IMG/VR virus record: IMGVR_UViG_3300042402_003740 | Location: 1-64,000 of that record | Origin: a virus | Strand: one strand, 5' to 3' | DNA length: 64,000 nucleotides | Shown here: positions 1-64,000 of the stretch, piece after piece | Position numbering within the stretch: position 1 is the stretch's first letter | Layout: every line of letters starts with the position of its first letter | The notes under the pieces: model-generated | Told to the model about the DNA's origin: nothing | Database searches by the model: none | The model's input: only the letters and a program-made list of their open reading frames with translations | Translations under genes and position numbers: made by a program

Positions 1-1020
1 AAGGAGCCACTGGTGCTACAGGTGCTACAGGATCTCAAGGTATTCAAGGAGTAACAGGAGCCACTGGTGCTACAGGTGCTACAGGTGCTACAGGATCTCA
101 AGGCATCCAAGGTTCAACAGGTGCTACAGGATCTCAAGGTATTCAAGGAGTAACAGGAGCCACTGGTCTGGTAGGTGCAACAGGACCTGTTTCTTCTGTT
201 AATTCATTAACTGGCTCTATTCAGATACTTGCAGGAAGCAATATAAGCATAACAAGTAGCGTATCTGGTATAACTATTTCTTCTTTGGGTGGAGCGGGTT
301 CTGTTGGACCGACTGGTCCAACAGGTGCTACAGGATCTCAAGGCGTTCAAGGTATCACTGGTGCTACAGGTGCTACAGGATCTCAAGGTATCCAAGGAGT
401 AACAGGTGCTACAGGAGCCACTGGTGCTACAGGTGCTACAGGATCTCAAGGTATTCAAGGAGTAACAGGAGCCACTGGTGCTACAGGTGCTACAGGTGCT
501 ACAGGATCTCAAGGTATTCAAGGAGTAACAGGAGCCACAGGAGCCACTGGTGCTACAGGATCTCAAGGAGTACAAGGTATCACTGGTGCTACAGGAGCCA
601 CTGGTGCTACAGGTGCTACAGGATCTCAAGGTATTCAAGGAGTAACAGGAGACACTGGTGCTACAGGATCTCAAGGTATTCAAGGAGTAACAGGAGCCAC
701 TGGTGCTACAGGATCTCAAGGTATTCAAGGTTCAACAGGTGCTACAGGAGCCACTGGTGCTACAGGTGCTACAGGATCTCAAGGTATTCAAGGAGTAACA
801 GGAGCCACTGGTGCTACAGGTGCTACAGGATCTCAAGGTATTCAAGGAGTAACAGGAGCCACAGGAGCCACTGGTGCTACAGGATCTCAAGGTATTCAAG
901 GAGTAACAGGAGCCACAGGTGCTACAGGATCTCAAGGTATTCAAGGAGTAACAGGAGACACTGGTGCTACAGGATCTCAAGGTATTCAAGGAGTAACAGG
1001 AGCCACTGGAGTCACGGGTC
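1..1020 (+). repeat. Coding tandem repeat built from 9-nt units (ggtgctaca/ggagccact) and a 27-nt block (ggatctcaaggtattcaaggagtaaca)
   Basis: Directly visible near-identical units, all multiples of 9 nt, so the frame is preserved. Confidence 0.95.
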
Positions 1021-1571
1021 CTGTTGGAGACTATGTTATTTCTATAAACGGACAGACAGGCGCAGTGAGTATTTCTAATCTGTTGACACCAACACAAACA
1101 ATCGGAATATTCAATGCGTTGGATTCGCAGCCCCCTTCAACCAATTATGCAACAATTGACACAAGAAATTCTGTTCCAGTGTTGGATTTTGATGCAACGG
1201 TCGCAGAATCAACTGTATTCTCTGGAATAGTTCCCAGCAACTTCGGAATTACTGCTAGTCTGTGGCTGTACTTGCATTTCTCTGCAACAACTGCAACTGG
1301 CTCTACGGTTGCATGGCTTGCTCAAATGGAAAGAATGTCAGGAGTAAGCGGATTCTCTTCAGACGCATTTACTACAGGAACAACATTCAATGGTGTGCTT
1401 GGAAATACACTTGGATTTGTTGCAGTAGTAGGAACAACCATAGGAGTTCCATCGGGACTGACCCAAGGTGATGCATATAGACTAAAGATAACAAGAAATG
1501 CAGCAGATGCGGTGAATGATACAGCAATAGGAGACGCAGAACTCATAGCAACAGAATTGAGGAACGCCTGA
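1..1571 (+). CDS. Collagen-like (Gly-X-Y) repeat virion/tail-fibre protein, 5' part outside the window
   Basis: The frame is open from position 3 (gga gcc act ggt gct aca...) to TGA at 1571. Long [12 protein letters not shown] triplet tracts; 'V(S/I)S(V/I)N(S/G)xTG' fibre motifs; globular C-terminal domain. The track start at 285 is internal. Confidence 0.85.
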
Positions 1572-2548
1572 TGTCCTACTATTTTAGTGGTCCTTGGGGA
1601 GATCAATCAACAGGTGTTGCAGGAACAACAGCAAATCCTATAAGGTCTAGAATATCTGTTAAACAAAAGGACAGAGTTCAAGGCTATGAGGGTACTATTG
1701 ATACACTAGCAATAAATAGAATATCTGCGACAGGGGGAATAGGAGTTGTTACTGGTGCACCACTAACAATGTCTTGTTGGGTAATGCCAGACGGCTTTAT
1801 TTCTACTTCATTTGGTTCTGTTATTACCGTGAATTTTGAGCCAAATAGTGCTCCAAGTACTACTACAGCACAATATTTCTTTTATGAATTGGGATTTGTT
1901 GGGGATAATAGAACTCCACCAGGTGCGATTGTTTTTAGACCAAGAGTTCGCTTCAGAAGAGTCAATGCCCAAAACACAACAAGCACTATTGCTGGTGTGT
2001 CTGCATGGTATGGTCCAACTGGTGGAGGATCACTACAGAAGGGTCAGTGGGTTCATCTTGTTGGGCTTGTTGGTATCACCACAGGAAATCAAAGAACTCT
2101 ACAGTTGTATGTTAATGGAGTGCTCAGCAACACTACGGTCACAGTTTCTGTCGCAAATACTCCAGAATTGGCTGGAAACACATTCAATCGAACAACTATA
2201 GGTGGGCTAAAGGTTTCTTCTTCTTCTGCTGGGGGAATGGCAGGATGCGAAAACAATTTCAAGGGATATATTGCCGAGGTTGCTCTTTGGGGTGCAACGC
2301 TATCGGCTGAAGAGATACAGTCTCTCTACTCCGGTGTTCCAGCAGACAGAATAAGGCCGCAGAATTTGGCATTTTACGCTCCGCTTATTCGTGATCTAAA
2401 TACTGTTGTTGGAGACTACACACTCTCTCCAGAGAGTGGAACAACATTCACATCATTACCTGTAAGCGGATTGACATTCGTTTCTCCTCTATACTCTGGT
2501 CATCCGCAAACAGGAATAACAGAAACACATCCAAGGAGATACGGATGA
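1571..2548 (+). CDS. LamG/concanavalin-A-like lectin domain virion protein
   Basis: Motifs T(M)SCWV, GQWVHLVG, LYVNG, FKGYIAEVALW..LSAEEIQSLY typical of Laminin_G_3. Start overlaps the previous stop (TGATG). Confidence 0.8.
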   Translation: MSYYFSGPWGDQSTGVAGTTANPIRSRISVKQKDRVQGYEGTIDTLAINRISATGGIGVVTGAPLTMSCWVMPDGFISTSFGSVITVNFEPNSAPSTTTAQYFFYELGFVGDNRTPPGAIVFRPRVRFRRVNAQNTTSTIAGVSAWYGPTGGGSLQKGQWVHLVGLVGITTGNQRTLQLYVNGVLSNTTVTVSVANTPELAGNTFNRTTIGGLKVSSSSAGGMAGCENNFKGYIAEVALWGATLSAEEIQSLYSGVPADRIRPQNLAFYAPLIRDLNTVVGDYTLSPESGTTFTSLPVSGLTFVSPLYSGHPQTGITETHPRRYG

Positions 2549-3018
2549 GCAAGTATGCACTAGTTGTAGGAGGTTCAATACAAAACATAATTGACCTTGA
2601 CGACGCTTGGTATGAGTCTGCTGTTGCTAGTGGGAATCCTAAAGCACAGTACTACTATCCTGTTGTTGATGGTTCTTTGCCCAATTATGACCCTTCTTTG
2701 GAAATATTAGAAGAGAGCCTTACTCTACGAGGAAACACTGTTGTTCGGTCTTGGAATAAGAGACAAAAAACAGCAGAGGAACTCCTACCAGAACCAAAGG
2801 CATATACCTCTTATGAATTTTTTCTTCGTTTCACTCCTCAAGAGAGATCGGCATTTCGAAATGCTGCTAAGACAGATGATACGGTGGCTGATTTTATGCA
2901 ATTGGCACAAGCAGCACAAGAGATTTGGACAAATGACGAGACAACAATCGCTGGTATGAATTACCTTGTCTCTCAAGGACTATTGACATCAGAGAGAAAG
3001 TATGAGATAATGTCGTGA
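2545..3018 (+). CDS. Hypothetical tail-fibre-associated/assembly protein
   Basis: ATGA-coupled to the LamG gene; C-terminal 'FFLRFTPQER...GLLTSER..EI' resembles phage tail chaperone-type proteins. Confidence 0.5.
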   Translation: MSKYALVVGGSIQNIIDLDDAWYESAVASGNPKAQYYYPVVDGSLPNYDPSLEILEESLTLRGNTVVRSWNKRQKTAEELLPEPKAYTSYEFFLRFTPQERSAFRNAAKTDDTVADFMQLAQAAQEIWTNDETTIAGMNYLVSQGLLTSERKYEIMS

Positions 3019-3040
3019 TCTAATTTAGAAAGGATATATT

Positions 3041-3574
3041 ATGAATCTTCGTGTTTTTAAATTGAGTAGCCTCACGCCAGAAATAGGATATGGAACGCAG
3101 AGTTCTGCTTGTTTTGATCTATCTGCCTGTCTAGCAGATCGACCCTCTATAAAGGGATTCTATGGAAACAATGAACCTGTTATCTTTATTTGCGTTAATG
3201 ATGATAGTGGAATTTGGATAAAAATCCCTTCAAAGGCAAGAGTGCTTGTTCCAACAGGAATGATCTTGGATATACCCGAAAATCATTGTGTAAAGGTATA
3301 TCCCCGTTCAGGGCTTTCGGTAAAGCAAGGATTGGGTCTTTGTAACAGTGTAGGTGTTGTTGATTCTGATTATGTCGAAGAATTGTTTATTCCTGTTATA
3401 AACCATTCCGAAAAAGAATTGATAATAAAGCATGGAGACAGAATAGCGCAAGCAGAATTAGTTTTGAGCAACCAATGCTCTATTGGCTACATAGACGAAA
3501 GACCAAAGACAAAGACAGATCGTGTTGGAGGATTTGGTTCTACAGGAACAGACAGTTTAAAGTCAACCATTTGA
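3041..3574 (+). CDS. dut: Trimeric dUTPase
   Basis: SACFDL, PRSGLS, GVVDSDY, GDRIAQ and RVGGFGSTG motifs. Confidence 0.95.
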   Translation: MNLRVFKLSSLTPEIGYGTQSSACFDLSACLADRPSIKGFYGNNEPVIFICVNDDSGIWIKIPSKARVLVPTGMILDIPENHCVKVYPRSGLSVKQGLGLCNSVGVVDSDYVEELFIPVINHSEKELIIKHGDRIAQAELVLSNQCSIGYIDERPKTKTDRVGGFGSTGTDSLKSTI

Positions 3575-3584
3575 GGATTTTACT

Positions 3585-3908
3585 ATGAACAGACAAGAAT
3601 TGTTTCAACACCATCAGCAATTGTGCACTTCTGCTCTTGAACTAATGAAGAAAAAGAATCACGATTACGCTGGCAACAGCGGAGAAACACCATTCGCTAA
3701 TTTTGAAAGATGCGAAGCAATGGGAATTTGCTCTACAGAAGCAGGATTTCTTGTTCGATTAACAGACAAGTTGTCTCGTCTTTCTACATTTAGTTCTGCT
3801 GGAAAACTAACTGTAGACAATGAGAGTTATGAAGACGCAATAATCGACATTATAAATTACTGTGTATTGTTTTCTGCCTTTACTAAAGGAAAGTCTGAAA
3901 AGAAGTGA
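3585..3908 (+). CDS. Nucleotide-modification-associated domain protein (Nmad1/DUF1599-like, all-alpha)
   Basis: KKNHDYAG...FANF...RLTDKLSRL...ESYEDAIIDIINYCVL pattern. Confidence 0.7.
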   Translation: MNRQELFQHHQQLCTSALELMKKKNHDYAGNSGETPFANFERCEAMGICSTEAGFLVRLTDKLSRLSTFSSAGKLTVDNESYEDAIIDIINYCVLFSAFTKGKSEKK

Positions 3909-4816
3909 GTTGCTGTGGGAGACAATCTCCTTGTTGTCAGGCTCAAGTGTTAAAGAACCATTCTTTTTCAGAAAAGGCACTACTAACAGTTGGTATGCCT
4001 TGCTATGATGATTTTGATGGTGTCTTTTTCAGTACACAAGCACTCTTGATGTATCACAAAGATGCAATGCCATATGTCAAAATTATGGTATTGGACAACA
4101 ACCCTGATAGCAGACAGGGTAAAGAAACAGAAGAATACTGTAAGCAACTAGGAATAACTTATCTTCCTTTTAACCAATACCAAGCAACAACTGTCAAGGG
4201 GTTGATTTTTGAAAGTGCAGAGACTCCATTTATTCTCTGTATGGATTCTCATGTTTTTATTGAACCTGGCGCACTAACAAAACTATTGATGTACTATCAG
4301 TGCAACGAGAACACAGAAGACCTCTTGCATGGACCTCTTCTATCAGAAGAACCAAACAGGGCAACAGTTTGGACTCATATGGAGCCAAGGTGGAGAAATC
4401 AAATGTATGGAATATGGGCAGCAGATGAGAGAGGACAGAATCCATCTGATAAACCATTTGAAATTCCAATGCAAGGCATGGGTTTGTTTTCATGTAGACG
4501 AGAGGCATGGGTAGGATTCAATAAAAACTTCCGTGGCTTTGGTGGAGAAGAGTGGTACATACATGAGAAATTTAGGAAGAAAGGAGCAAAGGTGATGTGT
4601 TTGCCTTTTCTTCGATGGTCACATCGGTTCCGAAGACCCCGTGGTGTTCCTTATCGTCTATTCTATGAAGATAAAATTAAAAATTACTACATTGGTTTTC
4701 TAGAGTTAGGATTAGATGTATCCCCAATCACAAATCATTTTAAGCATGAGCATGGATTTTCTGATGAGGATCTAGACCACCTGTTGTTTGAGGCAAAATG
4801 CCTACAGACTTCTTGA
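3905..4816 (+). CDS. Glycosyltransferase, GT2/GT-A fold
   Basis: LTVGMPCY, VLDN, 'CMDSH' DxH motif, GFGGEE motif. Confidence 0.8.
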   Translation: MSCCGRQSPCCQAQVLKNHSFSEKALLTVGMPCYDDFDGVFFSTQALLMYHKDAMPYVKIMVLDNNPDSRQGKETEEYCKQLGITYLPFNQYQATTVKGLIFESAETPFILCMDSHVFIEPGALTKLLMYYQCNENTEDLLHGPLLSEEPNRATVWTHMEPRWRNQMYGIWAADERGQNPSDKPFEIPMQGMGLFSCRREAWVGFNKNFRGFGGEEWYIHEKFRKKGAKVMCLPFLRWSHRFRRPRGVPYRLFYEDKIKNYYIGFLELGLDVSPITNHFKHEHGFSDEDLDHLLFEAKCLQTS

Positions 4817-4841
4817 CTTGTAGAACAGAAAGAGTTATACT
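4813..4841 (+). promoter_or_regulatory. sigma70-type promoter TTGACT-N17-TATACT, likely giving a leaderless MTase transcript
   Basis: Near-consensus hexamers; the ATG at 4848 lies 6 nt after the -10 box with no SD. Confidence 0.7.
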
Positions 4842-4847
4842 TTGGCT

Positions 4848-6140
4848 ATGAAAGACACACGATACCAAATCATTCAGGGTGATTGCATCAAGTCTCTAAA
4901 GACGCTGCCTGAAAACAGCGTTCATACCTGTGTTACTTCTCCTCCGTACTTTGGACTCCGAAATTACAATGGAGGAGAAGATGAAATCGGTCAAGAGGAG
5001 ACTGTAGAAGACTATGTAGAGAAGATGGTCGAGGTTTTCCGTGAGGTACGCCGTGTCCTGCGTCCTGATGGAACTCTATGGCTCAATCTTGGCGATTCTT
5101 ACATGGCACAGAAGAATGTTGCTCCTCCTCCACAGACAATCGGTGGGCAGCGTGGGATGCCTAGTGATTTTATTCCAAGCAATCGTAGGGATCAGAAGGG
5201 ATTGAAGCACAAGGATCTTATTGGAATTCCTTGGCGTGTGGCTCTTGCTCTGCAAGCAGACGGGTGGTGGCTGCGTCAAGACATCATCTGGTCAAAGCCC
5301 AATCCGATGCCTGAATCTGTGCAAGACCGTTGTACCCGTGCACATGAGTACATCTTTATGTTCTCAAAGAAGCCCCATTACTATTACGACCACGATGCAA
5401 TCAAGGAACCAGCCCAGAATTGGGGAACCCGTGATCGCTCGGAGATGCGTGAAGGGACAACTGATCCAAAGTTGAAGCATCATGGTTTGAAGGGCAAGGA
5501 ATGGGAAGAGAATCCCATGAAGAACAAACGGTCTGTTTGGACTGTCAATACCAAAGGATACAAGGGTGCACACTTTGCTGTGTATCCAGAAGATCTCGTT
5601 CGTCCTTGCATTCGTGCAGGAACAAGCGAAGGAGGCTGCTGCTCACATTGCGGTTCTCCTTTTGAAAGACAGACAAGCAATCCTACAGAAGCACTAAAGC
5701 CTACTGAAGCAATTGAACGAAAGGGAATCATGTTGACTCCCGAAGATTCTGCTCTGGTGCAATGGCTTGAGGAGAATGGCGGTGACTACCGTATTTCAGT
5801 TGAAGGGGAGAAACACGCAGAGAATTGGGAAGAAGTTCCTATTTCCAACGGTCGCAGAGGAGAACTAAAGCGAAAGGGTTATACGCTTTTGCATTGGGGT
5901 GTGAATCCTGTTCAAGAGGGATGGCAATCTAGTTGCACTTGTTCTTTGAAGAAAGAAGGAATCAAGTCTGTTCCTTGTACTGTTCTTGATCCATTCAATG
6001 GATCTGCAACTACTGGTGTTGTTGCCTTGAAAGAAGGAAGGCACTATATTGGTTTGGAGTTGAATCCCGACTATATCAAATTATCTGAAGAAAGAATCGC
6101 AGAAAATATTCCAATGAGTCTACAGGAGATCATGCAATGA
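4848..6140 (+). CDS. DNA methyltransferase, beta class (N4-C/N6-A), with a Cys-containing insert
   Basis: TSPPY motif IV at the N-terminus, DPFNGSATTG motif I at the C-terminus; CCSHC...CTC insert. Confidence 0.9.
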   Translation: MKDTRYQIIQGDCIKSLKTLPENSVHTCVTSPPYFGLRNYNGGEDEIGQEETVEDYVEKMVEVFREVRRVLRPDGTLWLNLGDSYMAQKNVAPPPQTIGGQRGMPSDFIPSNRRDQKGLKHKDLIGIPWRVALALQADGWWLRQDIIWSKPNPMPESVQDRCTRAHEYIFMFSKKPHYYYDHDAIKEPAQNWGTRDRSEMREGTTDPKLKHHGLKGKEWEENPMKNKRSVWTVNTKGYKGAHFAVYPEDLVRPCIRAGTSEGGCCSHCGSPFERQTSNPTEALKPTEAIERKGIMLTPEDSALVQWLEENGGDYRISVEGEKHAENWEEVPISNGRRGELKRKGYTLLHWGVNPVQEGWQSSCTCSLKKEGIKSVPCTVLDPFNGSATTGVVALKEGRHYIGLELNPDYIKLSEERIAENIPMSLQEIMQ

Positions 6141-6418
6141 AAAAGAAGTCTGAATTTCAACCCTTGGGTAGGTGGATCGCAGTTACTACAGATAAAGCAA
6201 AGAAAGAGAAGACTACTGATGCTGGTATTATCTACTCTGAAAGGGATAGCACAGGACAATATGTTAAGAGTGTGATAAAGATGGTTGGTCCTGGTGTAGA
6301 AGAGAGACTGAATGTAGGAGATGTGGTATACTGGGACTCAAAGAAGTTCACAGGGAACGAAGTAGACGGTATGCATATTATCCATGAGTCATGGATTGCC
6401 GTTGTTGTAGAAGAGTGA
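6137..6418 (+). CDS. GroES-like co-chaperonin
   Basis: FQPLGRWIAV...TTDAGII...VGPGV...VGDVV...I.ESWIAVV matches Cpn10. Confidence 0.8.
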   Translation: MKKKSEFQPLGRWIAVTTDKAKKEKTTDAGIIYSERDSTGQYVKSVIKMVGPGVEERLNVGDVVYWDSKKFTGNEVDGMHIIHESWIAVVVEE

Positions 6419-6428
6419 AAGGAATAGA

Positions 6429-8954
6429 GTGGATCAATATACAAGCATAGGGATTCGTGGAAATCGAATCCTGTTTCGTGGTTACAAGAGCGTTGGTGGT
6501 CGAAAGCAAAGGGTTCATTATGCGAATCCAGACTTTCGACCAACCATCTTTTTGAAGGCAAACAAGCCGAGCGAGTGGAAAACACTTGACGGTATTCCTG
6601 TTGAGCCTATGCAACCAGGCACAATCTTGGATTGCAGAGCATTCATCGACCAATACAAAGATGTTGGTGGATTGAGTGTGTATGGAAATACTGATTATAT
6701 TGCTCAATTCATTGCAGAGAACTATCAGGAGATTGAGTATGATTTCTCTGATTTGAAGGTCTGTTATTTGGATATTGAAACAGAATGCGAGAACGGCTTT
6801 CCCGATCCAAACAGGGCAGAAGAGCGAGTCATAGTCATAACTCTTGGCTGTGGTGGGATTTACCACTCTCTTGTCTTGGGTAAGGCTGTTTCACCACAGC
6901 CAAATGCCAAAGTGTATGAATATGACAATGAAGAGGAATTGCTACAGGCTTTCATTGAGTTGTGGAGAGCCGAAGATTATGATATTGTGACGGGATGGAA
7001 CACTCAACTCTTCGACATTCCCTATCTTGTAAACAGAATAGGAAGACTTATTGGAGAAGACGGTGTGAAGCGTCTGTCTCCGTGGAATGATGTAAAGACC
7101 CGTAATGTTTCCATGAAGGGAAAGATGTACGAAGTCTTTGATATTGTGGGAATCTCTTCGCTAGACTATCTTGACCTATATCGCAAGTTTACATTTGTCA
7201 ATCAGGAGTCCTACAAGTTGGATAACATTGCATTTGTAGAGTTGGGCGAACGCAAGGCATCCTATGCTGAATATGACAAGATGTCTGACTTCTACAAGCA
7301 GAATTTCCAGGCATTTCTTGAGTATAATATTAAAGATGTTCATCTTGTACAGAGGCTTGAGGAGAAACTGAAACTCCTTGAACTTGCTGTGGCTCTTGCC
7401 TATTCTGCAAAGGTCAATTTCTCTGATGTCTTCTCACAGGTTCGCACTTGGGATTCCATCATCTATCACCATCTAAACGAGCAGAAGATTGCCATTCCTC
7501 CAAAGAAAGAGGGAGACAAGTCCGAGCAGTTTGCTGGTGCTTATGTCAAAGACCCTCTCGTTGGAATGCACAAGTGGGTGGTGTCTTTTGATTTGGATTC
7601 GCTGTATCCCCATCTTATCATGCAGTACAACATTTCACCAGAGACAAAGGTGAAAGGCAAGTCAAAGCGCAGGATTCCTGTAGAGGATCTGTTGGCTTCC
7701 CTGAAGTCTGGAGCATACGAAACAGATGAACACAGCACTGCTGCCAACGGGGTTTCTTTTGTGAAGGGTGTTCGTGGGTTCCTTCCTGCCCTTATGGATA
7801 CGATGTATCAGGAGCGCAAGGTCTACAAGCAGAAGATGCTTGAGTCCAAGCGTAGACTGAAGGAACAGAAAGATTCTCTCTCAAAGTTGGACAAGCGTCA
7901 ATTGGAGAATGAAATCTCCAAGTATCATAACTTTCAGTTGGTTCGTAAGATTCAGTTGAATTCTGCATTCGGTGCTGTGGGCAACGAATACTTCCGTTAT
8001 TATGATTTGGATCTTGCAGAAGCGATCACCGTATCAGGTCAGTTGTCTATTCGTTGGATTGAAGAGCAGTTGAACAGTTTTCTCAATTCTTCATTCAAGA
8101 CCGAAGACTATGACTATGTTATCGCAAGTGATACGGATTCCATTTATCTCCGATTGGACAATCTTGTTCAGCGAGTCATGCCAACAGAAACAGATAATGC
8201 AAAGATTGCAAAGTATCTGGAGCGGGTTTCCTCTGAACTGATACAGCCATTCATTGATAAGAAATACGATGAACTCTCCCGCAAGATGAATGCATATGAA
8301 AACAAGATGCACATGAAGCGTGAGGCTATTGCAAACAAGGGGATTTGGACTGCAAAGAAGCGGTATATGCTCAATGTTATGATTGGAGAGGATGGGGTTC
8401 TTCTGAAGATCCCTGAAATGAAGATCATGGGTATTGAAACCACTCGCTCTTCGACTCCCCGTGTTGTCCGTGATGCACTCACAGAGAGCATCTCTATCAT
8501 AATGAACGGGACACAAGACGATATTATCGGATACATTGCCGACTTCAAGAAGCGTTTCAAGACATTGAAGGCAGAGGAAATCAGTTTCCCCCGTTCTTGC
8601 AATGGTTTGAAAGAGTATCACGAACCAACAACAATCTATCGAAAGTCCACTCCTATTGCGGTTCGTGGTTCTCTGCTATACAATCACCACTTGCGTAGAC
8701 TAAAGATAGACAAGAAGTATCCTGTCATCAACGAAGGCGACAAGATCAAGTATTGCTATCTAAAGAAACCAAACCCATTGGGTGAGAATGTTCTGGCATT
8801 TGTCAGCACTATCCCTTCCGAATTACAATTGCAGAAATACATTGACCATGACACCCAATTTGAAAAGGCATATCTTGAGCCTCTGAAGGCAATATTGGAT
8901 TGCTTGGGTTGGCAGACAGAAAAAACAAACAGCCTTGAGTCTCTCTTTGGCTGA
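6429..8954 (+). CDS. T4-like family B DNA polymerase (gp43)
   Basis: DIET exonuclease motif, SFDLDSLYP, KIQLNSAFG, ASDTDS, KKRY. Confidence 0.97.
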   Translation: MDQYTSIGIRGNRILFRGYKSVGGRKQRVHYANPDFRPTIFLKANKPSEWKTLDGIPVEPMQPGTILDCRAFIDQYKDVGGLSVYGNTDYIAQFIAENYQEIEYDFSDLKVCYLDIETECENGFPDPNRAEERVIVITLGCGGIYHSLVLGKAVSPQPNAKVYEYDNEEELLQAFIELWRAEDYDIVTGWNTQLFDIPYLVNRIGRLIGEDGVKRLSPWNDVKTRNVSMKGKMYEVFDIVGISSLDYLDLYRKFTFVNQESYKLDNIAFVELGERKASYAEYDKMSDFYKQNFQAFLEYNIKDVHLVQRLEEKLKLLELAVALAYSAKVNFSDVFSQVRTWDSIIYHHLNEQKIAIPPKKEGDKSEQFAGAYVKDPLVGMHKWVVSFDLDSLYPHLIMQYNISPETKVKGKSKRRIPVEDLLASLKSGAYETDEHSTAANGVSFVKGVRGFLPALMDTMYQERKVYKQKMLESKRRLKEQKDSLSKLDKRQLENEISKYHNFQLVRKIQLNSAFGAVGNEYFRYYDLDLAEAITVSGQLSIRWIEEQLNSFLNSSFKTEDYDYVIASDTDSIYLRLDNLVQRVMPTETDNAKIAKYLERVSSELIQPFIDKKYDELSRKMNAYENKMHMKREAIANKGIWTAKKRYMLNVMIGEDGVLLKIPEMKIMGIETTRSSTPRVVRDALTESISIIMNGTQDDIIGYIADFKKRFKTLKAEEISFPRSCNGLKEYHEPTTIYRKSTPIAVRGSLLYNHHLRRLKIDKKYPVINEGDKIKYCYLKKPNPLGENVLAFVSTIPSELQLQKYIDHDTQFEKAYLEPLKAILDCLGWQTEKTNSLESLFG

Positions 8955-8992
8955 TCCCGACTATATACAGTAATACCATGAAAGGAAATACT

Positions 8993-9340
8993 ATGGCTAA
9001 AGATAATGTTCGTATTGTTCGTTTGACTACAGGTGAAGAGATTATTTGCAAGGCCGATGCGGCTGAAGACGGGGGCTGGTTCATCAAGGATGCTCTGCTT
9101 CTTGTGCCAGTGAGTCTACAGAATCTCTCAATGCTTCCTTGGCTTGCATATGCAGATGCACCAGAAGATGGAATTCATATTCCAGAGAAGATTGTTGCTT
9201 TCACTGTTCTTCCTCAAAAGCGTCTGAAGGCAGAATACGAGAAGGCTTTCTCCAAGATTATTGCACCTGATGCTGGAGATATTATTGGTGGTGCTGATAT
9301 GGCTGCGCTTGGCAGCAAACTTCGGTTGTCCACAGAATGA
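8993..9340 (+). CDS. Conserved T4-like hypothetical protein (small beta-barrel)
   Basis: VRIVRLTTGEEII N-terminus; SD aagga upstream; TATATA box upstream at ~8962. Confidence 0.55.
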   Translation: MAKDNVRIVRLTTGEEIICKADAAEDGGWFIKDALLLVPVSLQNLSMLPWLAYADAPEDGIHIPEKIVAFTVLPQKRLKAEYEKAFSKIIAPDAGDIIGGADMAALGSKLRLSTE

Positions 9341-9552
9341 ATAATGAACAAATAGACTACTTGCTTGATCTTCTAGAAGAGAAGAAAAAGCATATCAATA
9401 ATCAATACCAAGTCGTATTGAAGTCTAAGTCCTTTGGGATGTCTCATGTAAATACCATCCTTGAAGGAATGGAGTTCAACAACAGTATAATTGTGGCATT
9501 AGAAAGAATGAAGAAAGAGGTAGACAATGGGGTACTTGGACTCAATAATTAA
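9337..9552 (+). CDS. Hypothetical protein
   Basis: ATGA overlap with the previous gene; fills the operon gap. Confidence 0.55.
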
Positions 9553-10594
9553 GAATTCAGGAAACAAGTATGCAAGCGTTGTTGAAAAGGGAGTAGAAGC
9601 AGATGTCAATGGTTTTGTTGACACGGGAAGTTATGCACTCAATGCATTGCTTTCGGGTAGTCTTTATGGTGGGATTGCAAGCAATAAAATTCTTGCTCTT
9701 GCAGGAGAGTCTGCAACAGGCAAAACATACTTTGCTATCGGAATTGTGTCAAAGTTCTTGCAAGACAATAAAGAAGGTGTTGTTCTCTACTTTGATTCAG
9801 AGCAAGCCGTTACATCAGAGATGTTCCACTCCCGTGGAGTGGACCCAAAGCGTGTTGCGGTATTCCCTGTTGCTACAATTGAAGATTTCCGCCATCAGGC
9901 TATTTCTATCGTAGATAAGATTCTTGAAGAGCCTGTAGAAAAGCGAAAGCCTGTAATGATTGTACTTGACTCGCTTGGTATGCTTTCAACAAGTAAAGAG
10001 ATGCGTGACACCAGTGAGGGTAAAGAGGTTCGTGATATGACCCGTTCACAGGCTATCCGTTCCACTTTCCGTACTCTTACTCTCAAGTTAGGAAAAGCCA
10101 ATATTCCTATGATTATGACAAACCATACTTATAGCGTTATTGGTGCTTATGTTCCTACAAGAGAGATGAGTGGTGGTGACGGTTTGAAATACGCTGCATC
10201 AACAATCGTATACTTGAGTAAAAAGAAAGACAAGAATGCAGAAGGGGATGTTGTAGGAAACATCATCCATTGCAAACTGTACAAGTCTCGTTTGACCAAA
10301 GAGAATCAGCAGATTGATGTTCAGTTGAATTATGATAGTGGCTTGAACAAGTACTATGGGCTTCTTGATGTTGCTCTAAAGTATGGTATTTTCAAGAAGG
10401 TTTCAACCAGAATTGAACTACCAGATGGCAAGACTGCATTTGAGAAGAATATCAACGAGAATCCAGAGAAGTACTTTACTACAGATGTGATGAAGCGACT
10501 TGAAGAAGCAGTCGCAAAAGAGTTCAAGTACGGTGGTGGGCTTTCGGAAGAAGGAGAAACCACAGAGAAGGTTCTTCTGAACGAAGAGGCATAA
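9527..10594 (+). CDS. uvsX: RecA-like recombinase UvsX
   Basis: AGESATGKT Walker [27 protein letters not shown]. Confidence 0.95.
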
Positions 10595-10595
10595 A

Positions 10596-10910
10596 ATGGA
10601 TTGCCTTGAAAAGGAAACTTTAGACTTTGATATTGTGCCGAACGATTCCTTCGGGTATGCTATCCGTATGAGAGGTAGTATATTCGAAGGAATCGAATAT
10701 CGGTACACTGTCTTCAAGTTTGAAGATAGACCTTTAGGTGGCAGACTCTATTTTGACTACGAGATAATCAAAAATCCAAATGGAGTCCCACTCACAGATG
10801 AGTTGAGAAACTTCGTATCGTTTATTTCTGAAAGACTTGTTCGTTCTGGATTAGTGAAAGTAGCAAATGAAGCGAATAGAAACAATAATCTTGGAAGGAC
10901 TTCTGTATAA
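10596..10910 (+). CDS. Hypothetical protein at the gp40 (head-vertex chaperone) position
   Basis: Lies between uvsX and gp41 as T4 gene 40 does; 'FEGIEYRY...LYFDYEII'. Confidence 0.5.
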   Translation: MDCLEKETLDFDIVPNDSFGYAIRMRGSIFEGIEYRYTVFKFEDRPLGGRLYFDYEIIKNPNGVPLTDELRNFVSFISERLVRSGLVKVANEANRNNNLGRTSV

Positions 10911-12273
10911 TGAAGAGTATGCCAGAAAGGTATTGCCCTTCATTGCAACAGACTATTTTCAAGACTCTAACGAAAAGATTGTCTTTGGTGCAATCTCCGA
11001 ATTCATCGGGAAATATTCAGCCCTGCCTACCAAAGAGGCAGTAGGAATTCTAGTCAAAGAAAGCAAGATCCTTACGGAAGAGCAGTTCAAGAAGTGCCGT
11101 GAGATCGTGGAGGCACTATCAGATGAAAAGCAAAATCAAGATTGGCTCGTCAACGAAACAGAAAAGTTCTGCAAAGACCGAAGCCTATACAACGCCGTCC
11201 TTGAATCAATTCATATCATCGAAGGTAAGTCCAAGAACAAAACTGCCGCTGCACTTCCTGATATCCTCTCAAAGGCACTTGCAGTATCCTTCGACACGCA
11301 CATCGGACACGATTACATCGAAGACTCCGATTCACGATACGATTTCTACCACAAGAAAGAGTCAAGAATCCCCTTCGACCTTGAATACTTCAACACCATT
11401 ACGAATGGTGGCGTCCCACAAAAGACGCTGAATATTATCCTTGCAGGAACTGGTGTTGGTAAGTCGTTGTTCATGTGCCACCATGCTGCAAACTGCCTGT
11501 CATTGGGCAAGAGTGTTCTGTATATCACCTGTGAGATGGCAGAGGAGCGTATTGCAGAGCGTATTGATGCGAATCTCATGGACACCAGTCTAGATGACCT
11601 GAAGTCCCTCCCAAAGGATGTCTATGACAAGAAGATGGATAGAATCCGACAGAAGACACAGGGTAAACTCATTGTCAAAGAGTATCCAACTGCATCGGCT
11701 AATGTTAATCACTTTCGTATCTTGCTTGAAGAACTGAAACTAAAAAAGCGATTCAAGCCCGATGTTATCTTTATCGACTATCTTAATATTTGTGCATCTG
11801 CTCGTATAAAGATGACAGGTTCTGTTGGTTCGTATTCGTATATCAAGTCTATTGCAGAGGAGTTGCGTGGCTTGGCTGTAGAGCAGAGTGTTCCTATATT
11901 CTCTGCAACACAGACGAACCGAACAGGCTTCACTAATACTGATGTTGGTCTTGAAGACACATCAGAATCGTTTGGTCTTCCTGCAACTGCTGATTTTATG
12001 TTTGCAATCATCGCTACTGAAGAGATGGATAAACTCAATCAGGTTCTTGTAAAGCAGTTGAAGAACCGCTACAACGATATTGCATCAAACAAGCGGTTTG
12101 TAGTCGGAATCAACCGAGCAAAAATGAAACTGTTTGATGTGGAGGAATCTGCACAGAAAGATTTGGTGGACACAACACCAGCACCTCAAGCAACAGTAAA
12201 GGCTTTCAAGCCTTCTGTTGGAAGAAAGCCCGAGTTTAATAAGGATTCAAAGTTCAAAGGTTGGAAAGTATAA
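10867..12273 (+). CDS. Replicative DNA helicase (gp41)
   Basis: AGTGVGKS Walker A, IDYLNIC, SATQTNR, ESFGLPATAD, KQLKNRY. Confidence 0.97.
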   Translation: MKRIETIILEGLLYNEEYARKVLPFIATDYFQDSNEKIVFGAISEFIGKYSALPTKEAVGILVKESKILTEEQFKKCREIVEALSDEKQNQDWLVNETEKFCKDRSLYNAVLESIHIIEGKSKNKTAAALPDILSKALAVSFDTHIGHDYIEDSDSRYDFYHKKESRIPFDLEYFNTITNGGVPQKTLNIILAGTGVGKSLFMCHHAANCLSLGKSVLYITCEMAEERIAERIDANLMDTSLDDLKSLPKDVYDKKMDRIRQKTQGKLIVKEYPTASANVNHFRILLEELKLKKRFKPDVIFIDYLNICASARIKMTGSVGSYSYIKSIAEELRGLAVEQSVPIFSATQTNRTGFTNTDVGLEDTSESFGLPATADFMFAIIATEEMDKLNQVLVKQLKNRYNDIASNKRFVVGINRAKMKLFDVEESAQKDLVDTTPAPQATVKAFKPSVGRKPEFNKDSKFKGWKV

Positions 12274-12283
12274 AGGAGGCAAT

Positions 12284-12436
12284 ATGCCAGAAGAGAAGAA
12301 AGAAGAGAAGAAGATTAAGAGCGTAATTATTGATGCAGAACTAAAGGAATGGGAAGATTGGGGAAACAAATGGTTTGGTCACGACCAACCAACAGATGAC
12401 CTGTATCACAAGGAAGATTTCAAGAAGAGGAAGTAA
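12284..12436 (+). CDS. Small hypothetical protein
   Basis: AAGGAGG SD before the ATG at 12284; abuts the primase start. Confidence 0.55.
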   Translation: MPEEKKEEKKIKSVIIDAELKEWEDWGNKWFGHDQPTDDLYHKEDFKKRK

Positions 12437-13450
12437 ATGTCAACCTATATCGACAAGAAATACATTGACCTTGTTAGTTCTCAACTCCGCAATTTCAAGT
12501 GGAAGAAGGCTACACTAGCAAATTGTTCTTGTCCAGTTTGTGGAGATTCAAGCAAGAATAAGCGTAAGGCACGGGGATTTTTCTTTCAGAAGAAGGGAGA
12601 CTTCTTCTATATGTGCCACAATTGTGGATTTTCCACTACGCTTTACAACTTCTTGTCTCAAGTTGCTCCATCCTATGCAAAGGAATATGCTCTAGAGCGT
12701 TGGAAGAACGGAGAGTCTGGTCATTCTAATTATCAAAAGCCAGATCTGTCTGTTCCTTCTCCAGTGTTTGTCAAACCTGGTGAGTTGCAGAAGATATCGG
12801 ATATGTCTTCAGATCATCCTGCTGTCCTCTTTTGTAAGAAGAGAAAGATTCCAAAGGAAAGATGGAACAGATTGTATTATACAGATGACTTTGCAAAGTA
12901 TGCAATGTCTCTAGATGAAACACTAGATTTGAAGAAGAAAGAGCCAAGAATCGTCATCCCATTTTTTGATATGGGTGGAAATACTATTGGTGCTCAGGGA
13001 AGACTCTTGGAGGTCAAGAGTGATAGAGATATCAGATACATGACAATCAAGGCAGACAAAGCCATTGATCGCTTGTGGTATGGTATAGGAGACTGCGATT
13101 CTTCAAAGCGTGTTTATGTTGTTGAAGGACCGATTGATTCTCTATTTTTACCTAATTGTGTGGCGATGGTTGGAGCATCGGGTGTAAATCTTCACCCAAA
13201 GATTGCATCTTCGGATGTTATTGTTGTATTGGATAATGAACCAAGAAATGCTGAAATAGTCTCTCTCATGGAAAGGTTTATTGAGAGTGGAGTATCGGTT
13301 TGCATTTGGAAAGAGGATATTCAAGAAAAAGACATAAACGACATGGTTCTTGCTGGTCGAACAGGAGATGAAATTACTCATCTTATTGATGAATGTGTCT
13401 GTCGTGGAATTGAGGCAAAACTAAAACTCAACTATTGGAAGAAGGTTTAG
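12437..13450 (+). CDS. DNA primase (gp61)
   Basis: CPVCGDS...CHNC zinc finger, VVEGPIDSLF TOPRIM motif, DNEPRN, KDINDM. Confidence 0.95.
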   Translation: MSTYIDKKYIDLVSSQLRNFKWKKATLANCSCPVCGDSSKNKRKARGFFFQKKGDFFYMCHNCGFSTTLYNFLSQVAPSYAKEYALERWKNGESGHSNYQKPDLSVPSPVFVKPGELQKISDMSSDHPAVLFCKKRKIPKERWNRLYYTDDFAKYAMSLDETLDLKKKEPRIVIPFFDMGGNTIGAQGRLLEVKSDRDIRYMTIKADKAIDRLWYGIGDCDSSKRVYVVEGPIDSLFLPNCVAMVGASGVNLHPKIASSDVIVVLDNEPRNAEIVSLMERFIESGVSVCIWKEDIQEKDINDMVLAGRTGDEITHLIDECVCRGIEAKLKLNYWKKV

Positions 13451-13454
13451 TCAC

Positions 13455-13652
13455 ATGAATGAAGAGGAAAAAGCCCGCCTAACTACAACTGCCATCATAG
13501 AGTTTGGATTCAAGTTTGCAGAATATGTGAAAGAGATGGATCCAGATCTTTGGAAAAGAGCGGTTGATTATGCAAAGGATTGGACTGAAGTGGATGGTGT
13601 TTCTTTTTACTATGTGAAGGACAAAGAAGATGAAGATAGAAGTTCTGAATGA
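13455..13652 (+). CDS. Hypothetical protein
   Basis: ORF filling the gap between primase and thyX. Confidence 0.55.
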   Translation: MNEEEKARLTTTAIIEFGFKFAEYVKEMDPDLWKRAVDYAKDWTEVDGVSFYYVKDKEDEDRSSE

Positions 13653-14295
13653 AGGTTTTGTTGAACTCGTAGACCATATGGGCGATGACCTTACGGTGGT
13701 CAATGCAGCCCGTGTCTCTTTCAACAAAGAAGCAAACGAGTTCACAGATCGTGATGAAAAATTGCTTCAGTATTTGGCAAAGCACAACCACTGGACTCCA
13801 TTTGCCCATCCGCAGATTACCCTGCGGATCAAGGCTCCTATTTCTATTCGTACACAGTTTTTCAAACACAAGCAAGGTTTCGTAGAGAATGAAATCTCAC
13901 GCAGATATGTTTCTTATGAGCCTGATATATACCATCCACGGTGGAGAACCAAACCCACAAATGGAGCGAAGCAAGGCTCTGAAACATTTATGGAATATGG
14001 GGATCAATGGAATTCTTGTAATATTCTATACAGTCTTGCTGTCGAGCAGTGTCTTTCTGCATACAATACACTCCTAGAGAAGGGTGTAGCACCCGAACAG
14101 GCACGGTTTGTCCTTCCACAGGGAGTCTACACCGAATGGTGGTGGACAGGCTCTCTGGCGGCTTATGCACGGTTCTATGGACAAAGAACCGATCCTCATG
14201 CCCAATGGGAAATACAAGAATATGCTAGGGTTATTGGCAATATCATTTCTAATATTTTCCCAAAATCTTGGATCGCACTAACCCAAACCAACTAA
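13630..14295 (+). CDS. thyX: Flavin-dependent thymidylate synthase
   Basis: VVNAARVSF, HWTPF, KH-x8-SRRY, PEQARFVLP, HAQWEI. Confidence 0.95.
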   Translation: MKIEVLNEGFVELVDHMGDDLTVVNAARVSFNKEANEFTDRDEKLLQYLAKHNHWTPFAHPQITLRIKAPISIRTQFFKHKQGFVENEISRRYVSYEPDIYHPRWRTKPTNGAKQGSETFMEYGDQWNSCNILYSLAVEQCLSAYNTLLEKGVAPEQARFVLPQGVYTEWWWTGSLAAYARFYGQRTDPHAQWEIQEYARVIGNIISNIFPKSWIALTQTN

Positions 14296-14372
14296 TCATT
14301 ATTATCTCGGAGTTGAATCCGAACAACAATTTGGACGATAGATATCTGTCCGCACATACATTGGAGTACTTT

Positions 14373-16298
14373 ATGTCAAAGAATTTACCTACGCTTTATC
14401 AAGATTTCATTCACCTCTCTCGCTATTCTCGTTGGCTTGAAAAGGAAGGAAGACGGGAACATTGGGATGAAACTGTGAAGCGTTATTTTAATTTCTTTGA
14501 AGAGCATCTACAAGAGAATCAGAAGCACAAGATTTCACCAGCAGTTCGTCAAGAACTGGAACAGGCTGTCCTCAACCTTGAGATCATGCCTTCCATGCGT
14601 GCTCTGATGACGGCAGGAGAGGCATTAAAGCGTGACAACACTGCTGGCTACAACTGTTCATATGTTGCCGTAAACCGTGTTCGTGCATTTGATGAGATTC
14701 TCTATATTCTCATGTGCGGAACAGGTGTAGGCTTTTCTGTGGAGCGTCAATATGTTGAAAAACTTCCTACAATCGCTGAAGCATTTACTGATTCGGATAC
14801 GACAATTATCGTACAGGATTCCAAGGCTGGTTGGGCTAAGGCTTACAAGGAACTTGTCTCCCTACTCATTGGAGGTCAGATACCAAAATGGGACTTATCT
14901 AAGGTACGACCTGCTGGGGCAAGACTTAAGACATTTGGCGGGAGAGCCTCTGGACCAAAGCCTCTTGAAGATCTTTTCCGATTCACCTGTGATACTTTTA
15001 AGAGAGCGGCAGGACGCAAACTTACATCAATCGAATGTCACGACATCGTATGCAAAATTGCAGAAATTGTCGTGGTCGGAGGAGTCCGTCGATCTGCTCT
15101 TATTAGCCTATCGAATCTCACAGATGAGCGGATGCGTGAGGCAAAGACAGGAGCATGGTGGGAAGCAAATCCACAACGGGCTTTAGCGAACAACTCTGTG
15201 GCTTACAAAGAGAAGCCCGAGATCGGCGTGTTCATGGACGAGTGGGTTTCTCTCTACAAGTCTAAGAGTGGAGAGCGTGGAATCTTCAATCGTTCAGCCG
15301 CACAGAAGACTGTGGCAAAGTTGGGAGATCGCCGTGACCCTTCGTATGAATTCGGAACCAATCCGTGCTCAGAGATTATTCTTCGTGACCGTGAGTTCTG
15401 CAATCTTACAGAAGTTATTGTTCGTGCAGACGACACCCCAGAGACTCTGAAGCGCAAGGTTCAACTTGCTGCTATTCTTGGCACATGGCAAGCCTCTCTA
15501 ACCTACTTCCCCTACCTTTCGAGTGATTGGGGAAAGAACTGCGAGGAAGAGGCACTGCTTGGTGTTTCTCTTACAGGAATTCTTGACAACAAGATGATGC
15601 GTACACAGGGAGAAGATCTCAATGCTCTTCTTGAGACGCTGAAGGCGGATGCAGTAGCAACAAACAAAGAGTGGGCAAAGAAAATCCACATCAATCCTGC
15701 TGCTGCTATCACTTGTGTAAAGCCCAGTGGAACGGTATCACAGTTGACAGATGCTGCATCTGGAATTCATCCTCGCCACAACGAGTACTACATCCGCACC
15801 GTTCGTGCGGATCGTAAAGATCCGCTGTGTCAGATGATGATTGATCTTGGCTTCCCTGTGGAGCCTTGTGTGATGAAGCCTGATAGCGTTATGGTGTTCT
15901 CTTTCCCAATGAAAGCAGAGGGTTCGATCACACGAAACGATATCTCTGCAATTGAGCACCTTGAATTGTGGTTGGCCTATCAGCGTTATTGGTGTGAACA
16001 CAAGCCTTCGATTACAATCACTGTGCGAGAGCATGAGTGGGTGGATGTTGGAGCATGGGTGTATAGGCACTTTGATGAAATCAGTGGAATCTCTTTCCTT
16101 CCGCATTCGGACCACTCCTATCGTCAGGCTCCCTATCAGGATTGCACCAAGACTGCATATACTGCTTTGGCTGTAGAAATGCCTAAAAATGTAGATTGGT
16201 CGCTTTTAGAAAAGTATGAAAAAGAAGACAAGACTACAGGAACACAGACCTTTGCTTGCAGCGGAGATAAGTGCGAGATTGTAGATCTAACCTCTTGA
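14373..16298 (+). CDS. nrdJ: Class II (adenosylcobalamin-dependent) ribonucleotide reductase
   Basis: PSMRAL, YNC, GTGVGF, TNPCSEI, CVKPSGT, C-terminal CSGDKC. No beta-subunit gene adjacent. GGAG SD favours the start at 14373. Confidence 0.9.
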   Translation: MSKNLPTLYQDFIHLSRYSRWLEKEGRREHWDETVKRYFNFFEEHLQENQKHKISPAVRQELEQAVLNLEIMPSMRALMTAGEALKRDNTAGYNCSYVAVNRVRAFDEILYILMCGTGVGFSVERQYVEKLPTIAEAFTDSDTTIIVQDSKAGWAKAYKELVSLLIGGQIPKWDLSKVRPAGARLKTFGGRASGPKPLEDLFRFTCDTFKRAAGRKLTSIECHDIVCKIAEIVVVGGVRRSALISLSNLTDERMREAKTGAWWEANPQRALANNSVAYKEKPEIGVFMDEWVSLYKSKSGERGIFNRSAAQKTVAKLGDRRDPSYEFGTNPCSEIILRDREFCNLTEVIVRADDTPETLKRKVQLAAILGTWQASLTYFPYLSSDWGKNCEEEALLGVSLTGILDNKMMRTQGEDLNALLETLKADAVATNKEWAKKIHINPAAAITCVKPSGTVSQLTDAASGIHPRHNEYYIRTVRADRKDPLCQMMIDLGFPVEPCVMKPDSVMVFSFPMKAEGSITRNDISAIEHLELWLAYQRYWCEHKPSITITVREHEWVDVGAWVYRHFDEISGISFLPHSDHSYRQAPYQDCTKTAYTALAVEMPKNVDWSLLEKYEKEDKTTGTQTFACSGDKCEIVDLTS

Positions 16299-16322
16299 CA
16301 GGCTAAATAGACTTGTTAGTAT
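16295..16322 (+). promoter_or_regulatory. Overlapping sigma70-like (TTGACA-N16-TAGTAT) and late-type (CTAAATA) promoters upstream of the PEP-CTERM-like gene
   Basis: Sequence ttgacaggctaaatagacttgttagtat. Confidence 0.5.
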
Positions 16323-16395
16323 ATGTCCATAACGATCTCCGCAGACTCTCTTCAATGGTGAAGGATAAAGCGGGGACAAAATAAAGGAGAGTGTA

Positions 16396-17067
16396 TTGAT
16401 GAATAAGTGCTTAATGTCGGGAATTGTAGCAGCCGTGTCGTGTGGCTCAGTAGCAAATGCAGAGTTCATAGTAGTCAACAATCCAGTTGTTGACACGGTT
16501 GGCTTCTACTCTGATGCATATAAGTCAAGTGGCTCATACACTTATGCACAAAGTGGAGCGCAAGGTTTTGATCTTGAGGATTCATACACAACTTCTTCAT
16601 TGAAGTGGTGGGGTTCATCCAACGGATTCAATGGTCAAGGTATTGGAAACATTACTGGATTCCAAGTTATTGTGTGGAGTTCAGACTTTAGTTCGCCAGT
16701 TAGTTCAACCAATATCAACATCAGCAACATTTCTGTTGTCGATACAGGCGAATTCAACTTCTTTGGTGAACCAGTTTATGAATTTTATGTACCATTTGTG
16801 ACTCAACTCGCCGCTGGTTCATATTACATGAATATTGGTGCTTACCTCAATGACTCTGCTGGCGATCAATTTGTTTGGTCACAAGGTCAGAATGTTCAAG
16901 ACTTCTGGTATACTGATGATAATGGACAGTATAATTGGGGAGATTGGCGACAACTTCCTACATTCATTGGCAACACAGCGGGTGGAGCATTTGTTCTCTC
17001 TGCTCCTACTCCTGGAGCAATTGCTCTTCTTGGTATGGCGGGTCTGATGAGTCGCCGCCGTCGTTAA
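16396..17067 (+). CDS. Secreted PEP-CTERM-like (exosortase-target) surface protein, Planctomycete/Phycisphaerae style
   Basis: N-terminal signal peptide ending ANA; C-terminus APTPG + hydrophobic helix + RRRR. SD spacing suggests ATG 16399 may be the true start. Confidence 0.85.
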   Translation: MMNKCLMSGIVAAVSCGSVANAEFIVVNNPVVDTVGFYSDAYKSSGSYTYAQSGAQGFDLEDSYTTSSLKWWGSSNGFNGQGIGNITGFQVIVWSSDFSSPVSSTNINISNISVVDTGEFNFFGEPVYEFYVPFVTQLAAGSYYMNIGAYLNDSAGDQFVWSQGQNVQDFWYTDDNGQYNWGDWRQLPTFIGNTAGGAFVLSAPTPGAIALLGMAGLMSRRRR

Positions 17068-17097
17068 TTTTACTAAAATAGTTTGATGAATTTGATG

Positions 17098-17128
17098 AAA
17101 CACCCCTGAGTAGTTTGGGGGTGTTTTT
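17098..17128 (+). terminator. Rho-independent terminator
   Basis: aaacacccc/ggggtgttt stem followed by a T run. Confidence 0.8.
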
Positions 17129-17156
17129 CTATACATAAAGATAAGGAGGTTCTAAT

Positions 17157-17282
17157 ATGGAACTATTATTTTCATCAACTCTTGGCACTATTTTCTACAC
17201 TATTGTTGTATTTACAGCAGGGGCACTAATCGGTGTTCCACTTTGGAATTGGTTAAATAAGAAATTACCTTGGAACAACTGA
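17157..17282 (+). CDS. 41-aa single-pass membrane peptide (not in the ORF track)
   Basis: TATACATA box at 17130, AGGAGG SD; MELLFSSTLGTIFYTIVVFTAGALIGVPLWNWLNKKLPWNN. Confidence 0.7.
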   Translation: MELLFSSTLGTIFYTIVVFTAGALIGVPLWNWLNKKLPWNN

Positions 17283-17304
17283 TAAGACAACAAAATAAAT
17301 AATA

Positions 17305-17329
17305 AGAAAGCCCCCTTGTGGGGCTTTCT
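17305..17329. terminator. Hairpin/terminator
   Basis: agaaagcccc-cttgt-ggggctttct perfect 10-bp stem. Confidence 0.65.
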
Positions 17330-17343
17330 GCATAAATAAAGGT

Positions 17344-17913
17344 ATGAGAGTAGTTGGTATTGATTACAGTATCCGATGTCCTGCTGTGTGCATCTTTGAG
17401 ACAAATGAAGCACAGCCTGTCTGGTATCACGAAAATTGCCAGATACACTTTCTCACCGAGAAGAAAAAGCACTGCTACCGGATCACTCCAAATGTGACAG
17501 GACACTATATGCCCCTGTATCGTGAACAGGATGATATAGACCGATTCAACAAGATATCTGATTGGGCATTAGGTTTGCTCAAAGAGGGAGATACCATAGG
17601 GATAGAAGACTATGCATTTTCTGCACAAGGAATGGTATATAAGATCGGTGAGAATACTGGTTTGCTCAAATATAAGATGTGGAATTATGGTTATAATTTT
17701 GAACTCGTATCCAACAGTAAGCCAAAGAAACTAGCCACAGGAAAGGGCAATGCAGACAAGCAGGGAGTCTGGGAGGCGTTTGTAGCCGAGACAGGGTGGA
17801 ATATTGACCACCATATCAAACAACGCTCACGAAAAATAACAAGTCCGCTATCGGATATAGCGGACTCGTATTGGATTTGCAAATGGCTATTTGAGAAGAA
17901 ATCTATTTCTTAG
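17344..17913 (+). CDS. RuvC-like (RNase H fold) nuclease/resolvase
   Basis: VVGIDYS, IEDY, ATGKGNADK, DIADSYWI; CATAAATA late box directly upstream. Confidence 0.75.
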   Translation: MRVVGIDYSIRCPAVCIFETNEAQPVWYHENCQIHFLTEKKKHCYRITPNVTGHYMPLYREQDDIDRFNKISDWALGLLKEGDTIGIEDYAFSAQGMVYKIGENTGLLKYKMWNYGYNFELVSNSKPKKLATGKGNADKQGVWEAFVAETGWNIDHHIKQRSRKITSPLSDIADSYWICKWLFEKKSIS

Positions 17914-18514
17914 TCTTTTGTTTCTCCGAAAATTTCTTCTTTGCCACTACTTTGTCATCATCAACAAATCCATCACCATTCTGGTCTTCAGGTTGCTTCC
18001 GACCTTGAAGGTAGTACCAGGCAAGCCCTACAACAACTAGTGAATAGAATAGCACAGCATACCAATTAATTTTGGTAATAGAAATCTCCGTGCCTATTGG
18101 TAGAGTGACTTCAGAACCAGCCTCTAGAACAACAGCAACAGAATCCGAAGTCTGCAAATAAGTATTTCCTGGTAGTATGACCTCTGTGCTCTTTGGTAGG
18201 ATAATCTCTTGTGGTTTGACTGTATCCAATTGCTTTGGTGAAAGATCAGCCACTTCAGAATTTGCTGGTTGTGGTTTGATAAAAGCAACTGTATCTTCTT
18301 CAAGAAGAACAGTTGTCTTTTCATCTGGATCAGTCTTTACCCAAGATCCCTTTGCAATTTCGGACTTTGTATCTTTAGGTACAACCGTAACTGTGGGTTT
18401 GTTTAGGGTATCTGGACTCTTTTCCATTGTTGGAACACTTTGAAAAAGAGAAGCCTTGCACGAAGCAAGAAAAAACAAGAGAGAAACACCTAATACTATA
18501 GCAAATGATTTCAT
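17903..18514 (-). CDS. Lipoprotein with a C-terminal transmembrane helix; unimolecular-spanin-like
   Basis: SD-supported start at 18514; lipobox LASC (Cys19); beta-rich repeats; TM WYAVLFYSLVVVGLAWYYL; basic tail. Confidence 0.6.
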   Translation of the reverse strand: MKSFAIVLGVSLLFFLASCKASLFQSVPTMEKSPDTLNKPTVTVVPKDTKSEIAKGSWVKTDPDEKTTVLLEEDTVAFIKPQPANSEVADLSPKQLDTVKPQEIILPKSTEVILPGNTYLQTSDSVAVVLEAGSEVTLPIGTEISITKINWYAVLFYSLVVVGLAWYYLQGRKQPEDQNGDGFVDDDKVVAKKKFSEKQKTKK

Positions 18515-18524
18515 ATAGAACTCC

Positions 18525-18962
18525 TTATGATTTATTTCCTGCGGCGGCTGAACCAAAGTAGAAACCGATAATACTCAATAGAATTTGTCTGTTTTCTTGT
18601 GTGAACAGGTATCCATTAACTGTTTGGAATGCCACCTCTGTTGATTCTGGAATCAGACCAAACACCCATTCGGGATTTGTCTTTTCTACTTCTACAACCG
18701 TTGGTATGCCAAAGAATGGCAAGACAAAAGGTGCTGCAATAGTCCCAAACAGAACCATCAGCACTATGAGTTGTCTGACAGTTTTTCCTGCATCAACAGG
18801 TACTCGCTTTACGGCAGCATTTTGATTGTCATTTGTTCGCTTATTAGCAGTCAACAGACGATCAAACGCTTCTTTTTCGGCCTGACGCTTCTCAGCCATG
18901 TGACGGAAGATAAATCCCGTCGCACTTCCACCAATGAGTGTTATCAGTTCGGTTGGTATCAT
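18525..18962 (-). CDS. Holin-like multi-TM membrane protein
   Basis: N-terminal hydrophobic stretch, coiled linker, central TM, and C-terminal 'LLSIIGFYFGS' typical of 3TM holins. Confidence 0.6.
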   Translation of the reverse strand: MIPTELITLIGGSATGFIFRHMAEKRQAEKEAFDRLLTANKRTNDNQNAAVKRVPVDAGKTVRQLIVLMVLFGTIAAPFVLPFFGIPTVVEVEKTNPEWVFGLIPESTEVAFQTVNGYLFTQENRQILLSIIGFYFGSAAAGNKS

Positions 18963-20185
18963 TAGTTTGCCTCCTTGAATGGGTCTTTTGCGTTGAACCC
19001 ATCAAGTTCTTCCTTACGAATATTTGCTGCAAACTGTTCTAGACGATTCTTTGGAATCTTCAGACCGGAGATAAGCGTGTAAAGACGAAGTGTGGGCTTT
19101 TCGTCTTCGTAGATGCCACGGTGCAGAGTTGCACTCGGACATAGTGAAGACAGTGTATCGAATCCATAGGAAAGACTGTCCATCAATCCTGGTGTATTCT
19201 CCATTATTTCCTTGCCACCAACGGCGCAACAAGCAGCATAGGTTGCTTCTGAAATATCTAATTCTGCAAGCAAGGTCTTGTCTACATTAGACTTGATTGC
19301 TCCAGAAATCTTTGTTTCGTGTGCTGGTTCTTTTTTGTCACCATCACTTTTAACAGGATCGAGTTTAGAAACACCCATGACCATTGTTCCACCACAGCGA
19401 AGCACGGTTGCATAGTCTGTTGGGTCGAAAGAGGTATATGGGGAAGCGTGTTTAGAAAGCACATTGAAGATATGGAATAGTCCTGATACAGTATTGTTTA
19501 TAGTTGACCAGAACTCTTTGACTGTAAGATTCTTGTACATCTTTTCAATCTTTGAGTTATCAAGAATGATAAGAGGAGAGATCTCTTTCCGTTCTGCTTG
19601 TCCACCGACTTGCTTCAACACACGATATGCATTGAAGGAAACCTTTGGAGAGGCTGCTTCACCACGGGTGGGAAGAGACATCACAACACCTACACGCTCT
19701 TCTGGTTTGTCATGTCCGATGAACTTCATGTACTTCTTTGCAATGTCGATAAGCACAAGTGAAGATCCGCTACCGCTACCGCCTCCTGCACCAATGCAAA
19801 CCATAATGTGGTCAACTTTTGTTCCATATGTTTTACGCATAAGATCAAAAATCTGCTGCTTGTATTTCATAGCAGCAGATGCACCACGCTCCATGTCTTT
19901 TCCTGCTCCCTCTTCACCGATATCCAAGAGCATTTTCTGTGCAGCAGGAATGTCCAAGCGGTCTAGATCTTGTCTTGAAGTATTTACGGCAATGCACTTC
20001 TTGTAGCCACGGTCATAGAAAGCCTTTGCAAGACGACCTCCACCTTGACCTGAACCAATCCATGCAAACACATGGGAACCACCGCTTTGGTCTTCAACGC
20101 ATTGTTCCGTTGAATCTGGTTCCTTGTAGTCTTCTAACTCAAGATCGGGTATCTCTAGATCTGGTACATCTGGTAACTCATCCAT
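18962..20185 (-). CDS. Tubulin/FtsZ-superfamily GTPase
   Basis: GSGQGGGR (T1), AVNT, GAGKD (T3), GAGGGSGSG (T4 signature), LDN (T6), SFDPTDY (T7); acidic N-terminal tail. Confidence 0.92.
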   Translation of the reverse strand: MDELPDVPDLEIPDLELEDYKEPDSTEQCVEDQSGGSHVFAWIGSGQGGGRLAKAFYDRGYKKCIAVNTSRQDLDRLDIPAAQKMLLDIGEEGAGKDMERGASAAMKYKQQIFDLMRKTYGTKVDHIMVCIGAGGGSGSGSSLVLIDIAKKYMKFIGHDKPEERVGVVMSLPTRGEAASPKVSFNAYRVLKQVGGQAERKEISPLIILDNSKIEKMYKNLTVKEFWSTINNTVSGLFHIFNVLSKHASPYTSFDPTDYATVLRCGGTMVMGVSKLDPVKSDGDKKEPAHETKISGAIKSNVDKTLLAELDISEATYAACCAVGGKEIMENTPGLMDSLSYGFDTLSSLCPSATLHRGIYEDEKPTLRLYTLISGLKIPKNRLEQFAANIRKEELDGFNAKDPFKEAN

Positions 20186-20197
20186 TTTTATCTCCTT

Positions 20198-21454
20198 TTA
20201 CCATGAATATGATATTTCTGTAGTTTCTAATCCGAAAAATTCAAGCACGGCTGCGATACCTTTTGCAAACAGGCGAGCAATCATACTTAAAACTGCCTTT
20301 ACGACACTTATGAACTGTTTGTATGCATTAGCAACAGCACTTCCTGCCGATTTGATAAGACTTACGGTTGTATCCAAAACACCTTCTGTAAGGCAAGCAT
20401 ACTCAAAATCTTGGTGCAAAGCCTTCTCAATAATCATAAAAGCCGAGTATTGCTGTGGAGAGAGTTCCCATGTTTCTCTTATGTCCACACGGAGCGATCC
20501 ACCGCCTTCTTCTCCACGATCACGGATGTTCATACGAAATGCACTAAAATGCGAGTCAATGAATTCATCAATGTCCAATATGCGAAGGTTGCCCTTTTCA
20601 TTCCATATCATAAACCAGTCAGCACTTCTATCTTTTTCTGATGGGATGTACCGTTTTTCTCCTGAAGCAAACTCTTTGAAGATTTTCTTCCTGATAGGGG
20701 ATGATGCCATGAAGTTTGTGATATTTTGAGTTATTGCTGGTCTTATACCAGACATCTGTAGGAATTTCTGAACAGCCCTCATTTGAGCAACAGAAGGAAT
20801 ACCCGATCCTGCTTTCAGTCCTAGTAGAGCAGAAAGAGAGGAGTCGAAGTCCTTTTGTCCGTATTTACTACGAAGGGTGTAATAGTTTTCTTTTGATAAT
20901 ACAGAAGATATGACCTTACGAACGGCTTTGACCGCTTCATTGTTTTGACCGAGGGCAGCAGAGATAACAGCATTGGCTTCTCCTGCTTTTGCCGATGCAA
21001 CCTGTGCATCTCCCTCTTTTTTCATGCTTACACGCATTTTTCCATTTAGTTGGGAAGAAATCACAATATCTGATTTAGGATCTCCATTGCACTTTCCATC
21101 ATCACACATATAGGTCTTGTATATGGGAGAGAGTACACTTGCCCCATCACTAGTTTTTTTGTTTTGGTGTACTTTTGCTCCCTTGACTGCGCCAGATACT
21201 AGTTCAATATTCTCTGCACACTTCTGTGCAACCGCCATTGCAGCGGATGATTGATAACTGGATATGTCTGTCTTTTTTAGAAGAGCAGCAACCAAATCAG
21301 ATTCAAATCTGGTTGGATTAATAACAGAACTGCTCTGCTTTGCAGAGTCAGATTGTGCTTTTAGTCTTGACGCTATGTCGGATATTCTGCTCAATCGTTC
21401 TTGCTCCGAGGCTTGAAGTACACCATTTCTTGAGACATGGTGTTTCTTAAGCAT
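20198..21454 (-). CDS. Hypothetical protein, PD-(D/E)xK-like nuclease fold possible
   Basis: FE...PKSD...VSMKK pattern. Confidence 0.5.
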   Translation of the reverse strand: MLKKHHVSRNGVLQASEQERLSRISDIASRLKAQSDSAKQSSSVINPTRFESDLVAALLKKTDISSYQSSAAMAVAQKCAENIELVSGAVKGAKVHQNKKTSDGASVLSPIYKTYMCDDGKCNGDPKSDIVISSQLNGKMRVSMKKEGDAQVASAKAGEANAVISAALGQNNEAVKAVRKVISSVLSKENYYTLRSKYGQKDFDSSLSALLGLKAGSGIPSVAQMRAVQKFLQMSGIRPAITQNITNFMASSPIRKKIFKEFASGEKRYIPSEKDRSADWFMIWNEKGNLRILDIDEFIDSHFSAFRMNIRDRGEEGGGSLRVDIRETWELSPQQYSAFMIIEKALHQDFEYACLTEGVLDTTVSLIKSAGSAVANAYKQFISVVKAVLSMIARLFAKGIAAVLEFFGLETTEISYSW

Positions 21455-21702
21455 ATTGTCTTTGAGGGATTCTTATAGAGATATCTTCTTATCTTGTGAG
21501 AGGTTGTACCCTTTTCCGTTGCGTCAAAGTATTTCCCCCATCTTTCCCATTTTTTGGTTCCACGCATGAGTTTTGTATACTCATCATTTGCCACATCAAA
21601 GACACGACAACCTCCAAAGTACTCTGGCTTTTGGGGTGGTATTGTTGGTTCCTGTGTTGTTGGGAATCCGGTGGTGTTTGTTACTGGTAAAGAGCCTTCC
21701 AT
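21391..21702 (-). CDS. Hypothetical protein
   Basis: CATACATA late box and GGAGG SD upstream. Confidence 0.65.
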   Translation of the reverse strand: MEGSLPVTNTTGFPTTQEPTIPPQKPEYFGGCRVFDVANDEYTKLMRGTKKWERWGKYFDATEKGTTSHKIRRYLYKNPSKTICLRNTMSQEMVYFKPRSKND

Positions 21703-21740
21703 ATTTCCTCCATTCTTTTGTATGTATGGAGCGGACTGGG

Positions 21741-22133
21741 TTAGGCTTTACCTAGATTTCTTAAAATGGAGACTACCTTCTGATCTAGAGGGATAGACAT
21801 GATATCTGCTTCTGGTATTTCGGATTGTGGTAGTGTATTCAGAAAAACCAAGAATGTCTTCAAAACAGAGTGCATTTGTGTAGGAAGCCTGTGAAACAGT
21901 ATCCTGCTTGAGCACTCTATTCCGAAGACATTCTGTAAGATAATTATATGGTTGAGTATGAGTCTTTCTTTTAAAACATCAGTATTGAGATATACCTGAA
22001 ACAGTTTTTTAATGTATTTGAGTCTATTCATGTCTTCGTGAAACTCTTCAATGCCTGTACAAGCAGGATTGGTATAGTGCTTCATGGCATACATGATATA
22101 GTTCTCATTCGTCAAAGACTCAAATTTCATCAT
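21741..22133 (-). CDS. Conserved T4-like phage hypothetical protein
   Basis: 'YAMKHY.NP.C...EEF.EDMNRLKYIKKL...LILNHIIILQNVFG', recognisable from marine and freshwater T4-likes. Confidence 0.7.
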   Translation of the reverse strand: MMKFESLTNENYIMYAMKHYTNPACTGIEEFHEDMNRLKYIKKLFQVYLNTDVLKERLILNHIIILQNVFGIECSSRILFHRLPTQMHSVLKTFLVFLNTLPQSEIPEADIMSIPLDQKVVSILRNLGKA

Positions 22134-22144
22134 AAACTGTCCTA

Positions 22145-22681
22145 TCAATCGTCTTGTGGTATTATCTCTCCATCTAGAATTTTGCTTGAAAATTCAATGT
22201 TTGAAGAAGGATCAGCAAAAACAGAAGGGGTTACATGGATTCTTATGGTCAACTTGTATCCTAGTTTTGATTGGATTCCATCGTCTTCGACACGATAACC
22301 AGGATAGGTTTGGTCTATCTGATAAGGATACAGGGGGGATGTTCGGGCGAATAGGGGAAAATCAACATATCCTGATTCCATAGATTTAAGGGCTTGGATA
22401 CGGTCACTGCTCAAATCAATATCATATCCTGCTCGGTTGAGAGCAATTTTTAGATATGAAAGAGCAGAAAGAGGAGCAACAGGATTTGCATATTCAATCA
22501 GAGAACTCTGTAGAACCTGTCCAAGCAACTCTATTGTCTTTGGAGAAGAGATGTCGTAAATTCTAAACATATCCTCTTCAGAATAGAGAGCATCAAGATT
22601 CATCTTTGGGATAGAACCTTTGTTTATGTTTACAGGAAGCATGGCTCCCCAAGAATCGTTGGCTTCTTTGAGTTTTTTCAT
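22145..22681 (-). CDS. Hypothetical protein (N-terminus MKKLKE, possible capsid-targeting leader)
   Basis: ORF in the late operon. Confidence 0.6.
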   Translation of the reverse strand: MKKLKEANDSWGAMLPVNINKGSIPKMNLDALYSEEDMFRIYDISSPKTIELLGQVLQSSLIEYANPVAPLSALSYLKIALNRAGYDIDLSSDRIQALKSMESGYVDFPLFARTSPLYPYQIDQTYPGYRVEDDGIQSKLGYKLTIRIHVTPSVFADPSSNIEFSSKILDGEIIPQDD

Positions 22682-22686
22682 TTTTC

Positions 22687-25365
22687 TCACCAAGTTGCGT
22701 CGTTACCCTTATCTAGTAGAATCTTTTTGGTCTTAACATCTATGACTTGTAATCCAGCAGAAGTTGGACGAAGTTCAACAAATCTTCCACTAGACTTCAC
22801 AACAAATACTTCATCCCCCTGATACAACCTCTTCAAGACAACCATTTCGTATTCATCTCTCTTGCCCCATTTCTTTCCGTATATGGTGATAGGGGTCTTC
22901 ATGGGCTTACGATCAAAGATATCAAGGATTTCCTCTGCATTCTTTGTGTTTGCAGCCATAGCCTTTTCGGTCTTCTTCTCGGCTCCCTTTGCTGGAGTCT
23001 TCATTATGTTGCCAAAGCGGTCAGTCTTGCGCTTCTTCATGGGGTCGGCTGCACGGTCGTAGAATCCAGGAACCTCATCCTCTGGTACTTCTTCCTCATG
23101 CCAACCGTCTTCATCGTTCCACTTGAGGGTAACAGTCTTTTCTTCTTTGTTTCTGTCTACAATTTGTGCATCACGGGGAATTGTGGCTTCATCCAAGTCA
23201 AGGGACTCTTTCATGCCCTTCAGTTGCTCTTCGGCATCGGCAAGATTGTCCTGCCAGAACTGTATATCGTCTTCAGCCTTTTTTATGCTCTCTTTGCTCA
23301 AGCCAGCCTTTTTCAACATCTTCAGTTTCATCGTAAGAGACTTTATCTCTTCCTTTGAACCCTTTATGGCGGCTTTGAGTTCTGCACTCGAATGGACATA
23401 AGAGCCTTCGTCCAGTTCAACGGACTCCTTTACAAACTTTTTACCACGGCTGCTCTTGATGAATTTAGAGAACCAGGAGTATACATCTCCTCTTGGTGGA
23501 TATTCGTATTCCTTAAATAATTTCCTTCCGTGCAATTCTCCAGAAAGAGATCCATAACGATCTTCGTATTTAAGATATCCTACTTTCTTGCCATTCTTTA
23601 GTATAGGATACACACTTATGGTTTGTGTGCCTACTGTGCTGATTCGATCAAGTCCTTGTCTTTCGATATATTCGTGTCGTATTTCTGGCAAAGACAATTC
23701 ATATCTTGCAGTACCTTCATTCAGTTCAACGGACTCTTTCAAATCTCCATGAAAGGAGTGAAATGACACAAGAAGTTCCGAGGCTCCCTGATGGTGTTTT
23801 TTGTCACCATCAAAAAGTGGATTCACATTATTTTTAACTAAGATTGCTTGGATGCCTTTGATGGTTTGTTGATCTCTGATAGATGAACCGTATTCATTAT
23901 ACGCCTTGAGTTCTTTCCCAAACTTCTTCTTGAGTTCGGCTACAACATTCTTTGGAAGACTCTCTATCCAATCTTCGATAGATGCTTTAACTGCACCTTC
24001 ATTAATTGTTGCTTCATCCAAGTCTCCGTGGAAAGTATGGAAAGACATGATGATTGCCGAAGTTCCCTCGGCATGGTTCTTGTCTCCAAGGAGAGGCTTC
24101 ACCCTGTTGCGAACAAGAATTTGGCGAATCTTTTCACGGGTTGGATCGTCAATAACAATTGATCCACCCATGTCAGCCGCCTTCAATTTCTTTCCAAACT
24201 TGTTCTTTATCTCGGCTATGACTTTCTTTGGAAGATCGTAGAGCCAATCTTCTAGTGCTCCCTTCATTCCACCTTCGTTGAGTGCATCAACACCTTCCGC
24301 TAGACCGATCCCCATTGCTTTCTTGTAATGCCTTTCTGCCTCACTCATCAGGTGTCCAGTATCTTTAACAAACTTGTGGTATTGGGACTTGGGATTGAAC
24401 GACAACGCAAAGACATATTCAAGTGATGTCTCTGCCTGATTCTGATCGAACGGCAACTTCTTATTCTTTAGTATCTTGAAAAAATCATTGTAATCATACT
24501 TTGATGGTATGAACTGGGGTTCATCTTTTGCTTTGGAAAAGTAGGCTTCGCTGATAGGTTCACCCAAGCGGGTCTTTGTCCTGATGCCGTGACGCTTGTT
24601 GTACTGTTTCCATGCCACGCCATAGAGATAGGAAGCCCAATCATCACCGTAACGATCCTTGAAACTAGCCTTGGCTTTCTTCACTAGACGCTCGGACTTC
24701 TCGTCAGGAGGAGTTACTTCGTTTAGGAGTTCTTCGTTCACTTTGGCTTTCTTGGATTTCTTCTCTGGTTTCATTGGTCTTTCCAGTCCTTTTCTTATTG
24801 CATCAAATAGTTCTCTTGCTCCAGAGAACCCTGACGGCATACCCTTTTTGAATAGTTTGAAATCATTCTCGGCGGCGGCGGCACGGAGTTTTGATGCACT
24901 CATGCCCTCTACGCCCTCGGCTTCGGGATCACGCTTTCCTGCACTCACAACCTTGAAGTCCTCAAAGTTCAATCCTGTCTCGGGATCATCGCTGCCCAAA
25001 TACTGCTTGACAGTTTTTGTTATCTCTGGAACACGATCATCGCCTACAACTATATGAACGGTGGTGTATTTTTCTTTCTGAAGTTGATACAGGACACGCA
25101 TAAAGGTGTTTGTATCATTGTCTCCCATGACAATGTTTGCCTTTGGGAACATCTTTCGCATAAACTTGATCTTGTCACTGTACTGTAGTGGATTCTTTAT
25201 CGCTGCTTTTGGACGATTACCGTCGAATGATTGTGAGGCATAAATGCGGTGTTCTGCCCCCATCTTTTGGGCATGAGCGATCACGGCATTGATAAGTTTT
25301 TCATGCCCTATGGTTGGGGGCTGAAAGCGTCCAAATGTAATTACAACTGCTCTTTTTTTAGCCAT
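22687..25365 (-). CDS. Cytidylyltransferase-like (HIGH superfamily) domain fused to a chain of E-linker-separated modules
   Basis: FGRFQPPTIGH, VVGDDR, SAGKRDP...MSASKLR; then modules bounded by LLNE, ISE, LNE, INE, ESVELNE, ESVELDE, ESLDLDE. Confidence 0.8.
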   Translation of the reverse strand: MAKKRAVVITFGRFQPPTIGHEKLINAVIAHAQKMGAEHRIYASQSFDGNRPKAAIKNPLQYSDKIKFMRKMFPKANIVMGDNDTNTFMRVLYQLQKEKYTTVHIVVGDDRVPEITKTVKQYLGSDDPETGLNFEDFKVVSAGKRDPEAEGVEGMSASKLRAAAAENDFKLFKKGMPSGFSGARELFDAIRKGLERPMKPEKKSKKAKVNEELLNEVTPPDEKSERLVKKAKASFKDRYGDDWASYLYGVAWKQYNKRHGIRTKTRLGEPISEAYFSKAKDEPQFIPSKYDYNDFFKILKNKKLPFDQNQAETSLEYVFALSFNPKSQYHKFVKDTGHLMSEAERHYKKAMGIGLAEGVDALNEGGMKGALEDWLYDLPKKVIAEIKNKFGKKLKAADMGGSIVIDDPTREKIRQILVRNRVKPLLGDKNHAEGTSAIIMSFHTFHGDLDEATINEGAVKASIEDWIESLPKNVVAELKKKFGKELKAYNEYGSSIRDQQTIKGIQAILVKNNVNPLFDGDKKHHQGASELLVSFHSFHGDLKESVELNEGTARYELSLPEIRHEYIERQGLDRISTVGTQTISVYPILKNGKKVGYLKYEDRYGSLSGELHGRKLFKEYEYPPRGDVYSWFSKFIKSSRGKKFVKESVELDEGSYVHSSAELKAAIKGSKEEIKSLTMKLKMLKKAGLSKESIKKAEDDIQFWQDNLADAEEQLKGMKESLDLDEATIPRDAQIVDRNKEEKTVTLKWNDEDGWHEEEVPEDEVPGFYDRAADPMKKRKTDRFGNIMKTPAKGAEKKTEKAMAANTKNAEEILDIFDRKPMKTPITIYGKKWGKRDEYEMVVLKRLYQGDEVFVVKSSGRFVELRPTSAGLQVIDVKTKKILLDKGNDATW

Positions 25366-25407
25366 AAGATAACCTCGGTATTTCTTATCGTATATAGTAA
25401 ATAAGAA

Positions 25408-25435
25408 GGGGAGTCGATTTTTACTTCGACTCCCC
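25408..25435 (-). terminator. GC-rich hairpin followed by a U-rich tract on the minus strand
   Basis: ggggagtcga/tcgactcccc stem, then ttcttattt. Confidence 0.65.
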
Positions 25436-25491
25436 GCCTCGGGCTTTCCCCTTTTTCTAATTCTGTTTCCCCATCACCGAGGTAGGGATAT

Positions 25492-26745
25492 CTATACTTT
25501 CCAGTTTTTCGGCAAATTGAAATTCTTTCTTGAGAAATCTAGTCGATCTACGAGTTTATATGCACGGTTGTTCATTCGGTTCACCACCACGAACCCTTCG
25601 GGGGGTGACGCTGTATATGTTCCGTTTTCTTGTGTAAATGAATCTAAACGCATCTTGGTCCGGCGGAGCCTGTCTATAACCAAAAGTTTGGCTTGTGAAA
25701 TGAGGAGGTGCAAGGCAAAGAGGCTGTCGTATTTGTTAGAATTTGACTCTATAGAGTCTAGCAAGGCTTTGGCGGCGGCAGTTCTTGCTTGTCTTGCATC
25801 ATCCTTTTTCACACCAACAGCGGTCTTTTCTATCTTTTCTTTCATATAGGAAAGAAATCCGCTACTGGAGCCTTGTGCAACTCCCTGTCGCACATTCGAA
25901 TTTATGTATATCATTAGATCGTCCACAAGACCCTTACTTTTCTGTAAAGAGTCCAAGAATTTTGCAGATTTCGCTCCTGTTCTTTCTATTTTTGCAAGTA
26001 GTATCTGTATTTCTTTCTTTTCTAAGGGATTCGCAGGGAGAGAGCAGGAACCTGTACCATCAGATCCCCCCTGTAGATTTGCATCAATAATCCACGCAGA
26101 AGCATTAGACTTCAAGTATGATATGTCAGGAGCAAAAGAAGGCGATAGGCTTGCAATCGTATCACCAGTGTACTTTGTATGAAAAACAACACCCATTTTT
26201 GCCTTTGCTATCTCTTTACCGATAGAGGAGTCGGCAGGAATGGCATAGGTAAGGGTGTTTGGGCGAAATGTAAGGTATTTTACTCCGTGTATCTCTTCGG
26301 TTTTGAGATCCTCATTTGTGAAGAGCATATCTCCCTGAAGAATTCCACGAATTCCAGAGTTTTTTAAATTTTTCAGAGCAATCTTTAGTTTTTCATTTAG
26401 ACCAGGAACAGGGTGGTTTTGGTCTATGTCTTTTGGTGTATAATTTATCTTTGGAGTTTTATTGAAAAGAGACTTTGTGGCAACAAAAAACTTACCATTT
26501 TCAGGATTTATTCCAACAATAATGGCAGGAGCACCGTCAAATTTTGTTGTAACACAAAAAGAAGCCTCTGCTTCATCCGAAAGTTCCAATACTTGTCGTA
26601 AGTAATCTGTCGCTGTCTTTATGCCAGAGGAACCCTGTAAGAGTATTGTGTCTTCGATGTGGGTAAGATGGGTAACACCACCAGAAGCCTTGTCTTCGGC
26701 TTCCTGTAATAGCAGCGTTTCCCCAAATTTAGTAAATGATAGCAT
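25492..26745 (-). CDS. Conserved T4-like protein (DUF6267-like, nucleotidyltransferase/ligase-like motifs)
   Basis: THLTHIED, KFDGAPA, QGD, PEGFV, KLVDRLDFS; N-terminus MLSFTKF..LLQE; CTAAATA late box at 26767-26773. Confidence 0.7.
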   Translation of the reverse strand: MLSFTKFGETLLLQEAEDKASGGVTHLTHIEDTILLQGSSGIKTATDYLRQVLELSDEAEASFCVTTKFDGAPAIIVGINPENGKFFVATKSLFNKTPKINYTPKDIDQNHPVPGLNEKLKIALKNLKNSGIRGILQGDMLFTNEDLKTEEIHGVKYLTFRPNTLTYAIPADSSIGKEIAKAKMGVVFHTKYTGDTIASLSPSFAPDISYLKSNASAWIIDANLQGGSDGTGSCSLPANPLEKKEIQILLAKIERTGAKSAKFLDSLQKSKGLVDDLMIYINSNVRQGVAQGSSSGFLSYMKEKIEKTAVGVKKDDARQARTAAAKALLDSIESNSNKYDSLFALHLLISQAKLLVIDRLRRTKMRLDSFTQENGTYTASPPEGFVVVNRMNNRAYKLVDRLDFSRKNFNLPKNWKV

Positions 26746-26776
26746 ACGGTTCTCCTTGTATGCTTGTATTTAGTAA

Positions 26777-26849
26777 TGCACTTGATAGGACTCGAACCTA
26801 CACTAAGTAGAACCTAAATCTACCGCCTCTGCCATTGGGCTACAAGTGC
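26777..26849 (-). tRNA. tRNA-Leu(TAG), short variable loop, no encoded CCA
   Basis: Cloverleaf: GCACTTG/CAAGTGC acceptor, GTAGA-tt-TAG-gt-TCTAC, GTAGG-TTCGAGT-CCTAT. Confidence 0.85.
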
Positions 26850-26854
26850 TCAAG

Positions 26855-26928
26855 CGTCCCCGAGTGGATTCGAACCACTAACCTACGACTTAGAAGGTCG
26901 TTGCAATATCCTATTATGCTACGAGGAC
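26855..26928 (-). tRNA. tRNA-Arg(TCT)
   Basis: GTCCTCG/CGGGGAC acceptor, ACGAC-ct-TCT-aa-GTCGT, TTCGAAT T-loop. Confidence 0.9.
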
Positions 26929-26945
26929 TTTATGTGTTGAACAAG

Positions 26946-26974
26946 AGTATACACTATCACTGCACACAAGTCAA
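26946..26974 (-). promoter_or_regulatory. sigma70-type promoter TTGACT-N17-TATACT for the tRNA pair
   Basis: Reverse-strand hexamers just upstream of tRNA-Arg. Confidence 0.7.
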
Positions 26975-27174
26975 GCCTTTTTGGTTTTCTTCTTTTTTAC
27001 AGGCTTCTTTTTTGGGGATTTCTTACCAAATATGGCATCCCAATTTTCCGACCACTTTTGGTAATCCACAGGGCGATATTGGTCGCCCTTTCCTGCTCCA
27101 TGATTTCCTTCCATTAGCGGTTTCTCCTAATATATACAATTAGCACAAGGTATCTATGCACCGAAGGAAATTCT

Positions 27175-30100
27175 ATGAGTAATTCTCTAAAAGTAAATTT
27201 GCAAGCATCACAAGGATTTAGTCCTTTTCCTAGATCTGTTCTAACTTCTGAATTTGCTCTATTTAGTGACAAATTTGGTGTAACTGAAATGGTTGATCTC
27301 ATCCAAGATCGAGCGATAGTTGCTTATCAATTTGACTCTCTTGACCAGAGTGGAGTTCCTGGATACCGTGGAATTAATTTTGGTCCTGGTATTGATCCAG
27401 GATTTCGTTGGTTATCATTTATAACAGGATATAGTGGAGGATTTACAGCCAATAATAATTGGGAATACCGATCAGCAGCAGCAGCAGCAGGAGTAACACC
27501 AGGAAGTCCAAATTGGAATACCGATTTCGGATGGGATCTTTGGCAAAAGGAAACAAGCATCAGCGAATGGTATAAGTGGGGAATTCGCAAATTTCACATA
27601 CACCAACCTTTCGGAAAAGTCACAAGAGGTGTATACGGTCAAACATCAGGCAGTAATCAGGCAACAATTAATGCACTTATTTCTGCTGGCAACACGCTAA
27701 CACCAGAAGCATCTGTTTATCAGATAGATTCATACCAATTGTGTCGTGATGGGTTTATTCATCCTGAAACAGGACACACTGGTAATATTCCTATGCCTTG
27801 GCTTACAAACGATGTTGTTGATGGAATAACACAAGGATTTGTTCCTCTTTTCAAGGCTCTTATAACAGGAACAGCAGGAGATCTTTCACAAGACACATGG
27901 ACACGGCTCACAGGAATTGGGGGTGCTTCTGCCTGGTACAATCCTGAAGATCCTATTGAGATTATAGCATACAATGGTGGTTTGAACTATGAGACTTATG
28001 AGAGGTGGAAAGCATACTTTGAGTCAGATCCTGAAACCGCTAGACGAAGACTTCGTGAATCATACGAACCTTTCGCAAGAGCAGGAATGCGTCTTGCAAT
28101 AGATGCACTTGTTGTTTCTCCTGGACCAGTTGTTGGTGAAAATGACTTGATGAGCGATGAGTACAAGTTTGTTTTCAGAGGAAGTGATAGTGATGACTGG
28201 AAACTAGTCAATAAACTAACAGGGGAAGAGGAACCAATACCACCAAGTGGGCTTGAGTTTCCAACTCCAATTTGGCGCACGACAGATTTCGCAAATAAAA
28301 AGATCTATGCACCTCCACTTGACTATAATGGTAATCCAATAGGAAAAGCAAGAGGTGAGACACTTGGTGGACAATTAGACCAAGAGTGGTGGTCGTTCTT
28401 CTCTGGACACATTGTTCCTACTTTTGGACAACATCGCATATATTCTGAAGCAATTCCTGATACTTCTATCATCAATGGTGTAGGAAAACCAAATCCATAC
28501 ATTGGTTTTAATACTATGGGATTTTCTGAATTTATCCGTGCAGGATTTGGAGGAAGAACAAGCGATACCCCATCAACTCCATATCCAACAGATCGTACTC
28601 GTTTCCATTATCTACGAGAACTTGGAGAAGTAGAAGTCGTTCACTCCCTTTCATTTGGTGAAGTTCCTTGGGTTGGTATAAGCGGTCCTAATGGGTTTAA
28701 ACCGGGATACTATTGGTTCTTGGAGAGATTTGGAAAAACAGAATCAACATCTGGTTCTGGTCTTCCTCCTCTAGGAGCAGGAGAAGTGTATCTTCGGACA
28801 ACTGTCACTCCAGGCTATGGAGAACAGATGTATATGGGTTATGTTGTTGCAGACCATTTACAAAAGTACTATACACATAATAATGATCCTACAAAAGTAA
28901 ACGAAAATAAAACCAAACACATGGTTATGTTTGCAGCACCAACAAAGAGAAAATTACCAGATGACATACTTGAAGCAGAAAGAGTCAAATATGGAGTGAC
29001 TCTTGACTTTAACCGCAGATTTCCAACAATAACTGAATATGCTAATTATATTGGTGCACTGAAGAACACCACACAGTCTCCTGATCCTGCAAATCCAAAC
29101 TATGGAATACCATCAAGAATTATAGACATAGAACCTATTGCTAAAGAATTTGCAGCAGAAGTAAGAGGTATGGAAACGGTTGATGGAATCGGAGGATCTA
29201 TACTGCTCTATGTTCAGTCATGGGACGCCTTTGCTGGTACCAAACTTTTTGGAATATCTGATGGACAGTTCTATGTTCCACAAGAAGATGTGGACATGGA
29301 AGAGACAAAGTTTAGAGATTGGATGGATACTGTTATCGCTTCTTGGATAGAGAGGTATGGAACCTATCCAAAGCATATAATATGGAATCTCACAGAATAT
29401 GGATTCTCTGGAAAAACTGGACCTCTGTATAACCGAGAGCCTATTGGATTTGAGATGGAGCGATACTTCTTTGATCCAGCAACACTTCCTTTTATTGCAT
29501 CAGATGAAGGTCGTGGAGAGATAAACTCCTATAGCACCAGAGGACTTCCCTACTATGGTTTGGATGGTCCTGGAATAACATGGGATTCCAGTCAAAATTC
29601 CGAGCGTTTCTACAGCAGAGGATATGATATTGCAAGGCTTGAAACAGCGGGAAAAGATCCTGTCGTACCAGCAAATCCACTCTATACAAGATCAAAAGAC
29701 ATTATTCTTGATATGATTGCAAAACTAAAGAGGTGGAGAACGGACCGTGGGATTCCCGCAAAGGTTGGAGTGTACCATGTACCTTTCATGCCTCGCTATC
29801 CATATAATGTGTATAAAGTGGAAGGAGTAAAGGAGAATTCACAAGCAGTCGTCTATGCTGCTGGTGGGTGGAATGATCTTGTCTGGCCAAAGCAGAGTAC
29901 AGTACATCCTTATGGTGTTGGTGGGTGGTATACGCCACAAGAAACAAGCGAACTAAAGAAAGTAGTCAATCTAGAATTTAGAAAAAGATGGGAACCGATT
30001 GTTAAAGAGTCTGAAGTGCTTTTTCCTGAATTGTACAATGACAGTTGCAGAGAGAACATATTTGAAGATGGTAATGTTGAGGGTTGGATAGAGACTCACA

Positions 30101-33100
30101 GAAAAGTAGTAGATCTTGCAAATGAATTCAAGACAATTCCTGCATGGTCAACAGAAGATCCAAATAAGGACAGCAACACAGAGGCTCCAGCAGGAGTGAC
30201 TGTCGATATTATACCTCTTACTGCCTATTCTGTTGTAAGACCTAACTGCGGTAGACTAGGAGAAGACGATCCTGTTGTAAAGAAAAACGGATCTCTCTAT
30301 GCACACGAAAACCAAGAGTATACTCTTACAGATTGGCTCCGTGACGAATATCTAAGACCAAAATTCAGAAGACCAGCAAAGGTTCAGGGACTCTCAATGT
30401 GGAGAGGGTTTGAATATAATGCAACAAATGCACTGTACACATCTTCTTATACTGGAAAAGAAGAAGACCGTGAATGGGTATTGAAATATATTCAGGCAGA
30501 AGACGGAAAGGGAGTAACAATTGACTGGAATAATCCTGTTGATGTGGACATAAAGTTTAGACGATATCTCCAAATAATCAATGGGCTAACCAGAAGATAT
30601 CTACACCGCTTTGACAGAGGAATTCCTCGTCGTGATATCCACCGACCATACTACCATGCTCCTTTTGCAGCAGGATGGAATCCTGGTATTTCCGCAGATG
30701 GATCTATGGCTAAACGATATCCAGAATCCATAGGTGGAATGCCAATACCTGATGTTGTTCCTCTCCTTTGGGTAGGCTATGGTCCATCAGGTCAGACTTT
30801 TAGAAATGCATCAAATACTGGTGGTGTCTCTAATGAGATACTTGCAGATGTTCGTGAAAGAGCAAGTCTTATACCACCAGGAAAAAGAGTCATTATGCCT
30901 TGGTATTGGCAAATCGAATCTCCTGCTGGTCAGCGTCCAATGATTGACTACTATGAGAATACAACAGATGGAATGGTTTATGGTGGTACAAAATACCGAG
31001 CACACGAAACACCAGGTGGCGTTACATTCCTCTCTCCTTGGGCTTACAATAATACAAGAGATGCAAAGAGTTCTATAACTGCTTTTCTACAACAGTGTGG
31101 TCAAACTGGCATATCTTTTGATGCGATTGGTTCTGATTTTGAGAATTGGGGTTGGCTAGGACTTTCTTCCGTTAATCAATCTTTTGATGGTCCTTGGGGT
31201 CCAACAGGAGAACCAGCAGCACAAAAAACGGTGACAATTGATGGCATTGATCGTAGTGTTGTTGTTCCTTGGAATGAATTGTACTCTTACTTGCAAGAAC
31301 CAGATAATCGAATAGCATCAACAATTGTAAAAGATTCAAGATTTGCAGGACTGACAAACTACACAACAGGTCTGTCAATGGGTGGTGCTATAGAGAAAGT
31401 CTATAATCAAATTAGACCATTTATGTCTACACTTGTTAATGGGTATGGTTATTCTAATCCTGGTAATGAAGATAATGGTTTGACTGCTAGTCAGATAATG
31501 ACATATTTTATCGTGGAAGGACCAACAGGAATTTCAGCAGCAACTGGTCCAGCATCAGTTGATGCTTATTATAATCCTGCGCTTCAAAACTGGCAAGCAG
31601 CAACAAGAGACAGAGGTCGTGAAATAGGAAATCCTTGGAGGCCACCATATACAAACAGCACATATCCTTTGGCTGCTGGTAAATCTGTCTCAATAAAACT
31701 TGCCTGGTTTGCATGGCAAAGAGCACTAGAATCTTTAGTACACGAAGACCACACACAGAGAAAGTGGGTTGACACTCTTCGTGGTAGTACAAGTAAAGAG
31801 ATGAGAAATGTGGAATTTGCAGAATATGATGCATTCCCTCTATCAGTTGGGGAAGGTGTATTCATTAGAGATCCGTATACGCATCCATTCTTGGCTTTAG
31901 GTGAGCAAGAGAACAGCGAGTACATTAACCCAAGTCCAGAACAGTATGGATCTATTTTAGCAGACAGTATAAAGACGGCGGTTTACTATACAAATCCAAC
32001 AACAGATGAACAAAAGTATATTATTACTATTTGTGATGCAGGGCAAAATCCACCAGCAGGAACTGTAAGATTCGCCCCATCTTTTGATATTACAGCAGCC
32101 AGAAGTTGGATTTCATTGCTCATGGAAGTACAGTTGATGAGAGGAATTCTTCGTACTGATCCTAGTGCGTGGTTGAACTATACTCCTTGGGTAAATACTC
32201 CTTGGGATAATCCTGATTACAATGGATTCTATCATACAATAGATCCTGTGAACACACCAGACATAGAAAGACGAACCTATTCGATTCAGTACTTTAGAGA
32301 ATTGGTTTTCCATGCTCTACTCCACGGAGCAAAGTGGTTCCATCTTTTCAATGACATTCCCGGTAATGGTGGACTTGGCCTCTCTGCAAGATATCAAAAC
32401 TTCTTGCAGGGAGTAACACTCATGCAGGGTATTTTCAATGAATGGAATTCTCTTACAAACTATAACCGTGTTCGTCCAGCATCGAATCCAACAGGAAACT
32501 ACAATGCTCTTGTTGAAAGGGTGAATCTTTCAGACGCAGGAGCAAATCACGAAGGAGCAACAGGAACACTTATAAGCGGTGCTCGTGTTCTGTCCGCAGA
32601 TTCTTTCGGACTGACAAGTAGTGTGCCATTCGGAGCAAATCCAAATGAAACCTACATCTGGAGAATATCTGTTCCTCCACAAGGAGTCGGTTGTACATAT
32701 GATCGTGTTGATATTCCAGGATTTGGATCAGCAACACAGGATCTTCCTCTAACTGTTTATGTGCCAGCAAATGAAACAGGATTCTGGATCAAGAGAACAG
32801 GAAATCCATATAAACCCCAATACCGTTGGAGAAAACCAACAACCGATGGAATGGGCACAGTACTGAAGAACAGGGACTCTAGTGCCATAGGTTTCCCCTC
32901 AACAAATCCTAACAGTGTGTTTACTGGTGGTGATAGTGATGCAACAATTGGAAGCGGTGCTAACTCTGATATTCGTGTCATTGCTGCATGGAAGAGCGAT
33001 CCAATACCCTTTGATAAGAGTACAGAAACAACAGTAACTATATGTGCCTACCATCCATCGGGTATACAGCGTGTAGAGGCTTCTCTTAATGGAGGATTAA

Positions 33101-35784
33101 CCGCATCAATTGTAGGAAACTCTCCTATAAATGATCGGTATCAGGAATTCACATTTGGTATTCCCCAAAATCTTCCGCAAACAACAGGGTTCCCAACAGG
33201 AACTCTCCATGAGATCCGTGCAAAGATATTCCCTGTTGAAGGAAAGCCCCGTATACTTGGAGGTCAACCGACAGACGCTTCGGTCTACTATACAGCGGCA
33301 ACATCTCTTATGAGAGTCGCTCCAACAAAAGAACAGGCAAATGAAACTTCATATTTCTTGTGCAATGAAAATCCACATGAAGTATCAGTTCTTAATAATT
33401 CTTGGGTAGTGAATATGGGAACTTCTCAGTATAGTGATTTGAGAAATGCAATACTTTTTGAATTAGGAAATCGCACAGGTTCCGATGTGTTAACAGAAGG
33501 TTCTGGAGGCAATAATTCCAATGGAAACTGGACTCCTTTCAACAGAAAGTTTGTAAAGATAAAAGTAAAAAATCAAACGAACTCAAATTTAAATATCCTT
33601 GGAGATCCTGGAACAGTTTCTGTTGGTGGATTTCTCTTTGTTGTGGATAGAAACGGTGCTCCAACTGGTTTATTTGATCCAACATGGAATCTGCTTGCAT
33701 CTTCATTTGATTTCTCGGGTAAGGCTCTAGTAATAGAGAGGGACTCTGGATCATCAACAACTCCAACAATGAAGGCGAGCACAACAGGAAACACAAATCC
33801 TCCTCCTCGTCCAGCAGGATTTTCCACAGCAGTTCCTGGTGCAAATCAACCGTTTAGCAATCCCAATTCTGTATATGCCATACCTCTAGGATTGTTTAAT
33901 CCTGGAAGTTTCGATGCATATTGCACATTTCAAAATAGAATATACAGATTAAATAAGAGCCTTGCGGATAGGAGTGGTTCATTTGAATTTGGTGGAGCAG
34001 GATTCACTCCTAATGAATTGTCTGCTCCAAGCGGGACAGACACAAGTAATTCCACATGGATATTTGAATCAGGTACAGGAGATTACGAAACAGCAGTTGG
34101 AACATCCAGAAGTGTTAATTGTCTAGGAGTAGGAAGAATTAAGTTCAAGAATGTTATAGTAGACCGTGGATCAGTATTGGAATTCTCTGGAAATAACAGG
34201 CTTCAATTCGATGGTGTAACTTTTACCTCATCACTACAGCCTCCAACAGAATCCAGAGTTATTGCAACAACACATATGGCTTCATTCACAGGATGTAACA
34301 TTGATGCTGATAATCCCACACGACATGGATTCAATGGAGCCAGAAGAGTATACGGTTGCAATGCGGCAAATATCTACACTGGAGCATTTATTGATAATCT
34401 CATGGTGCAGTCTTCTAGTGCAACAGGAGCACAACAAAAAGACAACAAGTCTGCTAATCCAATACTAAAGAGTAATTTCTCTCTCAAGAATGCAATCTAT
34501 AGTGATATCACAATTTCTGGATCTTCAGGGGAAAAACTACAAGAAGGTGTCTTGATAGGAACAGGTGGTGGGATAATATCTGGTGTACAGGGTGCTTGTG
34601 CAGACCATGAGGGATTGGTGTTCCGAAACATCTCTCTTGATTATGGGGCAATAAATGTTAGTCTTGATAAAAAGGGAATTCTTATAAACGGAAATGCCCA
34701 TCAAGTTTTCCTTGATGGATTGAGTTTCTCTACAGAATCGGTAAATATTGATAACTCCTACAAAGTGGTTGCCGATGCTCTGCGTACAGGTACTCCTCCT
34801 ATTAGTGGTTTTGGAGCAAAACCACAAAGAGTCTCTAGTATAGGAGGCACAAGAACTGCCGTGATCTTTGATGATCCTTCTATTCTGCTAAGACCGATTA
34901 TATTCGGACCAGAAGGCTCAACATTCTCTTCACGAAATTTTGCTGTTGGGGTCAATTACAACACTAATTTTGGAATAACCATGAGTTCTGTTCAAGAGAG
35001 TGTTCCGAATATTTCTGAAGCAAGAGCATATATCAGAGGAATACCACAAGTTACTGGAACAGGAGTTATTTCTAACAATAATTTTTCACTCTATATCTCC
35101 GGAATGGAGAGCAATGCTGCTAAAATTGGAGGAGTTGTTGGTTGGACTGCACCGTTTATCCAATCAACACTTTCTAACGGGACTGTTCTTGTAAATGTGA
35201 GTAGTGGACTAAATCCTGGAAATGTAATCACTGTTGGAGTAACTCTAAGCACATTCTATACACAGAGGTACATTAGTGCAGGACTAACAATTGAACCTGT
35301 ATCAGGAGCAACATTCCATGTCATGCCATCAGTATTTGATTCTACTGGCGTTTGGAGTGTGAGTAATGGAAATATTCCTATATCGCATTGGTTGAAAGTA
35401 GGAAATAATGGTGTTTCGTGGATTACAAATCCAACTACAACTGCCTCAATAAGACTAAAAATACGATCTCCTTTTTCTACAACGCTTACTGGAGATATCG
35501 GAAATCTAGTTGTGGGTCCGATACCAACTAGTAATACTTTGTTTATATTAGATTGGAATAGTCCAGGAAAAACAGGAGCGATTGTTGTTGGAGGAGAGAC
35601 ATACGGTCTTGGTACTGCTGCTGCCGCTCAAGAGAATGCAACAACCATAGCAAAAATACCAATACTCTGGACAACAGGACCGTCAGCAGGACAACCAATA
35701 TGGCCTGGTTCCACGGCAAATTTCCCTGATTTTAGCCGTGGATCTTGGAAAATCATCTATCCACAAGGTAGTCCTGTAGGATAA
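27175..35784 (+). CDS. Giant (2869 aa) multidomain virion-associated protein; possible glycan-binding or hydrolase domains and a C-terminal beta-helix
   Basis: Uninterrupted ORF; Trp/Tyr-rich N-terminal two-thirds; beta-helix-like periodicity (FKNVIV, FDGVTF, FTGCNI, FRNISL) near the C-terminus. Function is inferred. Confidence 0.6.
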   Translation: MSNSLKVNLQASQGFSPFPRSVLTSEFALFSDKFGVTEMVDLIQDRAIVAYQFDSLDQSGVPGYRGINFGPGIDPGFRWLSFITGYSGGFTANNNWEYRSAAAAAGVTPGSPNWNTDFGWDLWQKETSISEWYKWGIRKFHIHQPFGKVTRGVYGQTSGSNQATINALISAGNTLTPEASVYQIDSYQLCRDGFIHPETGHTGNIPMPWLTNDVVDGITQGFVPLFKALITGTAGDLSQDTWTRLTGIGGASAWYNPEDPIEIIAYNGGLNYETYERWKAYFESDPETARRRLRESYEPFARAGMRLAIDALVVSPGPVVGENDLMSDEYKFVFRGSDSDDWKLVNKLTGEEEPIPPSGLEFPTPIWRTTDFANKKIYAPPLDYNGNPIGKARGETLGGQLDQEWWSFFSGHIVPTFGQHRIYSEAIPDTSIINGVGKPNPYIGFNTMGFSEFIRAGFGGRTSDTPSTPYPTDRTRFHYLRELGEVEVVHSLSFGEVPWVGISGPNGFKPGYYWFLERFGKTESTSGSGLPPLGAGEVYLRTTVTPGYGEQMYMGYVVADHLQKYYTHNNDPTKVNENKTKHMVMFAAPTKRKLPDDILEAERVKYGVTLDFNRRFPTITEYANYIGALKNTTQSPDPANPNYGIPSRIIDIEPIAKEFAAEVRGMETVDGIGGSILLYVQSWDAFAGTKLFGISDGQFYVPQEDVDMEETKFRDWMDTVIASWIERYGTYPKHIIWNLTEYGFSGKTGPLYNREPIGFEMERYFFDPATLPFIASDEGRGEINSYSTRGLPYYGLDGPGITWDSSQNSERFYSRGYDIARLETAGKDPVVPANPLYTRSKDIILDMIAKLKRWRTDRGIPAKVGVYHVPFMPRYPYNVYKVEGVKENSQAVVYAAGGWNDLVWPKQSTVHPYGVGGWYTPQETSELKKVVNLEFRKRWEPIVKESEVLFPELYNDSCRENIFEDGNVEGWIETHRKVVDLANEFKTIPAWSTEDPNKDSNTEAPAGVTVDIIPLTAYSVVRPNCGRLGEDDPVVKKNGSLYAHENQEYTLTDWLRDEYLRPKFRRPAKVQGLSMWRGFEYNATNALYTSSYTGKEEDREWVLKYIQAEDGKGVTIDWNNPVDVDIKFRRYLQIINGLTRRYLHRFDRGIPRRDIHRPYYHAPFAAGWNPGISADGSMAKRYPESIGGMPIPDVVPLLWVGYGPSGQTFRNASNTGGVSNEILADVRERASLIPPGKRVIMPWYWQIESPAGQRPMIDYYENTTDGMVYGGTKYRAHETPGGVTFLSPWAYNNTRDAKSSITAFLQQCGQTGISFDAIGSDFENWGWLGLSSVNQSFDGPWGPTGEPAAQKTVTIDGIDRSVVVPWNELYSYLQEPDNRIASTIVKDSRFAGLTNYTTGLSMGGAIEKVYNQIRPFMSTLVNGYGYSNPGNEDNGLTASQIMTYFIVEGPTGISAATGPASVDAYYNPALQNWQAATRDRGREIGNPWRPPYTNSTYPLAAGKSVSIKLAWFAWQRALESLVHEDHTQRKWVDTLRGSTSKEMRNVEFAEYDAFPLSVGEGVFIRDPYTHPFLALGEQENSEYINPSPEQYGSILADSIKTAVYYTNPTTDEQKYIITICDAGQNPPAGTVRFAPSFDITAARSWISLLMEVQLMRGILRTDPSAWLNYTPWVNTPWDNPDYNGFYHTIDPVNTPDIERRTYSIQYFRELVFHALLHGAKWFHLFNDIPGNGGLGLSARYQNFLQGVTLMQGIFNEWNSLTNYNRVRPASNPTGNYNALVERVNLSDAGANHEGATGTLISGARVLSADSFGLTSSVPFGANPNETYIWRISVPPQGVGCTYDRVDIPGFGSATQDLPLTVYVPANETGFWIKRTGNPYKPQYRWRKPTTDGMGTVLKNRDSSAIGFPSTNPNSVFTGGDSDATIGSGANSDIRVIAAWKSDPIPFDKSTETTVTICAYHPSGIQRVEASLNGGLTASIVGNSPINDRYQEFTFGIPQNLPQTTGFPTGTLHEIRAKIFPVEGKPRILGGQPTDASVYYTAATSLMRVAPTKEQANETSYFLCNENPHEVSVLNNSWVVNMGTSQYSDLRNAILFELGNRTGSDVLTEGSGGNNSNGNWTPFNRKFVKIKVKNQTNSNLNILGDPGTVSVGGFLFVVDRNGAPTGLFDPTWNLLASSFDFSGKALVIERDSGSSTTPTMKASTTGNTNPPPRPAGFSTAVPGANQPFSNPNSVYAIPLGLFNPGSFDAYCTFQNRIYRLNKSLADRSGSFEFGGAGFTPNELSAPSGTDTSNSTWIFESGTGDYETAVGTSRSVNCLGVGRIKFKNVIVDRGSVLEFSGNNRLQFDGVTFTSSLQPPTESRVIATTHMASFTGCNIDADNPTRHGFNGARRVYGCNAANIYTGAFIDNLMVQSSSATGAQQKDNKSANPILKSNFSLKNAIYSDITISGSSGEKLQEGVLIGTGGGIISGVQGACADHEGLVFRNISLDYGAINVSLDKKGILINGNAHQVFLDGLSFSTESVNIDNSYKVVADALRTGTPPISGFGAKPQRVSSIGGTRTAVIFDDPSILLRPIIFGPEGSTFSSRNFAVGVNYNTNFGITMSSVQESVPNISEARAYIRGIPQVTGTGVISNNNFSLYISGMESNAAKIGGVVGWTAPFIQSTLSNGTVLVNVSSGLNPGNVITVGVTLSTFYTQRYISAGLTIEPVSGATFHVMPSVFDSTGVWSVSNGNIPISHWLKVGNNGVSWITNPTTTASIRLKIRSPFSTTLTGDIGNLVVGPIPTSNTLFILDWNSPGKTGAIVVGGETYGLGTAAAAQENATTIAKIPILWTTGPSAGQPIWPGSTANFPDFSRGSWKIIYPQGSPVG

Positions 35785-35815
35785 ATACATAGAAATAAGA
35801 TAAAAGGAGAAAATA

Positions 35816-36169
35816 ATGCCATTCAGAACAACTAATAGTAACCCCAATCCACCCCTGTTTTTGGGAAATATCACTCCAGGAGTTGGAGGAACAGCACTAG
35901 GTGCTGCATTAAGAAATTTGGGGATAACAACAGCCAATTTCTTTGGACAAACTAGCAGTAATCCCTCACTCGGGGAAGGACTGTACTTCTCTGTACATGG
36001 ATCACAGACTTTTAAAGTATTTGGTAATTCTGGAGAGTGTGCAGCAAATGCCAATAGACATTTCACTCTGCTTCCAAACTCTTACGAGTTTATGCCTATA
36101 AAGAATCCAGAAAATTTATGGATTGTTGGATCTGCTGCTGGAGCCACTCTATCCGTTCGTGGACACTAA
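35816..36169 (+). CDS. Small virion-type protein
   Basis: ATAAATA late box and AAGGAG SD; C-terminus FMPIKNPENLWI...VRGH resembles the end of the 38800 protein. Confidence 0.65.
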   Translation: MPFRTTNSNPNPPLFLGNITPGVGGTALGAALRNLGITTANFFGQTSSNPSLGEGLYFSVHGSQTFKVFGNSGECAANANRHFTLLPNSYEFMPIKNPENLWIVGSAAGATLSVRGH

Positions 36170-36170
36170 A

Positions 36171-36241
36171 TTCCCTTGCTTGGATTCGAACCAAGAAAAA
36201 GAGATCCAAAGTCTCTCGTGTTACCGTTACACTACAAGGGA
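36171..36241 (-). tRNA. tRNA-Gln(TTG)
   Basis: TCCCTTG/CAAGGGA acceptor; AGAGA-ct-TTG-ga-TCTCT. Confidence 0.9.
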
Positions 36242-36242
36242 A

Positions 36243-36332
36243 AGGAAGAAGTGGGATTCGAACCCACGGTAGACATCGAATGCCTACGCCGGTTTTCAAG
36301 ACCAGTGCCTTTAACCACTCAGCCATTCTTCC
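36243..36332 (-). tRNA. tRNA-Ser(TGA)
   Basis: CTGGT-ct-TGA-aa-ACCGG, long variable arm, TTCGAAT. Confidence 0.9.
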
Positions 36333-36337
36333 ATCAG

Positions 36338-36410
36338 TGGACTGAGGGGGACTTGAACCCCCAACCTCTGCCTTGCAAAGGCAGCGTTCCCCCAGTTGAA
36401 CTATCAGCCC
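36338..36410 (-). tRNA. tRNA-Ala(TGC)
   Basis: G3:U70 pair; CTGCC-tt-TGC-aa-GGCAG. Confidence 0.92.
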
Positions 36411-36414
36411 AGAA

Positions 36415-36496
36415 TCCGAGAGGCGGGACTCGAACCCGCAAGCCGAAAGGCAGCAGATTTTAAGTCTGCCGTGTATGCCAATTCCACCACTCTCAG
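36415..36496 (-). tRNA. tRNA-Leu(TAA)
   Basis: GCAGA-ct-TAA-aa-TCTGC, variable arm GCC-TTTC-GGC. Confidence 0.92.
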
Positions 36497-36499
36497 TCA

Positions 36500-36827
36500 T
36501 GGAGTCGGGGGGATTTGCACCCCCGTCCAGAACCACATCAAAGACAAACTTCTACGGAACCTAGTCCGTGTTCTGTACAGCATCGGGACACGGACATCCC
36601 TTTGCAGTTTGCGAATCGTTTAGTTCAACAGCCTTACGATTCCTATGGCAGTCTATCCGATGGTTTGGGAGGGGTAGATATCGGAGTCTCTACCCCTCCC
36701 TTGCCGCTTCAAGCAGCGAGACGAACTGTGTTAGCAGTTATTGTGTGGTCGATTTTATACAGAGCCGTTCGACCAACTCTGGTGCGCCGTTTGTCTCCTA
36801 CTTAGCCTGTCGAATCTACTCGACCCC
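36500..36827 (-). ncRNA. ssrA: tmRNA with tag (A)ANTVRLAA*
   Basis: 5' GGGGTCGA..GATTCGAC; 3' GACGGGGGTGCAAATCCCCCCGACTCCA with G3:U; resume context ATAACT|GCT; tag ORF 36735-36709 ends LAA-stop. Confidence 0.92.
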
Positions 36828-37748
36828 TTACTCATCATTTCGGGCAAGACGCTCAAAGTATGACATGGCATCTCCCGAAAACTCGTCTTCTTCATTCTCA
36901 CGCTTGATTTCCTTTGCCGAACGGGACTTTGGAGAGGAACCAAACTGCTCCGCTGCCTGTTCAACCTCATCGTCAAGGTCTTCTGCCCGCTTTGGAGCAG
37001 ACACAGATCCACCAATGACCGAATCAAACTTACGCTTGAGTTCATCATATCCCTTGAACTCCTTTGGATTGGTGAAATCCTTCAGCGAATACTGACTCTT
37101 CCACAGAGCCTCCAACTTCGCATCGTCGCCACCAAAGAGAGCCGCAGGATTGGCAAACTCCGACTTGTCGTAGTTGATGTAGCCATCCACCTTGCGAACC
37201 TTCAGTTTAAAATCCGCTCCCTTCCAAAAGTCGAAGGGATTCACAGCCTCTTCATCTTGGAACTGTGGGTGCATCTTCTCTTCAATCTTCTCAAAGATCT
37301 TCTTCCCATACTTGTATAGGAATACCTTGCCCTCGTTCTGTGGTGCAGAGGGATCGGAAATGACAAGAATATTGGAGACATACGCCAACTTGCGCTTGCG
37401 GTCACGGGCAATAGACTTGTCCGACTCCACTCCGCTGTTCCACAACTCGTTGTTTGCCTCGCAGACTGGACACTTCTGACCAATCGTGGTTGGACAATTC
37501 TCAATGAACCATCCACCCTTGCCTTGGAATCCGTGCGAGAACTGGCGCACCCACGGCAGATCCTCTCCATCGCTTGGAGGGAGGAAACGGATTACTGCAT
37601 AGCCGTTGCTGGACTTGTCAAGGGTGGGCTTCCAAATGCGGTTGTCCTCATAGGACGATTCCCCGCCACCCTTCTTCAATTTCTCTGCCTCATTGAGCAG
37701 ACGCTTCATGCTGTCGTTTGAATTCTTCTTTAGATCTTTAAAACTCAT
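36828..37748 (-). CDS. Single-stranded DNA-binding protein (gp32)
   Basis: NGYAVIRFLP, WFIENC.TT...CPVC, NPFDFWKGADF, NYDKSEF, acidic tail. Confidence 0.97.
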   Translation of the reverse strand: MSFKDLKKNSNDSMKRLLNEAEKLKKGGGESSYEDNRIWKPTLDKSSNGYAVIRFLPPSDGEDLPWVRQFSHGFQGKGGWFIENCPTTIGQKCPVCEANNELWNSGVESDKSIARDRKRKLAYVSNILVISDPSAPQNEGKVFLYKYGKKIFEKIEEKMHPQFQDEEAVNPFDFWKGADFKLKVRKVDGYINYDKSEFANPAALFGGDDAKLEALWKSQYSLKDFTNPKEFKGYDELKRKFDSVIGGSVSAPKRAEDLDDEVEQAAEQFGSSPKSRSAKEIKRENEEDEFSGDAMSYFERLARNDE

Positions 37749-37761
37749 ATTCACGCTCCTT

Positions 37762-37827
37762 TGTTGTGTACGATGTGTACGGTGTGTTCGATGTGTAGAA
37801 GTATATAGCGTCGAAACGGAAAGTCAA
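37762..37827 (-). promoter_or_regulatory. gp32 promoter (TTGACT-N16-TATACT) and a 4x9-nt repeat leader
   Basis: Minus strand reads tacacatcg aacacaccg tacacatcg tacacaaca directly before the AAGGAG SD. Confidence 0.65.
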
Positions 37828-38450
37828 GCACCAATCCCGGAATCTGCCAACTTTTCTCGGAGTACCTTGCGGTGCTTGAGGGTATTTGAAAGAACACCTT
37901 TCGACCGTAGAAAGGGACGGTACTTATCACAACGCTTTCGTAGAGATTCCCAAAGCGGATCTCCGTCTAGGGCTTTTGTGAAATGGGGAAAGAATCCAAG
38001 CATTTCATCCAGTGTTATAAGAGATTCTGGTGAAATATCTCCACGGACAACGGCTTGTAGTAGGGGAGGATGCCCACCGTCAAGCGGTTTGAAAAGCCAA
38101 TCAAATCCCTTATCTCCTGCAATGCTACAGAGGGTTCCCATGTCCTCCCCAAATTCTTCGGAATAGTTTTGCATACGCCTCTGCCATTGGGAATAGACTT
38201 CTTCGTGTCCTCCCTCCATGACTTCTCCGATCCACTGGTTGGGGTTGTGGGCAAGCAGGGCAAAGAAGAAGTCTACAGGATCACCTTTAAAGGTACGAGA
38301 CAACCGCTCAAACCAATACTTGTCTTTTCGCTTAAGATAGGATTCAAAAGAGGTGTTGGTCTTTCCCCGAAAACGGAAGAAATCATATGAATCAGAGGTG
38401 AAATGTAGTTTCACTCCAAGATAGATTTGGAAAAGATCGTAGCCCTTCAT
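37824..38450 (-). CDS. Helicase loader (gp59)
   Basis: YLGVKLHFTSDSYDFF...KRKDKYWFERLS...ISPESL..LD...KYRPFL; synteny with gp33 and gp32. Confidence 0.9.
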   Translation of the reverse strand: MKGYDLFQIYLGVKLHFTSDSYDFFRFRGKTNTSFESYLKRKDKYWFERLSRTFKGDPVDFFFALLAHNPNQWIGEVMEGGHEEVYSQWQRRMQNYSEEFGEDMGTLCSIAGDKGFDWLFKPLDGGHPPLLQAVVRGDISPESLITLDEMLGFFPHFTKALDGDPLWESLRKRCDKYRPFLRSKGVLSNTLKHRKVLREKLADSGIGA

Positions 38451-38680
38451 AGGGGTAGTTGTGTGGACTTGCCCTTTGGTTTTCCTGGTAGTCGAAAGTG
38501 TCTAGTGTCTGCTTCCGCTTTGATTTTAGCAATCATGGGTTTTGTAAGATATCTGGCAATAGCCGCAGGCTCTATTTCAAATTGTTCACAAATCTCCATG
38601 ACCGCATCAATATATGAAGAATTCTTTGTTTTTGTTCTCTTCTCTATCTCTGCTGCAAAGTCTACAGATCCATCAAACAT
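38447..38680 (-). CDS. Late transcription co-activator (gp33)
   Basis: F..EIE...SYIDAV..ICE...IEP...KIKAEA...LPL. Confidence 0.88.
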   Translation of the reverse strand: MFDGSVDFAAEIEKRTKTKNSSYIDAVMEICEQFEIEPAAIARYLTKPMIAKIKAEADTRHFRLPGKPKGKSTQLPL

Positions 38681-38707
38681 GGTTTATGCTTCCTTTCTGA
38701 TGGGTAA

Positions 38708-38735
38708 AGTATACCCTGTTCATGGTTAAAGTCAA
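38708..38735 (-). promoter_or_regulatory. sigma70-type promoter TTGACT-N16-TATACT for gp33-gp59-gp32
   Basis: Reverse-strand hexamers. Confidence 0.6.
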
Positions 38736-38799
38736 GCCCCAATGTGGTAGTTGTTTATACATATGATAGCAATCGCCATATTCAAGCCTAAACGGATAA

Positions 38800-41700
38800 A
38801 TGGGAGCAATTATGTCATCATCTTCAGGACAGGGATTCACAGGCAGTATAGTAAACGGTTTACCCAATTATGTTCTTGCAGACCGCTCTACCATAGGTAT
38901 GGGCGATGGCGTGACAGGAGCAATACAGTATGTGAAAATTCTTTGGGGAGGCAGCGGAGAAGCCAATCTTGTAAGCGATAGCGCATCTGATCCTAGTGCA
39001 TTGCCTGTCAGTCTCAATACTCCTGAAAATTATTTCTTAACCGATGCTCTGATTAACGGTATGACCTATACCAATGGTGTGACTGCATTTGCGGTAAAAA
39101 TACTTGATGCAGCGGGATTGTGTCTAGGAAGTGTAAGTATAAGCCTTGGAGCAGGGTTTACTCTTGAGGCTGTTCGGAGCGGTCTTACTCTTGGGGTGAC
39201 ATTTGGAGCAATCACTGCTCCTGCTGCTGGTATTGCAATAAAGAACGCTGTTGTTGGTGGAGCGACACAAGCACTAGGAATCACAGGTTCTGTTTATGTT
39301 TTGGGTGGAACTGTTGCTGTAAGTGGATTAGACCTTAGTTCTTTGAGTTTTAGTAGTGGGTTAACTATTGCTGGTATATCAGCAGGGGTGACTCTACCTG
39401 TTCTCTTTTCTGGAGGAACTCTTGACGGTATATCAAATACAGTAGGAACTAGAATTAAAGGTATTGATGGGGGGGTTACATTTGCCGCTGTTCTGTACTC
39501 ACCTGGTGGTACATTCTTGGGAAGTGGTCTATGTGGATCACTGCTTGTATCTGGTGTGACAGGGGCAATCCCTGTCGGTGTGACTTTTGGAACCTTGACA
39601 AGTTTAACAGGTTCTATTAATATTCTAAACACTCCCACCGTAAAGATAGACTCTACTGATAATACGGTAAAGATAGCCTCTACTGATAATACGGTAAAGA
39701 TAGCCTCTAGTGATAATACGGTAAAGATAGCCTCTACTGATAATACGGTAAAGATAGCCTCTAGTGATAATACGGTAAAGATAGCCTCTACTGATAATAC
39801 GGTAAAAATCCAACCAACTTTGACCAGCACAGGCACAGCAGGACAGGCTGGTGGAGGAACAACATTTAACTCTGTATTGACAAATTTCAATGGTGTTCCG
39901 ATTGGCTATGATGTGTCTGGTGGAGTTGCAACATTCCGTGGATTCCCTGTGCATGGAGTATCTGGTGCAACTGCCATCCCTGTCCAAATAGTTGGCGGCT
40001 TGAGTGGTATTACTATTACGGGATTGGCATTCCCATCGTCATTTGCTGTGTCAGGTGGAACCTTAGCCGTATCTGGTGGAACACTAGGCTTTGTTCAGAT
40101 TGGCTCTATCTCTGGTGGAACAGTAAACATTGGAAATACTGTAACTGTCGCAGGAAGCGTGTCATTTAGCAATACTTCTCTTGATGTCAATGTGAGTAAC
40201 ACTGATGACGCAAATGCAATTGCAGTAGCACCTGTTTCTGGCTGGAAAGACTCTTCGAATACATCTCTCAAAAGCCATCTAGATGGTCTTACCGTTGCTG
40301 TAAGCGGTTTGAACTTTAGTGGCGGTCTTTCAATTGTTGGAGCAACGGCCATTCCTGTAGGAATTACAGTTGGATCAGGTGCAAGTGCATATGCCTTGGG
40401 AGGACTAGGAGTAACATTTGCCTCTATAACCATCTCTGGTACTCCACAAGTCTCTTTGAGTGCGGCTTCATCAATTGAGGTTGAAGGTTCCAGTAATTCT
40501 AGATTTACGGCTCCTGTTGGGGTTACGCTTAATGCTTTGCCGTTAGGTATTACAGCGGTCGGAATTTCTGGAGCAACAAGCAGTACTGTTCTTGGAGTTG
40601 GATTATACGGAAGAGGTATAAGTGGCTTTGTTCCTATTGGAGCGTCTGGTAATGCGCTAAATGTAACAGTTGTTGGCGGCTTAAGTGGAATCACTATTAC
40701 CGGTTTTGCATTCCCATCATCATTTGCTGTGTCAGGTGGAACCCTAGCCGTATCTGGTGGAACACTAGGCTTTGTTCAGATTGGCTCTATCTCTGGTGGA
40801 ACAGTAAACATTGGAAATACGGTAAATGTGGGCGGAAGCGTAACTGCTTCTATTAGCAATACCCGTGTTCCAGTATTCCTTGCCGATTCAAGCGGCACGG
40901 CGATCAGCAGTATAGATGCAGTTCCTGTGTTTGGATATGCAGGGGCGACTGCCTTGAGAGTTGTACTATCAGACCAACTTGGAACTCCTCTTGCTTTTGG
41001 AGCAAGTGGTGCTTCAGGAACAATCATTGGTGTTCCTGTTGTGGGAATCTCTGGAGCAACAGCAGTAGGCGTAACAATAGGGGGACCAATCGGTCTACGG
41101 GGAATATCTTTTGGAATGACATCAGGTGTAACCTCTATTGGTGTCCTCTTTACAAATAACTTTGGGGTTCCTCTTGGCCTATCGGGAGCAACTGTTGTTG
41201 GTATGCCTGTGTTTGGAATCTCTGGAGCAACTGCAATTGATGTGCGAATTGTTGCAGGAACATTCGGAGTAACTCTTAATGCAACTATCAACACTTCAGT
41301 AACTTTTGGTGCAACTCTTGGTGTTCGTATCACAGAGGGTTTCTCAACTGGCGCAACATCAGGTGTAACAGGGATTGGTGTACTCTTCGTGAACAACTTT
41401 GGGGTTCCTCTTGGCCTATCGGGAGCAACTGTTGTTGGGCTTCCAGTGTTTGGAGTCTCTGGAGCAACAGCAATAGGAGTAACTTTTAGCGGTGTAAGCA
41501 TCAGACCAGTGCTTGGAAGTAGTGGTATTGGAGGTTTGAGTGGTGGAGGAACTACATTCAATACAGTGCTTACAACTGTTGCAGGAGTTCCTATCGGTTA
41601 TGAGTTAACAGGTGGAGCCGCAATATTCCGTGGATTACCTGTACACGGAGTATCTGGTGCAACAGCAATTCCTGTTGAAGTTACTGGTGCAGGACTGAAA

Positions 41701-43395
41701 TTCTTTGACGGTATAACTTATAACAATGATGGTGAGGCTTTTATTGGAATATGGAACACAGTAAAGATCACAGGCGATTCTTCATTAAGAATAGGTGTGA
41801 CTTTTGAAGGAACTGTAAGACTAGAAGCACAGTTCTCAACAGGAGGCCAAGCCTTCGTGAGAGTCGGAACTACAGACGGTGTCTTTGTAGGAGTTACAGG
41901 TACTGTTGCACTACAGACATTAGCAAATGGCATCACAAGAGGTGCAACAGGAGTAGCAGTACTCTTCGCAAACAACTTTGGTGTTCCTCTTGGCCTATCG
42001 GGAGCAACTGTTGTTGGGCTTCCAGTGTTTGGAGTCTCTGGAGCAACAGCGATAGGAGTGACCTTTGGTGCTATTACCTTTGGTGCTGCTGGAATGGGCG
42101 TGACCTTTGGAGGTATAACATTCAGCACAACAAGAACCGTTATCGTTGGGACATCGTTTGCTGGAGGCGGTGGCAATCTAGGACTACCTGTATTTGGAGT
42201 CGCTGGTGCGACGGCTGTCCAGGTCAGTGTTGTTGGAGGAACAGTTAGTGGAATCTTTACAACAGAACCAGGTGGAATAACAGTAACAGCCGTACCAACA
42301 GGTATTCCTGTCTTTGGTGTATCTGGTGCAACAGCAATGGGTGTCACCTTTGCAGGAAGAGTAACGGTTACAGGTGGTGTATATCTCCTTGGAACCGCAG
42401 GAATAACATTTGGAGGAATCACAGGTTCTGTAAGTATTGTTGGCACTCCTAGTGTTAGTATACCCAGTGCTGTAAGTGTACAAAACACCAGCGGTGGTTC
42501 CCTAAAGGTAGAACCTTCATCGGCATACAGTTCCAATAAAATTGTTTCGGGAAGCACAGCAGACACAGGCTTTATTGTTGTACAAAAGCCTGGAGTAAAG
42601 TTTGCCCGTGGTCTGACCCTGAGTACAGATTTTATCAATGTAACTGTTGTTGGCGGTATAACCGCAGTGTCGATCAATACCTCTCCTGTTTGTGTAACAA
42701 AGAACTACACTGGAGAGATAGATGGTGTAATCAACGGAGAGATCTCTGTTCCTCTAAAGCACGGCTTGTATGTACAGATGACAAAGTGGGATCTTCTTTC
42801 CCATGTCTATGTTGGATACACAGCAGCATCTCTTTCAGAATTTGATAGACACGCACAGGTTCTGTACCGAGAGTACCAGGTTGCGCCAATCTGGGGAAAT
42901 GCTATGGAGCAGTTCCGTCAGTTTGCAGGAAATAGTGGAAACTCTTCTGCATTTGCTAACAACACTATGGCAGATGGGTCAGATCTGTCGGCTAATGTCG
43001 AGACACACCCTGTCCAGAAGCAGTTTGTTGGTGTAATTGAAAAGCCCACACGCATCTTTATACCGTGCCGAAACGCAGGAGAAGTGTACATCAAGGTCGT
43101 GGGAGACTACACCAATCACACAATCGGATCAGGCTTCTGGAATTTCGAAGGAGGAACGGCAGAATGGTCTGCACACACACTCTATGAGCGTGGCTTCTAT
43201 GCATCAGATATGAGTGCAATCAATGCTTTCATAGGAGGAGATACCGATGGAGGAAATCCTGCTTTGAATACAGACGGTAGTCTTGTAGAAGGTCTTCCTG
43301 GAATAGTAGTTGCTCAACCTGGTTCAGGTATAGCAATACAGAAGATACTAGATTCGTATCAGAACAATCCGTTCATACGAATTTGGGGACACTAA
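38800..43395 (+). CDS. Large Gly/Val/Thr-rich repetitive fibre/adhesin-like virion protein
   Basis: About a dozen 'PV(F/H)G(V/I)SGATA' repeats, internal duplications, TATACATA late box at 38756. Confidence 0.7.
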   Translation: MGAIMSSSSGQGFTGSIVNGLPNYVLADRSTIGMGDGVTGAIQYVKILWGGSGEANLVSDSASDPSALPVSLNTPENYFLTDALINGMTYTNGVTAFAVKILDAAGLCLGSVSISLGAGFTLEAVRSGLTLGVTFGAITAPAAGIAIKNAVVGGATQALGITGSVYVLGGTVAVSGLDLSSLSFSSGLTIAGISAGVTLPVLFSGGTLDGISNTVGTRIKGIDGGVTFAAVLYSPGGTFLGSGLCGSLLVSGVTGAIPVGVTFGTLTSLTGSINILNTPTVKIDSTDNTVKIASTDNTVKIASSDNTVKIASTDNTVKIASSDNTVKIASTDNTVKIQPTLTSTGTAGQAGGGTTFNSVLTNFNGVPIGYDVSGGVATFRGFPVHGVSGATAIPVQIVGGLSGITITGLAFPSSFAVSGGTLAVSGGTLGFVQIGSISGGTVNIGNTVTVAGSVSFSNTSLDVNVSNTDDANAIAVAPVSGWKDSSNTSLKSHLDGLTVAVSGLNFSGGLSIVGATAIPVGITVGSGASAYALGGLGVTFASITISGTPQVSLSAASSIEVEGSSNSRFTAPVGVTLNALPLGITAVGISGATSSTVLGVGLYGRGISGFVPIGASGNALNVTVVGGLSGITITGFAFPSSFAVSGGTLAVSGGTLGFVQIGSISGGTVNIGNTVNVGGSVTASISNTRVPVFLADSSGTAISSIDAVPVFGYAGATALRVVLSDQLGTPLAFGASGASGTIIGVPVVGISGATAVGVTIGGPIGLRGISFGMTSGVTSIGVLFTNNFGVPLGLSGATVVGMPVFGISGATAIDVRIVAGTFGVTLNATINTSVTFGATLGVRITEGFSTGATSGVTGIGVLFVNNFGVPLGLSGATVVGLPVFGVSGATAIGVTFSGVSIRPVLGSSGIGGLSGGGTTFNTVLTTVAGVPIGYELTGGAAIFRGLPVHGVSGATAIPVEVTGAGLKFFDGITYNNDGEAFIGIWNTVKITGDSSLRIGVTFEGTVRLEAQFSTGGQAFVRVGTTDGVFVGVTGTVALQTLANGITRGATGVAVLFANNFGVPLGLSGATVVGLPVFGVSGATAIGVTFGAITFGAAGMGVTFGGITFSTTRTVIVGTSFAGGGGNLGLPVFGVAGATAVQVSVVGGTVSGIFTTEPGGITVTAVPTGIPVFGVSGATAMGVTFAGRVTVTGGVYLLGTAGITFGGITGSVSIVGTPSVSIPSAVSVQNTSGGSLKVEPSSAYSSNKIVSGSTADTGFIVVQKPGVKFARGLTLSTDFINVTVVGGITAVSINTSPVCVTKNYTGEIDGVINGEISVPLKHGLYVQMTKWDLLSHVYVGYTAASLSEFDRHAQVLYREYQVAPIWGNAMEQFRQFAGNSGNSSAFANNTMADGSDLSANVETHPVQKQFVGVIEKPTRIFIPCRNAGEVYIKVVGDYTNHTIGSGFWNFEGGTAEWSAHTLYERGFYASDMSAINAFIGGDTDGGNPALNTDGSLVEGLPGIVVAQPGSGIAIQKILDSYQNNPFIRIWGH
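39637..39810 (+). repeat. 27-nt coding tandem repeat (TVKIAS(T/S)DN), about 6.4 copies
   Basis: acggtaaagatagcctcta(c/g)tgataat units head-to-tail. Confidence 0.95.
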
Positions 43396-43406
43396 ACGCT
43401 AACCCT

Positions 43407-43844
43407 TTAGGCTTGGGGAGGCGGGGAGGGCGGCGACTTCTTTGGGGTCAGTCGCCCTTCTGCTATACCCTTCTGTATGTTGGCAAGCAGTTCTTCAATC
43501 TGAATCTTACGAGGTTCAGAGTTATTTCCAGCCTCATAGTTGGAGAATCCAGGCATCTTTCGTGGACAGAGGAGAACAGGGTAGTCAATCTTGGTGTATT
43601 CGCCCTCTTTGCCGTTGAGCCACTTGCCGGGCTTGTCTCCACAACCGCAGTCATTGCAGTAGAACCGACCGTCTTCAACCTTGCTTGGACGAAGGGCAGG
43701 ACACACAGGAATAGAGTGACCGTCTCCAAAGCACGAAAGCATACGAACATCTTTGATTGAAGGATCTGCTCGTTTATCATCAAGACCACGAGAAAAACGA
43801 GCACGAAGATAAGCCGCCATTTGTCCAAAAGTAGGAACTGTCAT
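43407..43844 (-). CDS. Cys-rich hypothetical protein (metal-binding?)
   Basis: SCFG, VCP, YCNDCGC, LCP. Confidence 0.6.
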   Translation of the reverse strand: MTVPTFGQMAAYLRARFSRGLDDKRADPSIKDVRMLSCFGDGHSIPVCPALRPSKVEDGRFYCNDCGCGDKPGKWLNGKEGEYTKIDYPVLLCPRKMPGFSNYEAGNNSEPRKIQIEELLANIQKGIAEGRLTPKKSPPSPPPQA

Positions 43845-43846
43845 CT

Positions 43847-44488
43847 TTAACTCCTTTGCTTTTGTGTACGGTCGTAGTGGTCAATAGCCATTTTCAACCT
43901 TGGAACATAGTCATTAGTATTGCGAATAATCTCCTGCACAATGCCGTCTTCACAGGAGATAAGTATGACAATCTGGGGAACAGCCATTCCTGTGCGCTCT
44001 TGCCACATGATTGCATAGGCAGTTGCTTGGAGGAAATAGTTCTCAATGTCTTCGATACGCTTGGCTTTGGTTGAACCCTTGAAGTCCACCACCGAGAGTT
44101 TGCCACGGTATTCCGAAATACAATCGGTACGCCCTGCAAGACGCAGTAGATCGCTCCACAGGGGAACCTCTTGCCCCCATATTCTGCCAAAGTTCTTTAG
44201 ATAGGGCTGTAACTGTAGAGCAAGATAGGTTTCGTCCCGCTGTTCAAGCGTTCCTTTGGAGAGCCAATCTTCCATCAATTTATGAAAATTAGTTCCACGG
44301 CGAGTGACCCGTAGGCTCTCTTGTGGATTCTCTTCTCTCCACTTGGCGAAGAACTTGTTCTTTTCCCATCCAACAACAGTAGTAACAGAAGGATACACCG
44401 CACCGCTAGGCGTGGTATACTGTCGTTTTCCATTCTCTTCTGTTGTGGATTGTATATCCCAATCTATGGGCAGCGGGTCATAATGCAT
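43847..44488 (-). CDS. PD-(D/E)xK exonuclease of T4-like phages
   Basis: YPSVTTV, RGTNFH, E.PLWS..LAGRTDC, VVDFK, YFLQATAYA. Confidence 0.9.
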   Translation of the reverse strand: MHYDPLPIDWDIQSTTEENGKRQYTTPSGAVYPSVTTVVGWEKNKFFAKWREENPQESLRVTRRGTNFHKLMEDWLSKGTLEQRDETYLALQLQPYLKNFGRIWGQEVPLWSDLLRLAGRTDCISEYRGKLSVVDFKGSTKAKRIEDIENYFLQATAYAIMWQERTGMAVPQIVILISCEDGIVQEIIRNTNDYVPRLKMAIDHYDRTQKQRS

Positions 44489-44509
44489 GATTCACGGTAT
44501 CCTCCGCAG

Positions 44510-44650
44510 TTATTTATGGCGCAAATTTTTGACTGCTTTGCGTACAAGACTCTCCGTTAGTTCTGCCTTCTTCTGAAGTCCTATTTCGAATTGACGGTCT
44601 TCGTTTGTCTTGTTATTTTCTTTTGTTGGCTTTGGTTGATTCTTCTGCAT
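44510..44650 (-). CDS. Small hypothetical protein (46 aa)
   Basis: Manual translation MQKNQPKP...NLRHK; AAGGA SD. Confidence 0.4.
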   Translation of the reverse strand: MQKNQPKPTKENNKTNEDRQFEIGLQKKAELTESLVRKAVKNLRHK

Positions 44651-44653
44651 GGC

Positions 44654-44827
44654 TTAATCCTTCTTACCTTTGGCTCGGCTCTTGCTTTTCTTTGGTTCAG
44701 GTGGAAGGGTAGTTACAGGAGCCTCTGCCTTTGGTGCAGGGGTTGTAACAGTTGCCACAGTGTGTGGCTTTTGCCCAAAACCAAAGAGCGACTTTACCCA
44801 TTCTATTGCTTTTCCTATGAATGCCAT
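44654..44827 (-). CDS. Small hypothetical protein (57 aa; amphipathic N-terminus, Pro/Lys tail)
   Basis: Manual translation MAFIGKAIEWVKSLFGFG...KGKKD; AAGGA SD. Confidence 0.55.
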   Translation of the reverse strand: MAFIGKAIEWVKSLFGFGQKPHTVATVTTPAPKAEAPVTTLPPEPKKSKSRAKGKKD

Positions 44828-44836
44828 GTTGTTTCC

Positions 44837-44950
44837 TTATGGTAATGACTTGATCCTCTTCAACTGGTCTTGGAGTTCTTTTACCTGTGCCTCAAGCCTT
44901 TCAATTCTCTTGAGCAATTCCTGTACCAGTTCGTTTTCACCATTTTCCAT
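44837..44950 (-). CDS. Small coiled-coil peptide (37 aa)
   Basis: CTAAATA late box and GGAG SD; MENGENELVQELLKRIERLEAQVKELQDQL... Confidence 0.5.
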   Translation of the reverse strand: MENGENELVQELLKRIERLEAQVKELQDQLKRIKSLP

Positions 44951-44965
44951 AACAATCTCCAGTAT

Positions 44966-45478
44966 TTAGGAGATGAGCAACCTTGCCCACCTCTCCCAGT
45001 CCTTCTTTCCCTCAAGAGCCGCATACATTATTGCATTTCTTGTGGGAGCAACAGGTCTTTTATGTAGGTGCATTCCTGCTTCTTCGGGTGTGCGATTAGA
45101 CTTTCTGCGGTTGCAGGGCTTGCAAGCCGATACGATGTTATCCCAAGAGTTGTCTCCTCCTCGGGATCGTGGCATCACATGGTCAAGGGATGCATTCTTT
45201 GAATTGAGATGGCATCCACAGTACTGGCAACGGTTGCCGTCCCTGCGGTACACATTCCGCTTTGATGGGGACTTTGAGCGGAAAAACGGAACCCGCACAT
45301 ATTCACGAAGAATAATGACCGATGGCAACTCAAAGTCGCCACTGGTCGTTTTTATCTTATAGCAGTCGTTGTGGTTGTAGGGTTTTTCTGCTTTTTGGGC
45401 AAAAAGCAGTTTGACTGCCTTTACCCAATCAATGATATCCAAGACTTCTTCCGAAGCGTTCAGTAGCAATACATCCAT
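44966..45478 (-). CDS. HNH endonuclease (McrA-like)
   Basis: RD..RCQYCG...SLDHVMPRSRGG..WDN.VSAC..CN..K. Confidence 0.9.
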   Translation of the reverse strand: MDVLLLNASEEVLDIIDWVKAVKLLFAQKAEKPYNHNDCYKIKTTSGDFELPSVIILREYVRVPFFRSKSPSKRNVYRRDGNRCQYCGCHLNSKNASLDHVMPRSRGGDNSWDNIVSACKPCNRRKSNRTPEEAGMHLHKRPVAPTRNAIMYAALEGKKDWERWARLLIS

Positions 45479-45547
45479 AAGCACCTCTTTCAGAGTAGTT
45501 AGGGATACTCTATCTCAAGAACTACATGAAGTCAAGATAATAGGTTT

Positions 45548-45904
45548 CTAGAATCTTCTTCTTTTTATTCTCTTGCCTATTCTTCGTGACCTTGCTGTTT
45601 TTCTGTTTATTGAGGCTTGCTTTCCTCTTCGCTTTCTAGCAGCCCTACGGAGTTTCATTTTCTTTCTACGAAGAACAGCGGCAGGAATACGACGAATTTT
45701 GCCTTTTACAAGAGTGTACCCTTTTCTTCCTGCGGTCTTGCCTCTCTTTATCTTTCCACCACGAACACGAATAATTCTTCGGACTCTCTCTAGAAGATAC
45801 TCACAATCTGCCTCTGCTGCTTCTAGAGTATCTTCAATGATACATTCATCATCTTTTTGAAGAATTTCTGCCTGTTCGAAAATGAAACTCTTGTATGATT
45901 TCAT
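45548..45904 (-). CDS. Very basic prohead-core-like protein (gp68-like) with a capsid-targeting-like leader
   Basis: MKSYKSFIFE leader, acidic propeptide ending LLE, then an Arg/Lys-rich 'RVRGGKI.R..GY...GK' region. Confidence 0.6.
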   Translation of the reverse strand: MKSYKSFIFEQAEILQKDDECIIEDTLEAAEADCEYLLERVRRIIRVRGGKIKRGKTAGRKGYTLVKGKIRRIPAAVLRRKKMKLRRAARKRRGKQASINRKTARSRRIGKRIKRRRF

Positions 45905-48198
45905 CTTTTCAACCGTTTTTCCACTATAGATGAAGCGAGTTTTGAGACTTGTTCATTCGTACTACTCTTCTTTCTCCACCCTCCACCTAGCCGTTTGTAC
46001 AGTTTGGAAGCCCATGCGTTGGAATATGCTGATGGGTGGACATCAAAGCCCTTGCCATCGTTTGGACCTGTGATGGTTTCTCCACCGTGTTCCATAGAGG
46101 ATATGCGTCCCGCCACAAGGTCTTGCACTTTGCCCCATAACTCTGGATTTGTTGGCTCGTTTTCTGATGCCTCTCCGAGGATATCGTTAACACTCTTGTC
46201 CGAACGCCACATCTGGCAAGACCAGTATCGTGCCTTCCACTTTGGACCAACATCATCATCACAAGAGTGACGAGAACGGAAAGCCTTTAGACGGTCGGGA
46301 TCATCACGCTTGATGCTCATGTTAGGATCACCAAACCGAACTTTAACAATATTTCCATTGTCGTTCTTTGTATATACAGCAAACTTCTTCTTTTCTCCTG
46401 GTGTACGGAAAGGCTTGTTTAGTGGCTTGCCCTCACCGTCCTCTTCAGTTATTGTCAATCCTGTTTTATTGTCACGAAGAGCACGCTTTATCATGTCTTG
46501 TACAGTTTTGATATCAGCAGAGAACTCCGCAACAATTCCTCGTTGCTTGTTGTGTTCTTTTTTGTCTCCTGCTTTCTTTGCTTCGTAGGCTAACTTTTCG
46601 TGTTTCTTGATGAGGTCTATAAGGTCTTTGATTGCTTGTTTCATTTCATCAACGGAAACCTCTTTGCCCTCTTGAACCTTGTTAACACCTGTGGATACAC
46701 GAACTGGCTCTGCTCCACCACCTGGTTTTCCTTCTCCTTTTTTGCCCATTCCTGCCTCCCTTTGTGCAGAACGCTTGCGACGAACAAACGATGCTATGCC
46801 TTCTTTGCCTAATTTTTGTGCTTTTTCGGGAGATAGGCAAGCGGCATATGCTTCCCCTTCATCCGCATCTCCGCATTTTCCTATTCTTTCACCCTTGCTG
46901 TTGTAACGATCCCAACCTGGTGTACCATCGGCACTCTGTCGGAACCATTTACCTAGACCAGAGTCACGATAGGTTTCTTCAATCTCTTTTCCTCTGCAAT
47001 GAGCACGCTGCGAGAAGCCTTTTGGATTTTCACAATCAATAGAATCCTTGTACTTCTGTGACCACTTTTCATTCAGAACCTTGTCAACAATGGTCTTGAC
47101 AGTTTCCACGACCGCAGGATTTTTAGGAGTTTTCTTTGTGGGTTTCTGCTGTGGTTTCTTCTCTACAGGTTTTCTGTCAGGATTTCTTCTTCTTGGTTGT
47201 TCTTGTGTTCCTATACCAGAGAATACCTTTGCGTCTTGTTCGCTCTTAAAATATCTTACGCCTTTGACATTACCCACAGATCCAGATTGGTTCTTTGCAC
47301 CAAATCCTGTTTTTGTTTGCCAAACATCGCCTGGTTTTGCTTGCATTGCAACCGTTGCCATTCCCTTTTTCTCTTTGTCTGTTGGAGTAGGCGCAGCCGC
47401 TCCTGTTGCATCTGTTGCTTTTTTGGTTTTAGTCGCCCCTGTTACACCTGTGGTTGGTGCAGCGGCTCCGGTACCACCTGAAGGCGATGTAGCCGCCCCT
47501 GTAACACCAGTTGTACCAGAGGTGGATTTGTCGGTTGTAGGAGCGACAGGCTTGCCTTTACCTTTTTTAGCACCGCTAGATTCCTGTTCTGCTGCGGCCT
47601 TTGCCCGGTCACGCATTCCTACCCAACCTTTGTCGTTTGCTTCAAGCCATGTTCTGCTCTCTTTTTGAGCGGTATCAACTCTCGCAAGGCGACGATCAAG
47701 TGCTTCGATTCTGTCGTAGTCTGGCATGGACGATGATTCTGCTTCTGCTTTTCTTGCTTGAAGTCTTTGTCTTGATTGTTCCAAGAACATTGCATGGGCA
47801 CGCTGATCGTATTTGTTTTCCGATGGCTTGAACTTTGCAGCATAGTCGGACTCTATGGACTCAAGTTTGCTCATGTTTTCGACGGCAATTTTGCGACGCT
47901 CTTTTTGCATATTAAAGCGTGCTTCCAGTTCTGTTGTGTCTCCCCCTGCTTGCTTTGTCAATTCTATGTCAGAACGAAGAGTCTCCATTTCTGAACGAAT
48001 CTCTTTTTCATTCGATGCAGCGATCTCATGTGCCATTGAGAATCTTTCACGGGCAGCACTAGGGCAATTCTTGTCCAATTGAACACCTGTGACTCTACCA
48101 GAGGCATCGCCAACAATCTTTTCTACGATAGGCGTTCTTAATAGTCTGCCTACTAGAAACTCTATTTCCTCTATGAGTTCAAGAATTTGTGGTTTCAC
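45901..48198 (-). CDS. Modular head-associated polyprotein of small T4-like domains
   Basis: Modules after IVE/LNE/IEE/VQE/ITEE/ASE: 'WSQKYKDSIDC..PKGFSQRAHC', 'GLGKWF', 'LNKPFRTPG..KKFAVY...FGDPNM...RH.C...ARYWSC', 'PTNPELW...PSAYSNAW'. Confidence 0.7.
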   Translation of the reverse strand: MKPQILELIEEIEFLVGRLLRTPIVEKIVGDASGRVTGVQLDKNCPSAARERFSMAHEIAASNEKEIRSEMETLRSDIELTKQAGGDTTELEARFNMQKERRKIAVENMSKLESIESDYAAKFKPSENKYDQRAHAMFLEQSRQRLQARKAEAESSSMPDYDRIEALDRRLARVDTAQKESRTWLEANDKGWVGMRDRAKAAAEQESSGAKKGKGKPVAPTTDKSTSGTTGVTGAATSPSGGTGAAAPTTGVTGATKTKKATDATGAAAPTPTDKEKKGMATVAMQAKPGDVWQTKTGFGAKNQSGSVGNVKGVRYFKSEQDAKVFSGIGTQEQPRRRNPDRKPVEKKPQQKPTKKTPKNPAVVETVKTIVDKVLNEKWSQKYKDSIDCENPKGFSQRAHCRGKEIEETYRDSGLGKWFRQSADGTPGWDRYNSKGERIGKCGDADEGEAYAACLSPEKAQKLGKEGIASFVRRKRSAQREAGMGKKGEGKPGGGAEPVRVSTGVNKVQEGKEVSVDEMKQAIKDLIDLIKKHEKLAYEAKKAGDKKEHNKQRGIVAEFSADIKTVQDMIKRALRDNKTGLTITEEDGEGKPLNKPFRTPGEKKKFAVYTKNDNGNIVKVRFGDPNMSIKRDDPDRLKAFRSRHSCDDDVGPKWKARYWSCQMWRSDKSVNDILGEASENEPTNPELWGKVQDLVAGRISSMEHGGETITGPNDGKGFDVHPSAYSNAWASKLYKRLGGGWRKKSSTNEQVSKLASSIVEKRLKR

Positions 48199-48449
48199 TG
48201 TCTTCCTTTCAAGTAGTTATGCACAGAGGAAAGATAATCTGCTGCCTTGGTGATCTTGGACTGTACCCATGCCTCAAGTTCCATATCTGAAGAGAGCATA
48301 TCCGATATAATACTGGCATGGTCAGAGATGTTCTTTAGTTCTCCCTTTGCCATATCTACTTCATCTCCAGGTGCATCACCTGTGGTGCTTGGATTTTCAG
48401 TCAGTATTTTGATAATTTGCTCTTGCAGCCGCTTGTTCTCATCTTGCAT
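48195..48449 (-). CDS. Small conserved T4-like helical module protein
   Basis: MAKGEL...LEAWVQSKITKAADYL; CTAAATA box at 48471-48477. Confidence 0.7.
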   Translation of the reverse strand: MQDENKRLQEQIIKILTENPSTTGDAPGDEVDMAKGELKNISDHASIISDMLSSDMELEAWVQSKITKAADYLSSVHNYLKGRQ

Positions 48450-48524
48450 AGGAAGCCCTCCGTGTATGTTTATTTAGGCTTTTTGCTAGTGAGGCGAGTT
48501 CTGTAATGTATTGGTGAAATGTTT

Positions 48525-49202
48525 TCATACTGCTACTTGATCCATTAACCATTGCGTGATGATTCTATCATCGCCGCCAAATTCATCTTTATTGCAAAAT
48601 ATAGTCTTTAGCATTTTAACTGGCTTATAGGAGATTATCTCTCTTTGATATGAAAATTGCCCTGCGAGTCTTGGTATGTTTGTATATTTGTCTGGATTCA
48701 TAAAGAATGAGTTCCGAGAGCGTTCAAGGTCAGCAATAGCAAGAATATGATAAGACTCTTTGTTTCTGCGATACATCTTACCACCAAAATCTTCCACAAG
48801 TTTGGGAAGAGCAGCGAGGTCTACAGTCCATGAAGAAACTACATTCCTTATGTTCGTATATGTGCCTCCACGGACTATTCCCCTATTTCCGCTAACAGAT
48901 ATATTAAAGTTGCTCTTCATTATGTCCACAGGTAAATCAGACATCAAGCGATATGCATATTTGTATGATTTTGGCACACGAAGAATATCAGCGTGTTTTC
49001 CTGCTTTTTGTGCTGCAATTAATTTTGGTAGTTCTTTAACCAAAGCAGCATCTCGCCCTCCAAAGTAGTGCTTTTGGAAAGCCTCCCAAGCATCTTCTTC
49101 ATCCTTTGTGTTTTTCTCTGGTGGTTGTACAACATCTGTTCGCTCTGGAGCGAACAGCACATTTCCATAGTCTTCTTTCAACCATCGTTTAAGAGATTTC
49201 AT
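48525..49202 (-). CDS. Putative ADP-ribosyltransferase (R-S-E clade, QxE) with a capsid-targeting-like leader
   Basis: MKSLKRWLKE; YAYR, VSSWT, YQREII. Confidence 0.6.
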   Translation of the reverse strand: MKSLKRWLKEDYGNVLFAPERTDVVQPPEKNTKDEEDAWEAFQKHYFGGRDAALVKELPKLIAAQKAGKHADILRVPKSYKYAYRLMSDLPVDIMKSNFNISVSGNRGIVRGGTYTNIRNVVSSWTVDLAALPKLVEDFGGKMYRRNKESYHILAIADLERSRNSFFMNPDKYTNIPRLAGQFSYQREIISYKPVKMLKTIFCNKDEFGGDDRIITQWLMDQVAV

Positions 49203-50232
49203 CTTTTTCCTTATTTTCGTGCATTAGGTTCGCATATTTTCCCTGATCTGCGATCCAGTCTTCAATGTCACCCATCTGCTGTCCTGCATCTTTCAGTTTT
49301 TTCTTCAACTTTTTCTTTGTCTTTGCTATTATTCTAGAAACAGCAGATGCTCCACTTCCAACAAGTTTCTTTACACCCTTGACCAAAGCCGTACTCTCTT
49401 CCATAGAGTTTTGTCCATTTAGTGCTTTGGATAGACCATTAACAGCAGACTCATAATTATCAAGAGAAATAGAAGACTTTGCTCCTGCAAGTTTTAGTCT
49501 CCCCTGTACACGATATCCAACAGAACGATAGGGCTTACCGCCAGATCCTGCTGGTCCTGGACGCATCTCTATGTCGATGTCTCCCTCAAGCATGGGAACC
49601 CCAAGACCCAACACATCATTGCCTGTATGGAAGAGTCCCATTCCTCCAATTTGAATGTAATCCACATTCTTCTTCTGATAGTGTTGACGAATCCATTGTG
49701 CATTGTATCGTATCTTCTTGTTTGTTGGAATAATAAGTCCCGCTTTCTTGGCGGCTTCCCAATCCTTGTTCTTTACCTTTAGTGGGAAGCCCAATCCTTC
49801 TTCAGTATCGTAAAAAGGATCGCCAAGAGAAGAGAAGTGGTCCAGGAGTTTGTCAAGATACTTTACAACAGGGATAAGAGCATTAGAGAACATCTTCACA
49901 TCTTCTTCTTTGATTTTGGTAAAATCAAAACGGTCTACAAGACGATCAGGGAATGACCCAACGAACCCGTCTGCATCTCGTTCATAGTTAATAGATGTAC
50001 CGCCCATCTGTGCGTTTCCGTCCATCTTGATCTCCATGTTAATGGTTTGACCATTGATGGTAAAAGAAGCATCTCCGGATCCAGCAGATGAAAATGCTCC
50101 ACCAGCACTCTCTATTCTCTTGAAATTAGGATACTCTTTGGCGAGTCTGTCCATGACAGCCTCTACCTTTTTCTCATAATTCACTCCACCCATTCCTACA
50201 GTTTCTGTGATATATTCTTTGAAAAGTTTCAT
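49189..50232 (-). CDS. PD-(D/E)xK-like protein with a capsid-targeting leader (paralog A)
   Basis: MKLFKEYITE; YE...GD...EIK; CTACATA box upstream. Confidence 0.6.
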   Translation of the reverse strand: MKLFKEYITETVGMGGVNYEKKVEAVMDRLAKEYPNFKRIESAGGAFSSAGSGDASFTINGQTINMEIKMDGNAQMGGTSINYERDADGFVGSFPDRLVDRFDFTKIKEEDVKMFSNALIPVVKYLDKLLDHFSSLGDPFYDTEEGLGFPLKVKNKDWEAAKKAGLIIPTNKKIRYNAQWIRQHYQKKNVDYIQIGGMGLFHTGNDVLGLGVPMLEGDIDIEMRPGPAGSGGKPYRSVGYRVQGRLKLAGAKSSISLDNYESAVNGLSKALNGQNSMEESTALVKGVKKLVGSGASAVSRIIAKTKKKLKKKLKDAGQQMGDIEDWIADQGKYANLMHENKEKDEIS

Positions 50233-50368
50233 CTGTTGCTCCTGAATTGATGTTTATTCAGGAGTATGTAGGCTTGGGCTATTCTATAAAAGGAGGAGAT
50301 TGCATACCATACCTCCCTGTATGTGTTTTCTAAATCCTATAATATCTAGGATTATTTGGATTTAGAGA

Positions 50369-51160
50369 TCATTTTATAAGATGAGAGAGTGTTTTCACCG
50401 CTGATTCGTAGTCATCAAGAGTGTGTTCCATTTGCACCATGCTGAACTGTATTCTTCCTTGTACTCTTAATCCAACACCACGAACCAAACCATATCTTGA
50501 AGGCTTTGATCCAGAAGCACCTGCTCTGATTTCAACACGAATATTTCCATTCAAAAGAGGAACAGGAAGATGTAGTGGATTTTTACCAGTATGAAACAAT
50601 CCACATCCTCCTATCTGAATATAGTCTACACCTTTTGAAAGATAGTGGTTTCTTATAAAACTAGCGTTTTCTTCAATAAAAGCATTTATTGGTTTTATTA
50701 GACCTCTAGAAGTAGCAATGCTCCATGCCTCTTTTCCCACTACCATTGGAAACCCTTCTATGTTCTGATGGACCTCAAATGGATAAGATGCTTTTAGTTC
50801 TCCAATTAGTTTTTCTATTGCGTCTGATTTTGAATTCAAGACTGCACGATATATGTCTATCATTTCTGGTTCTATTCCCTCTGACTTTAGGAAAGAAAAT
50901 CTTTCTTCCTTGGGAAGGGAAGAACGATATCTCACAGAGGTTCCTCCCATCTGTGCCTTTTTGTTCATTTTTATTTCAATATAATATTTCTGCCCATTTA
51001 TTTTTAGAGTGAGATCTCCTGATCCTGCACTAGAAAAACCTCCACCCACATCCTCTAGAACAGAAAGTTTTGGAAAGTTTTCTGACACCTTTTCACATAC
51101 GGATCTAACATCTTTTTCATACGCTAAAGATTTTTGTGTTTGTTTTGTTTTCTCTTCCAT
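50369..51160 (-). CDS. PD-(D/E)xK-like protein (paralog B)
   Basis: YEK...FSSAGSGD...EIKM...AQMGGTS...VDYIQIGG.GLFHTG shared with paralog A. Confidence 0.6.
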   Translation of the reverse strand: MEEKTKQTQKSLAYEKDVRSVCEKVSENFPKLSVLEDVGGGFSSAGSGDLTLKINGQKYYIEIKMNKKAQMGGTSVRYRSSLPKEERFSFLKSEGIEPEMIDIYRAVLNSKSDAIEKLIGELKASYPFEVHQNIEGFPMVVGKEAWSIATSRGLIKPINAFIEENASFIRNHYLSKGVDYIQIGGCGLFHTGKNPLHLPVPLLNGNIRVEIRAGASGSKPSRYGLVRGVGLRVQGRIQFSMVQMEHTLDDYESAVKTLSHLIK

Positions 51161-51166
51161 TTTGTT

Positions 51167-52792
51167 TCATCCATTTGGATTTCCAAGCATTTGCTTTAGG
51201 TGTTTCTTTCCACCTATTGCCCGAACATATTGTCCGTTGCCTTTCCACTCTATTTCTTTTCCACGAAGTACTCTACGAACAATAGACTCATCGTCTACGA
51301 CTGGCGCACCACGGGATATAAGTATGTCGAGTATTTTTCCGCTTGCTTCGCCATAACTCCCCTGTGTCTTGAGAATGTCTACGGCTTTCTTCAGCACCTG
51401 TCGCTTGGCTTCGGCTCCACCATCGGAACCAATTGTTGTCATCTTCTTGCCGAAAAGTGTGGTCTTTGAGAGTATAGCCGCATCCACATCATCGGGTTCG
51501 TCTGTGTCTATGACATCGGTGATATTGTTGTCCGCAGGAACAGAGTCGGCATTGGGAAAATCAGGATGACCACCGACAGGAGCATAGGCGGCATTGACGA
51601 TATCAAAGATGTCTCGCTGAACATCAGTGTTCTTACGAACCTCTGCGGTTGCCAGAGATTTCCACTGGTCTTTATTTCGCACAACACCACGCCCTGCCTC
51701 TGCAATGAAAGTCTTGAATGAAACGATGCTCTCGCCTATGACATCATAGATGCGGTAGCCCGGATACTTGCGCTTTAGTTCTGCAAATATTCTGTCAAGT
51801 CCACTACTAGAGAATTTTGCCCCGTCTTCGCTTGTGGCACTAATGACCTTGCGCTGGTGGTCAATTCTTCCCTGCACAACAGGAGTAACAGAGCGTTCAA
51901 TCTTCAGCAACTCTGGAAAGACATCCTCATGGGTATCACGAACAGGGTCTTTTGGACTGCGTATTGTTACACGGGTCATGCCTTTTGATGGCTTTATTTC
52001 TGATGAAGCAATCCACAGTTCAGGAATCTTGCCCCCTGTTGATACTCCCCATACCTTTTGACGGATACGCTCCATCTCCTGCTCTTGGTCTTTTTCATAT
52101 GGTGAAACGGAGTGTCCGTAGTCAAGATATGCACCCGCAGTATCAACCATGTCTCCAACAATATCAGGGTGCATTTTCAATACATCACGCACCACTTGTT
52201 CTGTTTCCCGTTTTGTCTTCTTTACTGTATCCCTAGTGGATTTCTTGCGGGCTTCGCTCTCACGACTCCATCCAAGCGCATCGGTAATAATATCCTTGTG
52301 ATCGAATGCAAGGCGTGGAAGACGCTTCACAGAAATCCACTTTGCATCAACAGCATCATCCTGTCCACGCACACGCTGACCCATCTCTGCGGGAAGAGTG
52401 ATGGTGTATGCATACGAGATTGACCATGCTGTTTTCGTATCACGGGGATCTCGACCGCCTCCCTTGTATATTCCAACCGAACGCAATTTCGAGCGCATCT
52501 CTGCTGGAATCTTCAACCCTGTCTCTTCCTCTAGTTCACGGAGTGCAGCATCGGCAATGGATTCTGTCTGTCCTGCCTTCCACTCTCCTCCTGCCTTTGC
52601 GGTGGTGTTTACGAATCCACCTGGTATTGCCCACTTTCCGCCTTCGGTCTTGCCAGGTTTACGCTTGATGAGCAGTACCTCAAGTCCTCCATCTTTTGCA
52701 GGACGGAATACCACAAGATCTACCGTTGGATTTGCTCCTGTATAGCGGTAGCCCTCTTTGGCTTCGGTGATGAAGTGTCTAAAGTCTATCAT
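51167..52792 (-). CDS. Nudix hydrolase (ADP-ribose pyrophosphatase-like) fused to further modules
   Basis: Start MIDFRHFITE (ATGA-coupled); TVDLVV, WAIPGGF...AALRELEEETGL, RDPR, DDA, LAFDH; the C-terminal module is paralogous to 52789-53346. Confidence 0.85.
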   Translation of the reverse strand: MIDFRHFITEAKEGYRYTGANPTVDLVVFRPAKDGGLEVLLIKRKPGKTEGGKWAIPGGFVNTTAKAGGEWKAGQTESIADAALRELEEETGLKIPAEMRSKLRSVGIYKGGGRDPRDTKTAWSISYAYTITLPAEMGQRVRGQDDAVDAKWISVKRLPRLAFDHKDIITDALGWSRESEARKKSTRDTVKKTKRETEQVVRDVLKMHPDIVGDMVDTAGAYLDYGHSVSPYEKDQEQEMERIRQKVWGVSTGGKIPELWIASSEIKPSKGMTRVTIRSPKDPVRDTHEDVFPELLKIERSVTPVVQGRIDHQRKVISATSEDGAKFSSSGLDRIFAELKRKYPGYRIYDVIGESIVSFKTFIAEAGRGVVRNKDQWKSLATAEVRKNTDVQRDIFDIVNAAYAPVGGHPDFPNADSVPADNNITDVIDTDEPDDVDAAILSKTTLFGKKMTTIGSDGGAEAKRQVLKKAVDILKTQGSYGEASGKILDILISRGAPVVDDESIVRRVLRGKEIEWKGNGQYVRAIGGKKHLKQMLGNPNG

Positions 52793-53346
52793 AGTGGGTT
52801 TCCTACCATCATCTTTGTCATCCGTTTTCCACCAGAGAAGGTTCGGGTATACCAGCCATCGCCTTCCCATCCATCCATCTTGCCGTGCCATTCGAACTCT
52901 ACCTTTGGGTCACTCTTGACGATCTTCTCTACACGCTTTGGATCGTTGATAGGCTTTACTCCCATGCCCATGAGTATCTGTGCGGGTCTTCCTGATATTT
53001 CGGTATAGTTCCCACGAACAGAGAGTATATCCTTTACCCGCTTCATCATCTGACGCTTCGCTTCCTGCGAACCGTCTGTTCCCATGCCGTGTATAATTCT
53101 ACCTTTACCCCTTTGCTGTGTGAGTATGACAGCATCAATGGCAGAATCATCATCGGTATCTATGACATCAACATCATCGGTTCCCACAGGATCAGAAGAG
53201 GTAAACTGCCTATGTCCCGTAGGAAACTGTGAGTATACAGACTGTAGAATCTCTCCAATCTGCTTGGCAACATCGGTGTTTCCCTTTACCTCGTTGTTCG
53301 AAAGGGTAGACCATTTTCCCTTGATGTAGCCTTTAAAACTCTTCAT
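52789..53346 (-). CDS. Hypothetical protein with a capsid-targeting-like leader; paralog of the Nudix C-terminal module
   Basis: MKSFKGYIK; DVIDTD...DA, G.DG..EAKRQ, Y.E.SG, Y.R...G...K.M.GNP. Confidence 0.7.
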   Translation of the reverse strand: MKSFKGYIKGKWSTLSNNEVKGNTDVAKQIGEILQSVYSQFPTGHRQFTSSDPVGTDDVDVIDTDDDSAIDAVILTQQRGKGRIIHGMGTDGSQEAKRQMMKRVKDILSVRGNYTEISGRPAQILMGMGVKPINDPKRVEKIVKSDPKVEFEWHGKMDGWEGDGWYTRTFSGGKRMTKMMVGNPL

Positions 53347-54749
53347 TCAATTCTTTCCATTTTTTCAGGCATATCCGAACCCAAGATGTCTTGTAGTTCA
53401 TCAAATACCTCGTTGTACTTCTTTACAAGTTCAACCCATGTTTGGTTTACATATGCCTTTGCAGGAGTTTTTGTACCGATCTTTACAACCCGTGTAACTT
53501 CTGTTTCTCTTCCAACAGAGTTTTTTGTTCCTAATTTGTTTGCAAACCATTCAGAAAAGATACAGCCATCATCTGTAGGCATGGTGTAAACAATGGGTAC
53601 ATTCATGCCCTCCATTATTTCTTTGTATGCATAATCCATTGTTCTAAGTATGGAGCGGACGATACTCTTTTTCTCGGATTTTGATGCGGCTTTGAAACCA
53701 TTTGCCTGTTTGAGAATGAACTTAAGTTCTGGTGATGGGAGTACCGATACCGATCCACCAAACAAACCTTCTTGTGTTGCGAAATTGGCTGCTACTGCTG
53801 GTTCTGCTGCCCAACTCTGTATGGCTCTGTTCGCCTTGTACTCTACAGGAACACCAACATATGTTTTTGCCTTCTTTCCACTACCGATTTCCAATAGGTC
53901 TTTGGATTTTAGCAATCTATCCAAGGGTAGGATTCTTTTTGCAACACTACCGTCAACTCCTATTCCACGCCATACCACACTAACAGTTGGTTCGAATTCG
54001 TTTGGATAGTCTTTGACACATTTCTTGATAAACTCGAAATCTGCAACCATCTTGTTGTCGGCGTGTCCATCACTGTACATTGCATCTCCACCTACCCAGT
54101 CGCTAACACTCATCTCTATTTCGTCTTCTCTTTTGGTGTTCTGTTCACGGCTTCTGTATTTTCCCTGCTCTATTCCAAATACTAGACGCTGAAACACCTT
54201 TGTGCATGGGTTTTTGTTGAATTCTTTTTCCTTCTCTCTTTTCTCTTTGATTTTACCCTTTTGGCCTTCAAGTTTCTCAATCGAAGTCTCTATGGACTTT
54301 CTCATCTTTGTATTCTCTTTTTGCCACTTGGCTAGACCTGTCTTTTTTATCTGATTGACTCTGCTTGCAGGAAAGTCCAGAAGAGATCCAGACCTGTCGT
54401 CAAATCCCAACTGGCGCACATTATCCTTAAAGTTGCCAATAAGCGGATAGACTGCTGGTTCCAATCCAATTCCTTCATCAAAGAACAGTCTCACGAGGTC
54501 TAGTCCTGACTTCATTACACCTCTAAACCACTTACGCTCTTCCTCCTTGGTCATGTCAGAGAACCAAGGAGGAAGATCTCCAATCTTTTTGGATGCCTCT
54601 TGGAGTTCTCCAATGGCTTCACGAAGAGAGCCGCTCCGCTCCCCTGGCGGTTCGCAACCGCAACGGGCAATGGCATCCCGCACGGATTCTCCCGTGTCGG
54701 TATCCACTCCACGAAGAACATCAAGAACTATGGCTCTCCATGACCGCAT
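53343..54749 (-). CDS. Putative ADP-ribosyltransferase (R-S-E clade, ExE) with an N-terminal helical domain
   Basis: VVWRG, IQSWAAEPAVAANFA, RETEV. Confidence 0.65.
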   Translation of the reverse strand: MRSWRAIVLDVLRGVDTDTGESVRDAIARCGCEPPGERSGSLREAIGELQEASKKIGDLPPWFSDMTKEEERKWFRGVMKSGLDLVRLFFDEGIGLEPAVYPLIGNFKDNVRQLGFDDRSGSLLDFPASRVNQIKKTGLAKWQKENTKMRKSIETSIEKLEGQKGKIKEKREKEKEFNKNPCTKVFQRLVFGIEQGKYRSREQNTKREDEIEMSVSDWVGGDAMYSDGHADNKMVADFEFIKKCVKDYPNEFEPTVSVVWRGIGVDGSVAKRILPLDRLLKSKDLLEIGSGKKAKTYVGVPVEYKANRAIQSWAAEPAVAANFATQEGLFGGSVSVLPSPELKFILKQANGFKAASKSEKKSIVRSILRTMDYAYKEIMEGMNVPIVYTMPTDDGCIFSEWFANKLGTKNSVGRETEVTRVVKIGTKTPAKAYVNQTWVELVKKYNEVFDELQDILGSDMPEKMERIE

Positions 54750-54752
54750 GGG

Positions 54753-55142
54753 TTATCCTCCGTAGGCTACGCCCCGCACAAAGAAGTGGTCTTCGTGACT
54801 GGTGAATCCAAAGCACTCCCGTGCATACTCTATGACAACTGCTGGATCAAACTTCTTGCAGGAGTACAGGTCGAGGGTAATGAAATGGGTGGGTTCAATC
54901 GAATGGATCTGTATGCCACTCTCTATGAGGGGAACCCATCCGCTCACTCCTGCCTTCTCGGGATACACTTCAACACCGTTTTGTGTTGGTGCATGGATAA
55001 CCACAGGCTGACTCATGCGTGTCATGCCGATTCGGTCCACCAGACGCTCAAGAAAGCGATAGGTCAACTCCATGTCATCGGCTGTGCCGGGCTTGCACCC
55101 GTACATATCAAGGTAATATGAATACCCGAAAGGTTTTTTCAT
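54753..55142 (-). CDS. speD: S-adenosylmethionine decarboxylase-family (pyruvoyl) proenzyme
   Basis: LDMYGC, GMT, GVSG..PLIES, IH..E, LDLYSCK.FD. Confidence 0.75.
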   Translation of the reverse strand: MKKPFGYSYYLDMYGCKPGTADDMELTYRFLERLVDRIGMTRMSQPVVIHAPTQNGVEVYPEKAGVSGWVPLIESGIQIHSIEPTHFITLDLYSCKKFDPAVVIEYARECFGFTSHEDHFFVRGVAYGG

Positions 55143-55972
55143 TCGAGTGGACTCCCATCCATGTAGAGGTTTCTACAGACCCAGCCGTAGTCGCCTTCTT
55201 CCATCTTCTTCTGGGCAGTGTTCATTCTGTCTTTCATCATTCCGAGACGCTTGTCCTGTAGGAACTTGATGTGGTCTTCAACCATTTTGATGCTTTTCTT
55301 CCAACTGTTCATGCATTGGATTGCCTCACGCTTTTCGGATGCGCTTTCGTGCATAGTCTCCTCGTATCCCATAAAGGGTCTTGGCTTCTTGTTGCAATCC
55401 TTGCCTTTGCATGGCTTTGGCTTTGGTTTGCCCTTTCCACCCTTCATAGGCTCGACCACGGCATCGTCACCGTACATACGGGAATCTGTTTCGTGGAGAG
55501 GGGCTTCTGATTCTTTCAGGGAGTTTCCTTCCTGAACGGCACGGTATGCCCTTGCCAGTGATTCCAAAAGGTCGGCTTCGGTGCGGTCGGTCTGTACAGA
55601 ATTTGCAGGAGCGGGTGGAACCCCGCCTCCAAGAATGGTCTGCACCATCTGTGCTGTTTCGCTCTTTGCTATGCGCTCAAATTCGTTGTTTGTCTCCATC
55701 GCTCTACCTTCCTTTATTCCTAGTTTATTTAGTGCTGCTTCCCGTTGTCCTATCCCTGCGAGTGCCTCTCTTGGCGACTTGAAGTGTCCTACAGGGACCT
55801 GTGAATCGTCTGGAACTCCACGCCCACTGGTGTCGCCCTTGTAGAGCAGGAACGCTCCAGGACTAGGCTCATGGAGAAAGTACCAGTTCTTCCCAGAACG
55901 GGTCTTCCAGCCCATAACAACACCCATGCCCTGGTTTAGTCCTGCAATAACTGATTTTTGCCATTTATTCAT
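55139..55972 (-). CDS. Hypothetical modular protein, probable internal restart at 55699
   Basis: Several LxE/MHE linkers; internal CTAAATA box and AAGGAAGG SD before METNNEF. Confidence 0.6.
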   Translation of the reverse strand: MNKWQKSVIAGLNQGMGVVMGWKTRSGKNWYFLHEPSPGAFLLYKGDTSGRGVPDDSQVPVGHFKSPREALAGIGQREAALNKLGIKEGRAMETNNEFERIAKSETAQMVQTILGGGVPPAPANSVQTDRTEADLLESLARAYRAVQEGNSLKESEAPLHETDSRMYGDDAVVEPMKGGKGKPKPKPCKGKDCNKKPRPFMGYEETMHESASEKREAIQCMNSWKKSIKMVEDHIKFLQDKRLGMMKDRMNTAQKKMEEGDYGWVCRNLYMDGSPLE

Positions 55973-55973
55973 T

Positions 55974-56948
55974 TCATTTTACTCCGTATTGCTTGTCTAT
56001 TGATGCCCATTCACCCTTGCAGAAGTCTACGACTGCCTGTATGTAGGCGGTAATCTCGTTCGGGGTGATCTTGCCCATAGAGGGGTTGAAGCCGCTGCCT
56101 TTGCCCAGGCGACCCACACGCTCCATCTTGCCGATGCTCTTCTTGAAAGCCCTGGCAATGGCATCAACACGGGCAGGATCGAATTGCTCAGAAGTGCCGT
56201 CGTTCCTGCCGTAGTACTGGTTTGACCCGTTCTGTAGACCCGAGAGCACGGACATGACCATCTCTAGGCGGCTCATTGCCATGTCGCCGCTCTTCCAGTC
56301 TTTCAAGACCTCTTGTGCATAGACAAGCCACTCCTTGCGGTTCCTGAAACTCTCTGGCATCATGCGAAAGTGCTTCTGTGCCATTGTCTCGGGCTTGCCT
56401 GGTTTCTTCTCGTTTCCCCCAGCCTCGTCCAGTTCGACCGATTCTCCTACAAACTTCTTGCCCCGACCGCTCTTGAGGAATCCGTGTAGCCATGCCTGTG
56501 GATCTTTGCTGCCTGGATAGGTCTGTGGCAGTGGTTTACCGTGCAGTTCTCCGGTGATGCCCCCAAAGTAGTCTTCGTATTCCATAAAACCCACCTTTTT
56601 GCCACCCTTCAGGATGTCATAGTGGGTTGTGGACTGTGTGCCGTCCTCTGTTTTTTTCTTTTCCACCTTGGTTTTCTTTAGAGAATACTCCCCGACACCT
56701 TCGTGCAACCCAAGGGATTCCTTCACCACCTGTATCCCCTTGTAACGGCTCCGCACCAATTCTGCACCTGTAAGAACATCCACAAGATCCTCATAGTGGT
56801 AGTCTGTTGCAACAGCCTCGCTTGAATAGGGTCCCGCTACCTTCATCTTGCCACCAGACTTGTACACGGCATAGTACCCTTCAGGGTCAACCTTGCCTAT
56901 TCCTCTGGCGGCTTCGTCTAATCTTCTAATATCCTTGAATCGCTTCAT
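55974..56948 (-). CDS. Modular protein with a capsid-targeting-like leader; shares a module with the 22687-25365 protein
   Basis: MKRFKDIRRLDE; linkers ESLGLHE and ESVELDE. Confidence 0.7.
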   Translation of the reverse strand: MKRFKDIRRLDEAARGIGKVDPEGYYAVYKSGGKMKVAGPYSSEAVATDYHYEDLVDVLTGAELVRSRYKGIQVVKESLGLHEGVGEYSLKKTKVEKKKTEDGTQSTTHYDILKGGKKVGFMEYEDYFGGITGELHGKPLPQTYPGSKDPQAWLHGFLKSGRGKKFVGESVELDEAGGNEKKPGKPETMAQKHFRMMPESFRNRKEWLVYAQEVLKDWKSGDMAMSRLEMVMSVLSGLQNGSNQYYGRNDGTSEQFDPARVDAIARAFKKSIGKMERVGRLGKGSGFNPSMGKITPNEITAYIQAVVDFCKGEWASIDKQYGVK

Positions 56949-57814
56949 CTCTGCTTCTCCTCTAAATATTGGCTGTTGTAATCTTCGAATTTACGCAGTA
57001 CCGCCTCTCTGCCGTCAAAAACCTGTAGTTTTTGCTCTGGTGTAAGCAGCCGCCAGGCACCTGGTGACATTAGTGTTTCCCTACCATCGGTTGTTTTTTC
57101 TGCTAGTGGAACATAGCAGCGGCACTGTATTGGGGTCTTCTCTAATCTTACAATTTCAGACTCTGCGGGGTTTCCAAAGTGGACAAGATTAAGGCTTTCG
57201 TCCGGGGATATCTTGTACTCTAGAACAAAGTGTATGCGTTGCTGTTTCATCTGGTCAGACCACCAACTGTCTGTGACCCCTGTAAAGTCGCCTGTTGCAA
57301 ATCCTAGTGCCACTCTCTGTTCTGTCGTCCATGACTGTGCAACCGACCGGGCCTCGTAGCGTAGGGTTCCCTCTGCACACTGTAGTGGTCTTTTGCCCCT
57401 GTACAGGGTTGTGATTCTTTCAAATTTGAATGCATTGGCAAATCTCTTCACTCCAAACCCTTCGCCACGGTACACATTCCCGCTGTATCGTAGCCACGAT
57501 CCAGTCTTTCCACACCCCTGTATCATTCTCTTTATACGAAGAACAAGATCTTCAGGGGTGTAGTCCCGTTGAGCCTTGAATCCCATCATCCACTTGTTCA
57601 TGGTGTCTGCAAGCCCTGCAATCTCTTCGTTCTTTGCCTCTTTTGCTGCCCTCTCTATCCATTGCCAGCCTTTGCCTCTAAAATGGTCAATAGGAGAACC
57701 CTGAAACAGAGGAGGATTTGACCCGCCCAAGAGATGACACAACCCACGGGAGAAATCTATCTCTCCTCCACTCTTTGACTCTAGTATCTCTATGAATTGG
57801 CGGTAGCGTTTCAT
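56945..57814 (-). CDS. Putative ADP-ribosyltransferase (R-S-E clade, ExE) with a capsid-targeting leader
   Basis: MKRYRQFIEILE; VYRG, AQSWTTEQRVALGFA, AESEIV. Confidence 0.7.
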   Translation of the reverse strand: MKRYRQFIEILESKSGGEIDFSRGLCHLLGGSNPPLFQGSPIDHFRGKGWQWIERAAKEAKNEEIAGLADTMNKWMMGFKAQRDYTPEDLVLRIKRMIQGCGKTGSWLRYSGNVYRGEGFGVKRFANAFKFERITTLYRGKRPLQCAEGTLRYEARSVAQSWTTEQRVALGFATGDFTGVTDSWWSDQMKQQRIHFVLEYKISPDESLNLVHFGNPAESEIVRLEKTPIQCRCYVPLAEKTTDGRETLMSPGAWRLLTPEQKLQVFDGREAVLRKFEDYNSQYLEEKQR

Positions 57815-57815
57815 A

Positions 57816-58265
57816 TTAGTCGTCTACAGGTTCGTCGTGACCAGAGTGTGGATTGTACCGGGTCAGAGGGGTTCTGCGCCGTGACCGCTCACGCTCACGC
57901 TCGTCTCTTTCCCGCTCCCGCTGCCCCCGATCCCGCTCCTCGGCATCACGGCGGCTCTGGGCTTCACGCCCTGGTCGCTTCTTTCCCTCTACCCAATCGC
58001 TTGCATCGCTCCAGTTATCGAAATAGCGGAATTCGTCCTCCCACCGTGCACGGTATCGGGTTCCCCCACCTGTCTCTACCTCGTCAACCGAGCCGCTTCT
58101 CTGCCTTTCCTTCCCCTGGCGGTCTGCTGACTCCTCACCAGAGGTCTGTGCCCTCTTTGCCTTTTCGATTCCTAACTTGCGTCCAACCCGTATGGCTGTG
58201 TCACGGACTATGCCCTCTTTCAGAGTCTTGTCTACAGTTCTTCTAAATTCGGTGTAGTCTTTCAT
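57816..58265 (-). CDS. Arg/Glu-rich hypothetical protein with a capsid-targeting-like leader
   Basis: CATACATA late box at ~58301-58308, CAGGAG SD, MKDYTEF...LKE. Confidence 0.65.
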   Translation of the reverse strand: MKDYTEFRRTVDKTLKEGIVRDTAIRVGRKLGIEKAKRAQTSGEESADRQGKERQRSGSVDEVETGGGTRYRARWEDEFRYFDNWSDASDWVEGKKRPGREAQSRRDAEERDRGQRERERDERERERSRRRTPLTRYNPHSGHDEPVDD

Positions 58266-58389
58266 CCCGATCTCCTGTGTGTATTGCAGCCTTTTCCTAT
58301 ATGTATGAATACCCATTTTCTCCTCCAGAAACGGTTAGGGTTCCATTAGGAGGGTTAAAAAAGGCTTAAAAAAGGGGGTTGAGCGTGCA

Positions 58390-58701
58390 CTAACGGGGGG
58401 AAGGGGGATTGAATCCACCAGTACCGCTGTTGTATTCGATTCCTTCAAGTGATTTGCGGAATTCAACGGCTCTTTTCTCGGATTCGATCATCGGTGGTGG
58501 TTTGGGTGGGACGAATGGGAATCCCATGCGGGTGAGTGCGGGAGGCATACGGACACGGGGACGCTGCTGCCCCCAGCCACCCCAGACAGCGGGAGGCGGG
58601 GGATTCATATTAATAGGAAGATGGGGCTGCACTGCACCATTAAGATGCGCCTTCCGAGCCTCTTCACTCTGTAGCCATTCGTTGTATTTACTGCGGTCCA
58701 C
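58390..58701 (-). CDS. Pro-rich hypothetical protein (start uncertain)
   Basis: GTG start overlapping the end of the FmdB-like gene. Confidence 0.4.
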   Translation of the reverse strand: MDRSKYNEWLQSEEARKAHLNGAVQPHLPINMNPPPPAVWGGWGQQRPRVRMPPALTRMGFPFVPPKPPPMIESEKRAVEFRKSLEGIEYNSGTGGFNPPSPR

Positions 58702-58984
58702 TTCGGGTTCCCCTTTGCGAAAGCGAGCGGTCAATGTTCTCACGGACTCGGGGGTTGTACTTTCCGAGTTTGGAGCGCATGGCTTCCATTCTCTCTTTAA
58801 AAGCACCCGAGGGTTTAACGCTGCCATCCACACCCATAGTGGGGGAGTGTGACCACCCACGGACCACTTGGGGCTTGCCGCATTGGGGGCAGGGTTCACC
58901 GCAGGGCTTCTCTCGGTTTGCTATGGTTTGGATATCGTCCCACTGGTGGGCGCAATGGCGGCACTCGTATTCATAATTAGGCAT
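58688..58984 (-). CDS. FmdB-family zinc-ribbon protein
   Basis: MPNYEYECRHC...PCPQCG; GGAG SD. Confidence 0.8.
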   Translation of the reverse strand: MPNYEYECRHCAHQWDDIQTIANREKPCGEPCPQCGKPQVVRGWSHSPTMGVDGSVKPSGAFKERMEAMRSKLGKYNPRVRENIDRSLSQRGTRSGPQ

Positions 58985-59420
58985 AGGCTTTTGCTCCTCT
59001 ACGGGTATATAGTGGGGAATGGGGAGGGGGTAAATTCTCCAGAGTGGGGGGTAAATTGTGGGGGGCAGGGTATTCATAGGTTTTGTGTAGTGTGTGCAGG
59101 CTGAACTATTCCGAATGGGATCGAAAGGGGCAAATGCGGGTGGTTTTGAACCAAAATCACCAGATTCTGGTAAAATCAGCCAAAATTCTTCATTTTTACC
59201 ATTTCAGGCGTCCTGGGGTGACCAGGCACGCCCGGTGAGCCCGGTGAGCCCGGTGAACCTGGTCCAGCGATTTTCGAAATATTGGAATTTCGGCTAAAGT
59301 CTGCATTCCGTCCAGTCGATACCAGTAGAGCGAAGGCAAGAGATAGGGGAGGAATTCCACAGAATCTCGGATACGGATATCCGTGATTACCTGACAGAAC
59401 CCTAACAGGAGGGGCATTGG

Positions 59421-59528
59421 GGGTCCGATAATATCGCCCGCCCCGCCGTTTGCTGTAAGTCCTTATAAGACAGAGATTTACGCTGTTTTAGGGGTTGGGC
59501 TTGCATCCTGCGCCCGTTCGGGTATACT
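59421..59528 (+). promoter_or_regulatory. Probable early promoter module: 13-mer, GC box, 27-bp dyad, TTGCAT-N16-TATACT
   Basis: Elements shared with 62854-62963. Confidence 0.6.
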
Positions 59529-59610
59529 TGTGGGACGGGAATTCTACGCCCAGAGGGCATAATTCCTAAAAACTGCCGAATTCTGACTTTTTCTCAAAAA
59601 GACCAAAACC

Positions 59611-61956
59611 ATGCGAAACACGAAGAATACCGTTAATACCGTCCGTGAGGCTACCGCTCGACTTCTCGCCACCGAGAACATCACGGTCATCGAAGACCCG
59701 AAGGCTCCTTCGGCGTACTTCGACCTCAAGTCTCGTACCCTTGGCCTTCCTGTGTGGAAGGACATCACGCAGGAAATGTACGATATGCTTGTTGGTCACG
59801 AAGTCGGCCATGCCCTCTTCACGCCGAACGGAAACGGCGGTTGGGTTGAGTCTGCAAAGCGCATCGCTGCGGATGCGGGTTTCGCTGGCGACCGTGAGGC
59901 GGAAGCCGCTGCACAGTCGTTCCTCAATGTTGTTGAGGATGCCCGTATCGAGCGTCTCATCAAGGAACGCTACCCCGGTCTGCGTCGTGACTTCTTCACT
60001 GCGTACACGGAGTTTGCGAAGCGTGACATCTTCAAGATTGGTGGCCGTCCCCTCAGCGGTCTTGGTCTTGCCGACCGCCTGAACATCCACTTCAAGATCG
60101 GCTTTACGCAGCCTGTGCCGTTCTCCCCTTCGGAGCGCCAGTTCGTGGAGCGCATGGAGACGGCTGTGACTTGGGAAGAGGTTGTTGCGATTGCGAACGA
60201 TCTTTTCGAGTTTGAGTCGAATCCGCAGGGCAATCAGGGACAGGGCAGCACCCCGTCGAACCCCGGCGAGGGTGAAGAGGGCGAAGAGGGTTCGGCTTCG
60301 GCTTCGGGTAAGGGTGAGGGCAACGAGATGGGTCAGTCGGGCAAGGGCAAGGCTGACGACCAGACCAGTGGCGAGTCGGGTACTGGTGATGCTGATGGCG
60401 AGGGCGAATCGCAGGGCGAATCGCAGGGCGAATCGCAGTCTGAGGGTACGGACGCTTCGGGTAATGATGGCGACTCGGAGTCGCAGTCGGATGGTGACAC
60501 TGACATCAACGATACCCGTGATGGTTCAACCACGGAGCGCACTCGGGGTCATGGCGTGAACACGGCCCCCGTGAAGCCCCGTACCGCACAGACTGCGGGT
60601 TCGCTTGACAAGGCTTCGTCTGATCTTCGTGACCAGAATGCCCGTGGTCGCAACTACCTCTACATTCCTCGGGCGGTGAAGCCTGAAGGCTTCGTCATCC
60701 CGTTCGGGGAATTCATTGGTGCGTGTCGCCAGTGGGAAGCAAGCGGTCTGAAGAATCCTACCTACGGCAGCGACCCGAAGATCCGCAAGCGTTCGATTGA
60801 GGCGGTGGACAAGCAGATTCGTGACCTGGTCGAGGACACCCGTGGTTCGATCCAGGCGTTTGTCCGTGAGTTTGAGATGCTGAAGACTGCGGACGAACAC
60901 CGCCGCACTGTGGAGTCGAAGAGCGGTCGCCTTGACATGGATCAGGCGTGGAAGTACCGCATCTCGGAAGACCTCTTCAAGGTTGCTACGACGATGCGTG
61001 ACGGCAAGAACCACGGCTTTGTTATGTTTATTGACTGGTCGGGTTCGATGCAGCCGAACATGGAGCAGACGATGCGCCAGTTGTACATCCTCTTCCAGTT
61101 CTGCAAGAAGGTTGGCATCCCGTTTGATGTCTACGCCTTCGGTATCGGCCTCACGGATCGCTCGATGTTCCCGTCGCTTGAAGAGACGGGACGCAAGGCG
61201 AATCGCCTGGTGCTTGACGACAAGCGCAACGAAGTTCAGCCTGATGTGGAACTCCTCCACATCATGTCGAGCCGTGCGAACGCTCGGGATCTTCAGGATG
61301 CGTTCCGCTACTGCCTCTGCGCTACGAGTTACGGATACGGCGACTACCCGCCCGTGACCCTTGGCGGCTCGACTCCGCTTGACTCGACCGTTGTTGTCGC
61401 TCGGGACATTGTGAACGAGTTCCGCAAGGGGACGAAGGTGCAGATCGTCAACACCGTGTTCCTCACGGACGGCGATGCGACCGATGGCCTCTGCAACTAC
61501 GGAACGAAGGGACACCAGCACTACGCTGGTCCGACGATTCTTCGTGACGGCCACCGTGAGTGGGCTTCGGAGAATGCAATGTACAGCGGTGGTACTGCTC
61601 TCCTGCTCCAGTGGTTCAAGGCGAACACGGGAGCAAATCTTGTGGGCATCTTTGTGGCGGGTCGCTTCGGTCATGCGACTCACCACTTCGACCCGTCGAT
61701 GAAGCAGGAAGACCGTGCGCTTGCGGAGAAGCAGTTCAAGAGCGACGGTTGGTGTTCGGTGAAGGGTCTTGGGTTTGACCAGTACTTTGTCCTCCGTGGC
61801 AATGTGGTCGATACCGAGAAGGCGATGGACGAATTCGAGCAGCGTGACGGTGGCACGATGACCGCCACGCAGATCAAGAATGCGTACATGAAGGCGGTCG
61901 AGAGCCGTAATGGTGCCCGTGGCATGATCCACCGTTTCGTCAAGACGGTGGCCTAA
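59611..61956 (+). CDS. HExxH metallopeptidase-like + acidic linker + vWA (CobT-like) protein
   Basis: GHEVGH, NVVEDARIE, DWSGSM MIDAS, GSTPL, LTDGD. Confidence 0.85.
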   Translation: MRNTKNTVNTVREATARLLATENITVIEDPKAPSAYFDLKSRTLGLPVWKDITQEMYDMLVGHEVGHALFTPNGNGGWVESAKRIAADAGFAGDREAEAAAQSFLNVVEDARIERLIKERYPGLRRDFFTAYTEFAKRDIFKIGGRPLSGLGLADRLNIHFKIGFTQPVPFSPSERQFVERMETAVTWEEVVAIANDLFEFESNPQGNQGQGSTPSNPGEGEEGEEGSASASGKGEGNEMGQSGKGKADDQTSGESGTGDADGEGESQGESQGESQSEGTDASGNDGDSESQSDGDTDINDTRDGSTTERTRGHGVNTAPVKPRTAQTAGSLDKASSDLRDQNARGRNYLYIPRAVKPEGFVIPFGEFIGACRQWEASGLKNPTYGSDPKIRKRSIEAVDKQIRDLVEDTRGSIQAFVREFEMLKTADEHRRTVESKSGRLDMDQAWKYRISEDLFKVATTMRDGKNHGFVMFIDWSGSMQPNMEQTMRQLYILFQFCKKVGIPFDVYAFGIGLTDRSMFPSLEETGRKANRLVLDDKRNEVQPDVELLHIMSSRANARDLQDAFRYCLCATSYGYGDYPPVTLGGSTPLDSTVVVARDIVNEFRKGTKVQIVNTVFLTDGDATDGLCNYGTKGHQHYAGPTILRDGHREWASENAMYSGGTALLLQWFKANTGANLVGIFVAGRFGHATHHFDPSMKQEDRALAEKQFKSDGWCSVKGLGFDQYFVLRGNVVDTEKAMDEFEQRDGGTMTATQIKNAYMKAVESRNGARGMIHRFVKTVA

Positions 61957-61969
61957 AAGGAGGAATCGC

Positions 61970-62425
61970 ATGGCGCAATCAGGACAGGCTCTGTTGGAGA
62001 ACGCACGGGTGCAAGAGTTCCTGTCCCTGGTGCGTTCACAGTGCCGCAAGTGTAATGTCAAATTCGTGCTTGCCGATGCGGAGTTTGTCGGCAGCAAGAA
62101 GCAAGGGGAGCAACTGCTTGGGTTCTTTTGGGAACCCTCGCTACACCGCAGGGCACCAGGCGAACTGCGTGTGGCAACAAAGAACCTGCCTGTAAGCGAG
62201 TGGATCGTTACCCTCGCACATGAGTACGCACACTTTCTACAGTGGTTCCGAGATGATCCTGTTTACCATTGTGACTCTTATCTGGAGATGGAGATCGCAA
62301 CAGAGCGTGAAGCATTCGAGATCCTGAAGCGTTTCAAGATCCCCATCAACTACGAAACGGCGAAGCGCAAGTCAAAGAAGTACATTGCGAAGATTCGTCG
62401 TGAGGAAAAGGAAAACACCCTATGA
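61970..62425 (+). CDS. HExxH metallopeptidase-like protein (IrrE/ImmA-like)
   Basis: TLAHEYAHFLQW...E..TEREA; AGGAGG SD. Confidence 0.65.
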   Translation: MAQSGQALLENARVQEFLSLVRSQCRKCNVKFVLADAEFVGSKKQGEQLLGFFWEPSLHRRAPGELRVATKNLPVSEWIVTLAHEYAHFLQWFRDDPVYHCDSYLEMEIATEREAFEILKRFKIPINYETAKRKSKKYIAKIRREEKENTL

Positions 62426-62850
62426 ACAAGCGCAACATCACCATCATTACTCTCATCGTCCTCGGCATCCTCGCCTCGCTTGCTGCTGCGGTTCCCCCGC
62501 CCTCGGGCTACGACACAGATCGGATTCTCCATGCCATTCGTCTGACAGAGACTGGTGGTGAGCGTGACCCGGCGAATGCAGTGGGCGACGGTGGACGGGC
62601 GATTGGACCTTTCCAGATCCACCGTGGTTACTGGCAGGATGCACTTGAGCATGACCCGAGCATTGGTGGCGTGTATGCCGATTGCAAGAACGAAGAGTAT
62701 GCTCGTCGGGTCGTGCTGGCGTATATGTCCCGCTACTGCAAGGTGTGGACGGATGAGCGTGTTGCTCGTATCCACAATGGTGGTCCGGCGGGATGGAAGC
62801 GAGAGTCAACGCTAGGGTATTGGTCAAAGGTGCAGCGGCATCTTGACTAA
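62422..62850 (+). CDS. Secreted lysozyme-like protein (i-type/destabilase-like)
   Basis: Signal peptide; ET, GD.G.AIGPFQIH..YW.DA, ARIHNGGP.G, T..YW.KV. Confidence 0.7.
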   Translation: MNKRNITIITLIVLGILASLAAAVPPPSGYDTDRILHAIRLTETGGERDPANAVGDGGRAIGPFQIHRGYWQDALEHDPSIGGVYADCKNEEYARRVVLAYMSRYCKVWTDERVARIHNGGPAGWKRESTLGYWSKVQRHLD

Positions 62851-62853
62851 ACA

Positions 62854-62963
62854 GGGCGTGGCGGGGGGGCGGGGGCTGCCGTTATTATCGGACCCTTGGC
62901 GTAAGTGCTTGTAGTGTAAGGGTTTGCGTGGGACTTGACATAATCGCCCTTTTTTGGGACAAT
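62854..62963 (+). promoter_or_regulatory. Probable early promoter module: GC box, 13-mer (inverted), 27-bp dyad, TTGACA-N17-GACAAT
   Basis: Elements shared with 59421-59528. Confidence 0.65.
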
Positions 62964-62970
62964 CTTCGAT

Positions 62971-64000
62971 ATGCCTTGGAATAATCACCGCAACCGCTGG
63001 AATCATTCATCCGCCTTCTCTTCCGCTTACACTTCCGCTTACAATGCGGTTGCTGCTGCGGCTACCGCTGCGCTCTCTGGTTTTCCTCCCGCCGATCTGG
63101 TGGCTCGGCGTGTGATCCAGTGTCCCCACTCGACCCCGTTCAAGGGACTCGACTCCCGCTCTGATGCCGTGGTGCTTGATGTGCCGTTCGGCAAGCGTGG
63201 CTCGATTGAGATCCGCCAGTGGGTGAAGCACATCGGCGGTCGTTGGGACAAGGCGACGAAGCAGTGGACGCTCTCCCGTGCGAAGTGCACGCCTGATGCG
63301 ATCAAGATCATCAACGAACTGCGCCTGTACACGGGCAAGACGGTTGCTGCGCCGAAGGCGGCGTTCCTCCCCCGCATCGCCCGAGCGGGTTCCCGCATCA
63401 TCCTCAAGGTTCCCTACGAGAGCCGCCATGAGGCGAAGTCGGCGGGTGCGGCTTGGAGCGTGTCGGATCAATACTGGTATTTCACCGTTCCGCAGACCCT
63501 TGACCAGAAGTTCTCCGAGAAGGTTGCAGACTTTGAGGTGAAGGGATGGGTTTCGATTGAGCACACCGAGCGTGAGATCATCGAAGTTCTGAAGCGGGTT
63601 CACGGTATTCGTGCACCGTACACCACTACGGCGCAACTCCAGTTTGCTGTGCCGAAGGATGAGGCGGAAGCCCGTTCCAAGTGCTTTGCCGATCCCCTGC
63701 CGTTGATTGTCTCTCCTAGCAGGGTGCAGCACCAGATTCTCGCTGACGAGAAGCAGTTCATCGAGCAGGTGCTCCAAACGGAGTTTGCACAGGGTGGGCT
63801 GCATGACAGCGTGGCTACCCGCTATGCTCTGAAGAACAGTCATGGCTTGTACCACATTCTCACGCTCGGTCGTGGCGACCGAGTTCGTGTTTCGTTCGTG
63901 AAGGGTGTCGGCAGTGCAGACCACTCCTATATGCCGAAGGAAGACGGTCGGCGTGTGTGGGATGTGCTGGTGAAGCAGGGCTACGAGATGGTCGAGCGGA
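62971..64000 (+). CDS. Hypothetical protein with two DUF5710-like repeats; runs off the window (not in the ORF track)
   Basis: Open frame from ATG 62971: LDVPF...IGGRWDKATKQW and LKVPY..RHEAKSAGAAWS...YWYF; GC3-rich codon usage. Confidence 0.75.
   Translation, partial: MPWNNHRNRWNHSSAFSSAYTSAYNAVAAAATAALSGFPPADLVARRVIQCPHSTPFKGLDSRSDAVVLDVPFGKRGSIEIRQWVKHIGGRWDKATKQWTLSRAKCTPDAIKIINELRLYTGKTVAAPKAAFLPRIARAGSRIILKVPYESRHEAKSAGAAWSVSDQYWYFTVPQTLDQKFSEKVADFEVKGWVSIEHTEREIIEVLKRVHGIRAPYTTTAQLQFAVPKDEAEARSKCFADPLPLIVSPSRVQHQILADEKQFIEQVLQTEFAQGGLHDSVATRYALKNSHGLYHILTLGRGDRVRVSFVKGVGSADHSYMPKEDGRRVWDVLVKQGYEMVER

What the first reader, a model, noticed from the sequence alone, without database searches (positions are those of the whole stretch)
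17903..20185. Tubulin/FtsZ-family GTPase translationally coupled to holin-like and u-spanin-like genes
Seen: all GTPase loops are intact, including the catalytic T7 loop (FDPTD), and there is an unusual acidic N-terminal tail. Its stop overlaps the start of the holin-like gene (TAATG), which is followed by a lipoprotein with a C-terminal TM. Established: characterised phage tubulins are PhuZ of nucleus-forming jumbo phages and TubZ partition systems; Planctomycetes lack FtsZ. Inference: in a T4-like phage whose likely host has no FtsZ, a late-expressed tubulin with membrane partners could localise lysis, remodel the enlarged periplasm or transport capsids. Alternatively the two membrane proteins are filament anchors rather than lysis proteins.
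Basis: partly seen in the sequence, partly recalled or inferred. Interest (0 to 1): 0.82.

Follow-up and report, generated by a model that had tools for sequence, protein, structure and literature searches.

The report
Accessory TubZ-like tubulin in a freshwater T4-like phage
A lake-water T4-like phage carries a genuine tubulin/FtsZ-type filament gene whose only cellular relatives sit in the chromosomes of FtsZ-less Planctomycetota, but its tight join to the two downstream membrane genes looks like an accident of insertion, not a working partnership.

Summary
Window 18962-20185(-) encodes a 407-aa tubulin/FtsZ-superfamily GTPase with intact nucleotide loops and T7 loop. Its stop overlaps the start of a 145-aa membrane protein (TAATG). 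A lipoprotein with a C-terminal membrane anchor follows.

The proposed working link does not hold. Of 61 related phage contigs carrying the 145-aa gene, 43 keep the homologous lipoprotein and 52 keep RuvC. Only 5 have a tubulin, always together with the 418-aa upstream gene. Tubulin relatives at about 80% and 70% identity lack both membrane genes next to them. So p418+tubulin is an accessory cassette placed in front of an older, independent envelope or lysis-like pair.

The tubulin folds like TubZ. It belongs to a large uncharacterised family with an invariant N-terminal IPxLxLEDY-type motif. That family is sister to a chromosomal family found almost only in one order of Planctomycetota.

Most likely it is a GTP-driven cytoplasmic filament that organises phage DNA or assembly, or engages the host's homologous system.

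The parts
18962..20185 (-). TubZ-like tubulin/FtsZ-superfamily GTPase, 407 aa
   Evidence: Pfam PF00091 at 44.5 bits, cut-off 33. PDB by sequence: 4ei7, E 2e-17. AF2 pLDDT 84. Foldseek ranks TubZ first, then CetZ, then FtsZ.
20126..20152 (-). N-terminal acidic linear motif IPDLELEDY (residues 12-20), family hallmark, in a disordered tail
   Evidence: P13, L17 and E18 are invariant. A motif regex matches 78/78 phage and 75/92 cellular family members. Residues 1-26 have pLDDT below 50.
19763..19792 (-). T4 tubulin signature GAGGGSGSGS (residues 132-141)
   Evidence: G132, G134-136, G138, G140 and S141 are invariant.
19412..19429 (-). T7 catalytic loop FDPTDY (residues 253-258)
   Evidence: D254 and D257 are invariant. 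The loop aligns with FDASEF of TubZ/RepX 4ei7.
18960..18964 (-). TAATG stop/start overlap between the tubulin and the 145-aa gene
   Evidence: Read directly from the sequence.
18525..18962 (-). 145-aa membrane protein with 2-3 TM segments (M145); core gene of the wider phage group; holin candidate, unproven
   Evidence: phrog_38283, function unknown. More than 1000 homologues. Present in 61 related contigs, 56 of them without a tubulin. No holin family match.
17903..18514 (-). 203-aa lipoprotein (lipobox LASC) with a C-terminal TM and a conserved acidic/basic cytoplasmic tail; u-spanin-like architecture
   Evidence: The lipobox Cys, the TM and the tail are conserved at 39-93% identity. It follows M145 in 43 of 61 related loci.
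17839..17869 (-). Terminator-like hairpin closing the minus-strand block
   Evidence: 13-bp stem followed by a T-run; inverted repeat I3.
20198..21454 (-). 418-aa protein of unknown function that co-occurs with the tubulin (co-inserted cassette)
   Evidence: Present in exactly the 5 of 61 M145 loci that hold the tubulin. No family match.
17344..17913 (+). Convergent RuvC-like resolvase; fixed landmark next to the membrane pair
   Evidence: phrog_159, E 5e-31. Present in 52 of 61 M145 loci.

Best explanation
The 407-aa gene is a functional TubZ-like tubulin-superfamily GTPase. It is carried, together with the unknown 418-aa gene upstream, as an accessory cassette by one subclade of freshwater, distantly T4-like phages. 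The probable hosts are FtsZ-less Planctomycetota. The protein most likely assembles GTP-dependent filaments in the cytoplasm of the infected cell. By analogy with TubZ and PhuZ, these would position phage DNA or replication/assembly sites. The conserved N-terminal acidic motif would serve as a docking peptide for a subunit or an adaptor. The 145-aa membrane protein and the lipoprotein/TM protein downstream form an older, independently conserved envelope module, a plausible holin-plus-spanin pair. The TAATG overlap reflects compact insertion in front of that module, not a shared function. Shown: fold, motifs, family, distribution and gene-order history. Inferred: polymerisation, the cellular role and the role of the motif.
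For: Identity and intact catalytic loops. Relatives carry Pfam TubZ-like_C. The family is large: 822 hits and 297 clusters at 50% identity with E<1e-30. Accessory status: of 61 loci with the 145-aa gene, 43 have the lipoprotein and 52 have RuvC, but only 5 have the tubulin, and the same 5 have p418. Tubulins at about 80% identity are followed directly by RuvC, and those at about 70% by unrelated genes. Host link: 79 cellular loci, almost all from Planctomycetota MAGs and set among housekeeping genes. The family was found in 26/151 genomes of one order against 2/401 of the phylum sample. Carrier genomes lack FtsZ. Phage and cellular clades are sister groups (cell clade SH-aLRT 98, phage clade 87, the two together 94). 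A DNA-related role is suggested by the sister family. Many cellular members have Lys/Arg-rich tails before the motif. One long paralogue has a sigma54-activator/Fis-HTH-like C-terminus.
Against: There is no experiment on any member. No TubR-like gene and no iteron array lie near the gene, so a classical TubZRC mechanism is not supported. The phage is not a nucleus-forming type, so the PhuZ analogy is loose. In a second tubulin-bearing phage group the gene also sits between small membrane proteins, though these are not homologous to the ones here. This keeps a membrane link from being fully excluded. Expression timing is unknown. One 246-nt contig from a metatranscriptome library matches inside the gene, but that does not prove transcription.
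Confidence: 0.6

Rival explanations
1. The tubulin works with the two downstream membrane proteins, which act either as filament anchors or as a lysis system that the filament localises.
For: TAATG translational coupling. The lipoprotein has a conserved cytoplasmic tail that could reach a cytoplasmic partner. In the second phage group the tubulin is also flanked by small TM proteins.
Against: The membrane pair is conserved in 56 loci without a tubulin. Tubulin relatives at 70-80% identity lack the pair next to them. Homologues of the 145-aa protein occur in small podophages and siphophages that have no tubulin. The membrane neighbours of different tubulin clades are not homologous (hhalign probability at most 38%, over a TM segment only).
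Confidence: 0.08
2. Host-cytoskeleton takeover. The phage tubulin co-assembles with, replaces or poisons the host's own homologous TubZ-like filaments. It would use the shared N-terminal motif to engage the host adaptor, and so control host nucleoid or division during infection.
For: The phage family is sister to a chromosomal family confined to one Planctomycetota order, at about 50% identity. The N-terminal motif and the HRGIYED motif are shared by phage and cellular members. The segment before the motif is acidic in phages and basic in cells, a difference that fits a competitor lacking the DNA- or membrane-binding tail.
Against: About 50% identity is low for co-polymerisation. The cellular family is in only about 17% of sampled genomes of that order. 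The actual host of this phage is not identified. No data exist on the function of the host proteins.
Confidence: 0.25
3. TubZRC-type partition. The tubulin segregates the phage genome as a plasmid-like prophage or during pseudolysogeny, as in Clostridium phage c-st.
For: The closest solved folds are plasmid TubZ proteins. The best plasmid hits are annotated as replication/partition proteins.
Against: The replication set is T4-like and lytic in style. No TubR-like HTH gene is adjacent. No centromere-like repeats lie within 2 kb. The genome fragment shows no integrase or plasmid functions in the parts examined.
Confidence: 0.07

Closest known systems
TubZ (type III plasmid/prophage partition tubulin; B. 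thuringiensis pBtoxis, B. cereus pXO1-like RepX, Clostridium phage c-st)
   Same: It is the best match by sequence and by fold. Relatives carry Pfam TubZ-like_C. The T1, T4 and T7 loops are intact and there is a long C-terminal helix.
   Different: Identity is only 18-26%. No TubR gene and no tubC repeats are nearby. The conserved peptide is N-terminal and acidic, not a C-terminal tail. The carrier is a lytic-type T4-like phage, not a plasmid or plasmid-prophage.
PhuZ of nucleus-forming jumbo phages (Chimalliviridae)
   Same: Both are phage-encoded tubulin-superfamily proteins with an acidic terminal peptide, and both are expected to form cytoplasmic filaments.
   Different: No PhuZ entry appears among the top 50 Foldseek rows listed. 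A protein search of 50,697 phage records hit only Bacillus phage G, at 23% identity. The replication genes are T4-like. The acidic peptide is N-terminal. Chimallin was not searched for.
Chromosomal TubZ-like family of one Planctomycetota order (found here; I found no description of it)
   Same: It is the sister clade at about 50% identity. It shares the N-terminal IPxLxLEDY-type and HRGIYED motifs.
   Different: It is cellular and often present as tandem paralogues. Members have basic H1-like tails or a C-terminal sigma54-activator/HTH-like extension. It sits among housekeeping genes.
FtsZ and FtsZl1 (Tubulin_2) families
   Same: Same superfamily GTPase domain.
   Different: TIGR00065 ftsZ scores 48.9 bits against a cut-off of 295. 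Tubulin_2 scores 19 bits against a cut-off of 27. The protein lacks the FtsZl1 coiled-coil architecture described in PMC2875224.
Unimolecular spanin (phage T1 gp11 type) with a holin
   Same: The lipoprotein has an N-terminal lipobox and a C-terminal TM. It sits right after a small multi-TM protein, and the pairing is conserved across many phages.
   Different: No endolysin is nearby. None of four common endolysin families is found in the 92-kb fragment. The 145-aa protein matches no holin family. The conserved cytoplasmic tail is, from my own knowledge, not a usual spanin feature. No functional test exists.

Membership tests
Tubulin/FtsZ superfamily | GTPase domain above the Pfam PF00091 gathering score | tested here: met
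   44.5 bits against a cut-off of 33; 45.7 bits on the DNA.
Tubulin/FtsZ superfamily | Glycine-rich T4 signature and T7 loop acidic residues | tested here: met
   GAGGGSGSGS is present, and D254 and D257 are invariant in the family alignment.
Tubulin/FtsZ superfamily | Two-domain tubulin fold | tested here: met
   AF2 pTM 0.85. Foldseek gives E 1e-18 to 1e-23 against TubZ, CetZ and FtsZ.
TubZ (type III partition) | TubZ-like C-terminal domain and overall fold | tested here: met
   The top Foldseek hits are TubZ. PF22453 reaches its cut-off of 26 bits in one of three relatives scanned (P0108, 27.4 bits); P0021 scores 25.7 and P0120 20.9. The window protein itself gave no PF22453 hit at E<=0.1.
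TubZ (type III partition) | Adjacent TubR centromere-binding protein | tested here: not met
   Neighbours have no HTH or DNA-binding family hit. The upstream p418 matches no known family.
TubZ (type III partition) | tubC iteron array near the operon | tested here: not met
   Only chance-level 12-nt two-copy repeats occur in 17000-22000.
PhuZ | Carried by a chimallin-encoding, nucleus-forming jumbo phage | not tested
   Chimallin was not searched for. The replication genes are T4-like and the record is only 43% complete.
PhuZ | Close sequence or fold similarity to PhuZ | tested here: not met
   No PhuZ-bearing phage was hit by tblastn of the phage collection. PhuZ is absent from the listed top Foldseek rows.
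FtsZ | TIGR00065 equivalog score | tested here: not met
   48.9 bits against a cut-off of 295.2.
FtsZl1 / Tubulin_2 | Pfam PF13809 above its cut-off | tested here: not met
   19 bits against a cut-off of 27.
u-spanin (17903-18514) | N-terminal lipoprotein signal with a lipobox Cys | tested here: met
   L-x-S-C is conserved in all 5 aligned homologues. A lipobox was flagged in most related loci.
u-spanin (17903-18514) | C-terminal transmembrane domain | tested here: met
   The NWY...WYY hydrophobic segment is conserved.
u-spanin (17903-18514) | Placed in a lysis cassette with an endolysin and a holin | tested here: inconclusive
   It always follows the 145-aa membrane protein. No endolysin is nearby, and four endolysin families are not found in the 92-kb fragment.
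u-spanin (17903-18514) | Disrupts the outer membrane at lysis | not testable with these tools
   Needs complementation of lambda Rz/Rz1 mutants.
Holin (18525-18962) | Match to a known holin family | tested here: not met
   No Pfam or NCBIfam hit. phrog_38283 has unknown function. The atlas lead to GTA_holin_3TM (14% of one neighbouring cluster) was not borne out when 12 diverse homologues were scanned.
Holin (18525-18962) | Small phage membrane protein with one or more TM segments next to other lysis genes | tested here: inconclusive
   It has 2-3 hydrophobic segments. It is followed by a spanin-like gene. In small phages it sits after the tail-fibre genes. No endolysin is adjacent.

The most novel reading that the evidence does not exclude
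Phages and one order of FtsZ-less Planctomycetota share a distinct, undescribed tubulin clade, marked by the N-terminal IPxLxLEDY-type peptide and the HRGIYED motif. [quoted passage not shown]
Probability: 0.2. Interest if true: 0.85.

Novelty: new variant of a known kind. Interest (0 to 1): 0.6.

Why it matters
To my knowledge, the only characterised phage tubulins are PhuZ of nucleus-forming jumbo phages and TubZ partition systems. This is a separate and abundant family. It has hundreds of sequence clusters and no cultured representative. It occurs in distantly T4-like phages of lakes and oceans and carries a different conserved terminal peptide.

Its sister group is a chromosomal family in Planctomycetota. 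A 2025 review of that phylum states that its members divide without FtsZ and mentions no tubulin (PMC12673574). The locus therefore gives a concrete, clonable entry point to two questions. What do non-nucleus-forming phages do with a tubulin? Do some FtsZ-less planctomycetes use a TubZ-like cytoskeleton?

The analysis also removes a tempting but unsupported idea, tubulin-guided lysis. It identifies a widely conserved small-membrane-protein/lipoprotein pair as a lysis-gene candidate for this phage group.

Tried and rejected
Neighbourhoods came from the search for related loci instead.

**Searches that found nothing**
- T4 late promoter TATAAATA: none in the window, with 1.5 expected by chance.
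- Centromere-like iterons near the gene: none.
- Endolysin families PF00959, PF01510, PF13539 and PF01464: none in the 92-kb fragment, which is 43% complete, so this says little.
- Endolysin next to the 145-aa homologues in phages P8625, CRP-4 and HTVC024P: none by Pfam.
- Lipoprotein against the phage collection: no match.
- PEP-CTERM family hit for 16396-17067: none in Pfam or NCBIfam.

**Leads that did not hold**
- GTA_holin_3TM for the 145-aa protein: no Pfam hit in 12 diverse homologues.
- Homology between the membrane neighbours of different tubulin clades: none by hhalign.
- p418 in the ESM atlas: only unnamed viral clusters.

**Uninformative results**
- The 145-aa gene was not found in five contigs of the 80%-identity tubulin clade, but these are only 15-27% complete.
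- RNA evidence: one metatranscriptome library holds a single 246-nt exact contig inside the tubulin gene. This shows neither transcription nor co-transcription.
- Transfer direction: phage and cellular clades are reciprocally monophyletic and the outgroups sit on long branches, so no donor can be named.
Full report
**What is there**

The window is the first 64 kb of a 92,327-bp IMG/VR virus record that CheckV rates 43% complete. It carries T4-type replication genes: family B DNA polymerase, UvsX, gp41-like helicase, gp61-like primase and a ribonucleotide reductase. The polymerase is about 50% identical to that of T4-like cyanophages.

Nearly identical DNA occurs in lake and freshwater metagenomes from more than a dozen studies. 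Contigs from three independent studies span the whole p418-tubulin-M145-lipoprotein stretch with only 6-28 differences. The arrangement is therefore real.

Three minus-strand genes match the finding:
- 18962-20185, 407 aa.
- 18525-18962, 145 aa.
- A third gene whose true start is the ATG at 18514 behind an AAGGAG site, giving 203 aa.

The first two overlap as TAATG. A 13-bp hairpin with a T-run follows the third gene.

**The tubulin**

The protein passes the Pfam Tubulin threshold, 44.5 bits against 33. By sequence its best solved relative is B. cereus TubZ/RepX, E 2e-17, ahead of CetZ and FtsZ. An AlphaFold2 model built on 19 homologues has pLDDT 84 and pTM 0.85. Its best Foldseek matches are TubZ structures (E 1e-21 to 1e-23, TMq about 0.72), then CetZ and FtsZ.

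Relatives at 53-72% identity hit Pfam TubZ-like_C, one of the three scanned reaching its cut-off. The protein is far below the FtsZ equivalog cut-off (48.9 against 295 bits) and below the Tubulin_2 cut-off.

The T1 loop, the T4 signature GAGGGSGSGS and the T7 residues D254 and D257 are invariant or nearly so across the family. Two further invariant features mark the family: an N-terminal peptide IP(D/T)L(E/D)(I/L)E(D/E)Y in a disordered tail, and HRGIYED near the C-terminus.

The family is large. A search returned 822 hits, and a profile search found 297 clusters at 50% identity with E<1e-30. Among 50,697 phage records, only Bacillus phage G matched, at 23% identity. PHROGs lists the nearest family as function unknown. 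I found no paper describing this family.

**Is the link to the membrane genes conserved?**

It is not, and the evidence comes from both directions.

Starting from the tubulin: contigs with a tubulin at 90% identity or more keep the trio. At about 80% identity RuvC follows the tubulin directly. At about 70% identity unrelated genes follow.

Starting from the 145-aa protein: it belongs to a family of more than 1000 sequences. Among 61 related viral contigs that carry it:
- 43 keep the homologous lipoprotein/TM gene.
- 52 keep the convergent RuvC.
- Only 5 hold a tubulin within 4 kb.
- The same 5 hold the 418-aa upstream gene.

The common order is DUF7207, cytidylyltransferase-like gene(s), M145, lipoprotein, then RuvC on the opposite strand. 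The simplest history is that a p418+tubulin cassette was inserted just upstream of a pre-existing pair, and the overlap is a by-product.

More distant homologues of the 145-aa protein occur in small phages of Verrucomicrobia, Roseobacter and Pelagibacter that have no tubulin.

A second tubulin-bearing phage group has contigs up to 178 kb. Its T4-like terminase is 43% identical to those of Microcystis and Flavobacterium myophages. There the tubulin sits between other small membrane proteins, just before the terminase and portal genes. Those proteins show no homology to the ones here. I treat this recurrence as a weak residual hint, not as support.

**What the two membrane genes are**

The lipoprotein keeps its lipobox cysteine, its C-terminal TM and an acidic-then-basic cytoplasmic tail across homologues that are only 39-47% identical. 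In more distant phages the gene after M145 is again a small lipobox-plus-TM protein, though not homologous.

This matches the u-spanin architecture. A multi-TM protein followed by a spanin-like gene is what a lysis cassette looks like. However:
- No endolysin is nearby.
- No holin family matches.
- Nothing has been tested.

I rate a lysis role as plausible, a little over even odds, and unproven.

**Cellular relatives and host**

A scan of one genome per prokaryotic species returned 79 loci at 44-53% identity. Almost all come from MAGs titled Phycisphaerae, Sedimentisphaerales, Anaerohalosphaeraceae, Pirellulales or Planctomycetota. A few are titled Omnitrophota or Aegiribacteria.

These genes lie among housekeeping genes such as rpe, accD, pgk, hisB, cysS and ruvC. 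They are often tandem paralogues, and one lies on a 2.96-Mb chromosome.

The family was found in 2 of 401 sampled genomes of that phylum but in 26 of 151 genomes of one GTDB order. Five carrier genomes have no FtsZ above the cut-off. The only weak FtsZ-model hits are these genes themselves.

In trees, the cellular clade is monophyletic (SH-aLRT 98-99). All phage sequences fall outside it as its sister (phage clade 87, the two together 94). The tree was a quick search and the outgroups are long, so no donor or direction can be named.

Cellular members usually carry a Lys/Arg-rich tail before the shared motif, whereas phage members carry an acidic one. One long paralogue ends in a sigma54-activator/Fis-HTH-like region. 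This points to DNA-associated roles for the sister family.

**Mechanism**

The best-supported reading is a GTP-dependent, TubZ-like cytoplasmic filament encoded by an accessory cassette. It would organise phage DNA or assembly sites, with the N-terminal peptide acting as a docking element.

A serious rival is that it plugs into or competes with the host's homologous system. A TubZRC-type partition role is unlikely, because no TubR-like gene and no iterons are present and the replication set is of the lytic T4 type.

Expression timing is open. There is no TATAAATA. A CTAAATAC motif lies 28 nt upstream of the first gene of the minus-strand block (start at 26745) and of another gene (start at 48449). 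A terminator-like hairpin separates that first gene from the rest of the block.

**Limits**

All function is inferred. The trees are quick searches. TM and lipobox calls are simple hydropathy and pattern rules. ORF starts in the MAG loci were taken as the longest frame.

Noticed in passing
Loci L088-L166 (for example L123:5989-9031, L140:5137-7128, L124): One GTDB order of Planctomycetota has a chromosomal TubZ-like tubulin family. It was found in 26/151 sampled genomes of the order and 2/401 of the phylum sample. It is often present as tandem short and long paralogues, with Lys/Arg-rich N-terminal tails, and one long form has a sigma54-activator/Fis-HTH-like C-terminus. Five carrier genomes lack canonical FtsZ. 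I found no description of it in the papers searched.
   Followed up: partly
Loci L034-L087 (for example L036:1833-8334): A second, tightly related phage group has contigs up to 178 kb and a distantly T4-like terminase. It carries the tubulin in a fixed order: 60-aa TM protein, 105-aa N-terminal-TM coiled-coil protein, tubulin, 126-aa signal-peptide-plus-C-terminal-TM protein, two unknown genes, then terminase and portal.
   Followed up: partly
window 16396-17067 (+): A secreted protein ends in a PTPG-hydrophobic-RRRR tail that resembles a PEP-CTERM sorting signal. It gave no Pfam or NCBIfam PEP-CTERM hit. It is present only in the closest relatives.
   Followed up: partly
window 26766-26773 (-) and 48470-48477 (-): A CTAAATAC motif lies about 28 nt upstream of the start codons at 26745 and 48449. 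From memory it resembles the late-promoter core reported for T4-like cyanophages. The canonical TATAAATA is absent from the window.
   Followed up: partly
window 56000-64000 and on to about 75 kb of the record: G+C rises from about 0.41 to 0.52-0.59, and the genes there look unlike the rest. It could be a mosaic region, an acquired island or an assembly join.
   Followed up: no
window 20198-21454 (-): This 418-aa protein of unknown function is inherited strictly together with the tubulin, in 5 of 5 loci. It is the most likely dedicated partner, if there is one.
   Followed up: partly
window 17903-18010 (-), lipoprotein residues about 170-203: The cytoplasmic tail after the TM holds a conserved DxDGDGFVDDD-type acidic run followed by a Lys-rich end. 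This is unusual for a spanin.
   Followed up: partly

Follow-up and report, generated by a model that had tools for sequence, protein, structure and literature searches.

Two genes of an uncultured freshwater myophage, which is T4-like, appear to encode head-cargo proteins from a common pool, built of small, independently folding modules that are shuffled at their linkers and would be cut by a gp21-type protease and injected, a reading to which we attach a probability of roughly 60%. Put differently, and we infer both the cutting and the packaging, the phage probably delivers to its host a varying mixture of small proteins that it has packaged and cleaved beforehand. The first of these genes, gene A, is a single open reading frame (ORF) on the minus strand (22687-25365, 892 aa) of the window, that is, the whole 64,000-nt stretch analysed (positions 1 to 64,000 of the 92-kb record IMGVR_UViG_3300042402_003740). 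As judged from the ORF, its Pfam and PHROG matches and a comparison of ~40 relatives, it consists of a transferase, a unit named M1, a variable cassette array and a constant C-terminal unit, M6. The second, gene B (55974-56948, minus strand, 324 aa), begins with a T4-type leader and shares one module with gene A.

The catalytic domain of gene A (aa 1-200, 24766-25365, minus strand) is identified by PF01467, Foldseek and a cyanophage homologue. Membership of Pfam CTP_transf_like (PF01467) is defined by a Rossmann-like fold, an HxGH motif, a C-terminal SxxxxR and a score above the gathering cut-off, and the N-terminus of gene A scores 23.6 bits (cut-off 21) and displays both T-I-G-H (a form of HxGH) and S-A-S-K-L-R (S-x-S-K-L-R). 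PHROG 'cytidyltransferase' families match the same region (E 9e-52), and a T4-like cyanophage 'cytidylyltransferase' is 48% identical to it. In Foldseek, the nearest structures are NadD/NMNAT (E 3e-5), with PPAT at E 4e-4, and the likeness to the NadD/NadR/NadM family, as modelled, appears to be one of fold only. The NMN/NaMN adenylyltransferase family model TIGR01526 scores 15.8 bits (cut-off 341), all NCBIfam matches to the domain lie far under their cut-offs, and a sequence search of the PDB with it returned no match. Beyond the transferase domain, Pfam and PHROG yielded one marginal PHROG match (E 0.002), and literature searches on 'cytitidyltransferase' and DUF6267 returned no papers. The protein starts with the catalytic domain itself and has no capsid-targeting leader at its N-terminus; a hidden leader in an N-terminal extension was considered and rejected, since a stop and a terminator-like hairpin lie in the frame ahead of the start.

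A first-pass annotation of this DNA had described gene A as a catalytic domain followed by about seven modules, two of them tandem paralogs and one shared with a gene ~33 kb away, all joined by conserved ESVEL(D/N)E-type linkers, and this description has held up. There are seven units after the catalytic domain, all on the minus strand. M1 (aa 201-274, 24544-24765) is a constant helical unit, found in all members of the CT family to which gene A belongs but not in P0037, and M2 (aa 275-364, 24274-24543) is a cassette that also occurs in other carriers (P0037, P0074-76, P0095-P0100). The helical units M3a (aa 365-455, 24001-24273) and M3b (aa 456-548, 23722-24000) are the tandem paralogs (52% identity, E about 1e-28; DNA 72.5% identical over 102 nt), M3 being the most widespread cassette and present in many carriers. 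M4 (aa 549-653, 23407-23721) is the cassette common to genes A and B, M5 (aa 654-726, 23188-23406) is a helical hairpin in the predicted model, and M6 (aa 727-892, 22690-23187) is a constant beta-rich domain that forms the C-end of 39/39 full-length CT-family proteins. In the AF2 model of gene A (pTM 0.30), the units are strung like beads, and confidence dips at the junctions. M4 is predicted to form a five-strand sheet with two helices that matches no known fold, a search with its model against PDB and BFVD giving nothing below E 0.04. ESM Atlas searches with M3a and M6 gave no usable lead (HGD-D matches, at 0.86-0.88, are under the trust level), and Pfam detected no sequence similarity of the modules to any family, nor was a known fold matched.

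Gene B is organised as a leader (aa 1-12, ending L-D-E/A), an N-module, a linker, a copy of M4 (56424-56699), another linker and a C-module. The two M4 regions (542-653 in A, 75-175 in B) are 45% identical (E 2e-25), apart from which the two genes have no common sequence, and these are the only two copies of M4 in the whole 92-kb record. Three linkers, again on the minus strand, delimit the last modules of gene A: (i) K-E-S-V-E-L-N-E-G between M3b and M4 (23713-23739), which has a double [LIVM]-x-E-[GAS] site and would also be a recombination joint, (ii) K-E-S-V-E-L-D-E-G between M4 and M5 (23404-23430) and (iii) K-E-S-L-D-L-D-E-A between M5 and M6 (23185-23211), where an extra module, N10, is inserted in the relative L004. 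In a six-frame scan of both the window and the entire record, the strict motif E-[ST]-[VLIM]-x-[LIV]-x-E is found five times, three in gene A and two in gene B.

That module content should vary with breakpoints at the linkers, and that modules should be swapped between carrier genes, had been anticipated, and both are borne out by the relatives. The 39 full-length members of the gene A family share a frame – the NMNAT-like transferase and M1 at the N-end, M6 at the C-end and 1 to 5 hypervariable cassettes in between – within which we count 25 architectures and ~20 families of middle modules, whose order is not fixed (there are conflicts for M3/M5, M3/N5 and M3/N1). The same cassettes recur in other carriers, and some proteins consist of a T4-type leader followed by just one of them. 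Near-identical strains have gained or lost whole modules exactly at linkers, in both genes A and B. In L004, which is 99.5% identical to gene A upstream, M4 is missing through a deletion that joins linker 1 to linker 2, and 26 nt of L004 match linker 1 as well as linker 2 of gene A. At the protein level, P0003 is devoid of M4 and M5 and has a hybrid linker at the join, while in P0039, whose N- and C-modules are 98-99% identical to those of B, M4 is missing exactly between the two linkers. About 9/16 differences between A and L003 fall in or beside linkers, and in L085 the DNA of M5 is 95% identical to that of gene A, against 89% for CT, 84% for M1 and 81% for M6, a pattern consistent with transfer of the cassette. 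Could such variation be an artefact of metagenome assembly across short repeated linkers? The linkers are indeed repeats of 15-26 nt and all relatives come from assemblies, but the variants carry novel modules that are not in the window (N10, N7), turn up again in separate samples and on diverged backbones and are all in frame, and the repeats are imperfect and shorter than the usual final k-mers, which makes an artefact very unlikely indeed.

What is conserved at the linkers is the peptide, while conservation at the DNA level is weak. The claim that linker DNA is conserved too stands in part: a 15-mer is exactly repeated at 23413-23427 and 23722-23736 (with 3-mismatch variants at 23194 and 56430), and linkers 1 and 2 of gene A share 6/8 identical codons when 3.1 are expected from codon usage (P 0.035, uncorrected for 10 pairs), but the linkers of A compared with those of B show no excess of identical codons over that expectation. 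The excess of synonymous-site conservation that had been predicted for linker codons did not materialise, as the test revealed no robust excess, and selection on the linker DNA itself was rejected. Since this test is essentially negative, it seems that conservation of the peptide brings with it, as a by-product, the homology that recombination uses.

The peptide is best described by a simpler signature, [LIVM]-x-E-[GAS], often doubled, which is present as a short acidic linker at nearly every junction. Across the family, the density of [LIVM]-x-E-[GASTV] at junctions is 18 times that within modules, 12/13 sites of gene A are at its seven junctions and module interiors are depleted in the motif (21 observed vs 40.8 expected), with the proviso that these statistics use related sequences, which inflates their P values. 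The signature corresponds to the consensus of the T4 prohead protease gp21, which cleaves after Glu (PMC5694885), and whose logo accepts L-I-E, with residues 8 and 10 of 10 in the leader governing processing and an Asp at position 10 preventing it in T4 (PMC9026906). Its presence at the junctions suggests that they may be cut.

A different interpretation, which we regard as rather unlikely, is that gene A is an uncut multidomain enzyme, in which cassettes, as binding or regulatory domains, would tether the transferase to partners that change, linkers would act both as flexible connections and as recombination points, and their likeness to protease sites a relic of borrowed cargo modules. The motif is short and could have travelled with the modules from leader-bearing proteins, remaining uncut in gene A. 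The missing leader would fit with this, as would the fact that CT+M1 and M6 are always found together, as if working in one polypeptide, and there is a precedent in polyvalent proteins that can act unprocessed, such as the N4 virion RNA polymerase (PMC5512222). However, the motif is at all the junctions of gene A, including those between CT and M1 and between M1 and M2, across lineages that are only 50-60% identical, and it persists where the codons have changed, which suggests that selection acts on the peptide. Its depletion within modules also speaks against this interpretation, as does the nature of the homologous transferases, which are leader-bearing virion proteins. S-CREM2 gp154, 32% identical to the transferase domain of gene A (E 2e-22), has a perfect leader at its start, mass spectrometry has shown it to be present in virions (PMC10665884), and the S-RIM8 homologue is also leader-bearing.

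The head-cargo reading is further consistent with the genomic context. The record encodes a gp43-type polymerase, a gp26 hub, a tail tube and gp2, all of T4 type. Searches for gp21 (PF03420, Peptidase S77) and gp23 (PF07068) found neither in the 92-kb record, which is 43% complete, and the four T4-type genes lead us to expect a gp21 homologue in the missing part of the genome. T4-type leaders, defined as about 10 residues with an aromatic at 4, a hydrophobic at 7 and [LI]-x-E at 8-10 or slightly further on, are borne by seven genes of the record (0.75 expected, P 1e-5). These include gene B, the 289-aa gene upstream of it (56945-57814, minus strand), whose leader M-K-R-Y-R-Q-F-I...I-L-E/S is very T4-like, genes of 149, 347 and 118 aa, and the DUF6267 gene (25492-26745, minus strand), but not gene A. 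The latter DUF6267 gene, directly upstream of gene A, has a leader ending L-Q-E/A and is fused to the transferase in other phages (PHROG 455). Nine further carriers from elsewhere have a leader, including P0115 (leader followed by M4) and P0101. Directly downstream of gene B, a 277-aa gene (55139-55972, minus strand) has seven [LIVM]-x-E-[GAST] sites where 1.5 are expected, and one of its modules, which follows L-H-E here, follows the leader in P0101. No canonical T4 late promoter TATAAATA occurs in the window, so late expression is presumed.

The linkers might instead be cut outside the capsid, by themselves or by another enzyme (a 781-aa PHROG 'peptidase' or a host protease), giving rise to a cytoplasmic polyprotein. 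A large PHROG-459 'peptidase' gene (59611-61956) does adjoin the block of leader genes, but Pfam finds no match in the 781-aa protein, whose peptidase label is a PHROG annotation only, no module looks like an autoprotease, and the motif and leaders fit the gp21 system specifically, all of which makes this scenario improbable. The idea of a protease site in the linker, put forward in the first-pass annotation, gains independent support, with a gp21-type enzyme as the probable protease, from the gp21-like motif, the T4-like nature of the phage, the leaders on carriers and the virion-borne homologous enzyme.

How might such a system operate? Late in infection, gene B and its neighbours would enter the prohead core via their leader (gene A has none), a gp21-type prohead protease would cut after the Glu of each linker, and the freed modules would become internal proteins injected with the DNA, like T4 IPI-III and Alt. 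All modules would end in the same peptide, and hence in similar DNA. Because linker DNA is alike, short-homology recombination could generate new combinations that are in frame and correctly processed, which would explain the shuffling. Whether linkers have such a dual use, as prohead-protease site in the peptide and recombination joint in the DNA, is in our opinion an evenly balanced question; if they do, T4-like phages would have an exon-shuffling-like form of domain shuffling for their injected proteins, in which one payload can pass freely from leader proteins with a single module to cargo polyproteins or to an NMNAT-like enzyme that is itself packaged. Anti-defence or host-takeover factors, which is probably what the payloads are, would in that case be stored in the ~20 orphan modules.

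The T4 internal proteins are the classic case of injected phage proteins that disarm host defences, and they are encoded by separate small genes with only the leader in common. If our reading is correct, it would offer (i) a sequence rule (leader and [LIVM]-x-E-[GAS] linkers) by which the injected effectors of uncultured T4-like phages could be recognised, (ii) about 20 new candidate effector domains and (iii) an example of a protease site setting the grammar for domain shuffling. In addition, an NMNAT-like enzyme, if packaged, would be a hint of early warfare around NAD, given that a NadM-type Nudix gene accompanies it.

Several known systems have features in common with this one. In polymorphic toxins such as CdiA (VENN motif) and Rhs (core motif), exchangeable cassettes are likewise bounded by a short conserved peptide, which probably has a part in recombination as well as in processing. 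These toxins are bacterial, swap at their C-terminus only, are paired with immunity genes and are not known to form many-cassette arrays. Relatives of the enzyme itself are cyanophage 'cytidylyltransferases' (the S-RIM8 gp184 family and S-CREM2 gp154), whose catalytic domain is homologous (32-48% identity) and whose S-RIM8 copy also has a DUF6267-like neighbour; these proteins of 286-385 aa carry a leader but lack the cassette array, whereas gene A is leaderless and has seven additional units.

Polyvalent proteins (Iyer et al. 2017, PMC5512222) likewise combine many effector domains in one polypeptide, are predicted to be packaged and delivered with DNA, display extensive mosaicism and have sometimes been proposed to be processed. 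Their hallmark domains (MPTase, ParB/DdrB, ArdC, methylases, helicases) were not found in gene A by Pfam and PHROGs, so that its repertoire is not theirs, its modules are orphans of 50-180 aa, and no regular cleavage-type linker has been described for polyvalent proteins (the word 'linker' is absent from PMC5512222). Several prohead-protease sites, all cut after Glu, also occur within single proteins, namely the T4 scaffold gp22 and head proteins of the giant phages phiKZ, 201phi2-1 and SPN3US, and tandem sites in propeptides provide built-in redundancy (PMC5694885, PMC9026906). There, propeptides are removed and discarded, whereas here the pieces look like folded modules and form a combinatorial set.

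The best comparison is with T4 IPI/IPII/IPIII and Alt, which have the short leader (an aromatic at 4, a hydrophobic at 7 and [LI]-x-E at 8-10) seen here on gene B and other carriers (PMC3012670, PMC9026906, PMC4122927). In both cases, unrelated cargo proteins conserve the leader alone and related phages differ by reshuffling of their cargo, and the parallel would extend to a prohead protease cutting after Glu and to small diverse cargo injected with the DNA, two steps that are putative here. The differences are that in our phage (i) cargo units follow one another in a single polypeptide and are separated by repeats of the cleavage motif, (ii) they are also inserted inside an enzyme and (iii) domains are shuffled within genes, whereas T4 exchanges whole genes between promoter-terminator cassettes in its hypervariable IP locus. 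This suggests a second layout of T4-type cargo, in which domains are chained in polyproteins, with a protease site at each border, and are reshuffled there.

Gene A, the cytidylyltransferase-like gene (minus strand, 22687-25365), is a single ORF of 892 aa in which a catalytic domain is followed by seven units (M1, M2, M3a, M3b, M4, M5 and M6), which confirms the modular layout first proposed for it. Residues 1-200 match CTP_transf_like slightly over the Pfam cut-off and PHROG 'cytidyltransferase' families strongly, and the catalytic domain is 48% identical to the 'cytidylyltransferase' of T4-like cyanophages. Its nearest fold is that of NadD/NMNAT adenylyltransferases (Foldseek E 3e-5), but the likeness is one of fold only, as the NadD/NMNAT sequence models do not recognise it. 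M3a and M3b are indeed tandem paralogs (52% identity), and the module that the first-pass annotation had spotted in a distant gene is M4, which is all that gene A has in common with gene B (55974-56948, 324 aa; 45% identity, E 2e-25). The full-length gene A model resembles beads on a string (pTM 0.30), with dips in confidence at the junctions (198-217, 266-270, 449-465 and 720-727), and M4 modelled alone is predicted to form a sheet of five strands plus two helices (pLDDT 76), for which PDB and BFVD returned no match.

The gene A family is a combinatorial cassette array. This comes from 37 related proteins found by a word-indexed search with residues 200-892, to which DNA was added from loci in viral and metagenome collections. 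In all members with the nucleotidyltransferase (CT), CT and M1 form the N-end and M6 the C-end; what lies between is variable, with 25 architectures among 39 full-length proteins and ~20 module families. Order varies too, since M5 and N5 (another module family) each occur before or after M3. Modules are common to several carrier proteins: P0037 has M3 and M2 flanked by ends quite unlike those of gene A, the gene B family shows the same variable-module behaviour, and when 1.84 billion representatives were scanned exhaustively by HMMER with the gene A middle region, only 59 proteins (110-987 aa) were found, in which modules sit at every position.

The breakpoints of module gain and loss are located at the linkers, of which 1, 2 and 3 are the M3b/M4, M4/M5 and M5/M6 junctions of gene A. 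The related locus L004, 99.5% identical to gene A across the first 1652 nt, is without M4, its junction (26 nt) aligns to linkers 1 and 2 alike, and it has an additional 98-aa module at linker 3. P0003, a protein 98-99% identical to gene A, is missing both M4 and M5 and carries a hybrid linker, and P0039, 98-99% identical to gene B over the N- and C-modules, lacks M4 exactly between the two gene B linkers. Gene A and locus L003 differ at 16 nucleotides, about 9 of which are in or next to linkers, which suggests exchange there. In locus L085, DNA identity to gene A is 95% for M5 against 89% for CT, 84% for M1 and 81% for M6; M5 there reads as a cassette recently transferred between diverged backbones. 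With content and order variable and breakpoints at linkers, neither pattern that the first-pass annotation had named as contrary to its claim (fixed module order, breakpoints random with respect to linkers) was found.

Shared by nearly every junction is the element [LIVM]-x-E-[GASV], often doubled, at 18 times its density in module interiors. In gene A, 12 of the 13 sites are at its seven junctions. Module interiors are depleted (21 observed, 40.8 expected by shuffling), with a P value that is no more than a guide because the sequences are related. Translated in all six frames, the 92-kb record contains the strict linker motif at five places, three in gene A and two in gene B. Conservation of the linker DNA itself, also proposed, stands in part: the 15-mer has exact copies at 23413 and 23722, and codon identity is above expectation for the A1/A2 linker pair alone (P 0.035, uncorrected). 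A general excess of synonymous-site conservation is not borne out, as there is none between gene A and gene B linkers, though the peptide is identical, and the conserved entity therefore appears to be the peptide, which would in turn give recombination its 6-26 nt of DNA homology.

At the sequence level, this motif is identical to the consensus of gp21, the T4 prohead protease, which cleaves after Glu and whose logo L-I-E fits (PMC9026906, PMC5694885). The phage itself is T4-like: its DNA polymerase is of the gp43 type and shares ~50% identity with cyanomyovirus polymerases, and the record also encodes gp2, a tail-tube protein and a gp26 baseplate hub. The IPIII capsid-targeting leader has 10 residues, of which those at positions 4 and 7 are for targeting and those at 8 and 10 for processing (PMC9026906, PMC5694885). 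T4-type leaders are borne by module carriers: they start seven genes in the record (0.75 expected, P 1e-5), including gene B, the two genes upstream of it and the DUF6267 gene directly upstream of gene A, and nine further carriers from other assemblies. P0115 is a leader plus M4 and nothing more, and the module after the leader in P0101 follows L-H-E in a 277-aa protein of the window (55139-55972, minus strand), matching the mature start of P0101; leader and linker thus look like interchangeable module borders. That 277-aa protein is probably another cargo polyprotein, because it has seven [LIVM]-x-E-[GAST] sites (1.5 expected). Many other M2/M3 carriers (P0076, P0079, P0091, P0094, P0096, P0108 and others) have a second conserved N-terminus, ending I-L-A-E|A at ~residue 12, which may be an alternative targeting leader. 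The seven leader genes of the record lie at 45548-58316 (minus strand) and 25492-26745, most of them in one minus-strand block that also encodes an AdoMet decarboxylase at 54753-55142 and, at 51167-52891, a Nudix protein of the NadM type.

The transferase family is head cargo in other phages. S-CREM2 gp154 (32% identity to the gene A transferase, E 2e-22) has a perfect leader at its start, as does the S-RIM8 homologue, and mass spectrometry of purified virions detected gp154 (PMC10665884). Gene A has no leader at its start, where the upstream frame contains a stop and a terminator-like hairpin; this is the main weakness of a packaged and cut gene A product, and it favours the chief rival, in which gene A would be a multidomain enzyme that stays uncut and its linkers would be relics. 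The window has the leader on the DUF6267 protein (25492-26745, minus strand), which probably works together with gene A, and PHROG 455 has DUF6267 fused to the transferase.

DUF6267 also adjoins the transferase in cyanophage S-RIM8, and the window's protein has a K-x-D-G motif as in ligase-type nucleotidyltransferases. The hairpin between the DUF6267 gene and gene A (25408-25435, minus strand) is GC-rich, 10-bp, and followed by a T-rich run. Linker grammar may extend to marine cyanophages, because Synechococcus phage S-RIM8 encodes, two genes downstream of its transferase homologue, a protein (L125:6643-7749) that has a linker-like E-E-T-E-L-D-E-A stretch and begins M-L-S-F, as does the window's DUF6267 leader. 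A T-A-C-T-A-[A/T]-A-T-A-C motif is shared ~25 nt upstream of the gene A and DUF6267 starts (25385-25395 and 26762-26772, minus strand), and its C-T-A-T-A-T-A variant recurs at the head of the leader-gene block (59006). The motif is a candidate variant late promoter, and the window lacks the canonical T4 late box. The genome also has six tRNA genes and a tmRNA gene (tag ANTVRLAA) at 26777-26928 and 36170-36827 (minus strand), a tubulin/FtsZ-family GTPase (18962-20185, minus strand; PF00091, E 3e-11) and two very large plus-strand ORFs of 2869 aa (27175-35784) and 1531 aa (38800-43395), the latter without a PHROG match.

We infer that these proteins would be (i) packaged into the prohead, (ii) cut at every linker and (iii) injected as free modules, as with T4 internal proteins, that short-homology recombination between linkers would drive the shuffling, and that the payloads would serve anti-defence or takeover. 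The gene A/B system would work like the T4 IP/Alt system, and it resembles the polyvalent proteins (PMC5512222). It differs from both in that cargo domains are chained with repeated, predicted protease sites, placed inside an enzyme and shuffled at the domain level, and we therefore file it as a variant of the T4 internal-protein system with a new layout.

Follow-up and report, generated by a model that had tools for sequence, protein, structure and literature searches.

ADP-ribosyltransferase-fold and Nudix proteins with capsid-targeting-like leaders in a probable cargo island of an uncultured T4-like phage

Three genes with the arginine, serine and [E/Q]-x-E signature of ADP-ribosyltransferases (ARTs) and one gene for an ADP-ribose-type Nudix protein lie together on the minus strand of the DNA analysed here (a stretch of 64,000 nucleotides, hereafter the window), which raises the question of whether the three products belong to the ART fold and of how the phage deploys them and the Nudix protein. 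The window comes from an uncultured phage of the T4-like kind, represented by a 92-kb fragment of an estimated 43% completeness in which gp43, gp32, gp59, UvsX and gp41 are the T4-like markers, and all four genes fall inside a single probable cargo island (Table 1). The remaining cargo of the island is otherwise unrelated and probably includes nuclease-like proteins. The island adjoins replication genes and early-looking genes. A full salvage pair of NAMPT and NMNAT was considered and rejected, since the 417-aa neighbour is a DUF6267 protein and gave no NAMPT match.

Table 1. Features of the cargo island, with positions in the window.
Feature	Position	Strand	Description
Whole cargo island	45548..58265	-	12-kb block of the T4-like phage; N-termini and leader pattern
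Leader-bearing ORF starts	45904, 49202, 50232, 52792, 53346, 54749, 56948, 57814, 58265	-	N-termini
P0001, QxE ART-fold protein	48525..49202	-	225 aa; 10-residue leader ending L-K-E; R85, S124-W125-T126, Q186-x-E188
Nudix fusion protein	51167..52792	-	Leader, Nudix domain, basic linker, middle region, second internal leader-like motif, C-terminal module
C-terminal module of the Nudix protein	~51176-51721	-	
NadM/NrtR-clade Nudix domain	~52286-52729	-	
185-aa leader-bearing protein	52789..53346	-	Paralogue of the Nudix C-terminal module
P0002, ExE protein	53343..54749	-	468 aa; N-terminal half uncharacterised, partly coiled; C-terminal ART-like domain
P0002 ART-like domain	~53430-54134		Residues ~206-440; R261-G262, S312-W313, E415-x-E417
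AdoMet decarboxylase	54753-55142		Untagged, among leader-bearing genes within the cargo island
P0003, ExE ART-fold protein	56945..57814	-	289 aa; leader ending I-L-E; R116-G117, S161-W162, E218-x-E220

A phage-specific ART-fold superfamily

All three proteins belong to a single phage-specific ART-fold superfamily, of which they are divergent representatives and in which the motifs R-(G), S-W and [E/Q]-x-E-[V/I] recur. A preliminary description of the locus had read YAYR, SSWT and QRE in P0001, WRG, a QSW...FA block and ETE in P0002, and YRG, a QSW...FA block and ESE in P0003, and all of these are present in the translations. Motifs as short as these triads could occur by chance, but they are conserved in 18 homologues of P0003, in 19 homologues of P0001 and in the P0002 subfamily. 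Within the P0003 family the invariant positions are R116, G117, Q160, S161 and W162, and E218 and E220 hardly vary; within the P0001 family they are R85, S124, W125, T126 and Q186, with E188 almost fixed; and the P0002 subfamily shows no variation at R261, G262, S312, W313, E415 and E417. The division into two ExE proteins and one QxE protein proposed in the preliminary description also holds. The sequences compared are only 20-45% identical, and the strict conservation of R, S and [E/Q]-x-E at this level of identity argues for a maintained active site.

Predicted structures point in the same direction. Nearly all PDB structural matches of the P0003 AF2 model (pLDDT 88.3) were ARTs, with Vis first (Z 6.4, 142 residues, 3.6 A) and HopU1 (Z 5.1) and Tre1 (Z 4.9) next, XopAI, iota-like, C3, C2-I and VIP2 structures being matched as well. 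For the P0001 model (pLDDT 70.9, 80-94 in the core), the best 50 PDB rows all belonged to the ART superfamily, with CC0527 at Z 6.2, KptA/Tpt1 at Z 5.6, Scabin at Z 5.3 and ScARP at Z 5.1. Moreover, the signature residues occur in the same fold order in both models: the arginine lies in a strand (R116 in 112-121 of P0003 and R85 in 82-91 of P0001, by DSSP), the S-W pair lies in the next short strand (S161 in 160-163; S124 in 123-126), after which comes a helix, and a strand beyond a loop opens with the second glutamate (E220 at 220-223; E188 at 188-191). The ART split beta-sheet was found in these two models at moderate Z scores and is extended to P0002 via homology only. Because the Z scores (5-6.4) are moderate, and lower than the value of 8 below which the tool itself advises caution, the case for the ART fold rests on the uniformly ART hit lists together with the conserved motifs. 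Foldseek searches of the PDB with the P0003 and P0001 models returned weak rows only (E about 1e-2 to 1e-1), and the BFVD matches to P0003 included MuF, portal and minor-capsid fusions.

P0002 can be placed in the ART fold by its homology to P0003. Its match to the P0003 family (hhalign probability 90%, E 1.4e-6; hmmsearch 2e-12) bears out the paralogy that had been suspected from shared motifs, and in P0002 the S-W strand is followed by a helical insertion some 60 aa long. The link to P0001 is more distant: the P0003-family profile gave no significant match to P0001 or to the P0001 family, and the profile-profile comparison of P0001 with the other two families, after the P0002 subfamily and a bridge sequence had been added, gave E 3.1e-4 and a probability of only 39% over 169 columns, corresponding motifs being aligned with each other. 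The bridge is a 244-aa metagenome protein (L012:11927-12661) that carries QRE on an ExE scaffold. With regard to known families, the three proteins and 37 homologues gave no match to curated ART families in Pfam, NCBIfam and PHROGs, and nothing was found for the three ART-like proteins by profile searches of the PDB or by tblastn and megablast against 50,697 phage records. A word-based homologue search with P0003 recovered only the protein itself, its homologues having come from an exhaustive HMMER search, and the context search for P0003 relatives yielded one near-identical contig, in IMG/VR only, and none in the metagenome collection.

The Nudix protein and its paralogue

The most likely start of the Nudix gene is an internal methionine at window position 52792 rather than 52891. 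The ORF matched the Pfam NUDIX family (E 6.2e-16) with an intact RE-x2-EE catalytic box, and its RDPR, DDA and LAFDH motifs fall on identical residues in the alignment to structure 3i9x. Searches of the PDB gave 3i9x (2.7e-11), 2qjo (2.3e-7) and NUDT9 (1.4e-6), in addition to 2fml and the NrtR structure 3gz5, and in NCBIfam the NadM-Nudix (9.5e-14) and NrtR (2.5e-11) families were matched at scores far under both equivalog cut-offs, so that the protein is placed in a clade only. As judged by sequence, this is the NadM/NrtR (ADP-ribose) clade, and the Pfam, NCBIfam and PDB alignments agree with the type assigned in the preliminary description. Relative to 3i9x and 2fml, the loop ahead of the Nudix box has a 12-residue insertion. 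The C-terminal module of the protein is related to the neighbouring 185-aa protein (36% identity, BLASTP E 4e-33).

Leaders and the probable deployment of the cargo

The main clue to the deployment of these proteins is a set of N-terminal leaders that an earlier reader had overlooked. In its strict form, the leader pattern occurs in 7 of the 558 ORFs, all within the island, where 0.67 were expected and 300 shuffles yielded 4 at most, and three further matches at internal or revised starts likewise all lie in the island. For comparison, the leaders of T4 ipI, ipII and ipIII were read from NC_000866; ipII and ipIII begin M-K-T-Y-Q-E-F-I-A-E, and the island leaders fit the pattern, which corresponds to the concept of a capsid-targeting sequence (CTS; PMC3012670). 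P0001, P0003, the Nudix protein and four further ORFs (starts at 45904, 50232, 56948 and 58265) have an [L/I/V]-x-E site within 10-18 residues, while P0002 and the 185-aa protein have the leader and no clear [L/I]-x-E site nearby. In addition, 15 of the 18 P0003 homologues from other phages carry the leader, and the P0001 homologues that do not carry it begin at the predicted cut site. Neither a gp21-type prohead protease (Peptidase_S77) nor head genes were found on the 92-kb fragment, itself 43% complete; a related 150-kb contig (G001) encodes a gp21-type protease (PF03420, E 5e-42) and also a leader-tagged stand-alone Nudix protein.

T4-like leaders thus stand on most island proteins, which are therefore most likely head-packaged, protease-trimmed and injected cargo. 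We regard it as probable, with some reserve, that the island as a whole is cargo of the internal-protein (IP) type and that the three ART-fold proteins and the Nudix protein are packaged, injected and act on the host. The leader would dock the cargo proteins to the prohead scaffolding core, a gp21-type prohead protease would cut it after [L/I]-x-E, and the mature cargo would stay in the head and be ejected with the DNA. On entry, the ART-fold proteins may use host NAD+ to modify host targets, arginine on proteins being the most likely acceptor for the ExE enzymes P0002 and P0003 and a non-arginine acceptor the most likely for the QxE enzyme P0001. The Nudix protein, in turn, may act early in infection as a hydrolase of free ADP-ribose, of small molecules derived from it or of NAD-type caps.

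Other explanations can be put forward for the same genes. Active ARTs and the Nudix protein might be produced and do their work in the cytoplasm, as T4 ModA/ModB do, their common N-terminus being no packaging signal, as could be argued from the position of the island beside replication and early-looking genes, from the two leader-bearing proteins without an obvious cleavage site, and from the window itself, where head genes and the protease were not found and T4 late-promoter motifs are absent or at chance level. This is unlikely, however, given that the leader matches the residue pattern of the T4 internal proteins and mostly ends in [L/I]-x-E, that it is confined to the island, and that it is kept at the N-termini of homologues in other phages, exactly this segment being the one that some P0001 homologues are without; the IP genes of T4, too, stand away from the head genes. 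More doubtful still is the dedicated writer-plus-trimmer system proposed in the preliminary description, in which the ARTs and the Nudix protein would form one module and the latter would recycle ADP-ribose, trim the marks or destroy ADP-ribose-type immune signals. An ADP-ribose-clade Nudix does sit between the ARTs, and the closest relatives (G003, L012 and L014) keep a Nudix gene beside P0002-like and P0001-like genes; but in G001, of 83% completeness, 9 kb separate the tagged Nudix gene from a P0001-like gene and an ExE-type ART is missing, L004 and L016 have two adjacent ARTs without a Nudix gene between them, and the genes around them in the island code for otherwise unrelated cargo. Moreover, Nudix enzymes cut the pyrophosphate bond and phosphoribose stays on the protein, so the mark would not be erased. 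Since the cargo sets differ among relatives, the writer-plus-trimmer proposal is not supported, and the genes appear to share the island because of their common capsid-targeting leader and not as a fixed module.

It is also conceivable, and in our view very unlikely, that at least one of the three proteins is an ART-fold pseudoenzyme or a plain NAD+ glycohydrolase, for example a structural internal protein or a NAD-depleting factor. The modest Z scores and the missing match to curated ART families would be compatible with this, as would the precedent of the CNFy D4 domain (DUF4765), which has an ART-like fold and binds no NAD (PMC7883292), DUF4765 being among the Atlas leads for both P0001 and P0003. 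The strict conservation of the signature residues in such divergent sequences argues against it.

Relation to known systems and significance of the locus

Packaged and injected cargo of the kind favoured here invites comparison with known phage and toxin proteins. T4 Alt, a mono-ADP-ribosyltransferase that is packaged in the head and injected, and ModA/ModB resemble the present proteins in coming from a T4-type phage, in the R / S / ExE signature, in the probable transport of the ART within the head and its action on host targets upon infection, and in the occurrence of several ART paralogues per genome. However, Alt shows no sequence relation to either family profile (hhalign probability about 0.1%), has 682 aa as compared with 225-468 aa here, and does not carry at its N-terminus the IP-type leader seen here, and one of the present paralogues is of the QxE type. 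The internal proteins IPI, IPII and IPIII of T4 share the leader residue pattern, the gp21-type [L/I]-x-E end seen in most of the island leaders and the arrangement of unrelated proteins in a variable locus (PMC3012670), whereas they are small basic proteins or restriction inhibitors and the cargo predicted to be packaged here is enzymatic (ART fold, Nudix and probable nuclease-like proteins). Among toxins, Vis of Vibrio splendidus and the C3, VIP2 and iota ARTs are similar to P0003 in the ExE motif and in an N-terminal helical lobe before the catalytic core, and differ from it in sequence (12-13% identity), in having S-T-S where S-W-T/S is found here, and in the lack of a PF03496 match to P0003.

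Scabin and ScARP are QxE enzymes, and the Scabin/ScARP/pierisin group and KptA/Tpt1 are among the tied top structural matches of P0001 (Z 5.1-5.6); however, these enzymes have no sequence relation to P0001 and tie with protein-modifying toxins of the pertussis, cholera and LT type. A more far-reaching reading would have the kit act before phage gene expression, with the QxE enzyme attaching ADP-ribose, in the manner of Scabin, ScARP and DarT, to nucleic acid or some other acceptor that is not a protein, and with the head-delivered Nudix protein destroying ADP-ribose-derived immune signals or NAD caps during entry of the DNA. We consider this decidedly doubtful; if it were true, the step from ExE to QxE on one scaffold, also represented by L012:11927-12661, would mark repeated retargeting to new acceptors.

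Virion-packaged ART, Macro, NADAR and Nudix proteins have been predicted in myoviruses, with packaging inferred mainly from MuF/portal fusions and head-gene neighbourhoods and with the packaged Nudix proteins belonging to the T4 NudE clade (Iyer, Burroughs, Anantharaman and Aravind, 2022, PMC9503650). The proteins described here are comparable in that ARTs and an ADP-ribose-processing Nudix would enter the cell together with the DNA, modify molecules of the host and counteract signals derived from NAD, and are distinct in that a short leader of the IP type is the tag and in that the Nudix is assigned to the NadM clade and stands apart from any NMN adenylyltransferase. The packaged ART/Nudix strategy is already known, and the protein families of this locus are still unnamed. 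Since the general strategy has been described, the gain lies in breadth and testable detail and not in a new principle: Pfam, PHROGs and NCBIfam miss these families, and the locus adds them.

Besides, three small and easily expressed ART-fold proteins with a natural ExE/QxE difference offer a clean system for the analysis of shifts in acceptor specificity. Enzymes that are injected would act before phage transcription, and would thereby influence both the opening minute of an infection and the struggle against bacterial immunity that is based on NAD, and the substrate of a tagged ADP-ribose-clade Nudix could reveal what the phage must remove on arrival.

Conserved motifs and predicted folds of the ART-like proteins

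Short R-S-E triads can arise by chance, and for this reason the conservation of the motifs quoted in the preliminary description was tested among homologues. All of them were present in the three minus-strand ORFs, which read without stops. An exhaustive HMMER search retrieved 19 relatives of P0003; the alignment shows no variation at R116, G117, Q160, S161, W162 and F172 and almost none at E218 and E220. Invariant positions in the P0002 subfamily are R261, G262, S312, W313, E415 and E417. P0001 has 21 relatives (identity down to 46%), and its alignment is invariant at R85, S124, W125, T126 and Q186 and nearly so at E188, which is Asp in one sequence. The R / S / [E/Q]-x-E motifs are real, conserved features of these proteins.

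The AlphaFold2 model of P0003 was confident (pLDDT 88.3, pTM 0.84). Foldseek returned only weak PDB rows, several of the top ones being ADP-ribosyltransferases (ARTs), and ARTs filled nearly every top row of the VIA all-against-representatives search, with Z values that are moderate and, by the tool's own warning, may reflect common arrangements when below 8: Vis toxin (6.2), HopU1 (5.1) and Tre1 (4.9), then XopAI, CPILE-a, diphtheria toxin, Certhrax, TreX, Arr, ART2.2 and C3, and further down C2-I, pertussis toxin, SpvB, ExoS and VIP2. A second comparison with Vis gave Z 6.4 over 142 residues at 3.6 A. The P0001 model was less confident overall (pLDDT 70.9, core 80-94), and its whole match list belonged to the ART superfamily, again at moderate Z (CC0527 6.2, KptA/Tpt1 5.6, Scabin 5.3, ScARP 5.1), followed by LT, cholera, pertussis and Plt toxins, TreTu, CARDS, MTX, DarT and MbcT. 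Given these moderate values, the case for the fold rests on the uniformity of the lists, the domain coverage and the positions of the conserved residues. In both models a long strand carries the Arg, the short strand after it carries S-W and leads into a helix, and the second Glu stands at the start of a strand preceded by a loop, placements that are classical in C3, iota and cholera-type enzymes. The ART-like identity first proposed from sequence is thus supported by the predicted structures of P0003 and P0001.

Coordinates of the cargo island and of other features in the window
Feature	Position	Strand	Details
Tubulin/FtsZ-family GTPase	18962-20185	-	Pfam Tubulin 2.8e-11
892-aa protein, N-terminal cytidylyltransferase/NMNAT-like domain	22687-25365	-	phrog_3041 and phrog_395
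DUF6267 protein	25492-26745	-	
Two tRNAs away from the tmRNA	26777-26928	-	
2,869-aa ORF	27175-35784	+	no PHROG match
tmRNA and four tRNAs beside it	36170-36827	-	tag peptide ANTVRLAA
1,531-aa ORF	38800-43395	+	no PHROG match
Cargo island	45548-58265	-	
P0001, QxE ART-fold protein, 225 aa	48525-49202	-	
Paralogous pair, unknown function	49189-50232 and 50369-51160	-	phrog_26930; 42% identity, E 9e-55
Nudix protein (ORF)	51167-52891	-	
Stand-alone neighbour, 185 aa	52789-53346	-	
P0002, ExE protein, 468 aa	53343-54749	-	
S-adenosylmethionine decarboxylase, SpeD-like, untagged	54753-55142	-	Pfam 6.6e-17
P0003, ExE ART-fold protein, 289 aa	56945-57814	-	

Relation among the three families

The suspected paralogy of P0002 and P0003 was borne out, as P0002 residues 206-326 match the P0003 family profile (hhalign probability 90%, E 1.4e-6; hmmsearch 2e-12). 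By profile, the relation of P0001 to the P0003 family was not significant. The metagenome contig L012, which keeps the island gene order, carries just downstream of its P0001 homologue an extra 244-aa protein (L012:11927-12661, plus strand) that clearly belongs to the P0002 subfamily (E 1.6e-19), has Q-R-E in place of E-x-E, and matches P0001 around Arg and S-W-T (8e-5 in a phmmer search among the ORFs of the contig). This protein bridges the ExE and QxE families. A combined profile aligned to the P0001 family (E 3.1e-4, 169 columns, probability 39%), keeping Arg, S-W and [E/Q]-x-E in matching columns, and we read the three genes as paralogues that diverged within a single phage ART-like superfamily, one that contains both ExE and QxE versions.

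ART models in Pfam, NCBIfam and PHROGs matched neither the three proteins nor any of 37 homologues, and neither family profile aligns with T4 Alt. Protein-atlas leads included DUF4765 for P0001 and P0003, and also DRAT for P0003. CNF toxins carry DUF4765 as their ART-like D4 domain, which did not bind NAD (PMC7883292), a reminder that an ART fold alone is no proof of activity.

A leader-tagged island in a distant T4-like phage

The parent IMG/VR record has 92,327 bp (43% complete by the CheckV estimate), and the window, its first 64 kb, encodes a T4-type replisome. The gp43-like DNA polymerase shares about 50% identity with its counterparts in T4-like cyanophages and matches 2,671 phage records, mainly those of T4-like phages infecting enterobacteria or cyanobacteria. 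Also encoded are UvsX, a DnaB/gp41-type helicase, primase, ribonucleotide reductase, gp32 and gp59, together with six tRNAs and one tmRNA. Since no DNA or protein similarity to the ART/Nudix region was found among the phage records searched, the source is an uncultured, distant T4-like phage, with a genome of roughly 200 kb. The tubulin-family GTPase is possibly a PhuZ/TubZ-type phage tubulin. The NMNAT-like protein adjoins the DUF6267 protein, and phrog_395 joins an NMNAT-like half to a NadM-type Nudix half, which are separate proteins in this phage. In contig L004, a 1,532-aa ORF lies upstream of the cargo island in the same position as the 1,531-aa ORF here (position only compared). Past the island (58000-64000), G+C is 0.53-0.59, up from about 0.41-0.46, and the genes there include one for a 781-aa protein of a peptidase family (phrog_459, E 5.5e-158) and one for a DUF5710 protein.

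A feature absent from the preliminary description is a capsid-targeting-like leader at the N-termini of the island proteins, M-K-x-[F/Y/W]-[K/R]-x-[F/W/Y]-[I/L], in most cases with [L/I]-x-E a few residues on; in the T4 record, ipII and ipIII start M-K-T-Y-Q-E-F-I-A-E and ipI starts M-K-T-F-K-E-F. The strict pattern occurs in 7 of 558 six-frame ORFs of the whole 92-kb record, all within 45.5-57.8 kb (0.67 expected; maximum of 4 in 300 shuffles). Three further leaders stand at internal or revised starts: one in the Nudix protein, one in the ORF that begins at 58265 and one near 86.6 kb. The leader is present in 15 of 18 P0003-family proteins from other phages, and leaderless P0001 homologues begin where cleavage after L-K-E would put the mature N-terminus. 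No prohead protease was found on the 92-kb fragment; a gp21-type enzyme (Peptidase_S77, E 5e-42) is encoded on G001, a related contig of 150 kb. Some BFVD matches of the P0003 model are fused to MuF, portal or minor-capsid domains. T-even internal proteins form a diverse anti-defence set whose sole common feature is the capsid-targeting sequence (PMC3012670). The first protein of the phrog_26930 pair also bears the leader, and the D...E-x-K pattern of the pair, judged by eye, suggests a PD-(D/E)XK nuclease-like fold. The decarboxylase gene lies between ART genes and is conserved in L012 and L015.

The Nudix protein and the proposed deployment of the cargo

The Nudix assignment between the ART genes was confirmed (Pfam NUDIX, E 6.2e-16). 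Its best curated matches, the Nudix halves of bifunctional NadM enzymes (9.5e-14) and NrtR (2.5e-11), fall far below equivalog cut-offs and give a clade placement only. Solved relatives include 3i9x, 2fml, Synechocystis NadM-Nudix 2qjo, an NrtR-family regulator, human NUDT9 and Shewanella NrtR, and the RDPR, DDA and LAFDH motifs, earlier likened to NadM-Nudix/NrtR enzymes, indeed align with 3i9x. In the Nudix box the RE-x2-EE part is intact, and the preceding loop has a 12-residue insertion. The gene most likely starts at an internal Met (52792) that immediately follows the stop codon of the ORF upstream. It encodes a fusion protein, in which residues 391-572 open with a second leader-like motif and are 36% identical to the stand-alone 185-aa neighbour (E 4e-33).

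The comparative context speaks against the earlier proposal of a writer-plus-trimmer system. The Nudix stays beside P0002-like and P0001-like genes in the closest relatives (G003, L012 and L014), but in L004 and L016 (about 50% identity) a single other cargo gene separates the two ARTs. G001 (83% complete, without a P0003/P0002-type ART) has a tagged, stand-alone 175-aa Nudix and, 9 kb away, an untagged P0001-like gene. What is stable is the leader and the island; the cargo is variable.

Deployment would follow the T4 Alt-plus-internal-protein strategy, and Iyer et al. argued earlier that myovirus ARTs and Nudix proteins are often packaged in virions (PMC9503650). The Nudix-beside-internal-protein layout is echoed in T4 (NC_000866), where nudE (5036-5491), an ADP-ribose-active Nudix, lies two genes from ipIII and ipII. 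The cargo here differs from what is known in that the ART families are uncurated and have no sequence relation to Alt, ExE and QxE versions share one scaffold, a short IP-type leader takes the place of MuF or portal fusions, and the tagged Nudix belongs to the NadM rather than the NudE clade. The analysis itself shows the fold, the residue conservation, the homology, the Nudix clade and the enrichment of the leader, and from these we infer packaging, cleavage, catalysis and targets. Most likely, leader-tagged proteins would enter the prohead, undergo trimming by its protease and leave the head together with the DNA; the ExE enzymes would then modify host proteins by ADP-ribosylation, probably at arginine, the QxE enzyme would modify a different acceptor, and the Nudix would hydrolyse ADP-ribose or related NAD-derived molecules.
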